29,035 nt of DNA, from the IMG/VR virus record IMGVR_UViG_2706794693_000005. One strand, written 5' to 3'. Shown one piece after another: positions 1-29,035 of the stretch. Source of the DNA: a virus. Lineage: Duplodnaviria > Heunggongvirae > Uroviricota > Caudoviricetes. Below the pieces are notes generated by a model, which saw nothing but the letters and a program-made list of their open reading frames with translations, did not search any database and had not been told where the DNA came from. The translations under genes were made by a program, and so were the position numbers. The first letter of the stretch is position 1; the number at the start of each line of letters is the position of its first letter.

Positions 1-224
1 ATTGAAATGTTATGATAAAAAAGAACTTTTGCATAACATTAAAATGTAATTTATCTAATCGTTTTTAATAATAAGTGTCGTATTTCTATCCTTGTACCAG
101 CTATTTGATATGTAGTGTTTGTTCATGCTATGTGGGGCTTTACACCATAGCCAGTTTATTTATACTTTATTCGTCAGCCTGAACAACTGGCATCTGCTGC
201 GCTGCGCCATCGAGAGATTGAGAA

Positions 225-824
225 ATGGCGCATATACAACTGGTCAAACAAACCTCTTCTGGTTTACTTCTCCCGGCGACGCCGGAGAGTTGCGATTTTC
301 TGCATCAAATCAAAATAGGTGAGTGGATACACGCAGACTTTAAGCGTGTGCGTAACTACGCATTCCACAAGCGTTTTTTCAAACTCCTGCAACTGGGATT
401 CGATTACTGGACTCCGGTCGGTGGGGCGATCACGCCTCGCGAACGAGAACTGCTGTCTGGTTTCGTTGATTACCTGTGCGAATCAGTTGGTCGGGAACAC
501 ACGCCAGCCCTGAGTGATGCCGCAGAGCAATACCTTAACACCGTTGCGACTCGTAGAACCCGGGATACGGCGTTGCTAAAGTCGTTTGAGGCTTTCCGCG
601 AGTGGGTAACCATTCAGGCCGGATTTTACACCGAGCATATTTATCCGGACGGTAGCCGTGGGCGTCGGGCAAAATCCATCGCTTTTGCGAATATGGACGA
701 AGTCGAGTTTCAGCAGGTTTATAAATCTGTACTGAATGTGCTGTGGAACTGGATTCTGTTCCGTAAATTCTCCTCTCAGGAGGAAGTTGAAAATGTGGCC
801 GCACAACTACTGGAGTTTGCGTAA
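225..824 (+). CDS. conserved lambdoid nin-region protein of unknown function (199 aa)
   Basis: Intact 199-codon ORF whose stop overlaps the next start (TAATG). Sits directly upstream of the YbcO-like and Q genes, as in lambdoid nin regions. No catalytic motif recognised by eye. Confidence 0.5.
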   Translation: MAHIQLVKQTSSGLLLPATPESCDFLHQIKIGEWIHADFKRVRNYAFHKRFFKLLQLGFDYWTPVGGAITPRERELLSGFVDYLCESVGREHTPALSDAAEQYLNTVATRRTRDTALLKSFEAFREWVTIQAGFYTEHIYPDGSRGRRAKSIAFANMDEVEFQQVYKSVLNVLWNWILFRKFSSQEEVENVAAQLLEFA

Positions 825-1114
825 TGGTGAATTTACGTAAAGCGGCTAAAGGCCAGATGTGCCAGATCAGAATCCCTGGCTACTGCAATCACAATCCCGA
901 AACCTCTGTGCTGGCGCATTACAGGCTGGCGGGGACGTGCGGAACAGCGACAAAACCACATGATATGCAGGCGGCGATAGCCTGTAGCTCATGCCACGAT
1001 CTAATCGACGGGCGGGTAAAAACCAGCGATTACACCAAAGAAGAATTGCGCCTGATGCATGCTGAAGGGGTTTTTCGCACACAAGAAATCTGGAGAAAGA
1101 AAGGTCATTTATGA
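824..1114 (+). CDS. YbcO-like Cys-rich putative nuclease (DUF1364-type)
   Basis: 96 aa with cysteine cluster CQIRIPGYCN...CGTATKPHD...CSSCHD. Position just upstream of Q matches the ybcO slot of DLP12-type prophages (recollection). Start overlaps upstream stop; stop overlaps Q start (ATGA). Confidence 0.6.
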   Translation: MVNLRKAAKGQMCQIRIPGYCNHNPETSVLAHYRLAGTCGTATKPHDMQAAIACSSCHDLIDGRVKTSDYTKEELRLMHAEGVFRTQEIWRKKGHL

Positions 1115-1653
1115 TTTACCCAACGAATACAGGAAAAAGCGGAGAACACCTTCGCCTCACCACGCTGGAAAGTGTCTGGATTCAGGGAAAACTACGTATG
1201 TGGGGGCGCTGGTCGTATATTGGCGGTGGCAGGTCAGGGAATATGTTCAATCAGTTGTTGGCATCCAAAAAACTGACGAAAACAGCCATTAATGAAGCCC
1301 TGCGCAGAATGAAAAAAGCGGGAATAGAGAAAGCTGAGCTGGAAGCGTTTTTGCGAGAGATGATCAACGGCAAGCAAAAGAGCTGGCTGGCGCATTGTAC
1401 TGATGCAGAGGCGTTATGTATTGATCGAGTCATAAGTGAGGTGCTGGCAGAGCATCCAGGATTGATTTGCATTCTCCGGCAACGCTATGAAGGGCGGGGG
1501 ATGACTAAGCGCAAAATGGCTGAATTGCTAAATGATGCACACCCAGAGTGGTGTTTTAGCACATGCGAAAAACGGATTGCTAATTGGTTAGCTGTTGCTG
1601 AGTATGCCCTATATATTCCCATGCGTGAATCATTTGCTGAGAAAATGGCTTGA
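1111..1653 (+). CDS. late-gene antiterminator Q-like protein
   Basis: 180 aa, last gene before a promoter/terminator pair and the lysis cassette. Contains the L-E-x-W-G-x-W style segment (LESVWIQGKLRMWGRWSYIGG) recalled from phage Q proteins. Family assignment by context and motif, not by search. Confidence 0.6.
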   Translation: MIYPTNTGKSGEHLRLTTLESVWIQGKLRMWGRWSYIGGGRSGNMFNQLLASKKLTKTAINEALRRMKKAGIEKAELEAFLREMINGKQKSWLAHCTDAEALCIDRVISEVLAEHPGLICILRQRYEGRGMTKRKMAELLNDAHPEWCFSTCEKRIANWLAVAEYALYIPMRESFAEKMA

Positions 1654-1690
1654 TTTCTTACGTATAAACTGCTTCAATTTTGCTATGCTT
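1650..1690 (+). promoter_or_regulatory. candidate PR'-like late promoter / Q-utilisation region
   Basis: TTGATT (1650-1655), 17-bp spacer, TTCAAT (1673-1678), and a second -10-like TATGCT at 1684-1689, immediately downstream of the Q stop and about 50-80 nt upstream of the terminator. Hexamers are weak matches; placement by analogy with lambda PR'/qut. Confidence 0.3.
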
Positions 1691-1733
1691 CGCAAAGCTG
1701 TATCGCGAGGCGGATTGCAGACATGGACATCGT

Positions 1734-1760
1734 AAAAAAACCGCTTAATGCGGTTTTTTT
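1734..1760 (+). terminator. rho-independent terminator (tR'-like), potentially bidirectional
   Basis: aaaaaaaccgc-ttaat-gcggttttttt: perfect stem flanked by an A7 tract upstream and a T7 tract downstream. Confidence 0.7.
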
Positions 1761-2650
1761 ACGTCAGGAAAGCAGGGGAGAATGCTGCTAGTTGGGCAAC
1801 TGGTCTTTCTGCTCCAAATTATAACAGAGACCAGTTATAGTTTCGGTGCTGTGTTTTTTTTACAATATTGTGATAACACATTGCTGGCGGGAGTTTTGAT
1901 ATTTCTTGGCAGGGGCTGATGATGCGTTATCCTGATGTCGTCAACTCATATAAAATGAGATGAGAGATCATTGCAGGGTGGTTTGTAATTCGCTGTTTAG
2001 NNNNNNNNNNNNNNNNNNNNNNNNNNNNNNNNNNNNNNNNNNNNNNNNNNNNNNNNNNNNNNNNNNNNNNNNNNNNNNNNNNNNNNNNNNNNNNNNNNNN
2101 NNNNNNNNNNNNNNNNNNNNNNNNNNNNNNNNNNNNNNNNNNNNNNNNNNNNNNNNNNNNNNNNNNNNNNNNNNNNNNNNNNNNNNNNNNNNNNNNNNNN
2201 NNNNNNNNNNNNNNNNNNNNNNNNNNNNNNNNNNNNNNNNNNNNNNNNNNNNNNNTGTATGATGAGTATTTTTTGTTTTCCTTTTTTCCAGTCATCTGAT
2301 GATGACCTGCTTCTTTTTAATCCGGATCGACATCAGTTTTTTAAGATAATTCCTGCGAGTTATATGCATAAATGCCACAAACTCCGCATTTTATGTGGTT
2401 GGGAGTTGCCGGGCGCGCAGTGAGTTTGCTAAGAAAACTCCTGCATGGTGAATCCCCCTGTGCGGTGGGGTGATACCATTAACCTTTTCTGTCGCCGACA
2501 GGTATCACGAACATTTTGTTCACCGGGAGGCACCCGGCACCATGCACTTCAATAGATTCTCTCCACATTATGGATATTCTTTCAGAATATCCCACGCAGA
2601 CTTTGTGTAAATGTTAACAAATGTGCGTTTTATTTGATCTGATTCGCTGT

Positions 2651-2680
2651 TTGAGCGTCCAAAACAACGGTATATATAAT
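2651..2680 (+). promoter_or_regulatory. sigma70-like promoter for the TolA-like lipoprotein cassette
   Basis: TTGAGC (2651-2656) and TATAAT (2675-2680) within a TATATATAAT run, spacer 16-18 bp depending on register. About 30 nt upstream of the GAGGA Shine-Dalgarno and the ATG at 2710. Confidence 0.5.
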
Positions 2681-2709
2681 CCTTTACTATATGACATATG
2701 TGAGGAAAA

Positions 2710-3138
2710 ATGGGTTTTCGTAGCGCATCAATTCTTACGTTGATTATTAGTGGGATTATTATCGGGTGCACTGATGCTGTATCGACAAATTATCATGACC
2801 GTACATCATATTACTCCGATAAAGCAATAGAGACACAGTATGTGAGTTCATCTGAACGTACTTCTGATGTTAGTGAGGATATCCGTCTGTATGCCCATCA
2901 AATCAAGAGCGCCATCGAAAAACAGTTCGGGGATGCGAGTAAGTATTCAGGAAAAGAGTGTACACTGAGAATGCATATGGCCCCGAATGGCCTTCTACTG
3001 GAGGTTAAAAGAGAAAGTGGAGACCTCGATTTATGTCGTGAAGCGATGAATGCGATAAAGAATGCTGATATACCTGCCCCCCCTTCGCCGGAAGTATATA
3101 AAGTATTTCAAAATGGGGTGCTGGATTTTAAACCCTGA
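2710..3138 (+). CDS. lipoprotein with TolA C-terminal (domain III)-like domain
   Basis: 142 aa; signal peptide with lipobox IIGC (Cys20). C-terminal ~85 aa (YAHQIKSAIEKQFGDASKYSGKECTLRMHMAPNGLLLEVKRESGDLDLCREAMNAIKNADIPAPPSPEVYKVFQNGVLDFKP) aligns closely with the recalled C-terminus of E. coli TolA (...YAGQIKSAIESKFYDASSYAGKTCTLRIKLAPDGMLLDIKPEGGDPALCQAALAAAKLAKIPKPPSQAVYEVFKNAPLDFKP). AT-rich codon usage; good SD. Confidence 0.8.
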   Translation: MGFRSASILTLIISGIIIGCTDAVSTNYHDRTSYYSDKAIETQYVSSSERTSDVSEDIRLYAHQIKSAIEKQFGDASKYSGKECTLRMHMAPNGLLLEVKRESGDLDLCREAMNAIKNADIPAPPSPEVYKVFQNGVLDFKP

Positions 3139-3288
3139 TATTTATTGTTTTGTAATAAACGGTTTCGGCTTAGGTTTGTTCTGACACAGCTACGGCACTG
3201 AGCTAAATTTAGCGGATAGTCAGCTCTGAGCCAGTGGCGGACGTAACAACTACTATTGCTGAGATTTTAATGGATTGAGGAGCAAGAA

Positions 3289-3684
3289 GTGGGATTAAAG
3301 AAAATCGTTATGTTGACTTTTTGGGTCGGTTTTGTTGCGGGATGCACACCTTTACACCCTTCAGATTGCCACAAAACTACTGCTACAGGTAGTTGCAGTT
3401 CAGGACGCTGGGATGATCAGGATGAATGGGGGGCGCAAGCGCGGGGAATCAGAGCTGCAATTAATGCCAAACTTGATGAGCCGCATAACTGGAAAGGGAA
3501 AAAATGCAGGTTGCATATGGAATTCTCTCAGGATGGCACGGCGTTAAAAATATCTACCAGTAACGGTGATAAAGCCTATTGCGAAGCGATAAAGTCCGCA
3601 GCTCATAAAGCCAAATTTCCGGCCTTCAACAATCCGGAAGTCTACAGAGATTTTCAGAAATCTGGCTTTGACATGCGAGGTTAG
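3289..3684 (+). CDS. second lipoprotein with divergent TolA domain III-like C-terminus
   Basis: 131 aa, GTG start 8 nt after a GAGGA SD; lipobox VAGC (Cys19). C-terminal part keeps the GK-C-L...DG...GD..C...AK.P...VY..F pattern of TolA-III (KGKKCRLHMEFSQDGTALKISTSNGDKAYCEAIKSAAHKAKFPAFNNPEVYRDFQ). Confidence 0.7.
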   Translation: MGLKKIVMLTFWVGFVAGCTPLHPSDCHKTTATGSCSSGRWDDQDEWGAQARGIRAAINAKLDEPHNWKGKKCRLHMEFSQDGTALKISTSNGDKAYCEAIKSAAHKAKFPAFNNPEVYRDFQKSGFDMRG

Positions 3685-3809
3685 CTCTTCAATTACTATA
3701 TCTCATTCATAGCAAACTGACAGATTTGATGATGTTCTATATACGAAACCTGTGATGTCAAGTCTGAGCTAATACAAATAAACATAATATCAGAGAAATA
3801 CATTTTATT

Positions 3810-3833
3810 AGCTCGCTACGGCGAGCTTTTTAT
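3810..3833 (+). terminator. rho-independent terminator closing the lipoprotein cassette
   Basis: agctcgc-tacg-gcgagct stem-loop followed by TTTTTAT. Confidence 0.6.
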
Positions 3834-3935
3834 ATTGCATCGTCTCCAGCATATATATCAATTAAGGCTCTGATTGATGTGTCTGAAAGCCTACACATAA
3901 TAACTATGCCATCCGTTCCGTGCGGAGGTGAGGCT

Positions 3936-4151
3936 ATGAAATCCATGGACAAAATTTCAACAGGCATTGCCTACGGCACCTCCGCAGGCAGTGCTGGCTA
4001 CTGGTTTTTACAGTTGCTCGATAGAGTAACTCCGTCACAGTGGGCTGCAATCGGTGTGCTGGGTAGTCTGGTATTTGGCCTGCTGACGTACCTGACAAAC
4101 CTTTATTTCAAGATTAAAGAAGATAAGCGCAAGGCTGCGAGAGGTGAATAA
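3936..4151 (+). CDS. S: class II holin (pinholin, phage 21 S-type) with dual start
   Basis: Translation from the ATG at 3936 gives [71 protein letters not shown] (71 aa), matching the recalled S21 pinholin including the MKSM/MDK dual-start motif. GGAGGTGAGG SD upstream. The longer ORF from the GTG at 3879 is judged an artefact. Confidence 0.85.
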
Positions 4152-4774
4152 TGCCTCCATCATTACGAAAAGTCGTTGCTGCTGCTATTGGTGGCGGAGC
4201 AATTGCTATAGCATCAGTGTTAATCACTGGCCCAAGTGGTAACGATGGTCTGGAAGGTGTCAGCTACATACCATACAAAGATATTGTTGGTGTATGGACT
4301 GTATGTCACGGGCATACNNNNNNNNNNNNNNNNNNNNNNNNNNNNNNNNNNNNNNNNNNNNNNNNNNNNNNNNNNNNNNNNNNNNNNNNNNNNNNNNNNN
4401 NNNNNNNNNNNNNNNNNNNNNNNNNNNNNNNNNNNNNNNNNNNNNNNNNNNNNNNNNNNNNNNNNNNNNNNNNNNNNNNNNNNNNNNNNNNNNNNNNNNN
4501 NNNNNNNNNNNNNNNNNNNNNNNNNNNNNNNNNNNNNNNNNNNNNNNNNNNNNNNNNNNNNNNNNNNNNNNNNNNNNNNNNNNNNNNNNNNNNNNNNNAC
4601 GTGGGTGCTGGCAATTTCAGAACATCGACGCTTCTTCGCAAAATAAACCAGGGCGATATCAAAGGCGCATGTGATCAGCTACGTCGCTGGACATATGCTG
4701 GCGGTAAGCAATGGAAAGGGCTGATGACCCGTCGTGAGATTGAGCGTGAAGTCTGTTTGTGGGGGCAGCAATGA
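4151..4774 (+). CDS. R: SAR endolysin (phage 21 R-type lysozyme), interior masked by Ns
   Basis: N-terminus [27 protein letters not shown] is a Gly/Ala-rich signal-arrest-release segment; C-terminus [57 protein letters not shown] matches recalled R21. Start overlaps holin stop; stop overlaps Rz start (ATGA). The catalytic middle lies in the 4319-4598 N block. Confidence 0.85.
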
Positions 4775-5235
4775 GCAGAGTCACCGCGATTATCTCCGCT
4801 CTGGTTATCTGCATCATCGTCTGCCTGTCATGGGCTGTTAATCATTACCGTGATAACGCCATTACCTACAAAGCCCAGCGCGACAAAAATGCCAGAGAAC
4901 TGAAGCTGGCGAACGCGGCAATTACTGACATGCAGATGCGTCAGCGTGATGTTGCTGCGCTCGATGCAAAATACACGAAGGAGTTAGCTGATGCGAAAGC
5001 TGAAAATGATGCTCTGCGTGATGATGTTGCCGCTGGTCGTCGTCGGTTGCACATCAAAGCAGTCTGTCAGTCAGTGCGTGAAGCCACCACCGCCTCCGGC
5101 GTGGATAATGCAGCCTCCCCCCGACTGGCAGACACCGCTGAACGGGATTATTTCACCCTCCGGGAACGACTGGTAATGATGCAGGCCCAACTTGAAGGTG
5201 CTCAGCAATACATAACCGAGCAGTGTTTAAAGTAA
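4771..5235 (+). CDS. Rz: Rz inner-membrane spanin (i-spanin)
   Basis: From the ATG at 4771: [29 protein letters not shown]..., N-terminal TM plus coiled-coil periplasmic domain, near-identical to recalled lambda Rz. The track start at 4759 is a GTG extension. Confidence 0.85.
4991..5176 (+). CDS. Rz1: Rz1 outer-membrane lipoprotein spanin (o-spanin), embedded in +1 frame within Rz
   Basis: 61 aa, lipobox VVGC, proline-rich mature part ([22 protein letters not shown]); near-identical to recalled lambda Rz1. Lies entirely inside Rz in the +1 frame. Confidence 0.8.
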
Positions 5236-5259
5236 AATCTTAACTACAATATGATTCAN

Positions 5260-6843
5260 NNNNNNNNNNNNNNNNNNNNNNNNNNNNNNNNNNNNNNNNN
5301 NNNNNNNNNNNNNNNNNNNNNNNNNNNNNNNNNNNNNNNNNNNNNNNNNNNNNNNNNNNNNNNNNNNNNNNNNNNNNNNNNNNNNNNNNNNNNNNNNNNN
5401 NNNNNNNNNNNNNNNNNNNNNNNNNNNNNNNNNNNNNNNNNNNNNNNNNNNNNNNNNNNNNNNNNNNNNNNNNNNNNNNNNNNNNNNNNNNNNNNNNNNN
5501 NNNNNNNNNNNNNNNNNACTTTCGTTATATTTTTTTGCATTGGTGGCGGAGCGTGGTATACAACTAAGAAATCTGGCATTCAATTACGTACCCGTGATGG
5601 GTTTATTATAATTGTAATGTTTTGGATTTTGTTTTCTGTTATTAGTGCATTCCCTTTATGGATTGACTCAGAACTTAATTTAACGTTCATTGATGCTCTG
5701 TTTGAAGGGGTTTCTGGAATAACAACAACAGGAGCAACTGTAATTGATGATGTTAGTTCATTACCTCGGGCATATTTGTACTATCGGTCACAGTTAAATT
5801 TTATAGGTGGTTTAGGAGTTATTGTTCTGGCGGTTGCAGTATTGCCATTATTGGGTATTGGTGGTGCAAAGCTTTATCAGTCAGAAATGCCGGGGCCATT
5901 TAAGGATGACAAACTCACTCCCCGCCTGGCCGATACGTCACGGACACTGTGGATAACTTATTCTTTATTAGGTATTGCTTGTATTGTCTGTTATAGACTT
6001 GCAGGAATGCCTTTGTTTGATGCTATTTGTCACGGGATTTCCACAGTTTCGCTTGGTGGTTTCTCAACTCATAGCGAGAGTATCGGATATTTTAATAACT
6101 ATTTGGTTGAGCTGGTGGCTGGTTCTTTTTCCCTGCTATCGGCTTTCAACTTCACTCTTTGGTATATTGTTATTAGCAGAAAAACGATAAAACCTTTAAT
6201 CAGAGATATTGAACTTCGTTTCTTTCTGTTAATAGCCTTAGGGGTGATCATTGTTACCTCTTTCCAGGTCTGGCATATAGGTATGTATGACTTGCATGGA
6301 AGTTTTATTCATTCGTTTTTTCTTGCCAGCTCCATGCTCACTGATAATGGTTTAGCTACGCAGGATTATGCAAACTGGCCCACGCACACGATAGTGTTTT
6401 TGCTGTTGTCAAGTTTCTTTGGGGGATGTATAGGTTCAACCTGTGGTGGAATTAAGTCACTTCGATTTCTTATACTTTTCAAACAAAGCAAACACGAGAT
6501 AAATCAGCTTTCTCATCCCAGAGCGTTGTTGAGTGTAAATGTAGGAGGGAAGATAGTTACAGATCGTGTAATGAGGTCTGTATGGAGTTTCTTTTTTCTT
6601 TATACTCTCTTCACGGTGTTTTTTATACTGGTGTTAAATGGTATGGGATATGATTTTCTTACATCATTTGCAACAGTGGCTGCATGTATTAATAATATGG
6701 GATTAGGTTTTGGGGCTACTGCATCGTCATTCGGAGTGCTTAATGACATTGCAAAATATTTAATGTGCATAGCTATGATTCTTGGTCGCCTTGAAATTTA
6801 TCCTGTTATTATATTGTTTTCAGGTTTTTTTTGGCGCTCCTAA
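5260..6843 (+). CDS. trkG: TrkG potassium uptake protein (TrkH/TrkG family), start hidden in N block
   Basis: Visible 441 aa from 5518 (TFVIFFCIGGGAWYTTKKSGIQLRTRDGFIIIVMFWILF...ILGRLEIYPVIILFSGFFWRS) matches recalled E. coli K-12 Rac-prophage TrkG essentially residue for residue. Multi-pass membrane protein, strongly AT-rich. True start lies inside the 5260-5517 mask; 5260 is an outer bound. Confidence 0.85.
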   Translation, partial: XXXXXXXXXXXXXXXXXXXXXXXXXXXXXXXXXXXXXXXXXXXXXXXXXXXXXXXXXXXXXXXXXXXXXXXXXXXXXXXXXXXXXXTFVIFFCIGGGAWYTTKKSGIQLRTRDGFIIIVMFWILFSVISAFPLWIDSELNLTFIDALFEGVSGITTTGATVIDDVSSLPRAYLYYRSQLNFIGGLGVIVLAVAVLPLLGIGGAKLYQSEMPGPFKDDKLTPRLADTSRTLWITYSLLGIACIVCYRLAGMPLFDAICHGISTVSLGGFSTHSESIGYFNNYLVELVAGSFSLLSAFNFTLWYIVISRKTIKPLIRDIELRFFLLIALGVIIVTSFQVWHIGMYDLHGSFIHSFFLASSMLTDNGLATQDYANWPTHTIVFLLLSSFFGGCIGSTCGGIKSLRFLILFKQSKHEINQLSHPRALLSVNVGGKIVTDRVMRSVWSFFFLYTLFTVFFILVLNGMGYDFLTSFATVAACINNMGLGFGATASSFGVLNDIAKYLMCIAMILGRLEIYPVIILFSGFFWRS

Positions 6844-6980
6844 TATATGGCTGATTTATAATTGTGAGTTTAATATTATGTTGACTCACTCATTGATCCA
6901 ATACCTAACTTTACCAGCAACACCTCCGCCCCCAGTAGCACTGGCTGCTGGGGTGCGTTTTATTCATAAAGCAAGGCTGT

Positions 6981-7769
6981 ATGAGCGAGAAATTAAAGAT
7001 AGTCTATCGCCCATTACAAGAATTGTCACCGTATGCGCACAACGCCAGGACGCACAGTACTGAGCAGGTGGCACAACTGGTAGAAAGTATTAAGCAATTC
7101 GGCTGGACTAATCCGGTGCTGATTGACGAAAAGGGCGAAATTATTGCGGGTCACGGTCGTGTTATGGCGGCTGAAATGCTCAAAATGGATTCTGTTCCGG
7201 TCATTGTTCTGTCTGGCCTGACGGATGAGCAGAAAAAGGCGTACCGCCTGGCAGATAATCGCCTGCCGATGAATGCTGGCTGGGATGAAGATCTGTTGCG
7301 GATGGAGCTGTCGGACCTAATCAATGCTGATTTTGATGTCTCCCTGACAGGCTTCATCCCGGCAGAAATTGATGAACTGTTGACGGATGTTTTGCCCGGT
7401 ACAGGAAATGAGGAGGAGCCGTATACGACGAAAATTGATACGCCTGTTTATGAGCCGTCAGGCGGTAAACCGGATATCAGTGAACTGTACGACGATACGA
7501 AAACTCAGGAGCTGATCAGCCGGATACGTTCGGCGTCCCTTGATCCTGATATTGAGAAATTCCTCCTGTGTGCAGCAGAACGTCACACGGTGTTTAATTT
7601 CAGCAGAATTGCGGACTATTACGCTCATGCCCCCGCTGAAATTCAGTGCCTTTTCGAGGAGTCGGCGCTGGTGATCATTGATTATCAGCAGGCTATTGAA
7701 AATGGATTTGTCCGAATGACGCAGCGCATGGTGGAGATCATGCATGGCGGGGAGGAGGAATATGCGTGA
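6981..7769 (+). CDS. ParB-like nuclease-domain protein (YnaK-like)
   Basis: 262 aa; N-terminal region (YRPLQELSPYAHNARTHSTEQVAQLVESIKQFGWTNPVLIDEKGEIIAGHGRVMAA) has the ParB/sulfiredoxin N-terminal-domain pattern including the GxxR segment. Acidic C-terminal half. Follows trkG as ynaK does in K-12 Rac (recollection). Confidence 0.65.
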   Translation: MSEKLKIVYRPLQELSPYAHNARTHSTEQVAQLVESIKQFGWTNPVLIDEKGEIIAGHGRVMAAEMLKMDSVPVIVLSGLTDEQKKAYRLADNRLPMNAGWDEDLLRMELSDLINADFDVSLTGFIPAEIDELLTDVLPGTGNEEEPYTTKIDTPVYEPSGGKPDISELYDDTKTQELISRIRSASLDPDIEKFLLCAAERHTVFNFSRIADYYAHAPAEIQCLFEESALVIIDYQQAIENGFVRMTQRMVEIMHGGEEEYA

Positions 7770-8694
7770 TGATTTTTGCGCCTTTATTCTGACTCACGGG
7801 CGACCGGACAAAGTTCTGACTTACCGGACGTTGCGTCGTGCTGGCTATACCGGGAAAATTTTTATCGTTGTTGATGATGAAGATAAGACACGGCATCAGT
7901 ACATGGCTGAATTTGGTGAACAGGTGCTGGTATTTTCCAAAGCCGATATTGCTAGTCGTTTTGACGAAGCCGATAATTTTAGTGACCGCCGCTCAATTTT
8001 TTACGCCCGTAATGCCTGTTTCGACCAGGCAAAACTGGTCGGGTGTAAATACTTCATTCAGCTCGATGATGATTATCACGAGTTCCAGTTTCGGGTGGAT
8101 CGCAACTATGACCAGGCCTATTTCCCGATAAGGAAACTGGATGAGATCCTTTCTGAAATGCTTGCGTACTACGAATCAATACCTGCTCTTTCCATCGCTA
8201 TGTCGCAGGGCGGGGATTTTCTTGGTGACAATGGCGGCCATGCTTCGTGGGTGAAACGCAAGGCAATGAACAGCTTTATCTGTTCGGTTGATCGACCGTT
8301 CTCATTCATGGGGCGCATTAACGAGGATGTGAATACGTACACGAATCTCGGTCGCTGTGGTGAATTGTTTATGACGATCGGTGCTGTCCAGTTAGGGCAG
8401 AAACAGACGCAGAAAAACAGCGGCGGAATGACCGAGCTGTATCTGGATTCCGGAACCTACGTTAAAAGTTTTTACTCCGTCATGTATGCGCCGTCGTGCG
8501 TAAAAATCTCACTTATGGGTGCCAGTCATAAACGCATTCACCATCAGGTCACCTGGAACAACGCTGCAGTAAAAATCCTTCACGAAAAATACAGGAAGAA
8601 GACACCCTGCATATCAATGGGGGTGACAAATGATTCCGTATTCGAAAGTCGAGTCTCTGGCAGCGTGCCGGATGACTGCACAACAAATCGCTGA
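7744..8694 (+). CDS. GT-A-fold glycosyltransferase-like protein (DxD motif), function unknown
   Basis: 316 aa, no TM segments. Order of motifs matches GT2-type enzymes: FCAFILTHGRPDK (compare IPTYNR), IFIVVDDEDK, then YFIQLDDDYHEF with DDD at residues 108-110. Start overlaps the ParB-like gene by 26 nt. Assignment is by motif inspection only. Confidence 0.5.
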   Translation: MAGRRNMRDDFCAFILTHGRPDKVLTYRTLRRAGYTGKIFIVVDDEDKTRHQYMAEFGEQVLVFSKADIASRFDEADNFSDRRSIFYARNACFDQAKLVGCKYFIQLDDDYHEFQFRVDRNYDQAYFPIRKLDEILSEMLAYYESIPALSIAMSQGGDFLGDNGGHASWVKRKAMNSFICSVDRPFSFMGRINEDVNTYTNLGRCGELFMTIGAVQLGQKQTQKNSGGMTELYLDSGTYVKSFYSVMYAPSCVKISLMGASHKRIHHQVTWNNAAVKILHEKYRKKTPCISMGVTNDSVFESRVSGSVPDDCTTNR

Positions 8695-8881
8695 CGTTCT
8701 GGATGTTGATCTGAACCGACTGAAAGAAAATCGGGAAGCAATGACAGATTTTTATGCGGCCATCCGTAAGGGCAGAGCGAAAGGTGAAGCCGAGTTACGA
8801 GCGGCATTGTTTAAGCTTGCCAGAAAAGGGGATGCCTTTGCTCTGCGCGAACTACTCAGGGTGGATAAAAATCAGGACTAA
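8630..8881 (+). CDS. small hypothetical protein (83 aa), possibly DNA-binding
   Basis: ATG at 8630 preceded by GGGGGTGA; overlaps the 3' end of the upstream gene by 65 nt and ends 3 nt before the terminase small subunit start. Basic, helical-looking sequence (RKGRAKGEAELRAALFKLARKGDAFALRELL). Confidence 0.4.
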   Translation: MIPYSKVESLAACRMTAQQIADVLDVDLNRLKENREAMTDFYAAIRKGRAKGEAELRAALFKLARKGDAFALRELLRVDKNQD

Positions 8882-8884
8882 CTG

Positions 8885-9979
8885 ATGAGCAGACCGGACT
8901 GGGGGGCGTTGCAGCAGGAGTATATTGCTGAATACACCCGCTCCGGTATATCTCCGGTGGCATGGTGTGAAGCAAGGGGACTGAATTACGCAACAGCCCG
9001 TCGTTACATCAAAAAAACTCCGAAAAATGCGCAGACAGAAATGTGCAAAACTGCGCAAAAAAGTGCGCAGAAAAAATCTGCGCAGACTGCACAAAAGCGG
9101 AACGAAAAATCTCAGGAAAAAAAGCCAGTATTCGATGCGGGCCTGAATGAGGGCGACGCGGAGGAATTTTCGTTCTGTCCCGATGAATTCGGCATTTCTG
9201 ACCAGCAGGCTAAGTTTGCGATGCTTGTTGCTCAGGGTAAAAAGCCGACAGAGGCGTACCGACTAGCCGGTTATGAGGGGCAAGGTGCGACAGCTAACAG
9301 CAACGCCAGTCGTATGCTTAGAAATGCCAGGGTTTTTCGCGCTATCAGCTACTTCCGCAATCAGTACCAGAAACGCTATACCGCAGACCTGGATTTACTA
9401 GTGAGTCAGTTGATGGCTATTGTCCTGGCCGACCCCAATCAGCTTGCACAATTTCGCCGTGTTAACTGCCGTTATTGCTGGGGCGAGAATCATCTCTACC
9501 AGTGGCGCGATATAGCAGAATTCGACAAGGCAGCGGCGCAGGCTTCCAGAGATGGCAAACCCGAACCGGAATATGGAGGCCTCGGCTTTGTTGATAACGC
9601 CATACCCAATCCGGACTGCCCGAAGTGCTGCGGTGAGGGAACGGGACAGCTTTATATGGCTGATACCACTCTGCTTGATGGGGATGCGCGGCAATTATAT
9701 GCAGGGGCAAAATTCGGAAAATTCGGCGTTGAGATCCTGCTGGAGGATAAGGCTGCCGCCCGGCGTGAATTGTTGCGTTTGTTTTCTGCTGGCGGGGCTT
9801 TATGTGCAGATAAGCGGCTACGGGAACTGGAAATTGAACGGCGCAGAATGGAAAACCAGAAGCTGCGCAAAGAGATCGAAACGGTGGAAGATAATGAACA
9901 TCCCCAGCCTGTGGCGATCAATATTAATGTGGTTGATGCCAGAGTAAGGAGTGATGAAGATGATCTCTCCGACGCTTAA
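8885..9979 (+). CDS. terminase small subunit with N-terminal HTH, Lys-rich linker and Cys-rich C-terminal extension
   Basis: 364 aa immediately upstream of and overlapping the large terminase. Residues ~95-160 (SDQQAKFAMLVAQGKKPTEAYRLAGYEGQGATANSNASRMLRNARVFRAI) resemble the Terminase_2-type small-subunit core. N-terminal HTH-like segment; CRYCWG...CPKCCG zinc-ribbon-like pairs. Confidence 0.6.
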   Translation: MSRPDWGALQQEYIAEYTRSGISPVAWCEARGLNYATARRYIKKTPKNAQTEMCKTAQKSAQKKSAQTAQKRNEKSQEKKPVFDAGLNEGDAEEFSFCPDEFGISDQQAKFAMLVAQGKKPTEAYRLAGYEGQGATANSNASRMLRNARVFRAISYFRNQYQKRYTADLDLLVSQLMAIVLADPNQLAQFRRVNCRYCWGENHLYQWRDIAEFDKAAAQASRDGKPEPEYGGLGFVDNAIPNPDCPKCCGEGTGQLYMADTTLLDGDARQLYAGAKFGKFGVEILLEDKAAARRELLRLFSAGGALCADKRLRELEIERRRMENQKLRKEIETVEDNEHPQPVAININVVDARVRSDEDDLSDA

Positions 9980-11261
9980 TGTGCCTCAGGCGCGATTTCT
10001 TTCAATGCCCCATAAATTTAAAGCCTATATTGCTGGTTTTGGCTCGGGCAAAACATGGGTTGGGTGTGGCGGCATATGCAAGGGGATTTGGGAGCATCCA
10101 GGTATAAATCAGGGATATTTTGCGCCAACGTATCCCCAAATTCGCGATATTTTTTACCCTACAGTGGAAGAAGTTGCTGCTGACTGGGGATTGAACGTAA
10201 AAATTAATGAGGGAAATAAAGAGGTTCACTTTTATTACGGACGCCAGTATCGGGGAACCACTATCTGCAGATCGATGGAGAAGCCACAAACGATCGTCGG
10301 TTTCAAAATTGGTAATGCGTTGGTGGATGAACTGGACATTTTGCCGAAGGAAAAAGCCAGAACGGCGTGGCGCAAGATAATTGCACGTATGCGTTATAAG
10401 ATTGATGGACTTCGCAACGGTATTGACGTTACAACCACGCCGGAAGGATTCAAATTTGTCTACGAGCAGTTTGTTAAAGCCGTGCGTGAAAAAACAGAGC
10501 TGGCCTCACTGTATGGTCTGGTGCAGGCATCTACTTTCGATAATGAAAAGAACCTGCCAGCAGATTACATTCCTTCGCTTCTTGAATCATACCCTCCAGA
10601 GCTGATTAAAGCCTATCTTCGAGGACAGTTTACTAACCTGACAAGTGGTACTGTTTACCATCAGTTTGACCGGAAACTGAATAATTGCGAAGAAGTGGAG
10701 CAGCCAGGGGAGCCGATTTATATTGGGATGGATTTTAACGTTGGAAAGATGGCGGGAATCGTCCATGTGCTGCGTTTGGGGCTTCCATGTGCGGTAACTG
10801 AAATCATCAATGCCTACGATACGCCGGATATGATCCGCATCATTAAAGAACGCTTCTGGCTGTATGATGGGAATGATTACCGGAAAGTGAGGGAAATTTA
10901 TATTTATCCAGATGCTTCCGGGGATTCCAGAAAATCAAGTAACGCAAGTACGACGGATATAGCCCAGCTTAAGCAGGCTGGTTTTAACGTTGTGGTGAAC
11001 AGCTCGAACCCGCCAGTAAAAGATCGCGTTAACTCAATGAATGCAATGTTCTGCAATGCCAATGGTGAGCGTCGCTATAAAGTTAATGTGAAGCGTTGCC
11101 CGTTATATGCCGAATCTCTGGAGCAACAGGTCTGGGATGAGAAGGGGGAGCCTGATAAAAAATCTGGCAATGATCACCCGAATGATGCCGGAGGTTATTT
11201 CATCGTTAAGCAATTCCCTATTGTCAAACCGACCGGAAGAGTCACATCACTTCGGATTTAA
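9960..11261 (+). CDS. terminase large subunit (ATPase/nuclease)
   Basis: Walker A GFGSGKTWVG near the N-terminus and Walker B-like ALVDELD about 100 residues later. AGGAG SD at 9947-9951 favours the ATG at 9960 over the track GTG at 9951. Followed directly by the portal gene. Confidence 0.8.
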   Translation: MISPTLNVPQARFLSMPHKFKAYIAGFGSGKTWVGCGGICKGIWEHPGINQGYFAPTYPQIRDIFYPTVEEVAADWGLNVKINEGNKEVHFYYGRQYRGTTICRSMEKPQTIVGFKIGNALVDELDILPKEKARTAWRKIIARMRYKIDGLRNGIDVTTTPEGFKFVYEQFVKAVREKTELASLYGLVQASTFDNEKNLPADYIPSLLESYPPELIKAYLRGQFTNLTSGTVYHQFDRKLNNCEEVEQPGEPIYIGMDFNVGKMAGIVHVLRLGLPCAVTEIINAYDTPDMIRIIKERFWLYDGNDYRKVREIYIYPDASGDSRKSSNASTTDIAQLKQAGFNVVVNSSNPPVKDRVNSMNAMFCNANGERRYKVNVKRCPLYAESLEQQVWDEKGEPDKKSGNDHPNDAGGYFIVKQFPIVKPTGRVTSLRI

Positions 11262-11263
11262 TT

Positions 11264-12572
11264 ATGGCTGATATATCAACACCCAACCTCGACTATAACG
11301 ATATGCTGGAGGCGTGGGATATTAACGACGCACTGATGGGCGGTACGCTTGAAATGCGCAGGCAGGGGGAAAATTATCTCCCAAAATGGCCTAACGAAGA
11401 TGAAGACGCTTATAAAAAACGCCTGTCTGTGGCTACGCTACTTCCTGTGTATGAAGAAAGCATCAAGCAAAATATTGGGCGCATATTTGCAGAGCCGACA
11501 GTATTGAGTGAGGAAACGCCGGCAAAAATCAGGGAATATGNNNNNNNNNNNNNNNNNNNNNNNNNNNNNNNNNNNNNNNNNNNNNNNNNNNNNNNNNNNN
11601 NNNNNNNNNNNNNNNNNNNNNNNNNNNNNNNNNNNNNNNNNNNNNNNNNNNNNNNNNNNNNNNNNNNNNNNNNNNNNNNNNNNNNNNNNNNTAAAAGAGG
11701 TCATCATTATTGATGGTGATGATTTCGGGCAGAAGAAGGTGGAGCAGATCCGCCATATTATGCCCCGTCGAGTTGAAATTTATCGACGTAGCGAAGGCAC
11801 TAATGGCGAATCTGTCTGGACGCTTCATGAGTCATGGAATACCAGCCGTGATGATATTCCTCTGGTAACACTGTACACGAAGAAAACAGGATTTATGCGT
11901 GGTACACCGCCATTGCTTAATCTTGGCTTGCTGAATATCAAGCACTGGCAAAGCCAGAGCGAGCAGGACAATATTCTTCATGTTGCCCGCGTTCCATTGC
12001 TGGTGGCCTACGGGCTGGACAGGAATGAAGAACTGACGGTTGGTGCATCCACCGCTACGATTTTTGAGGACAGAACAAAAAATGGCCTCGAATATGTTGA
12101 ACATAGTGGCGCAGCGATAGAATCTGGCGAAACATCACTTGAGAAGCTGGAAAATCAGATGCGTCATGCCGGCGCTAAACTTCTGCGTGCTGAAAATACA
12201 TCCACCAAATCTGTTGATCAGACTAATGAAGAGCGAATGCAGGAAAACTCGCCGCTTTATACAATGGCGAACTCCCTCGAAGATGCCCTCGATAATATTC
12301 TCCAGATAATGGCGGAATGGATCGGAGAGAGTTGCGGTGGCAATGTGGATGTGCGCACTGAACTGGATGTATCTGCCCAGGTGTTTGACTCATCCTCCGC
12401 GCTGGCTGTTCAGTCATTGCGTCAGGGCGGTGATATACGTCAGATTGATGCGGTTCGGGTGTTGCAGGCGTTGAAATTTATCGATCAGGATTCCCGTCCA
12501 GAGGAAGTGATCGATGAATTAAAAAATCAGAGTGTAATGCTGATGGAAATCAATGATGCAAACCGTGAATGA
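11264..12572 (+). CDS. portal protein (interrupted by N block 11541-11691)
   Basis: Positioned between large terminase and the Mu-F-like head morphogenesis gene. The two visible parts are in different frames across the mask, so the mask evidently does not preserve original length. Assignment by gene order and size only. Confidence 0.55.
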
Positions 12573-13668
12573 ACGGCTGCGTGATGAATCAATTGCTCAT
12601 GCAGTCTGGATATCCCGCTATAGCACTGGCGTGGCTGCCAGAATGGTGAAAATACTGAATGACAGCGATGCGGAACTTACTGCTCGCCTGCTGATAGCAC
12701 TGGACAGCCTCGATCCAGGTAGTTTTACCGTTAAGCGCCTGGAGTCACTTCTGGCGAGCGTCAGAGAGGTTAACCGCACTGCTATTAACAGCATGTTTAC
12801 CAGTCTCTCCGGAGAGCTGAACGAGCTGGCAATTTATGAGGCTGGTTATCAGTTAAGTCTGTTTGATTCTATGCTACCTGATTTTGTTGCTGATGTTCAC
12901 CCTCTGGTTGGTATCTCTCCTGATGCACTTTATGCCGCTGCAATGGCGCGACCATTCCAGGGACGACTGCTCAGTGAGTGGGCCTCAGATCTTGAGGCGG
13001 ATCGGCTCAGACGCATAACAAATACAGTGCGTCAGGGTTTTTTGCTGGGGGATACCAATGAGCAGATCGCAAGAAAAATTCGGGGACATGTCAGTAAGGG
13101 ATTTCAGGATGGTGCATTGCAGATGAGCCGGGCTAATGCGGCCAGCATTGCAAAAACAGCGGTTGGACATCTTGCTGCTACTGCCCGTGAGAGTTTTGCC
13201 AGCGCGAATAATGATTTGATTAAGGGTAAGCAATGGTTATCAACGCTTGATAATCGTACTACGCCACAATGTCGAATCAGGGATCGCCTCAAATATACGC
13301 TGAATAATAAACCTGTAGGTCACAGCGTGCCTTATTTGCAGGGGCCGGGAAAAATTCATTTCTGCTGCCGCTCAACGGAAACGTTCATTCTGAAATCAGC
13401 GAAGGAACTGGGTATTGATGTTCGCGATATTTCCCCGGCTGAGCGGGCCAGCATGGATGGCGTGGTGGCCGGAGATACAACCTACAGGGAATGGTTTTTG
13501 CGTCAGCCTTACACCAGACAAAAACAGATTGTGGGGGAAAGCCGAGCAAAGCTGATTCGGGATGGTGGTATGTCGCCAGATGAATTTTACACCGATAAAG
13601 GCGAATGGCTGACGCTGAAGCAGCTCCGTGAGCGTGATGCACAGGTATTCAGAAAAGCAGGGATTTAA
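12553..13668 (+). CDS. head morphogenesis protein (Mu gpF / SPP1 gp7-like minor head protein)
   Basis: 371 aa following the portal; contains the WLSTLDNRTTPQCRIRDR segment resembling the conserved Mu F-domain motif. Confidence 0.7.
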   Translation: MMQTVNERLRDESIAHAVWISRYSTGVAARMVKILNDSDAELTARLLIALDSLDPGSFTVKRLESLLASVREVNRTAINSMFTSLSGELNELAIYEAGYQLSLFDSMLPDFVADVHPLVGISPDALYAAAMARPFQGRLLSEWASDLEADRLRRITNTVRQGFLLGDTNEQIARKIRGHVSKGFQDGALQMSRANAASIAKTAVGHLAATARESFASANNDLIKGKQWLSTLDNRTTPQCRIRDRLKYTLNNKPVGHSVPYLQGPGKIHFCCRSTETFILKSAKELGIDVRDISPAERASMDGVVAGDTTYREWFLRQPYTRQKQIVGESRAKLIRDGGMSPDEFYTDKGEWLTLKQLRERDAQVFRKAGI

Positions 13669-13687
13669 ATAAATCATTTATTACAAC

Positions 13688-13712
13688 AGGCTACCTTCGG
13701 GTGGCCTTTTTT
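13688..13712 (+). terminator. stem-loop with UUCG tetraloop plus U-run (intra-operon attenuator/terminator-like)
   Basis: aggctacc-ttcg-ggtggcct followed by TTTTTT; lies between the head morphogenesis stop (13668) and the scaffold gene. Confidence 0.4.
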
Positions 13713-13772
13713 ATTGCTGCGATCCGGATGGTGAGCAGCGTAACTGTCGGAAGACTTAAACCAGGTACTAAT

Positions 13773-14537
13773 ATGAAACTGAAAACGGTCGAGATTAACG
13801 GAAAACAATACGCAGAAATTGATACTGCTGGCCTGCCAGTTTATGTGCACGACGATGGTAAAGAAATTGGCTTCGATGCACCGCTGGCGACAAAAAAAAT
13901 TACAGAGCTTAATGGCGAGGCAAAAAATCATCGCCTGGCTAAAGAAGCTGCAGAGGAAAAACTGGCTAAGTTTGCCGCTATCGAAGACCCGAAGAAGGCG
14001 ATCGAGGCACTGGAAATGCTGTCAAAAATCGACCAGAAAAAGCTGCTCGATGCGGGACAGGTTGACCAGGTTAAGGCAGAAATTACGAAAAATTTTCAGC
14101 AGCAATTAGATGAAGAAAAGCAACGCTCTCAGATGCTGGAGAAGCAGCTTTACGATTCTATGATTGGCGGTAGTTTTGCGGGTTCAAAATATATTGCCGA
14201 TAAAATTGCGATCCCGGCAGATTTATTACAAGCCCGCTTCGGGCAGGCATTCAAAGTGGAAGAAGGGAGGATCGTTGCTTATGACGCTTCCGGCAACAAA
14301 ATTTATTCCCGCGCGAAGCCTGGCGAACTGGCGCAGTTTGATGAGGCGCTGGAGTTCCTTGTCGAAAATTACCCTCAGAAAGACTACATCCTGAAAGCCA
14401 GTGGCAACAATGGCGGCGGCTCCCGTCCGACACAGCATGATATTGGTCAGAAAACGATGAAACGCTCTGCTTTTGATGCACTGGATGTTGCAGGTAAGCA
14501 AAACGCATTGAAAGACGGTATCACAATCGTTGATTAA
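13773..14537 (+). CDS. scaffolding protein (putative)
   Basis: Highly charged, coiled-coil-like sequence (EEKLAKFAAIEDPKKAIEALEMLSKIDQKKLLDAGQVDQVKAEITKNFQQQLDEEKQRSQMLEKQL) immediately upstream of the capsid gene. The ATG at 13773 is preferred because the GTG at 13701 lies inside the upstream hairpin; start is uncertain. Confidence 0.5.
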   Translation: MKLKTVEINGKQYAEIDTAGLPVYVHDDGKEIGFDAPLATKKITELNGEAKNHRLAKEAAEEKLAKFAAIEDPKKAIEALEMLSKIDQKKLLDAGQVDQVKAEITKNFQQQLDEEKQRSQMLEKQLYDSMIGGSFAGSKYIADKIAIPADLLQARFGQAFKVEEGRIVAYDASGNKIYSRAKPGELAQFDEALEFLVENYPQKDYILKASGNNGGGSRPTQHDIGQKTMKRSAFDALDVAGKQNALKDGITIVD

Positions 14538-14635
14538 CACATTTGTCAGCTTCCGGATGGGAGCTGGTGTCAGGGCTGGATAGCTCATTACTCCATCTAT
14601 TCACAATTACGCAAATTTTTAAGGAATATTTAATT

Positions 14636-15775
14636 ATGGCTGGAAATACCCTGACCGGGTTGATCCCGACTATTTATACCGCCCTGGATGTTGTATCCCG
14701 TGAGCAGGTAGGTTTTATCCCTGCGGTAGCAAAAAACGCAAAAGCTGACGCCGCAGCAAAAGATCAGACGGTAACCGCGCCAGTTGCGCCTGAGGCGAAA
14801 ACCGAAGATATCGTACCGGGGCCGTCAGCTCCGAATACCGGTGATCAAAATATTGGCACTGTTGATGTAAAAATTACTAAATCCAAAATGGCACCGGTTA
14901 AATGGAATGGTGAAGAACAACTGGCTCTTGGCCCTTCAGGGACTTACAACACCATTCTGGCTGATCAGTTCAAGCAGGCTTTTCGCGCCCTTGCAAACGA
15001 GGTTGAGGCTGATCTTGGTGCGTTGTATTTCGGTGCTTCCCGCGCCGTGGGAACCGCAGGGACAACGCCGTTTGGTGTTAAAGATGATCTTTCTGATGCT
15101 GCTCTGGCTCGTCAGGTTCTGGAGGATAACGGCGCACCGACAACCGATCTGCAGATGGTGCTTGGCTCCACTGCCATTGCTAATTTGCGCGGAAAACAGT
15201 CTGTATTGTTTAAAGTGAATGAATCCGGCACTGAACAGCTACTGCGTGAGGGCGTGTTGGGGCGTCTGGAGGGATTCAATATTCACAGTTCGGCAGGTGT
15301 GAAACGAGCGCCAAAGGTTGCTGCAACTGGTTATCTCGTGAATGGAGAGAAAAAAGAAGGCGATGTTCTTATTTCCATTGATACTGGTTCGGGGAGTATT
15401 TCTGCAGGTCAGATTGTTACGTTCGCTGGTGATCCGAATCAGTATGTTGTGGCAGCAGCGACCAGCAATCTGATTACTCTTGCAGCGCCCGGACTGCGTC
15501 AGGATCTGGCCGATGATACTGCCATCACAGTTGTTGGGGCCTTTACTGCAAATATGGCGTTTGATCGCAACGCGTTTCTGCTGGCATCCCGTACTCCGGC
15601 AATGCCGGAAGGTGGCGATAATGCTGATGATGTAATGAATGTTACGGACCCGATTTCAGGGATTACGTTCCAGATTGCACTGTATCGTCAGTATCGCCAG
15701 GTGCGCTATGAAGTTGGACTGGCATGGGGTGTTTCATCAGTGAAGCCGGCACATGGTTGTCTGATTCTTGGTTAA
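14636..15775 (+). CDS. major capsid protein (putative)
   Basis: 379 aa from the ATG at 14636 with an AAGGA SD 10 nt upstream. Follows the scaffold gene and is followed by a hairpin, typical of a highly expressed capsid gene. The track start at 14543 is a TTG extension. Confidence 0.6.
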   Translation: MAGNTLTGLIPTIYTALDVVSREQVGFIPAVAKNAKADAAAKDQTVTAPVAPEAKTEDIVPGPSAPNTGDQNIGTVDVKITKSKMAPVKWNGEEQLALGPSGTYNTILADQFKQAFRALANEVEADLGALYFGASRAVGTAGTTPFGVKDDLSDAALARQVLEDNGAPTTDLQMVLGSTAIANLRGKQSVLFKVNESGTEQLLREGVLGRLEGFNIHSSAGVKRAPKVAATGYLVNGEKKEGDVLISIDTGSGSISAGQIVTFAGDPNQYVVAAATSNLITLAAPGLRQDLADDTAITVVGAFTANMAFDRNAFLLASRTPAMPEGGDNADDVMNVTDPISGITFQIALYRQYRQVRYEVGLAWGVSSVKPAHGCLILG

Positions 15776-15785
15776 ACATTCAAAC

Positions 15786-15805
15786 GGGGCTTCGGCCCCA
15801 TTTTT
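15786..15805 (+). terminator. stem-loop with UUCG tetraloop plus U-run downstream of capsid gene
   Basis: ggggc-ttcg-gcccc followed by aTTTTT, 11 nt after the capsid stop. Confidence 0.45.
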
Positions 15806-15817
15806 AATGGGGGGCAT

Positions 15818-15994
15818 ATGGCCGGATTAACTAAAGAGCAAAGAGCACAGCGTGAAGCCGCACAAAAAACGCAAATTGAGTTAGTGGTTATGGTGACCGA
15901 TTATCAGATGTTTCCCGGCGCACCAACTATCGCTAATGTTCATCCTGATGAAGTTGACAACTGGAAGGCTATGGGCTGGAAAACTCAGGAGTAA
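15818..15994 (+). CDS. small hypothetical protein (58 aa), absent from the ORF track
   Basis: ATG at 15818 after a GGGGG run, 58 codons (MAGLTKEQRAQREAAQKTQIELVVMVTDYQMFPGAPTIANVHPDEVDNWKAMGWKTQE), TAA at 15992-15994. Fills the gap between the capsid and connector genes exactly; below the apparent 60-aa track cutoff. Confidence 0.35.
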   Translation: MAGLTKEQRAQREAAQKTQIELVVMVTDYQMFPGAPTIANVHPDEVDNWKAMGWKTQE

Positions 15995-15997
15995 CAC

Positions 15998-16393
15998 ATG
16001 ATCACTTACGTGACCTGTGATGACGTTGATAATGCGTTTGGGAACGCCTGGACGAGTGAGAACGCTAAAAATAAAGCTGTTTTAATGGCTAATGCCTGGC
16101 TTAATGGCTTCAACCTGAAAATTAACCCATCCCGTATTCCGGAAGAGGTAAAACTTGCGGGAGCATATGCAGCCAGAATTGCCTCATTCGGTAAGTTGTT
16201 TCAGCAGAAAAATGATTCTGGCGTTGTTATCAGTAAAGCCGTGTCGGCTGACGGGGTCAGTGTATCGAAATCATTTTCTGAGTTGCCAGCAAACAGCACT
16301 GCATTGCTTGAACCCGATTTACAGCTTGCGATAGCACTGCTGAAACCGTACGGACTTAGTCGCTCACAAGTCAGGGTTGTGAGGGGGGGATAA
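15998..16393 (+). CDS. head-tail connector / DNA-packaging protein (putative)
   Basis: 131 aa, AGGAG SD, first of four tightly coupled small genes between capsid and major tail. Assignment by position. Confidence 0.45.
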   Translation: MITYVTCDDVDNAFGNAWTSENAKNKAVLMANAWLNGFNLKINPSRIPEEVKLAGAYAARIASFGKLFQQKNDSGVVISKAVSADGVSVSKSFSELPANSTALLEPDLQLAIALLKPYGLSRSQVRVVRGG

Positions 16394-16776
16394 TGGGGCT
16401 TCGTGAAGAGATTCAGTCAGAGGTTGCCGCTGCTTTTGATGAGGATTTAGCGGACGCCGTGAGTGATTTTTCTGGTTCTTACGTTACGCACCGGCACTGG
16501 GATCCTGTGACGGAAACTGGCGGCGAATCAACCGCAATCTATACCGGGCGAGGCGTGTTGACACGTTATAAGCTGGGCAGAATTGATGGGATTAATATTT
16601 TGCATGGTGACCTTAAATTAACCGCTCTGGTATGCGAGGTTACGGATAAACCAGCTGTCGACCATATTATTGAGATTTATGATCCTGTATCAAGGCAGTT
16701 ACAACGATACGAGGTAATTACAGCAAGTGTAGATCCTTCCGCATCAGTTTACTCTATCCAGTTAAGGAGAGCGTAA
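16393..16776 (+). CDS. head closure / head-tail adaptor protein (putative)
   Basis: 127 aa, start overlaps upstream stop (TAATG); position in the head-tail joining module. Confidence 0.45.
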   Translation: MGLREEIQSEVAAAFDEDLADAVSDFSGSYVTHRHWDPVTETGGESTAIYTGRGVLTRYKLGRIDGINILHGDLKLTALVCEVTDKPAVDHIIEIYDPVSRQLQRYEVITASVDPSASVYSIQLRRA

Positions 16777-17157
16777 ATGGCAAAGGCATGGGATATAGAA
16801 CCGTCAATATTTGCCGGGATGATTGAGGAAGATGTAGGGCTGAAGATTCGCTACATCGCTATGCAGATTCTTACTGCTATTGATATTGCTGCTCCGGTTG
16901 ATACCGGACGTTTCAGAAATAACAACCTGGTGTCGTTACAGCATCCCGATTTTGGTATATCTGATAACGTGGATCCGAACGGTACGATTGCTGTTCAGCG
17001 TGGGATCGGGGTTATTTCGAAAGCTGCAAATTACGGGGTTATTTATATCCAGAATAACCTTCCTTATGCAGAGGCTCTTGAAAACGGTCATTCACAACAA
17101 GCGCCAACTGGCGTGTATGCCAACGCTTTTCATGGTGTTTTACAGGCTTACAAATGA
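16777..17157 (+). CDS. HK97 gp10-like tail/neck component (putative)
   Basis: 126 aa with a DTGRFRNN segment resembling the conserved gp10-family motif; start immediately after upstream stop (TAAATG). Confidence 0.5.
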   Translation: MAKAWDIEPSIFAGMIEEDVGLKIRYIAMQILTAIDIAAPVDTGRFRNNNLVSLQHPDFGISDNVDPNGTIAVQRGIGVISKAANYGVIYIQNNLPYAEALENGHSQQAPTGVYANAFHGVLQAYK

Positions 17158-17546
17158 AGTTTACTGAAATCAGAAATACGGTTATTTCCAGAATGACGGC
17201 ACAGACGATTATTGATGGAAAAGACGTATTGTATCCGAACGGGCCAACGTTCGATCCTTCCGGTAAGTTAATCTGGGCGCGGTTAAGTAATATTCCCGGG
17301 CAGGCTGGAGTTAATGAAATTGGCGCGGGGCCGGTTGTTTATCGCACGGGGATAATCATTATTCAGTTATTTGTCCCCGCAGGTTCTGGTTCAAAACTCA
17401 TTACTGAGACAGCCGATAAATTGCGGGAACTGTTTGAGTTTCAGGATGACGATCGTCTCAGTTACCAGGCTGTTTCCTCAATAGCCGTTGGCGAAAAGAA
17501 TGGCTGGTTCCAGCTTAATCTTCAAATTCCATATCGCGCGCTCTAG
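17154..17546 (+). CDS. tail terminator / tail completion protein (putative)
   Basis: 130 aa, ATGA overlap with upstream gene, immediately upstream of the major tail protein gene. Confidence 0.45.
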   Translation: MKFTEIRNTVISRMTAQTIIDGKDVLYPNGPTFDPSGKLIWARLSNIPGQAGVNEIGAGPVVYRTGIIIIQLFVPAGSGSKLITETADKLRELFEFQDDDRLSYQAVSSIAVGEKNGWFQLNLQIPYRAL

Positions 17547-17572
17547 CGCAATTAATGACATAGGAGGCTCCT

Positions 17573-18535
17573 GTGAGTTCAGGTGCAAAGGTTATCTCGG
17601 CATTTATCCGGGAGACGGTTGCAGGCACTACGCCAGCAAGTGGTGACTGGAGTTTATTAAAACGCACAAGCTGGGGAGTAAAACCCACCCAGAATAAAGG
17701 CGAAAATAATGAGATTGGTGGCTCCCGGATGGCTCAGGGGGCGACGCCTGGCACTGTGGATGTCGGCGGTGATGTTGGTACCAAATTTCGCTGGGGTCAA
17801 CATGATGATTTTCTTGCATCCTGTTTCGGCGCGGAATGGTCAGGCGATTCTCTGACAATGGGGAATGAGCGAATAACATTTTCTCTGGCGACCTATGCGT
17901 CCGATGTCGGAATTGCCTCTGTCGTCAGAGGAGCGCAGGTTGGCTCATGGAAAATGCAGATCCCTAACGACGGCGATATTACAGCGACCGTAACCTTTGC
18001 CGGACTGGACTGGGAATCAAAGGCCGATGATACGAATTTTATCAAAGGCGAACCTGTGGATAGTGCAGGAAAGCTACGTTATTCGTTTAAGGAGGTTTCA
18101 GCAGTAAGCCTGAATGGTGTTGCCGGAGGTAACGGTTTTTGTATCGACAGTTTTGATATTCAGTTCGATAACAAACTCCAGACACAGCGTTGTATCGGGA
18201 CTGGCTCGCCTTATGCAGGAGCAAATATTCCGACTACTTTTACACCGTCCGGTACGGTGACGCTTTCATGGTCTAAAGCCGCGTGGGAAATCTGGAGTAA
18301 AACACTGACTGGAGAAACAGTTCCGTTCAGCTTCACGCTTTCGAATGGAGAGGGGGCATACACTTTCAGTTTCCCGAAGGTTCAGGTGTCAGGTGAATGG
18401 CCTGATGGGGGTAATAGCGACATTATCCAGGTTCAATTGAGCATTACCGCAGCAGATGAAGCACCTACGATAACCAGAAAAAAAAATTCCCCGGCTGCCG
18501 TGATCGCAAAAGCCAGTGCTGAGGCGATTAGTTGA
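17573..18535 (+). CDS. major tail (tube) protein
   Basis: 320 aa, GTG start with AGGAGG SD at 17563-17568. Directly upstream of the chaperone-frameshift and tape-measure genes. Ser/Thr/Gly-rich, beta-rich-looking sequence. Confidence 0.65.
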   Translation: MSSGAKVISAFIRETVAGTTPASGDWSLLKRTSWGVKPTQNKGENNEIGGSRMAQGATPGTVDVGGDVGTKFRWGQHDDFLASCFGAEWSGDSLTMGNERITFSLATYASDVGIASVVRGAQVGSWKMQIPNDGDITATVTFAGLDWESKADDTNFIKGEPVDSAGKLRYSFKEVSAVSLNGVAGGNGFCIDSFDIQFDNKLQTQRCIGTGSPYAGANIPTTFTPSGTVTLSWSKAAWEIWSKTLTGETVPFSFTLSNGEGAYTFSFPKVQVSGEWPDGGNSDIIQVQLSITAADEAPTITRKKNSPAAVIAKASAEAIS

Positions 18536-18583
18536 TTTTCCGTTATTCCTCCTGTGGTACTGCCCTACAGGGGGACGCATTGA

Positions 18584-19045
18584 ATGAGGTTATGGATGTT
18601 TATTCTTAATCAGAAAATTATCATTGGTGGAGAACGCTGGTTTACGCCAATGAAGGACTTAAAACCTGTAGACGGGTTAAAACTGTTGGTGGCAAGCAGC
18701 GATAACGATCAGTATCGCTCCCGTAATGCATTAATCCGTCGCCACATTGAGAAAATGGATGCCAGTTTGCACGTCGGAACGAAGGAGTTTGATATTTCAA
18801 AGGTTTCCGAGGTGGATTCTGTTGATGATTTACTCATTGATAATGCCGCTCGTTATCTGCTGAAAGACTGGAAAGGGGTTGGTGAACTGGTTAATGGTGT
18901 TGAGGTTGCACTGGAATATACGGCAGAACGAGGGATCGCGCTGCTTAAGCAGAATCCAGAGTTGTACTGGCAGATCCTTGCAGAAGCAGCCAGCATCGCC
19001 CAGGGTAAAGAGCAGCAGAAGCAGGATACGATAAAAAAGCCATAG
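18584..19045 (+). CDS. tail assembly chaperone (gpG-like)
   Basis: 153 aa between the major tail and tape-measure genes; ends just after an A-AAA-AAG slippery heptamer. Start codon uncertain (18584, 18596 or 18650). Confidence 0.65.
   Translation: MRLWMFILNQKIIIGGERWFTPMKDLKPVDGLKLLVASSDNDQYRSRNALIRRHIEKMDASLHVGTKEFDISKVSEVDSVDDLLIDNAARYLLKDWKGVGELVNGVEVALEYTAERGIALLKQNPELYWQILAEAASIAQGKEQQKQDTIKKP
19033..19039 (+). other. -1 programmed ribosomal frameshift slippery heptamer A-AAA-AAG
   Basis: AAA-AAG are in-frame codons of the chaperone ORF (19034 is a codon start counted from 18584), three codons before its stop. Classic dnaX-type slippery sequence. Confidence 0.6.
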
Positions 19046-19353
19046 CTGCCCAGCGGTGGTTATCGGAGTTCGGGGGAGAAAGGGGGGAAAAGGCAAGATG
19101 GAAGCGAGAAAAACTCAGGTTGCCACCGATACCGGAACCAGAAATAGACCCGGTGCTTAAGGAGTTGTTGTACGCCTATTCGGTAATATCCCGTGCCCGA
19201 CGTTATGCTGGAATGGCTGGGGTGCCTTTGCCTTTATCTCTGACAGAGATAAATGAATATTTAGCCACTCATCCGGTATTGATTGAGCGCGATGAATTTG
19301 AAGCAGTGATCTTTGCACTGGATGACCAGTATTTTCAGGAGCAGTGTGTGTAG
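19039..19353 (+). CDS. gpT-like extension expressed as G-T fusion by -1 programmed frameshift
   Basis: The -1 frame relative to G is open from the slippery site A-AAA-AAG (19033-19039) through 19353 (...AIAAQRWLSEFGGERGEKARWKREKLRLPPIPEPEIDPVLKELL...). It has no credible independent start; the track begins it at a TTG at 19120. Confidence 0.55.
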   Translation, partial: AIAAQRWLSEFGGERGEKARWKREKLRLPPIPEPEIDPVLKELLYAYSVISRARRYAGMAGVPLPLSLTEINEYLATHPVLIERDEFEAVIFALDDQYFQEQCV

Positions 19354-19473
19354 TTGTTAATTACGTACACTCTGTTACAGAGATGTGATGGTGTCTTTAA
19401 TTAAATCGATGATGCTCCTGGAGAAAAGCATTGCGTGGCCTCGTAATCGCTATATCTACTATTATGTCGCCTG

Positions 19474-19498
19474 AAACCCACTTCGCGGTGGGTTTTTT
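19474..19498 (+). terminator. stem-loop plus U-run upstream of tape-measure gene
   Basis: aaacccac-ttcgcg-gtgggttt followed by TTTTTT, inside a 165-nt non-coding gap between the frameshift chaperone and tape-measure genes. Confidence 0.4.
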
Positions 19499-19518
19499 GT
19501 TGTCAGGAGTTTTAATAA

Positions 19519-22500
19519 ATGGCAGAGCAAACCTCGCGTCTCGCAATAATTATTGATAGCACTGGAGCGAAAAATAATGCTGACAATCTGACCTCCTCAT
19601 TAGTCAAAATGACGCAGGCTGGGGAAACTGCTGCAAATAGCGCAGGGAAAGTGACTAAGGCAACAGAAGATGAGAAGAACGCGCTCGCAAAATTAAAAGC
19701 AGCTATTGATCCAGTTGGTGCCGCAATTGATACTGTCGGTCGACGCTATTCTGAATTAAAGAAATTTTTCGATAAAGGGCTTATTGATAAAGAAGAATAT
19801 GAATTTCTTGTCCGTAAACTTAATGAAACCACAGAGGAATTGAGCGGGGTTGCGCAAGCGCAGAGAGAAGCCGAGAAGGCCGGAAAACTTGCTGCCGCCC
19901 AGCAGGAAGCGCAGGCTCAGGCCTTTCAAAGAATGCTGGACAAGATCGACCCTCTGGCTGCGGCGCTAAGAAATCTTGAACAACAGCATGATGAACTTAA
20001 TGCTGCGTTTGCATCCGGGAAAATAAATGGTTCTCAGTTTGAGAATTATAGCCGAAAAATACAGGAAACACGGCGAGAGCTTACCGGAGAGGCTCAGGCA
20101 GAGCGAGAAGCAGCAAAAGCGCATGATGAACAGGTTGTTGCTTTGCAACGTCTGATTGCTCAACTTGATCCTGTCGGAACTGCTTTTAATCGTCTGGTAG
20201 AACAACAGAAACAGCTCAATGAAGCAAAAGCTAAGGGGATGCTTTCTCCTGAAATGTATGAGGAGCTTTCTGGAAAACTTCGTGCTATGCGGAGTGAGCT
20301 TGAGGTTACTCAATCACAATTAAGCAAAACCGGAATGTCGGCAAAACAAACGGCTTTTGCTATGCGCATGTTGCCTGTACAAATGACGGATATTGTTGTT
20401 GGGTTGTCCACTGGTCAGTCGCCATTTATGGTGTTAATGCAGCAGGGCGGCCAGCTAAAAGATATGTTCGGTGGGATTGGCCCGGCGATCAAAGGTGTAG
20501 GTTCTTATGTGCTGGGATTAATTAATCCTTTTACCCTGGCCGCAGCAGCCGTTGGGGTCTTAGGACTGGCTTACTATAAAGGCTCTCAGGAGCAGGACGA
20601 ATTTAATAAATCTCTTATTCTTACCGGAAATCAGTTGGGGACAACCAGCGGGCAATTGGGCGATATAGCTCAACGTGCCGGGAATGCGGCTGATTCGACA
20701 ACTGGTGCTGCGGCGGCAGTATTAAATCAGCTTGTGCGTTCGGGAAAGGTAGCGAGCAGTTCGCTGGAGCAAGTGACGACAGCGATAGTAAAAACGAGCG
20801 AAGTAACAGGAATATCAACCGAACAACTGGTTAATGACTTCAATGAAATTGCAAAGGATCCTGTCAGTGCCATATCAAAACTTAATGATCAGTACCATTT
20901 TCTGACACTTGCGACTTATAACCAGATTAAGGCGCTACAGGATGAAGGGAACCAGCAGGAGGCCGCCCGCATTGCGACAGAAGAATACTCATCCTCAATG
21001 ATCCAGCGCACCAACCAGATTAAAGAAAATCTTGGTTATCTTGAGACTGCATGGAAAGCTGTCGCAGACTCCGCAAAATGGGCATGGGATTCCATGCTGG
21101 ATATTGGCCGTGAGGCCTCCCTTGATCAAAAAATCTCAGATGTTCTCCGTCAAATTGATGAAATAGAAAAAAATACCCGACCCGGAGTTTTCGGGTTAGG
21201 TGGCATTGGAGATGGCGGAGCTCAAAATAAAAGGCTGGCACGATTAAAGCAGCAATTGGGCGTACTTCAAGCAGAAAAAATTGCTCAGGACGTACTAAAT
21301 TCATCAATAAACGATTACAACAAGCGACAACAGGAAGGAATTGAACTCAGACAGAGAGCAGATGCCTTTTCAAAACAATATCAGACCCGGGAGCAGCAGA
21401 GAGCTAGTGAACTTGCAAAACTGGAAAAGCTAAAGAATCAGTATTCAAAGGAAGAATATAATAATCTTATCGCTCAAATAAATGAGCGTTATAAAGATCC
21501 AAAGCAACCAAAGGCGAAAGGTTATTCTGATGATGCAGCCCAACGAATGATTGATCATCTGAATCAACAGAATGCGTTACTAAGTTCACAAGCTGAGTTG
21601 ACCGTTAAATTAAGTTCCTCTGAACAGGAACTGGTTAAGTGGCGTCAGCGGATTGCCGACCTAGAGTCACGACCATCATCGAAATTAACCCAGGATCAGA
21701 AATCGCTTCTCTTACACCGGGAAGAAATAACCACGTTGATGGAGAAAAATGTTGCGATTGAAAAAAATAACAGGCTAATCAAGGAATCCGCCGAAATAAC
21801 AGCATGGCGTGATTCATTGCAGGCTTCGATTGATAATCGTCAGCAGGGGTATGATATTCAGATTGCTGGTTATGGGGTTGGCGATAAAAATCAGCAACGC
21901 CAGCAGGAATTACTGCGGATTGAACATGGATATAACAATCAGCGTCTGCAACTTGAACGTGACTATGCAGATAAATCCCGTGGAATGTCAGATCATGTTT
22001 TTCAAGAGAAAATGCAGGCTCTGAATGATGCTCTGGAACGGGAAAAAGAAATTGTCAGACAGAAAAACGAGCAGCTCGATATTCAGGCAGGAGACTGGGT
22101 TAGTGGTGCCTCCCAGGGATTCAATAACTGGCTGGATGACACTAAGGATATCAGTGAGCAGATAAAATCAACCACGACTCAGATGTTTGATGGGATGACC
22201 GATGCGCTGGGTGATTTTGTCACGACAGGCAAGGCAAATTTTCGTTCTTTCGCTACTTCCGTGATTTCGGATCTTAGTCGAATAGCATTAAAGGCTTCAA
22301 TTACTGGGATTTTCGACAGCATTAGTAACAGTTCTTCTGGGGGGATTTTAGGAACTATCGGGAGTGCTATTAGTAAATTTATTCCGAATGCAAAGGGCGG
22401 TGTTTATGAGTCTCCGTCATTGAGCACGTATTCGAACGGTATTTATGATTCCCCGCAATTTTTTGCTTTTGCAAAAGGGGCTGGTGTTTTTGGTGAGGCT

Positions 22501-22752
22501 GGACCGGAAGCCATTATGCCATTAACACGAACTTCCGATGGTTCTCTTGGTGTCAGAGCTATTAATAGTAAAAGTGGTAATGGAGGCGGAGATATTACCT
22601 ATGCCCCTGTATACCAAATCACTATTCAAAATGACGGCCAGAATGGAGAGATTGGCCCTCAGGCAATAAAAGCACTTATGGGGATGGTTGATCAGCGGGT
22701 GCAGGGCAATCTGTTAAATATGCGACGTGATGGGGGAATGTTAAGTGGCTAA
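19519..22752 (+). CDS. tail tape measure protein
   Basis: 1077 aa; long coiled-coil-rich N-terminal two-thirds, hydrophobic Gly-rich segment ([49 protein letters not shown]), then a C-terminal domain. Lies between the chaperone and gpM. CAGGAG SD. Confidence 0.9.
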
Positions 22753-23083
22753 TACGGAAGAATTTCACTGGTTACCAGAGGATGGAATGAAAACAGAAAA
22801 TAAACCATCGATAAAAACTGTAAGATTTGGTGATGGTTATGAGCAACGAAGTCCAAATGGACTTAATCATTCTCTGCGCGTTTTCACCTGTGATTTCAAA
22901 GTTGAGGCGAATGAACGTGATTCATTTGAAAAATTTTTAGCCCGGCATGAAGGCTATAAATCTTTTTTTTGGCGCCCGCCGGGTATTAACAGAAAAATCA
23001 GAGTGGTGTGTCGAACGTGGTCAGCGACAGAACATATCACCTATACCGATTTTTCGTGTCAGTTTGACGAAGTGGTGATCTGA
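22745..23083 (+). CDS. M: minor tail protein M (lambda gpM family)
   Basis: 112 aa, size and position as lambda gpM; start overlaps tape-measure stop, stop overlaps L start (TGATG). Confidence 0.8.
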
Positions 23084-23781
23084 TGCAGGACATACAACAG
23101 GAAACGCTGAATGAATGCATTCGTGCGGAGCAGTCGGCCAGCGTGGTGCTCTGGGAAATCGACCTGACCGAGGTAGGCGGGGATCGCTACTTTTTCTGCA
23201 ATGAGCAGAACGAGAAAGGAGAGTCTGTCACCTGGCAGAGTCGGCAGTATCAGGCCTATCCCATTCAGGGGAGTGGATTTGAGATGAACGGCAAAGGTGC
23301 CAGTGCAAGGCCAACGCTGAAAGTCTCTAATCTGCACGGCATGGTCACCGGGATGGCGGAAGACCTGCAGAGTCTGGTCGGCGGAACGGTGGTCAGGCGT
23401 AAGGTTTACGCCCGTTTTCTGGATGCGGTGAACTTCGTCAACGGAAACAGTGACGCCGATCCGGAGCAGGAGGTGATCAGCCGCTGGCGTATTGAGCAGT
23501 GCAGCGAACTGAGCGCGGTCAGTGCCTCCTTTGTACTGTCCACGCCGACGGAAACGGACGGCGCTGTTTTTCCGGGGCGCATCATGCTTGCTAATACCTG
23601 CACCTGGACCTATCGCGGTGATGAGTGCGGTTATCACGGTCCGGCTGTCGCGGATGAATATGACCAGCNNNNNNNNNNNNNNNNNNNNNNNNNNNNNNNN
23701 NNNNNNNNNNNNNNNNNNNNNNNNNNNNNNNNNNNNNNNNNNNNNNNNNNNNNNNNNNNNNNNNNNNNNNNNNNNNNNNNN
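23083..23781 (+). CDS. L: minor tail protein L (lambda gpL family), 3' end hidden in N block
   Basis: Visible 195 aa ([33 protein letters not shown]...ANTCTWTYRGDECGYHGPAVADEYDQ) near-identical to recalled lambda gpL, including the C-terminal Cys cluster region. End coordinate estimated from lambda L length (232 aa). Confidence 0.85.
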
Positions 23782-23882
23782 NNNNNNNNNNNNNNNNNNN
23801 NNNNNNNNNNNNNNNNNNNNNNNNNNNNNNNNNNNNNNNNNNNNNNNNNNNNNNNNNNNNNNNNCCGGAGGAGTATTTCCGG

Positions 23883-24482
23883 ATGGCTCCGGAGGACTGG
23901 CTGCAGGCAGAGATGCAGGGTGAGATTGTGGCGCTGGTCCACAGCCACCCCGGTGGTCTGCCCTGGCTGAGTGAGGCCGACCGGCGGCTGCAGGTGCAGA
24001 GTGATTTGTCGTGGTGGCTGGTCTGCCGCGGGGCGATTCACAAGTTCCGCTGTGTGCCGCATCTCACCGGGCGGCGCTTTGAGCACGGGGTGACGGACTG
24101 TTACACGCTGTTCCGGGACGCTTACCATCTGGCGGGAATTGAGATGCCAGATTTTCATCGTGAGGACGACTGGTGGCGTAATGGTCAGAATCTCTATCTG
24201 GATAATCTGGAGGCTACAGGGCTGTATCAGGTGCCGTTGTCAACGGCGCAGCCGGGCGATGTGCTGCTGTGCTGTTTTGGTTCATCGGTGCCGAATCATG
24301 CCGCCATTTACTGTGGTGACGGCGAGCTGCTGCACCATATTCCTGAACAACTGAGCAAACGAGAGAGGTATACCGACAAATGGCAGCGACGCACACACTC
24401 CCTCTGGCGTCACCGGGCATGGCACGCATCTGCCTTTACGGGGATTTGCAGCGATTTGGCCGCCGCATCGACCTTCGTGTGA
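23883..24482 (+). CDS. K: tail tip assembly protein K (MPN/JAMM plus NlpC/P60-like)
   Basis: HSHPGGLPWLSEADRR (HxH...S..D JAMM-type motif) and downstream Cys/His residues; near-identical to recalled lambda gpK. The frame is open upstream into the N block, so the start could be earlier. 3' end overlaps gene I by 103 nt, as in lambda. Confidence 0.8.
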   Translation: MAPEDWLQAEMQGEIVALVHSHPGGLPWLSEADRRLQVQSDLSWWLVCRGAIHKFRCVPHLTGRRFEHGVTDCYTLFRDAYHLAGIEMPDFHREDDWWRNGQNLYLDNLEATGLYQVPLSTAQPGDVLLCCFGSSVPNHAAIYCGDGELLHHIPEQLSKRERYTDKWQRRTHSLWRHRAWHASAFTGICSDLAAASTFV

Positions 24483-25027
24483 AAACGGGGGCCGAAGCCA
24501 TCCGGGCACTGGCCACACAGCTCCCGGCATTTCGTCAGAAACTGAGCGACGGCTGGTATCAGGTGCGCATTGCCGGGCGTGATGCAGGCGAAAATGAATT
24601 ATCTGCCCGTCTTAATGAACCGCTGGCAAATGGTGCCGTGATCCACATCGTTCCGCGTCTGGCGGGTGCCAAAAGTGGCGGTGTGTTTCAGGCGGTGCTG
24701 GGTGCGGCGCTGATTGCGGTGGCATGGTGGAACCCTGTGGGCTGGCTGGGGGCCGCGGCTGTATCGGGTATGTATGCAGCAGGGGCCAGTATGATCCTGG
24801 GTGGTGTGGCGCAGATGCTGGCACCGAAAGCCAGGACGCCCACGGCAGCCAGTACAGATAACGGCAAACAGAACACGTATTTCTCGTCACTGGATAACAT
24901 GGTTGCCCAGGGTAATGTTCTGCCTGTTCTGTACGGGGAAATGCGCGTGGGGTCACGTGTGGTTTCTCAGGAGATCAGCACGGCAGACGAAGGGGATGGT
25001 GGTCAGGTTGTGGTGATTGGTCGCTGA
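24380..25027 (+). CDS. I: tail tip assembly protein I
   Basis: 215 aa beginning MAATHTLPLASPGMARICLYGDLQRFGRRIDLRVKTGAEAIRALATQLPAF and ending NVLPVLYGEMRVGSRVVSQEISTADEGDGGQVVVIGR; matches recalled lambda gpI. Confidence 0.85.
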   Translation: MAATHTLPLASPGMARICLYGDLQRFGRRIDLRVKTGAEAIRALATQLPAFRQKLSDGWYQVRIAGRDAGENELSARLNEPLANGAVIHIVPRLAGAKSGGVFQAVLGAALIAVAWWNPVGWLGAAAVSGMYAAGASMILGGVAQMLAPKARTPTAASTDNGKQNTYFSSLDNMVAQGNVLPVLYGEMRVGSRVVSQEISTADEGDGGQVVVIGR

Positions 25028-25045
25028 TGCAAAATGTTTTATGAG

Positions 25046-25073
25046 AAACCGCCTGCGGGCGGTTTTGTCGTTT
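25046..25073 (+). terminator. stem-loop plus U-rich tract between I and J
   Basis: aaccgcc-tgcg-ggcggtt followed by TTTTGTCGTTT; 15 nt upstream of the J start. Confidence 0.35.
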
Positions 25074-25087
25074 ATGGAGCGTGAGGA

Positions 25088-28000
25088 ATGGGTAAAGGCA
25101 GCAGTAAGGGGCATACCCCGCGCGAAGCGAAGGACAACCTGAAGTCCACGCAGCTGCTGAGTGTGATCGATGCCATCAGTGAAGGGCCGGTTGAAGGTCC
25201 GGTGGATGGATTAAAAAGCGTGCTGCTGAACAGTACGCCGGTGCTGGACAGTGAGGGGAATACCAACATCTCCGGCGTCACGGTGGTGTTCCGGGCAGGT
25301 GAGCAGGAGCAGTCACCGCCGGAGGGATTTGAATCCTCCGGCTCCGAGACGGTGCTGGGTACGGAAGTGAAATATGACACGCCGATCACCCGGACCATCA
25401 CGTCGGCAAACATTGACCGACTGCGTTTTACCTTCGGTGTACAGGCACTGGTGGAAACCACCTCAAAGGGAGACAGGAATCCGTCTGAAGTTCGCCTGCT
25501 GGTTCAGATACAGCGTAACGGTGGCTGGGTGACGGAAAAAGACATCACCATTAAGGGCAAAACCACCTCGCAGTATCTGGCCTCGGTGGTGGTGGATAAC
25601 CTGCCGCCGCGCCCGTTTAATATCCGGATGCGCAGAATGACGCCGGACAGCACCACAGACCAGCTGCAGAACAAAACGCTCTGGTCGTCATACACCGAAA
25701 TCATCGATGTGAAACAGTGCTACCCGAACACGGCACTGGTCGGCGTACAGGTGGATTCGGAGCAGTTCGGCAGCCAGCAGGTGAGCCGTAATTATCATCT
25801 TCGCGGGCGCATTCTGCAGGTGCCGTCGAACTATAATCCGCAGACGCGGCAATACAGCGGTATCTGGGACGGAACGTTAAAACCGGCATACAGCAACAAC
25901 ATGGCCTGGTGTCTGTGGGATATGCTGACCCATCCGCGCTATGGCATGGGGAAACGTCTTGGTGCGGCAGATGTGGATAAATGGGCGCTGTATGTCATCG
26001 GCCAGTACTGTGACCAGTCGGTGCCGGACGGCTTTGGCAGCACGGAGCCGCGCATCACCTGTAATGCCTGGCTGACCACACAGCGCAAGGCGTGGGATGT
26101 GCTCAGTGATTTCTGCTCGGCGATGCGCTGTATGCCGGTATGGAACGGGCAGACGCTGACGTTCGTGCAGGACCGACAGTCGGATAAGGTGTGGGCCTAT
26201 AACCGCAGTAATGTGGTGATGCCGGATGATGGCGCGCCGTTCCGCTACAGTTTCAGCGCCCTGAAAGACCGCCATAATGCCGTTGAGGTGAACTGGATTG
26301 ACCCGGATAACGGCTGGGAGACGGCGACAGAGCTTGTGGAGGATACGCAGGCCATTGTCCGTTACGGTCGTAACGTCACGAAGATGGATGCCTTTGGCTG
26401 TACCAGCCGGGGGCAGGCACACCGCGCCGGGCTGTGGCTGATTAAAACGGAACTGCTGGAGACGCAGACCGTGGATTTCAGCGTGGGTGCTGAAGGGCTT
26501 CGTCATGTACCGGGCGATGTCATTGAAATCTGCGATGATGACTATGCCGGTATCCGCACCGGCGGGCGCGTGCTGGCGGTGAACAGCCAGACCCGGACGC
26601 TGACGCTCGACCGTGAAATCACGCTGCCATCCTCCGGCACCACGCTGATAAGCCTGGTTGACGGGCAGGGGAATCCGGTCAGCGTGGAGGTCCAGTCCGT
26701 CACCGACGGCGTGAAGGTAAAAGTGAGCCGTGTTCCTGACGGTGTTGCTGAATACAGCGTGTGGGGGCTGAAGCTGCCGACGCTGCACCAGCGATTGTTC
26801 CGCTGCGTGAGTATCCGTGAGAACGACGACGGCACGTATGCCATCACCGCCGTGCAGCATGTGCCGGAAAAAGAAGCCATCGTGGATAACGGGGCGCACT
26901 TTGACGGCGACCAGAGCGGCACGGTGAATGGTGTCACGCCGCCAGCGGTGCAGCACCTGACTGCCGAAGTCACCGCAGACAGCGGGGAATATCAGGTGCT
27001 GGCGCGCTGGGACACGCCGAAGGTGGTGAAGGGCGTGAGCTTCCTGCTCCGTCTGACCGTAACAGCGGATGACGGCAGTGAGCGGCTGGTCAGCACGGCC
27101 CGGACGACGGAAACCACTTACCGCTTCACACAACTGGCGCTGGGGAACTACAGGCTGACAGTCCGGGCAGTAAATGCGTGGGGGCAGCAGGGCGATCCGG
27201 CGTCGGTATCGTTCCGGATTGCCGCACCGGCAGCGCTGTCGCGGATTGAGCTGACGCCGGGCTATTTTCAGATAACCGCCACGCCGCATCTTGCGGTTTA
27301 TGATCCGACGGTACAGTTTGAGTTCTGGTTCTCGGAAAAGCGGATTGCGGATATCAGGCAGGTTGAAACCACAGCACGCTATCTTGGCACGGCGCTGTAC
27401 TGGATAGCCGCCAGTATCAATATCAAACCGGGCCATGATTATTACTTTTATATCCGCAGTGTGAACACCGTTGGCAAATCGGCATTCGTGGAGGCTGTTG
27501 GTCAGCCGAGTGATGATGCATCCGGTTATCTGGATTTTTTCAAAGGCGAGATAGGGAAAACCCATCTGGCTCAGGAGCTGTGGACGCAGATTGATAACGG
27601 TCAGCTTGCGCCTGACCTGGCTGAAATCAGGACGTCCATTACGGATGTCAGCAATGAAATCACGCAGACCGTCAATAAGAAACTGGAAGACCAGAGTGCG
27701 GCAATTCAGCAGATACAGAAGGTTCAGGTTGATACAAATAATAACCTGAACAGCATGTGGGCTGTGAAGCTGCAGCAGATGCAGGACGGACGCCTTTATA
27801 TCGCGGGTATTGGTGCCGGTATTGAGAACACCCCTGACGGCATGCAGAGTCAGGTGCTGCTGGCGGCGGACAGGATTGCGATGGTTAATCCTGCGAATGG
27901 CAACACAAAACCGATGTTTGTTGGTCAGGGCGATCAGATATTCATGAACGACGTGTTCCTGAAACGCCTGACGGCCCCCACCATTACCAGCGGTGGAAAT

Positions 28001-28585
28001 CCATCGGCATTTTCCCTGACTCCGGACGGAAAGCTGACCGCTAAAAATGCGGATATCAGTGGCAGTGTGAATGCGAACGCCGGGACGCTCAACAATGTCA
28101 CGGTAAATGAAAACTGTACGATTAAGGGCATGCTGGAGGCGACTCAGGTCAGAGGTGACTTCGTTAAAGCTGTATCCAAATCATTTCCGAAACAGGCTGG
28201 TACGTGGGGTAACACGGAAACACCAAACGGGACGGTTACAGTCACCATAAGCGATGATCATAACTTTGACCGCCAGATTATTATTCCGCCCATTATTTTT
28301 AACGGTATAGCGTATGACGATCCGGGGAGCGGAAATAACCCAGGAGGCACGCGATACACGGGTTATGGTTTTGAAGTTCGCAAAAACGGCGTATTAATCG
28401 CATCCAGAGAAACTAAAGGGGCCATTCCCGGTAGTTACAGTGCAGTTATTGATATGCCTAGTGGTGGTGGTAGCGTCACTCTGGAGTTTAAGATTTTCCA
28501 GAAAGGCAATCAGGGGGCAGGCAATATCACCGACTGTACGGTGATTGTGACCAAAAAAGCGGCTTCCGGCATCAGTATTCGTTGA
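25088..28585 (+). CDS. J: host specificity / central tail fibre protein J
   Basis: 1165 aa; GAGGAA SD; N-terminal and central regions match the recalled lambda gpJ pattern and fibronectin-type repeats. 61-nt I-J spacing identical to lambda. The last ~150 codons are compositionally distinct. Confidence 0.9.
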
Positions 28586-28607
28586 AATATTTATAACCCC
28601 AATAAAT

Positions 28608-28631
28608 GGCGTCAGGAATGACGCCTTTTTT
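28608..28631 (+). terminator. rho-independent terminator downstream of J
   Basis: ggcgtca-ggaa-tgacgcc followed by TTTTTT. Confidence 0.65.
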
Positions 28632-28655
28632 ATTGCAGAAAAGCGAGAGGTAATT

Positions 28656-29035
28656 ATGCGTAAAGTTTGTGCCGCCATTTTGTCCGCAGCCATTTGTCTG
28701 GCCGTATCCGGTGCGCCTGCATGGGCGTCTGAACATCAGTCCACGCTGAGCGCGGGGTATCTTCATGCCCGGACCAACGTTCCCGGCAGTGATGATCTGA
28801 ACGGGATTAACGTGAAATACCGTTATGAGTTTACGGATACGCTGGGGCTGGTGACGTCATTCAGCTATGCAGGAGACAAGAATCGCCAGCTGACCCGTTA
28901 CAGCGATACCCGCTGGCATGAAGATTCCGTGCGTAACCGCTGGTTCAGCGTGATGGCGGGGCCGTCTGTGCGCGTGAATGAATGGTTCAGCGCGTATGCG
29001 ATGGCGGGTGTGGCTTACAGCCGTGTGTCGACTTT
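28656..29035 (+). CDS. lom: Lom/Ail-family outer-membrane beta-barrel protein (3' truncated by window end)
   Basis: ATG at 28656 after a GAGAGG SD; signal peptide MRKVCAAILSAAICLAVSGAPAWA, then alternating aromatic beta-strand pattern (SAGYLHARTN..., VKYRYEF..., SFSYAGD...). Same position as lom downstream of J in lambda. Confidence 0.8.
   Translation, partial: MRKVCAAILSAAICLAVSGAPAWASEHQSTLSAGYLHARTNVPGSDDLNGINVKYRYEFTDTLGLVTSFSYAGDKNRQLTRYSDTRWHEDSVRNRWFSVMAGPSVRVNEWFSAYAMAGVAYSRVST

Follow-up and report, generated by a model that had tools for sequence, protein, structure and literature searches.

Between a Q-like gene and the lysis genes of a tailed phage (Caudoviricetes; IMG/VR record IMGVR_UViG_2706794693_000005) lie two adjacent genes, ORF1 and ORF2, whose products resemble the C-terminal domain (domain III) of the host protein TolA. 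TolA domain III is the periplasmic docking site for many colicins and filamentous phages. The locus raises the question of what role this domain, carried twice and on small lipoproteins, could have in a prophage. The window referred to below is the whole stretch of DNA analysed, 29,035 nt in length.

Organization of the locus

The features of the region are listed below.

1111–1653: Q-like gene (DUF1133, weak Phage_antitermQ match)
2413–2599, + strand: STnc100-like RNA element (Rfam RF02076, 86.6 bits; gathering score 47)
2651–2680, + strand: sigma-70-like promoter candidate (TTGAGC-18-TATAAT, 10/12 consensus positions)
2710–3138, + strand: ORF1, 142 aa, lipobox IIGC, Cys20 at 2767–2769
2710–2769, + strand: ORF1 lipoprotein signal peptide (aa 1–20, lipobox IIGC, Cys20, Thr at +2)
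2770–2871, + strand: ORF1 tether (aa 21–54), predicted disordered, pLDDT < 50
2872–3138, + strand: ORF1 TolA domain III (aa 55–142 plus stop codon)
3181–3209, + strand: weak promoter-like site in the ORF1–ORF2 spacer (CTGACA-17-TAAATT, 9/12 matches)
3289–3684, + strand: ORF2, 131 aa, lipobox VAGC, Cys19 at 3343–3345
3289–3345, + strand: ORF2 lipoprotein signal peptide (aa 1–19, GTG start, VAGC, Cys19, Thr at +2)
3346–3432, + strand: ORF2 N-terminal extension (aa 20–48; TPLHPSDCHKTTATGSCSSGRWDDQDEWG), with an extra cysteine pair
3433–3684, + strand: ORF2 TolA domain III (aa 49–131 plus stop codon)
3810–3833, + strand: intrinsic terminator (hairpin 3810–3827 with a 7-bp GC-rich stem and 4-nt loop, then a T-run)
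3936–4151, + strand: P21-type holin gene (essD), the first lysis gene (Pfam PF04971, E 2e-35)
4759–5235: spanin genes (Rz/Rz1)

The placement of the cassette between Q and the lysis genes, made in a first-pass annotation, is borne out: the Q-like gene lies upstream, and genes for holin, endolysin, Rz and Rz1 lie downstream. The cassette is also AT-richer than its surroundings, as had been stated (approximately 40–46 % GC, against 48–53 % in the Q and Rz flanks). In blastn comparisons with mEp460-like phages, the cassette and the P21-type holin gene form one mosaic module (2422–4152); homology with the window starts at 2422 for mEp460 and at 2333 for P0007-type loci. The STnc100-like element directly 5' of the cassette accompanies ORF1 in other prophages, and in one locus (L018) an ORF1-type gene is flanked by three copies of it. 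The element may serve as a leader, or mark a recombination joint. The window has no tRNA genes in its Q–ORF1 interval; related loci carry two to four. Of the attributes of a moron, a terminator, lower GC content and mosaic boundaries are seen at the cassette, while the promoter is a consensus match only.

The cassette had been credited with its own sigma-70 promoter. The consensus match at 2651–2680 stands, as the best site in positions 1600–4200, but the number of promoter-like sites in the scanned region, nine against a mean of 6.2 after shuffling, is not clearly above background. The site is unchanged in mEp460 and in 77 compared loci; its −10 hexamer is TGTAAT in P0007-type loci. The terminator claimed between the cassette and the holin gene holds up well, the hairpin and T-run having a folding energy of −13 kcal/mol (z = −4.2) that none of 200 shuffled sequences equalled. 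No terminator is predicted between ORF1 and ORF2, and co-transcription of both from 2651–2680 is therefore as possible as separate initiation in the spacer. The cassette lies downstream of a probable pR'/tR' (read from an identical, unmasked genome), and so is also in the late-transcribed region; its position inside the late operon makes Q-dependent read-through likely in addition to any transcription from the candidate promoter. A prophage gene equated with TolA by the authors of that work, which may not belong to this family, was induced 32-fold by ciprofloxacin (PMC11125564).

Two lipoproteins with a TolA domain III

Both products have the lipoprotein signal peptide and lipobox originally ascribed to them, each lipobox matching the pattern [LVI][ASTVI][GAS]C. 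The Lol-avoidance residue Asp is absent from position +2 in both. The Thr at this position predicts sorting of ORF1 to the outer membrane, and an outer-membrane location is presumed for both lipoproteins.

The proposed homology to TolA domain III is confirmed by profile and by structure. ORF1 and ORF2 match Pfam PF06519 with E-values of 2.4e-23 and 1.3e-14 (82.6 and 54.6 bits, both above the gathering score of 25 bits), and match PDB TolA chains in phmmer searches with E-values of 5e-28 and 5e-9, respectively. AlphaFold2 models of the domains have block-mean pLDDT values of approximately 80–96, and Foldseek superposes ORF1 on 2x9a_B at 0.6 Å (60 % identity) and ORF2 on 3qdp at 1.1 Å (31 % identity). 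Against the NCBIfam TolA profile PRK09510 (NF007065 equivalog), they score 107.8 and 53.7 bits, below a cut-off of 213 bits that is reached only when the N-terminal membrane anchor and helical domain II are present, and the alignment reaches only profile positions 293–386 of 387. ORF1 passes the tolA_full equivalog model (75.6 against 59.45 bits), via its C-terminal third only. Both proteins match phrog_5772 end to end (E 1e-62 for ORF1, 7e-65 for ORF2), and the RefSeq name of ORF2 is 'cell envelope integrity TolA C-terminal domain-containing protein'; the PHROG 5772 and RefSeq labels denote homology alone, with no function attached. Neither protein matches a PADLOC-DB 2.0 defence model at E-values up to 0.01. 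The pair had been thought uncharacterized, and full-text literature searching indeed found no functional study.

The ORF1 domain is 60 % identical to residues 334–421 of E. coli TolA, its closest full-length TolA among those compared, and is a close mimic of that domain. The disulfide cysteines C84 and C109 are kept, and the C-terminus (...VYKVFQNGVLDFKP, compared with ...VYEVFKNAPLDFKP in TolA) retains the terminal strand LDFKP. The strand contacted by colicin A is largely kept (LLEVKR vs LLDIKP), as are two of the three contact lysines, K379 and K396 (mapped from PMC4339652 and PMC3365938). The domain is under purifying selection, with dN/dS of 0.09–0.24 at dS of 0.2–0.46. Residues 1–54, comprising signal peptide and tether, have a dN/dS of 0.5–0.8, which indicates relaxed constraint. 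Divergent relatives (65–74 % identity) have another signal peptide, yet keep the hydrophobic region, Cys20, the domain and the overall length. PGAP/RefSeq calls ORF1 a tolA pseudogene, 'incomplete; missing N-terminus'; contrary to this label, the lipoprotein gene is intact and under selection. With no more than 60 % identity between its domain and host TolA, ORF1 is not a recent tolA fragment, and recent capture of E. coli tolA is ruled out.

In ORF2, an RBS (GAGGAG, 3277–3282) precedes a GTG start 6 nt downstream, and this start is favoured over the ATG at 3310 chosen by PGAP since homologues begin MG-x-KKIV. Its domain is 31 % identical to E. coli TolA domain III, with invariant disulfide cysteines (C73/C98), a terminal strand reading FDMRG and none of the three colicin A-contact lysines. 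The N-terminal extension is almost invariant between genera (dN/dS of 0.02–0.08 in most comparisons, 0.24 against Serratia); residues 1–38, covering most of it, have an AlphaFold2 pLDDT < 50. The domain itself has a dN/dS of 0.06–0.13, within a range of 0.04–0.16 for the lineage, which is old and strongly constrained. The ORF2 motif SGRWDDQDEWG was considered as a TolB box of the colicin E9 type and dropped as unsupported: in the alignment, its second Trp falls on Tyr340 of TolA, where helix 1 begins, and the first Trp is missing from more distant relatives.

Independent lineages and their distribution

ORF2 had been regarded as a divergent copy of ORF1, and the two as a pair. Neither view survives. 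The proteins share 27 % identity, ORF2 belongs to a separate, ancient and constrained lineage with homologues of its own, and each gene occurs alone elsewhere; a recent tandem duplication is ruled out on these grounds. The ORF2 coding sequence shares 79.7–87.6 % nucleotide identity (blastn) with plasmid, Citrobacter and Enterobacter copies. We infer that ORF1 and ORF2 are two independent accessory genes (morons) and not an obligatory pair.

Of 5426 complete E. coli genomes, 774 contain the exact cassette; E. coli K-12 lacks it. An ORF1-type gene is found alone between Q and holin in other lambdoid prophages of several backbones, with a terminator before the lysis genes; in the phage collection, the sole tblastn match of ORF1 is mEp460_ev081. 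Some database members of this type are truncated or fused to insertion-sequence fragments. The ORF2 lineage is chromosomal in at least 12 genera of Enterobacterales. In Enterobacter it is a single-copy chromosomal gene in stable, non-phage neighbourhoods, which are not syntenic with the Citrobacter locus; on E. coli chromosomes, it is absent outside prophages. It is also present on pO157 and on I-complex conjugative plasmids, where it adjoins the relaxase gene in a backbone position between this gene and trbCBA. Overall, three kinds of mobile element carry the ORF2-type gene, which also adjoins bacteriocin genes.

Short lipoproteins with a TolA domain III form at least 58 clusters. Among the best matches, 58 of 78 short proteins (100–170 aa) have a lipobox-like motif, and most of the short lipoproteins end in FKNxxLDF[KR][PL]; Asp is at +2 in none of the 58 related cluster representatives. 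On CloDF13-like cloacin plasmids of Klebsiella, a gene for a TolA domain III lipoprotein is in tandem with a gene for a secreted TonB C-terminal domain, adjoining the bacteriocin operon. This tandem comprises mimics of both bacteriocin import hubs.

Possible roles of the two lipoproteins

The reading preferred here, with a probability of about one half, is that ORF1 and ORF2 act as decoys, tethered to the outer membrane, for Tol-dependent bacteriocins and the pIII of filamentous phages. Each lipoprotein would sit in the inner leaflet of the outer membrane, from which a flexible tether of 30–35 residues between lipid anchor and domain would extend its TolA domain III into the periplasm. The domain would offer the same beta-strand-addition surfaces as TolA itself, but could not energize import because it is not joined to the TolQRA motor. 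From a position just under the outer membrane, it could capture ligands ahead of TolA in the inner membrane. Such ligands might be the translocation domains of group A (Tol-dependent) bacteriocins and the N1 domain of filamentous-phage pIII, and possibly also the TolB N-terminus. Expression of both genes in the lysogen, ligand binding and a resulting tolerance to Tol-dependent bacteriocins and filamentous phages are predicted. ORF2 is of a different and older type, has a conserved N-terminal motif peculiar to it, and probably differs in ligand range.

Work by Levengood-Freyermuth, Click and Webster in the Journal of Bacteriology in 1993 reportedly found colicin tolerance on periplasmic overproduction of TolA domain III. 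When TolA is sequestered by periplasmic pIII-N1, cells tolerate colicin A and phage uptake falls by 4 logs (PMC10424213). The terminal strand of TolA is bound by TolB, colicin N and g3p-N1 through beta-strand addition, for which D418 and K420 are critical (PMC4339652), and the strand and lysines contacted by colicin A have been described (PMC3365938). The ORF1 counterparts of D418 and K420 are D139 and K141.

That relatives are located on I-complex plasmids, and on cloacin plasmids next to a gene for a TonB C-terminal domain, lends support to the decoy reading, and the frequency of similar uncharacterized genes on plasmids makes protective decoys probable. I-complex plasmid hosts are the targets of the I-pilus filamentous phage IF1. 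The g3p of IF1 binds TolA domain III (PDB 2x9a). A broader proposal, at somewhat less than even odds, is that mobile elements of Enterobacterales carry widespread and unrecognized 'import-hub decoys', namely outer-membrane-anchored TolA domain III and, on cloacin plasmids, a secreted TonB C-terminal domain as well. In the periplasm, these would trap filamentous-phage pIII as well as the translocation domains of bacteriocins. ORF1 and ORF2 would then be two decoys of different ligand range stacked in one prophage, and on plasmids such genes would shield hosts that bear pili from filamentous phages specific for those pili.

Several observations count against decoys. The colicin A-contact lysines are lost in ORF2, there is no PADLOC match, the promoter is a consensus match only, and the cassette is also in a late-transcribed region; the ciprofloxacin-induced prophage gene would count here too, if it is of this family. 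A TolA domain III decoy would also bind TolB, and could carry a tol-like envelope cost. In addition, the conservation of ORF2 across genera (dN/dS approximately 0.05) and its chromosomal non-phage loci fit a cellular partner better than an arms race. An unlikely alternative is that the proteins, mainly ORF2, are physiological modulators of the envelope which mobile elements later borrowed. The lipoprotein, with its conserved N-terminal disulfide-loop motif, would bind TolB, Pal or another beta-strand donor and tune Tol–Pal or outer-membrane homeostasis or, on plasmids, assist conjugative transfer. The stable single-copy Enterobacter loci, the spread over at least 12 genera, the very strong constraint, which includes the N-terminal extension, and the I-complex backbone position are all consistent with such a role, but E. 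coli chromosomes lack the gene except within prophages, the Citrobacter and Enterobacter loci are not syntenic, and the gene is met repeatedly on mobile elements, of three kinds, and beside bacteriocin genes.

A somewhat less probable alternative is sabotage of Tol–Pal late in infection. Under Q-driven transcription from pR', free TolA domain III would titrate the TolB N-terminus away from TolA, uncoupling the outer membrane from the wall and so helping outer-membrane disruption, vesicle release or the timing of lysis. The cassette is downstream of the probable pR'/tR' and immediately 5' of the holin gene, with which it moves as a module, and ORF1 retains the TolB-binding strand; the TolA mutants D418P and K420P, which do not bind TolB, have a full tol phenotype (PMC4339652). 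The 32-fold induction by ciprofloxacin would also fit, if that gene is of this family. However, terminators separate ORF1-type genes from the lysis genes, ORF2-type genes are found both on chromosomes and on plasmids, conjugative or bacteriocin-encoding, with no lysis cassette, and most lambdoid phages lyse without such genes, spanins being already present here. That ORF1 is a non-functional tolA remnant with ORF2 beside it incidentally, as the pseudogene label and the truncated or fused database members might imply, is very improbable given its intact frame with its own RBS and lipoprotein signal, the low dN/dS of its domain and the preservation of length, Cys20 and domain in relatives with another signal peptide.

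Comparison with known systems and significance

ORF1 and ORF2 share with host TolA the fold (0.6–1.1 Å rmsd) and the disulfide pair, and ORF1 also the C-terminal beta3 strand LDFKP and most of the colicin A face. They differ in lacking the inner-membrane anchor (domain I), the long helical domain II and the link to the TolQR motor; a lipoprotein signal and short tether are predicted to place the domain on the opposite membrane instead. The superinfection-exclusion proteins Cor (phi80/N15) and Llp (T5), and TraT, are small outer-membrane lipoproteins, encoded by phage or plasmid accessory genes, that protect the carrier against incoming phages or toxins. ORF1 and ORF2 would resemble them in gene type and predicted location, but are unrelated in sequence, and the proposed target differs: Cor, Llp and TraT block an outer-membrane receptor (FhuA, OmpA), whereas ORF1 and ORF2 would imitate a periplasmic co-receptor. 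The proposed logic, periplasmic competition for the interaction between TolA domain III and its ligands with colicin tolerance and filamentous-phage resistance as the outcome, is that of periplasmic pIII-N1 and soluble TolA domain III. Those, however, were engineered in the laboratory, or consist of a filamentous phage's own protein bound to TolA, whereas ORF1 and ORF2 are natural genes supplying additional, predictedly outer-membrane-anchored, TolA domain III.

The RefSeq annotation of ORF1 as a tolA pseudogene recurs in hundreds of genomes, despite the gene being intact and selected. If the two proteins are decoys, an unnoticed layer of protection against Tol-dependent bacteriocins and filamentous phages would exist in approximately one sequenced E. 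coli strain in seven, and also on EHEC pO157, on hundreds of I-complex conjugative plasmids and on Klebsiella cloacin plasmids. This would be relevant to colicin ecology and to the defence of hosts by mobile elements, and also to bacteriocin and phage therapeutics, with an effect on M13-derived vectors and on agents resembling cloacins or klebicins. It also bears on how a hub as promiscuous as TolA domain III can be copied without crippling Tol–Pal.

Two TolA-III lipoproteins in a Q-to-lysis cassette

The cassette region is part of a lambdoid prophage, and the two open reading frames placed between Q and the lysis genes by the first-pass annotation are both present.

Features of the cassette and its surroundings (window positions)
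225-824, DUF1367 gene, upstream of the cassette
824-1114, YbcO gene, upstream of the cassette
1111-1653, Q-like DUF1133 gene, weak Phage_antitermQ match
2413-2599 (+), STnc100 sRNA-like element (Rfam, 86.6 bits vs gathering score 47)
2651-2680, promoter-like site, TTGAGC-18-TATAAT, best in 1600-4200
2710-3138, ORF1, 142 aa, RBS GAGGA at 2702-2706, signal peptide MGFRSASILTLIISGIIIGC
3181-3209, weak promoter-like site in the ORF1-ORF2 spacer
3289-3684, ORF2, 131 aa, GTG start 6 nt after GAGGAG, begins MGLKKIVMLTFWVGFVAGC
3810-3827, terminator hairpin followed by a T-run, -13 kcal/mol, z = -4.2
3936-4151, P21-type holin gene, downstream of the cassette
between the holin and Rz/Rz1 genes, endolysin gene
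4759-5235, Rz, downstream of the cassette
4991-5176, Rz1, downstream of the cassette

The homology of both products to TolA domain III (TolA-III), proposed on first reading, is real, profile search and structure comparison both being positive. Pfam PF06519 (TolA C-terminal) matches ORF1 at E 2.4e-23 and ORF2 at E 1.3e-14, and phmmer against PDB TolA chains gives 5e-28 and 5e-9, respectively. AlphaFold2 predicts a confident domain at residues 55-142 of ORF1 and about 40-131 of ORF2, with low confidence (pLDDT <50) at approximately residues 1-52 and at residues 1-38; the best superpositions on solved TolA-III are 0.6 Å for ORF1 (2x9a_B, 60% identity) and 1.1 Å for ORF2 (3qdp, 31% identity, TM 0.92). 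Both proteins fall below the 213-bit cut-off of the NCBIfam TolA equivalog PRK09510 (108 and 54 bits), with matches spanning the C-terminal quarter of the profile only; ORF1 passes a second equivalog model, tolA_full (75.6 vs 59.45 bits), via its C-terminal third only. Residue +2 after the lipid-modified cysteine, which governs outer-membrane sorting under the E. coli Lol-avoidance rule, is Thr in both, and outer-membrane sorting is therefore predicted. Each product is thus a TolA domain III module that lacks domains I and II and carries a lipoprotein anchor instead. The two share a match to phrog_5772, labelled 'unknown function', and neither matches any PADLOC defence model.

Transcriptional context and neighbouring elements

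The cassette had been credited with its own sigma70-like promoter and terminator. The best promoter-like site is indeed at 2651-2680, but sites of this class are not clearly enriched in 1600-4200 (9 observed vs 6.2 expected); the terminator is convincing, and none is present between ORF1 and ORF2. Five N-runs are masked in the window (2001-2255, 4318-4598, 5259-5517, 11541-11691 and 23669-23864). The masked part of the Q-to-ORF1 spacer was read from an unmasked genome, L001, identical to the window across 2600-3900, in which 5437-5513 contains a promoter-like site followed by a strong terminator, equivalent to window ~2036-2065 and ~2093-2112. These are probably the late promoter pR' and terminator tR', beneath the first N-run; as they lie upstream, the cassette would also belong to the late operon. 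Judged from the sequence, its expression in the lysogen is plausible.

The STnc100-like element lies directly upstream of the cassette, and in a related prophage (L018) three such copies flank an ORF1-type gene (5704-5877, 6599-6803 and 6854-7061). One possibility is that the ~200-nt repeats serve the Q-to-lysis accessory genes as recombination joints or as transcribed leaders. Just 3' of the Q-like gene is a sub-threshold match to IsrK, a Gifsy-prophage sRNA (1687-1760 (+), 21.6 bits vs gathering score 50). Rz/Rz1 are followed directly by a full-length trkG potassium transporter gene (5251-6843) and then a ParB-like (ynaK-type) gene (6981-7769), a Rac-like cargo arrangement.

Separate lineages of ORF1 and ORF2

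The suggestion that ORF2 is a divergent copy paired with ORF1 was not borne out; the genes behave as modules independent of each other. Other prophages have ORF1-type genes (proteins 91% and 66% identical) with no ORF2, flanked by the holin gene on one side and on the other by Q genes of two different families; stx occupies this position in Stx phages. Nucleotide homology with the 91% type covers 2333-3139, including the promoter region, its end coinciding with the stop codon of ORF1; the 66% type, which has a different signal peptide, still of the lipoprotein kind, shares 2764-3139 only. ORF2 homology with relatives covers the coding sequence only (about 3252-3687). A module comprising cassette and holin (2422-4152) is common to phage mEp460 and the window and reappears in two or more lambdoid backbones; the exact cassette is present in 774 of 5426 complete E. 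coli genomes.

ORF2 is a member of an old lineage, found in at least 12 Enterobacterales genera and, at about 87% nucleotide identity, on roughly 600 plasmids. On I-complex conjugative plasmids the gene lies directly downstream of the relaxase gene, in a backbone position between it and trbCBA (L003, 5995-6426; L012, 7995-8426); on the EHEC virulence plasmid pO157 it is upstream of toxB (L132, NZ_CP018248.1, 5995-6426). Enterobacter and Citrobacter carry it in the chromosome as a single gene with non-phage neighbours. Against plasmid and chromosomal copies, ORF2 dN/dS is 0.04-0.16 at dS 0.5-1.4. Its N-terminal extension (aa 20-48, window 3346-3432; CxPLHPSxCHKTTATGSCSSGRWDDQDEWG), with an extra cysteine pair within CHKTTATGSC followed by SSGRWDDQDEWG, is constrained across genera as strongly as the folded domain, and most of it is without an AlphaFold2 model. 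The ORF1 domain is under purifying selection (dN/dS 0.09-0.24); its signal peptide and tether are relaxed (0.5-0.8).

RefSeq (PGAP) labels ORF1 a tolA pseudogene 'missing N-terminus' (window 2710-3138; L001 6279-6539) and has ORF2 begin at 3310, an internal ATG. Each seems to be an annotation artefact, with hundreds of genomes affected: the pseudogene label, caused by partial coverage of the TolA model, is so taken because the domain is under purifying selection, and the GTG start of ORF2 is favoured because homologues begin MG-x-KKIV.

A profile search over 1.84 billion representatives gave 594 matches. Among the best were 78 proteins of 100-170 aa. In 58 of these the signal peptide includes a lipobox-like motif, and Asp occupies +2 in none of the 58. 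Most of the 58 keep two cysteines and the TolA-like terminus FKNxxLDF[KR][PL], the outlier being the ORF2 type (FQKSGFDMRG). The tblastn matches of ORF1 span 1307 plasmids, of which Klebsiella contributes 660. Most informative are CloDF13-like 10-12 kb Klebsiella plasmids, where a TolA-III lipoprotein gene (…LLLTAC…, C-terminus NAPLDFRP) adjoins the genes for a cloacin-type bacteriocin, its immunity and lysis, and overlaps a second gene, whose product is a TonB C-terminal domain secreted by Sec (L134, NZ_CP044260.1, 9206-9939). This pair, named merely 'TolA and TolB family proteins' in one paper (PMC10269471), mimics both bacteriocin import hubs. A further TolA-III lipoprotein gene, with lipobox LITAC, is found on Klebsiella IncFIB/FII plasmids after a thioredoxin-fold protein gene (L136, NZ_CP079684.1, 5229-6258).

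Ligand surfaces and possible function

TolA beta3 (A415-K420) is the beta-strand-addition site for the TolB N-terminus, colicin N and g3p-N1, and binding is abolished by D418P and K420P (PMC4339652). Colicin A binds the opposite face, at strand L375-P380 and lysines K368, K379 and K396 (PMC3365938).

Ligand-surface residues, mapped from phmmer alignments with PDB TolA chains
Terminal beta3 strand: TolA APLDFKP; ORF1 GVLDFKP; ORF2 SGFDMRG
Colicin A strand (L375-P380): TolA LLDIKP; ORF1 LLEVKR; ORF2 ALKIST
K368 position: TolA K; ORF1 H89; ORF2 E78
K379 position: TolA K; ORF1 K100; ORF2 S89
K396 position: TolA K; ORF1 K117; ORF2 H106

By this mapping, ORF1 is predicted to be a faithful TolA mimic on both. 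ORF2 is predicted to be no mimic on the colicin A face, where, unlike in E. coli TolA, all three contact lysines are replaced.

The most economical reading is that both proteins act as decoys. A TolA-III that is not energised, tethered beneath the outer membrane, would stand at the point of entry of colicin translocation domains and pIII-N1 into the periplasm. Overproduction of TolA-III in the periplasm gives tolerance. In the mirror experiment, periplasmic pIII-N1 sequesters TolA; the cells become tolerant to colicin A, and phage uptake falls by 4 logs (PMC10424213). A decoy also fits two settings of such genes, namely plasmids with pili that attract filamentous phage IF1 (IF1-TolA complex, PDB 2x9a) and a site next to a bacteriocin operon, where a TonB-domain gene accompanies them. 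Counted against it are a promoter that is a consensus-match candidate, the likely late-operon placement, and the ciprofloxacin induction of a possibly related EHEC prophage gene (PMC11125564). Late-phase sabotage of Tol-Pal is one rival; another is an endogenous envelope modulator, and the extreme conservation of ORF2 suggests a conserved cellular partner for it. A pseudogene is opposed by the dN/dS of 0.09-0.24 across the ORF1 domain.

As had been supposed, the pair appears to be uncharacterized: the full-text literature search returned no functional study, though database names show the homology. The inferred function of ORF1 and ORF2 would be cheap to test, and we regard the decoy candidates as a hub domain of the host to which mobile elements have given a new anchor, in the opposite membrane.

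Follow-up and report, generated by a model that had tools for sequence, protein, structure and literature searches.

The window is a 29,035-nucleotide stretch of viral DNA (Caudoviricetes; IMG/VR record IMGVR_UViG_2706794693_000005) that covers the late region of a prophage, without the early region or att sites. Within it, a trkG gene for a potassium transporter lies between the spanin genes and the packaging module. This placement was proposed by a sequence-only reading of the window and is upheld, with Rz/Rz1 to the left and the ParB-terminase genes to the right. The features of the locus are as follows.

1111..1653, + strand: Q-like late antiterminator gene (DUF1133); phrog_753, "anti-termination protein Q-like", 2e-79
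4771..5235, + strand: Rz i-spanin gene, intact; last backbone gene ahead of the foreign segment
4991..5176, + strand: Rz1 o-spanin gene within Rz; 61 aa with a lipobox-like LVVVGC, positioned as the phage 21 o-spanin
5236..5258, + strand: visible start of the Rz-trkG spacer and left edge of the foreign segment; 21.7% GC
5259..5517, + strand: masked block; by homology 246 bp, made up of 114 nt of a 137-nt spacer and codons 1-44 including the ATG
5518..6843, + strand: trkG codons 45-485 and stop; predicted membrane subunit of the Trk K+ uptake system, Rac-type TrkG
6844..6912, + strand: trkG 3' trailer and right end of the foreign segment; 27.5% GC
6913..6980, + strand: leader of the ParB gene, backbone DNA; 55.9% GC, common to the trkG-less SK6988 prophage
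6981..7769, + strand: ParB/Srx-domain gene, full-length; phrog_620, 1.7e-90; annotated in E. coli H1

In the annotation of near-identical genomes, the genes run on one strand in the order DUF1367, DUF1364, Q-like, two TolA-C-like genes, holin, lysozyme, Rz/Rz1, and trkG, followed by ParB/Srx, a 310-aa protein, a small protein, TerS, TerL, portal, head, tail, and J. The lengths of the window's open reading frames agree with this order. The homologue of 1111-1653 is annotated as DUF1133 in NCTC10444 and as "antitermination protein Q" in phage record ON470595, and this gene is the head of the late operon that includes trkG. Rz is 93% identical to the i-spanin of phage 21 over 152 aa in an alignment that reaches the C-terminus, and both E. 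coli H1 and NCTC10444 carry it as "lysis protein". The gene at 6981-7769 is the undeleted form of K-12 ynaK and the first gene of the packaging-side module.

Several further elements accompany these genes. An STnc100 sRNA match at 2413-2599 (+) scores 86.6 bits, above the gathering score of 47; it lies about 760 nt downstream of the Q-like gene and is probably a marker of the prophage's late-promoter leader. It is the sole Rfam match of the whole window; around trkG there are neither tRNAs nor Rfam families. The cargo slot between Q and holin contains two tandem paralogous frames at 2710-3138 and 3289-3684 (+), both assigned to phrog_5772, whose homologues in NCTC10444 bear the annotation TolA C-terminal-domain protein. 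Ahead of the small terminase gene lie three genes at 6981-8881 (+), the ParB/Srx-domain protein being the first. The second encodes a glucosyltransferase-like protein of 310-316 aa (phrog_842; "GREB1-related" in RefSeq), and the third is a small frame with partial similarity to TerS. In the NCTC10444 prophage, which is otherwise 99.95% identical, the ParB/ynaK gene (18830-19087) is annotated as a pseudogene, whereas the window copy is an intact 262-aa frame; since the two align without gaps, the difference must be a point substitution. The tail-tip genes K, I, and J at 24000-27500 have a GC content of 56-64% versus about 47% in the head and tail-shaft genes. This block is apparently a separate mosaic module, 95-97% identical to NCTC10444.

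Identity and masked start of trkG

The open frame at 5518-6843 translates into 441 residues and a stop codon, the TAA at 6841-6843. The visible protein shares 439 of its 441 residues with K-12 TrkG, from which it differs by the substitutions S330N and C458Y, and it is 100% identical to allele WP_001097893.1 of E. coli H1 and NCTC10444. At the nucleotide level, K-12 MG1655 is 99.53% identical to the window across 5518-7234, with 8 mismatches in the 1463 nt from 5518 to 6980. The near-identity to the TrkG of the K-12 Rac prophage that the first reading had proposed is thus borne out, and alignment with K-12 trkG and Rac contradicts an only distant, TrkH-family similarity.

Profile comparisons agree with this assignment. 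The Pfam TrkH profile PF02386 matches at 1.4e-143 (479.4 bits against a cutoff of 27) over profile positions 9-500 of 502, and the visible protein passes TIGR00933 with 415.9 bits (cutoff 331.15). Its score of 425.3 bits for the TrkH equivalog NF008020 is far under the cutoff of 866, which identifies it as the paralogue TrkG rather than a TrkH orthologue. Residues 44-485 of Vibrio parahaemolyticus TrkH (4J9U, 3PJZ) align collinearly and with few gaps to TrkG (E = 1e-114), and the pore-loop motifs TTTGAT, (L/I)GGFSTH, T(D/T)xG, and NN(M/L)G are aligned between TrkG and these structures. The alignment fits the family's architecture of four M1-P-M2 repeats, each with its conserved pore-loop glycine. 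Asp327, which lies five residues past the third pore-loop glycine, has been linked to Na+ dependence (PMC9898762, 2022 JBC). Both that glycine, G322, and D327 are kept in the segment SMLTDNGLATQDYANW of the window protein. Together, the alignments confirm the gene as Rac-type TrkG, an orthologue of K-12 b1363 and not a distant TrkH relative.

The window contains five runs of N, at 2001-2255, 4318-4598, 5259-5517, 11541-11691, and 23669-23864, whose lengths are not true to the DNA. The 259 N ahead of the visible trkG codons correspond to 246 bp in three genomes with flanks 98.5-100% identical. Further runs are off by up to 126 bp: near-identical genomes have 249 bp at the run of 151 N and 155 bp at that of 281 N. 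Because the runs distort length, neither frames nor ORF calls that cross them can be relied on, and the listed 530-aa ORF at 5251-6843, which reads through N, is an artefact.

Window position 5258 corresponds to position 17120 of NCTC10444 and 5518 to position 17367, and trkG occupies 17235-18692 in that genome; the mask therefore covers trkG codons 1-44 and 114 nt of leader. By homology, the ATG lies 132 nt upstream of 5518 and the N-terminus is MNTSHVRVVTHMCGF... Codons 1-44 are intact in the H1 and NCTC10444 copies, which are otherwise identical to the trkG of the window. The homology to NCTC10444 thus places the start codon inside the N block, as had been supposed. The block itself had been given as 5260-5517; its end is correct and its real start is 5259.

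Composition and edges of the AT-rich segment

The GC content of trkG is 38.3%, versus 50.4% in the spanin/lysis flank and 48.1% in the 5 kb downstream. Among 824 N-free segments of 1326 nt taken across the window (mean 48.6%, sd 4.7), the lowest four all fall within trkG. The gene had been described from its letters as much richer in AT than its flanks, and the comparison bears this out: trkG is the minimum of the window, and a GC content equal to that of the flanks is contradicted.

The two edges of the segment can be placed from its neighbors. Past the Rz stop codon of the unmasked homologue, the first 100 nt have 25% GC, down from 46-63% before it. The left edge is set at 5236 because Rz is intact and resembles phage 21 right to its C-terminus. 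On the right, homology between the window and the trkG-less prophage of E. coli SK6988 starts only at about 6913-6916. The spacer between the trkG stop and the ATG of the ParB gene (6981) had been read as 137 nt and AT-rich. Its length stands, as does its AT-richness across 6844-6912 (27.5% GC), but 6913-6980 has 55.9% GC and is packaging-module backbone rather than foreign DNA. The foreign unit therefore measures about 1.66 kb, comprising a 137-nt leader, 1458 nt of trkG, and a 69-nt trailer. The edges at 5236 and about 6912 are an addition of the present analysis. A search for flanking repeats as marks of insertion returned short chance matches in AT-rich DNA only; neither a target-site duplication nor IS-like ends turned up.

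A weak promoter-like sequence, TTTAAA-18-TATGAT, lies at about 5226-5255 (17088-17117 of NCTC10444). In the unmasked NCTC10444 leader, promoter-like sites occur at chance level, with 6 seen versus 6.8 expected from shuffled sequences. Two TATAAT hexamers at 17184 and 17212 of that genome were rejected as promoters for want of a usable -35 element. In K-12, a cloned fragment from upstream of trkG is active as a promoter in a luciferase reporter (PMC9898762). A terminator scan found no terminator-like site between Rz and trkG. Downstream of the gene, a terminator-like hairpin at 6930-6953 has a 10-bp stem with 7 GC pairs, a fold energy of -25.5 kcal/mol (z = -3.64), and a T-run that ends near 6963. 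Since this hairpin sits in backbone-shared DNA, the promoter-gene-terminator anatomy of a phage moron is present in part only.

Relatives, distribution, and the Rac prophage

The accepted view holds that trkG is foreign, based on its GC content of 38% versus 53% for trkH and on its location in Rac (PMC9898762). The nearest proteins outside Rac are 60-80% identical and occur in E. fergusonii, Citrobacter, Pectobacterium, Pantoea, Enterobacter, Buttiauxella, Serratia, Morganella, and Xenorhabdus. Four loci of such relatives have housekeeping, non-phage neighbors and a GC content near that of their flanks, with a GC3 of 43-62%; the GC3 of Rac trkG is 32%. The housekeeping context and native GC of these four loci suggest that genes of the TrkG clade are ordinary chromosomal genes outside Rac. 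Buttiauxella, Morganella, E. fergusonii, and a metagenomic contig were each rejected as donors on account of 62-80% identity, native GC, and non-phage context. The analysis thereby adds that the closest relatives outside Escherichia are native-GC chromosomal genes, and none of those examined fits a low-GC donor.

A closer and equally AT-rich copy, 93% identical, is found in E. albertii NBRC 107761 (positions 7608-11043 of the locus). It occupies a small island between yebZ-like and pphA/rsmF-like genes, adjoined by a holin fragment and an NleF-like effector gene. A homologous Rz ahead of this copy was considered and rejected, as there is no similarity and only the holin fragment and NleF-like gene lie nearby. 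Between Rac trkG and the E. albertii copy, dN/dS is 0.047 and dS is 0.92; the gene is evidently under strong purifying selection. In Shigella flexneri SFBU0723, positions 8115-14124 hold the same prophage late region, in which the block with trkG and packaging genes aligns with 38 gap openings. The trkG interval there has no ORF of at least 100 aa and is a decayed copy. This locus had been a candidate for a third low-GC Trk paralogue (47% identity reported) and was rejected as such, since it is the same prophage with an indel-ridden trkG.

In a megablast search, the 1463-nt trkG stretch is present in 1551 of 5426 complete E. coli genomes, at an identity of at least 99% in 1516; among the matches listed, 30 of 30 are annotated as trkG. 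At least 80% of the interval from trkG through TerL is contiguous in 753 of the 5426, and 599 genomes hold at least 80% of window positions 1-25000 in one place. Ten GenBank phage records, vB_EcoS-683R6 among them, carry trkG in the same position. With the same arrangement in hundreds of E. coli genomes, the trkG cargo is real but ordinary.

K-12 Rac matches the window only at 4791-5258, 5518-7234, 18694-20453, and 28858-29035, in the same order and at 98.3-99.9% identity. Absent from it are positions 1-4790 upstream of Rz, 7235-18693 (the larger part of ParB and on to the tail tube), and 20454-28857 (the larger part of the tape measure and on to J). The analysis maps the K-12 deletion junctions to 7234|18694, where ynaK is fused to ydaY, and to 20453|28858, where the N-terminus of the tape measure is fused to the lomR side. 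As K-12 keeps these four pieces only and has lost the late region, the window represents an undeleted relative of Rac.

The segment comparison thus agrees with the sequence-only reading that the late region is intact here, unlike the deleted K-12 copy. The same reading held that the window may represent a complete relative of Rac. For the late region this stands, yet such a prophage is not unusual. Completeness of the whole prophage rests on near-identical genomes because the window is late region only; in the near-identical H1 and NCTC10444 genomes, recE-racC-kilR-sieB lie upstream of the late region. That trkG resides in Rac and in abundant undeleted Rac-like prophages is already known. As foreign, low-GC, H-NS-targeted Rac cargo, the gene has reportedly been described since 1991 and was functionally characterised in 2022. 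The relevance of the locus is accordingly small beyond correct annotation.

Proposed role of trkG and its known counterparts

Identity, composition, borders, synteny, prevalence, and purifying selection of trkG come from the present analysis, and its transport properties, H-NS repression, and promoter activity are taken from work on K-12. TrkG mediates Na+-dependent K+ uptake as well as Na+ uptake, and it can replace TrkH in K-12 (PMC9898762). H-NS binds and represses K-12 trkG, whose transcript is more abundant in hns and hns stpA mutants, although the wild type is not fully silenced (PMC9898762). No growth condition was found in which deletion of K-12 trkG mattered (PMC9898762), so that a benefit to the lysogen remains a proposal.

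Taken together, trkG is very probably lysogenic-conversion cargo, or a moron, of a Rac-type lambdoid prophage. It lies between backbone genes that are adjacent or otherwise loaded in relatives, and its composition differs from theirs between the edges at 5236 and about 6912. According to this proposal, approximately 1.66 kb of foreign AT-rich DNA would have become fixed after the spanin genes, ahead of the ParB-terminase module. In the window's strain, TrkG would serve as the channel-like membrane subunit that pairs with the host's TrkA and SapD, whose genes are not part of the window, and the lysogen would gain a second Trk transporter whose K+ uptake is Na+-dependent. Transcription in the lysogen would be low and would start from the gene's own upstream region, where H-NS and StpA on the AT-rich DNA may damp trkG without silencing it fully. 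During lytic growth, Q antitermination probably also carries late-operon transcription through trkG, because the gene follows the Q-like antiterminator on the strand of that operon.

A role for the gene in the lytic cycle is conceivable because trkG is co-oriented with the Q-dependent operon and directly follows the lysis cassette with no terminator separating it from Rz. It seems quite unlikely, however, that trkG is a true late gene of active Rac-like phages, in which Na+/K+ flux supports late infection or alters membrane potential and thereby the timing of holin-triggered lysis, and the K+ role in the host is secondary. Very unlikely, too, is a primarily lytic-cycle gene, for which Q-antiterminated late transcription would provide K+ or Na+ flux that aids late infection or tunes membrane potential and with it holin timing, and any lysogen benefit would be incidental. 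The gene shares its strand with the lysis genes and directly follows them, in a Q-headed operon with no terminator-like site after Rz; this fits such a role, as does its retention in apparently complete prophages and deposited phage records. Yet trkG is intact in K-12-type remnants that lack any packaging or head genes, which argues for selection by the host rather than the virion cycle. Moreover, the same slot in related phages holds unrelated cargo or none, and K-12 trkG shows its own promoter activity (PMC9898762).

That trkG is a silenced, decaying passenger without function in the window's strain is scarcely credible: its AT-rich DNA is bound and repressed by H-NS in K-12, where deletion of the gene is without phenotype (PMC9898762), and the Shigella flexneri copy is indel-ridden, but the 441 visible codons are open and equal a widespread allele, 1516 genomes carry trkG at 99% identity or more, dN/dS is as low as 0.047, and TrkG complements TrkH loss in K-12, where H-NS silencing is incomplete (PMC9898762).

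The gene has its closest counterpart in K-12 TrkG (b1363), which has the same Rz/Rz1 remnant on the left, ynaK on the right, 137-nt spacers on both sides, and the same low GC. In K-12 Rac, ynaK is truncated and the flanking prophage deleted, whereas in the window the ParB gene is full-length and these regions are present. The Rac-like element KingRac (46.8 kb, 2019) makes particles and lysogenises K-12, and in the mouse gut it displaced the defective Rac from ttcA in an invading K-12 strain (PMC6731689). It resembles the window as an active Rac-like element; the sections of that report on which this comparison draws do not state whether KingRac carries trkG (PMC6731689). The order Q-holin-lysozyme-Rz-trkG-ParB-TerS-TerL is common to the window, H1, NCTC10444, and phage record ON470595, and in "Escherichia phage vB_EcoS-683R6" of GenBank the order likewise holds from the Q-like gene to the tail genes, trkG again following the spanins. 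Across most of the window, NCTC10444 reaches 99.9-100% identity, with 0-3 mismatches and no gaps in the blocks of 5518-23668. Relative to the undeleted Rac-like prophages, the lysozyme block of the window is mosaic, with 4318-4598 masked and homologous lengths that differ, and the tail tip past 23865 is only 95-97% identical.

The slot itself is a known site for cargo. In lambda, bor is lambdoid moron cargo located between Rz and the cos/terminase region. In phage 21, bor and a TonB-C-like gene follow the same Rz, in the slot that trkG occupies in the window, and the trkG-less SK6988 prophage still carries the ParB-TerS module. Cargo of the bor type resembles trkG in that it directly follows the spanin genes, is missing in relatives, and has a composition unlike the backbone. 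The two differ in strand and product: bor is oppositely oriented and its product is a small lipoprotein, whereas trkG runs with the late operon and specifies a large polytopic transporter.

Within the Trk family, the core-genome protein TrkH shares fold family, length, and pore-loop motifs with TrkG and is its paralogue. TrkG depends on Na+ for K+ uptake and carries Na+ as well, whereas TrkH does neither (PMC9898762). The 60-80% identical proteins of other Enterobacterales are full-length members of the TrkH family that stand nearer to TrkG than TrkH does.

Follow-up and report, generated by a model that had tools for sequence, protein, structure and literature searches.

What might be glycosylated by the product of a phage gene that sits just before the packaging genes and overlaps a gene for a ParB-like protein? 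The window (the whole stretch of DNA analyzed, 29,035 nucleotides) belongs to an E. coli Rac-type prophage, and the two genes lie in it just 5' of the DNA-packaging genes. The sequence-only reading placed three open reading frames between trkG and the terminase, and all three are there, on the + strand: one of 262 aa at 6981-7769, one of 316 aa at 7744-8694, and one of 83 aa at 8630-8881, with trkG itself at 5251-6843. The terminase genes, one for the small subunit (8885-9979) and one for the large (9951-11261), both also on the + strand, are the usual downstream neighbors of the pair. On the other side, in the gap that separates the ParB-like gene from the trkG moron, a scan of the sequence found a hairpin resembling a terminator (6930-6953, + strand), its 10-bp stem running into a T-rich stretch. 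Its function is putative, and late, antiterminated transcription presumably passes through it. The pair itself sits inside the late operon, with genes for lysis, packaging, and the head, rather than under a promoter active in lysogeny.

The gene for the 316-aa protein more likely begins at the ATG at 7762 (hence 7762-8694, + strand, 310 aa) than at 7744. That ATG is preferred because a Shine-Dalgarno sequence, GGAGGAGGAA, lies upstream of it, the resulting overlap with the ParB gene is 8 nt, homologs have MRDDF N-termini, and PGAP makes the same choice. At the junction (7750-7769, + strand), both the Shine-Dalgarno sequence and the start codon thus fall within the 3' end of the ParB frame, which terminates with the codon at 7767-7769, and the overlap (ATGCGTGA) suggests translational coupling. 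The third frame (8630-8881, + strand, or 69 aa if begun at 8672, as in PGAP) encodes a small basic protein (pI 9.25) that resembles the helix-turn-helix (HTH) portion of small terminase subunits. It matches phrog_309 (8e-23), and its relatives, 125-167 aa in length, are encoded directly downstream of the glycosyltransferase gene. The 83-aa protein is therefore a small-terminase-like HTH protein, the product of a packaging gene that stands outside the conserved pair.

The three motifs from which the 7744-8694 product had been taken for a glycosyltransferase can all be read in its translation, with ILTHGR occupying residues 15-20, VVDDEDK 42-48, and QLDDDYHEF 106-114, and structural modeling, as had been foreseen, predicts a GT-A fold with a DxD motif. 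The label GT2-like, however, does not hold in the sense of CAZy or Pfam: the protein belongs to the TAGT/JGT/GREB1 family (PF20691, whose profile it matches over residues 14-228 with 118.8 bits, the cut-off being 27.5, and an E of 4.1e-34), and its best matches in BFVD are likewise TAGT-domain proteins. Numbered from 7744, R20, D108-D109-D110, and N193/D195 are invariant, the catalytic residues among them across the domains of life. In the subfamily to which the protein belongs, the chain also continues past the end of the Pfam model for about 60 conserved aa, and a C-terminal segment specific to the subfamily carries the invariant residues T222-Q223, K241-S-F-Y, R264, H266, H267, and W271. 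The protein is evidently soluble, with no membrane segment.

The partner (6981-7769, + strand, 262 aa, pI 4.5) had been said to begin with a ParB/Srx-type domain, and this was borne out. Pfam ParB_N (PF02195) matches with 29.3 bits, above its cut-off of 26.3, and Foldseek matches the predicted structure to CTP- or CDP-bound ParB, Noc, KorB, and PadC at 1e-6. A profile search with the protein matches Noc, Spo0J, ParB, and sulfiredoxin. The structure model is confident for a nucleotide-binding domain (residues 1 to about 135, predicted to have the ParB/Srx NTP-binding fold), falls below a pLDDT of 50 at residues 137-158, and ends in a helical C-domain (172-255); confidence is low in the C-terminal halves of the models of both partner and transferase. 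By alignment, both nucleotide-binding motifs are present, box II (GxxR) as AGHGR and box III ([E/D]N) as LADN, with AGHGRVMAA aligning to AGERRYRAA and LADN to LVEN of Thermus Spo0J. G57, D92, and N93 are invariant, and Nocardia phage NTR1 has another residue in place of R60. The linker (about 137-170) is disordered yet carries an invariant motif, Y148-T-x-K-x-x-x-P155-x-Y157-E, and the C-domain that follows (about 172-255) resembles no known family, having no match in Pfam or the PDB. The notion that the C-domain might be a divergent HTH DNA-binding domain was dropped, since the domain is acidic (pI 4.4) and finds no support in either database.

Is the partner, then, simply a partition protein? 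Database records call the first gene a partition protein or a nuclease, and one might suppose the two genes to be unrelated neighbors, the ParB-like protein serving the terminase in packaging, in partition, or as a nuclease accessory, and the glycosyltransferase altering the host surface as a moron, as prophage TarP does. The adjoining trkG is, after all, a moron. However, the partner is no canonical ParABS partition ParB: it lacks an HTH domain, it scores 38.1 with TIGR00180, under the cut-off of 58.45, no ParA gene was found in the prophage, and the only repeats around the pair are short and at chance level, none of them parS-like. The second half of the proposal fares no better, as the transferase lacks a membrane segment and the pair lies within the late operon rather than under a lysogenic promoter.

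Also against unrelated neighbors is the company the genes keep. In viral contigs, the partner gene overlaps the start of the TAGT gene in 174 of 202 unique instances, as a rule by 4-29 nt. The rest are mostly variants on the theme: in four the computed overlap is larger, one is a fusion, about 14 have a gene inserted between the pair, about eight are arranged TAGT-partner-TAGT, and in one (L085) the partner lies 3 kb upstream. In cellular genomes (prophages), the partner is present at all 65 usable loci. The hosts span many bacterial phyla, archaeal viruses also carry the module, and virulent phages are included. Across 128 nonredundant loci, only the TAGT and its partner are universal. Sometimes the two are a single polypeptide (L108, at 9299-10867, and P0244-P0246, which are 43-46% identical to L108). 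Elsewhere, the partner is reduced to a stand-alone C-domain protein of 125-140 aa, without the ParB N-domain, and such proteins may be flanked by two TAGT paralogs. The linker motif and C-domain (encoded by 7401-7766, + strand) are thus the constant companion of this TAGT subfamily. TAGT and ParB-like partner constitute a conserved two-gene module, and that they should be neighbors without a common function seems very unlikely. A Mantel test of coevolution was set aside, as the correlation between TAGT and partner distances was significant but weak (r about 0.2), lower than that between ParB and TerL (r 0.48).

Several kinds of gene recur beside the pair or inserted into it, encoding a second glycosyltransferase, an NAD epimerase/dehydratase, a UDP-galactopyranose mutase, a fusion of His-phosphatase and nucleotidyltransferase, or a radical-SAM protein. 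Those that tailor sugar nucleotides give the module the character of a pathway. In most loci the terminase is directly downstream, but some phages, jumbo Vibrio phages among them, have it amid genes for primase, helicase, polymerase, clamp, and RecA.

Could the genes nonetheless be remnants of a decaying prophage, with no current function? Much in E. coli gives that impression. Truncated or chimeric variants are numerous, and the Rac prophage of K-12 has lost most of the region. (The K-12 genes are not degraded, as the sequence-only reading had it, but rather deleted, in the case of the glycosyltransferase, terminase, and head genes; what remains, ynaK, joins 87 codons from the 5' end of the ParB gene to the tail-region ydaY.) Among dairy phages, the TAGT gene is disrupted in several L. 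delbrueckii phages that are viable, and the enzyme is therefore dispensable for growth. Against decay, 41 of 44 E. coli-type viral loci have the two genes intact, and their dN/dS relative to E. coli relatives, calculated from close relatives (those 60-80% identical being saturated at synonymous sites), is 0.06-0.18. The genes are under purifying selection and are not chance open reading frames. The copy in the window is intact, and several E. coli strains carry copies 100% identical to it. Of 5426 complete E. coli genomes, 1604 (30%) match some part of the 2-kb region, and 867 (16%) have the full module, taken as at least 80% of that region. With catalytic residues invariant as well from one domain of life to another, loss of function can hardly be credited.

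If the enzyme is active, on what does it act? To our knowledge, every characterized DNA glycosyltransferase depends on a 5-hydroxymethylpyrimidine, acting either on the base itself or on a sugar that it carries, and phage DNA glycosylation has so far always been traced to the product of a dCMP or dUMP hydroxymethylase or of a TET/JBP dioxygenase. The Rac-type prophage contains no Tet_JBP protein, no thymidylate-synthase-like hydroxymethylase, and no cytosine methyltransferase. Two phages that carry the module and whose genomes are complete, c5 (31.8 kb) and phi jlb1 (38 kb), offer no source of 5-hydroxymethylpyrimidine either, nor any unannotated gene large enough to be a candidate, and the c5 proteins of unannotated role that were tested gave no match. 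A source is also absent among the recurrent neighbor clusters of the 128 loci and the Pfam-annotated contigs. Tet_JBP is not among the 25 most frequent or strongest Pfam families listed for the 150 nearest other genes, though a scan of this kind (Pfam applied to the representatives of neighbor clusters and to the set of 150 proteins) could hide a weak match in a singleton. With no enzyme to make 5hmC or 5hmU, therefore, DNA glycosylation by the known route would be impossible in these phages.

One way out is to suppose that the enzyme is a classical TAGT, acting on 5hmC, 5hmU, or glucosyl-5hmC, and that the base comes from a coresident or coinfecting phage or from an enzyme so distant as to go unrecognized. 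The family and the conserved catalytic signature are indeed those of glycosyltransferases that act on 5hmC and 5hmU, and PHROG 842, which the protein matches at 8e-104, is labeled beta-glucosyl-HMC-alpha-glucosyltransferase. Moreover, thousands of 5mYOX-like sequences lack a Pfam annotation (PMC13229309), so divergent dioxygenases could be missed. But no fitting gene is left in the genomes of c5 and phi jlb1, no third gene is conserved alongside the pair, and purifying selection that operates across phyla is not what reliance on a rare coinfection would be expected to produce. The enzyme from which the label derives is also remote: tblastn with the TAGT protein did not retrieve T2 or T6 at all, only T4-like Aeromonas phages at 23% identity. 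An acceptor provided in trans is accordingly improbable.

A second way out is to suppose that the acceptor is not DNA but protein: the partner itself, a packaging or virion protein, or a protein of the host, with the ParB-like protein as substrate or scaffold. GREB1, a member of the TAGT family, O-GlcNAcylates the estrogen receptor ER-alpha (PMC7968844). The partner is acidic and has no recognizable DNA-binding domain, and in some lineages the ParB N-domain is absent altogether; both facts count against DNA as the target. The invariant motif in the linker, rich in Tyr and Thr and set in a disordered region (Y148...Y157-E), could be an acceptor, and the C-domain-only partners between two TAGT paralogs may be seen in the same light. 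The lack of a 5-hydroxymethylpyrimidine source in the loci surveyed would no longer need explanation, and late expression beside the head genes suits modification of a virion protein as well as it does modification of DNA. On the other side, the ParB fold that accompanies the module is of the clade fused to DNA methyltransferases, and where it is not near the terminase, it lies amid replication genes. The structural similarity to glycogenin is of little help, being generic to the GT-A fold. Nor does the layout described for mycobacteriophages resemble the module: their glycosyltransferases proposed to modify virions lie inside the structural block, among head genes in the Corndog type, unlinked to the ParB-like gene (PMC4351075), whereas the glycosyltransferase considered here lies upstream of the terminase and is always tied to a ParB-like or C-domain gene. 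A protein target is possible but doubtful.

We favor, at roughly even odds, a late-expressed glycosylation module guided by its ParB-like protein and most likely acting on replicated phage DNA. According to this proposal, both genes would be expressed with the late genes for lysis, packaging, and the head, as the two components of a glycosylation system. The 310-aa protein would be an active GT-A glycosyltransferase using a nucleotide-sugar donor. The 262-aa protein would be its obligate partner, the linker motif and C-domain binding or activating the transferase, presumably in a physical complex. The ParB fold, fused to the C-domain in most lineages, would most likely engage DNA, as judged by analogy with the ParB-like activators of phage thymine dioxygenases, which work on double-stranded DNA. 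We infer that the substrate is most likely replicated phage DNA, close in time to its packaging, and that a sugar-decorated genome would result, which may be protected, perhaps from restriction. The chemical acceptor would then have to be something other than 5hmC or 5hmU made by the phage. Perhaps, and this is offered tentatively, the sugar is added after replication without any 5-hydroxymethylpyrimidine, directly to a canonical base, a mark made by the host, or the backbone. Against this proposal count the viable phages in which the TAGT gene is disrupted, the low confidence in the C-terminal halves of both structure models, and the literature searched, which reports no modified nucleoside for any phage that carries the module. 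The same literature contains no experimental work on these genes and no description of the partner domain.

The question extends beyond one prophage. According to the group that characterized phage DNA glycosyltransferases, about 65% of viral contigs that bear glycosyltransferases have neither a hydroxymethylase nor a TET/JBP dioxygenase, and that group left these contigs out as less likely to modify DNA. The window provides a clean, intact representative of one class of these orphan glycosyltransferases, a class that is not random but a tightly coupled unit of two proteins, sometimes of one fused protein, under purifying selection, with a partner domain that is new as far as the searches of the literature, Pfam, and the PDB show. 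Since the full module is present in 16% of the complete E. coli genomes but absent from K-12, the target of an orphan glycosyltransferase can be tested in the easiest of hosts. If the target is DNA, the answer bears on restriction evasion, the targeting of type IV restriction, the sequencing and cloning of phage DNA, and enzymes for labeling DNA. If it is protein, phages have a new protein-glycosylation system with a dedicated scaffold derived from ParB. And if sugar is added without 5-hydroxymethylpyrimidine, then there is a new chemical route to glycosylated DNA, used by phages of most bacterial phyla and of some archaea.

How does the module compare with systems already known? With the rest of PF20691, which comprises TET/JBP-associated phage glycosyltransferases, JGT (the glucosyltransferase of trypanosome base J), and GREB1, the transferase shares family membership, the GT-A fold, and the R...DDD...ED signature. 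A second glycosyltransferase or a sugar epimerase nearby is also a feature of characterized gene clusters that glycosylate 5hmC (10.1101/2023.12.21.572611). Unlike other TAGTs, it comes without a TET/JBP dioxygenase, a cytosine C5-methyltransferase, or a thymidylate-synthase-like hydroxymethylase, and it has both its C-terminal extension and an obligate, specific partner domain.

In T2 and T6, the comparable enzyme adds a second glucose to glucosyl-5hmC, itself the product of dCMP hydroxymethylase and alpha-glucosyltransferase. That enzyme, the beta-glucosyl-HMC alpha-glucosyltransferase, belongs to the same Pfam family (PMC13390438), but the genes of its pathway for dCMP hydroxymethylase and alpha-glucosyltransferase are absent from the Rac-type prophage, c5, and phi jlb1, and the product name that these phages inherit from PHROG is therefore an overannotation.

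The partner invites comparison with three kinds of ParB-fold proteins. Canonical CTPase clamps (ParB, Noc, and KorB) have in common with it the CTPase fold at the N-terminus, including the motifs GxxR and [D/E]N, and are its best structural matches, but the partner is acidic and lacks, as described above, the other attributes of partition. A second kind is known from phages. That ParB-like proteins encoded near terminases work with DNA-modifying enzymes, an idea raised in the sequence-only reading, is an existing hypothesis, credited to Iyer et al. 2013 in PMC8256090 and PMC13229309. Phage thymine dioxygenases dependent on ParB have since been demonstrated experimentally, ParB176 activating 5mYOX176 on double-stranded DNA (O'Toole et al. 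2026, PMC13229309). In architecture, as set against the published description, the partner resembles ParB176 in its succession of nucleotide-binding domain, short helical segment, disordered linker, and C-terminal domain, with no recognizable DNA-binding domain. As with 5mYOX176 and ParB176, its gene adjoins one for an enzyme of the DNA-modification type, near the terminase, and the CTP-binding residues are conserved. The difference is that the adjacent enzyme is a glycosyltransferase, with no Tet_JBP in the loci surveyed. The commonest gene neighbors of 5mYOX are glycosyltransferases (31%), ParBs (27%), and terminases (19%), but the 5mYOX clade associated with ParB goes with kinases, amidotransferases, and amino-acid:DNA transferases, and the clade linked to glycosyltransferases is without ParB (PMC13229309).

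The third kind comes closest in sequence. Fusions of ParB domains with DNA methyltransferases provide the best matches to the ParB N-domain (phrog_498, 6e-51; PADLOC MTase_II, 1.5e-38; Kaljevic et al. 2025, PMC12704722), and the sole match in PADLOC, which covers defense systems, is to the ParB domain of such a methyltransferase model. Fusions of the ParB-N6_N4_Mtase type are enriched in prophages and commonly lie near packaging genes (PMC12704722). The same survey of the ParB fold names no glycosyltransferase among the partners (Kaljevic et al. 2025, PMC12704722). In the module described here, the place of the methyltransferase domain is taken by a helical domain that would recruit a glycosyltransferase or is fused to one.

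The window comprises the late region of an E. coli lambdoid prophage of the Rac type, in which a Q-like antiterminator and lysis genes are followed by the trkG moron, the module considered here, the small and large terminase subunits, portal, and head genes. Several complete genomes, e.g., that of strain EC2, carry the 2-kb module stretch with 100% identity. The three open reading frames recognized in the sequence-only reading are present exactly where it placed them: a 262-aa ParB-like protein (the partner, 6981-7769), a glycosyltransferase (TAGT, 7744-8694), and an 83-aa protein (8630-8881). TAGT most probably starts at 7762 (residues are numbered here from 7744), because the ATG at that position follows a Shine-Dalgarno sequence, GGAGGAGGAA, and has an 8-nt overlap with the ParB stop codon, and because TAGT homologues start with MRDDF. 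PGAP also picks 7762. Among other features of the region, trkG (potassium transporter, 5251-6843) is a moron lying between lysis and late packaging genes, with a GC fraction of ~0.32-0.38, low beside the ~0.49 of adjacent genes, and a terminator-like hairpin of its own 3' of the gene (6930-6953). Within the small-terminase gene, three copies of AAAANTGCGCAGA(C/A) at 9023-9087 encode a repeated AQK/SAQ-rich linker; they could be pac-related or just low-complexity. Masked stretches (N/X in translations) at ~5257-5520 in trkG and ~11540-11690 in the portal gene do not affect the finding.

The proposal that the 262-aa protein begins with a ParB/Srx-type domain holds: residues 1 to ~135 adopt that fold, with a Pfam ParB_N match above the cut-off, profile-search hits on Noc, Spo0J, ParB, and sulfiredoxin, and structural hits by Foldseek on CTP/CDP-bound ParB, Noc, KorB, and PadC. 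In alignment, its AGHGRVMAA falls on the GERRxRA arginine patch and its LADN on the ENxxR box. The domain has its closest kin in the ParB domains of phage DNA methyltransferase fusions (phrog_498, 6e-51; PADLOC MTase_II, 1.5e-38). A partition ParB was considered and rejected, as the score falls below the TIGR00180 cut-off and there is no HTH, no ParA, and no nearby parS-like repeat. Residues 137-158 are predicted to be disordered, yet they carry the invariant motif Y148-T-x-K-x-x-x-P155-x-Y157-E, and residues 172-255 form a domain modelled as helical, with invariant R201-H202, Y214, Q222, E226, and D234. The linker plus C-domain gave no significant match in Pfam or the PDB.

The 310-aa product of TAGT (316 aa from 7744) matches PF20691, 'TET-Associated Glycosyltransferase', at 118.8 bits (cut-off 27.5) and PHROG 842 at 8e-104; in PGAP and UniRef it goes by 'GREB1-related protein'. 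No solved structure within the family is detectable by sequence. Aligned homologues (38-83% identity) from E. coli, Salmonella, Pantoea, Sphingomicrobium, Lactobacillus phages, Nocardia phage NTR1, and archaeal virus HHTV-2 share invariant residues that include R20, D108-D109-D110, N193, and D195, which is the R...DDD...ED pattern that the NEB group reports in phage-encoded GT-A DNA glycosyltransferases as well as in trypanosome JGT (10.1101/2023.12.21.572611). The family match and these residues make the earlier assignment to a GT-A-like (DxD) protein correct. A conserved C-terminal segment (TQ222-223, K241-SFY, R264, H266, H267, W271) lies outside the Pfam model.

The two genes travel together. 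An overlapping ParB-then-TAGT pair is found directly 5' of terminase also in Lactobacillus gasseri phage phi jlb1, as genes 1 and 2, adjoining cos and upstream of terminase, in L. delbrueckii phage c5, and just upstream of terminase in NTR1 and haloarchaeal virus HHTV-2. The comparison took in 289 loci from four viral-contig scans, including annotated phage and E. coli regions. Upstream sequence is available for 202 unique TAGT genes; in 174 of them the partner gene overlaps the TAGT start, with computed overlaps of up to 98 nt and modes of 8-11 nt (the largest arise partly from the ORF caller, which uses the most upstream start codon). The remainder comprise four larger computed overlaps, one true fusion (522 aa), about 14 pairs with one inserted gene, about eight arrangements of TAGT / C-domain-only protein / TAGT, and one locus (L085) with the partner 3 kb upstream. 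Among 128 loci non-redundant at 80% TAGT identity, the only universal genes are TAGT (125) and partner (115); the next commonest cluster, the Terminase_3 large terminase two genes downstream, occurs in 59. That partner and TAGT have two independent functions is very unlikely.

An independent sample of species-representative genomes (Bacteroidota, Bacillota, Pseudomonadota, Desulfobacterota, Ignavibacteria, Planctomycetes, Verrucomicrobia, Spirochaetes, Actinobacteria, Saccharibacteria, and one archaeon) has the partner at all 65 loci, at 10 of them as the C-domain only. Stand-alone C-domain proteins (125-140 aa) retain the linker motif, and the 'hypothetical' gene 5' of TAGT in Vibrio phage pv27 (191 kb) encodes one. 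The linker plus C-domain is therefore the partner that is specific to this TAGT subfamily and universal in it; a ParB NTPase fold is often added but is not obligatory. Further ParB-TAGT fusion clusters (529-543 aa) are just 43-46% identical to the first fusion, so the fusion is a real lineage.

Among E. coli relatives, the partner has a dN/dS of 0.07-0.14 and TAGT one of 0.06-0.18, and 41 of 44 E. coli-type loci have both genes intact. Their sequences indicate that both are functional; that they are decaying is very unlikely. PGAP labels the intact 262-aa gene a truncated 'ynaK pseudogene, missing C-terminus', covering its first 258 nt only, and leaves ~520 nt of real coding sequence without annotation in many RefSeq E. 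coli genomes (6981-7769 corresponds to 20082-20870 of locus L001). The call is apparently an artefact of using the 87-aa K-12 YnaK remnant as reference: in K-12, a deletion that takes out the glycosyltransferase, terminase, and head genes fuses codon 87 of ynaK to the tail-region gene ydaY. In E. coli, both genes occur in many chimeric variants joined to fragments of tail-fibre, Lom, NlpC/P60, or terminase (e.g., proteins P0027, P0042, P0200, P0230; 97-100% identical along part of the length), which suggests that deletion junctions of the kind seen in K-12 are frequent in decaying Rac-type prophages. The PHROG-based label 'beta-glucosyl-HMC-alpha-glucosyltransferase' on the TAGT genes of NC_019449, NC_024206, NC_021340, OR413349, and others (L002-L008) is probably an over-annotation inherited from PHROG 842, these phages encoding no hydroxymethylcytosine pathway.

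Several viable L. delbrueckii dairy phages (phiLdb KF188410, Ld17 KJ564037, LL-Ku AY739900, Ld25A KJ564036) keep the ParB-like gene while TAGT is split, truncated, or cut to its last ~45 codons. TAGT is thus dispensable for propagation on dairy strains, and the module is therefore accessory, outside the packaging machinery.

Genes inserted in or directly after the pair are donor-sugar tailoring functions and resemble those of experimentally verified 5hmC-glycosylating clusters (10.1101/2023.12.21.572611). They include a second TAGT-like glycosyltransferase, an NAD-dependent epimerase/dehydratase (downstream at 11 loci, inserted at two), UDP-galactopyranose mutase (six loci), and a fusion of histidine-phosphatase and cytidylyltransferase-like domains (five). 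A radical-SAM protein of ~319 aa, encoded directly downstream of TAGT at eight viral loci (cluster 14, e.g., L173 10864-11823) and after a ParB-TAGT fusion gene at L370 (7419-8378), might serve in sugar tailoring or acceptor preparation. L371 is a contig of 62 kb, and one source assigns its TAGT protein to a Methanobrevibacter MAG; the contig has a weak ART-PolyVal (ADP-ribosyltransferase-like) gene upstream of the pair (8825-9202), an N6/N4 DNA methylase downstream (10857-11555), and an intein inside its large terminase (12127-14310).

We detected neither Tet_JBP nor a thymidylate-synthase-like hydroxymethylase nor a C5-methyltransferase in the whole Rac-type prophage, the complete c5 and phi jlb1 genomes (which also have no DNA polymerase or nucleotide-metabolism genes), the neighbour clusters present in at least three loci, the families listed for the 150 nearest remaining genes, or the Pfam-annotated contigs. 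N6/N4 methyltransferases occur sporadically. The module is a glycosylation pathway from which the enzyme that normally makes the acceptor is missing, and from gene content the acceptor would have to be something other than phage-made 5hmC or 5hmU; one supplied in trans is unlikely.

We give DNA about an even chance (roughly 0.5) of being the target. It is favoured by family precedent, by a ParB clade otherwise fused to DNA methyltransferases, by the module's position at the replication/packaging boundary or amid replication genes, and by an architecture like that of ParB176, the activator that a phage thymine dioxygenase needs specifically on dsDNA (PMC13229309). The main rival, an unlikely one by our estimate, has a protein as the glycosylation target, perhaps the invariant Tyr/Thr motif of the partner itself; GREB1 has a protein substrate (PMC7968844), and the partner is acidic (pI 4.5) and has no DNA-binding domain. 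The putative roles in DNA glycosylation and anti-restriction, which the sequence-only reading had raised, are both plausible, and the module is directly testable in E. coli.

About 65% of glycosyltransferase-containing viral contigs lack a 5-methylpyrimidine dioxygenase or ThyS and were judged less likely to be DNA modifiers (10.1101/2023.12.21.572611). Dioxygenases linked to kinases and amino-acid transferases come with ParB, while the glycosyltransferase-linked dioxygenase clade is without it (PMC13229309), and a survey of ParB folds makes no mention of glycosyltransferases (PMC12704722). On this evidence, the ParB(C-domain)-TAGT unit is apparently a separate, uncharacterised variant, namely a TAGT module that is independent of TET and has an obligate partner domain not described before.
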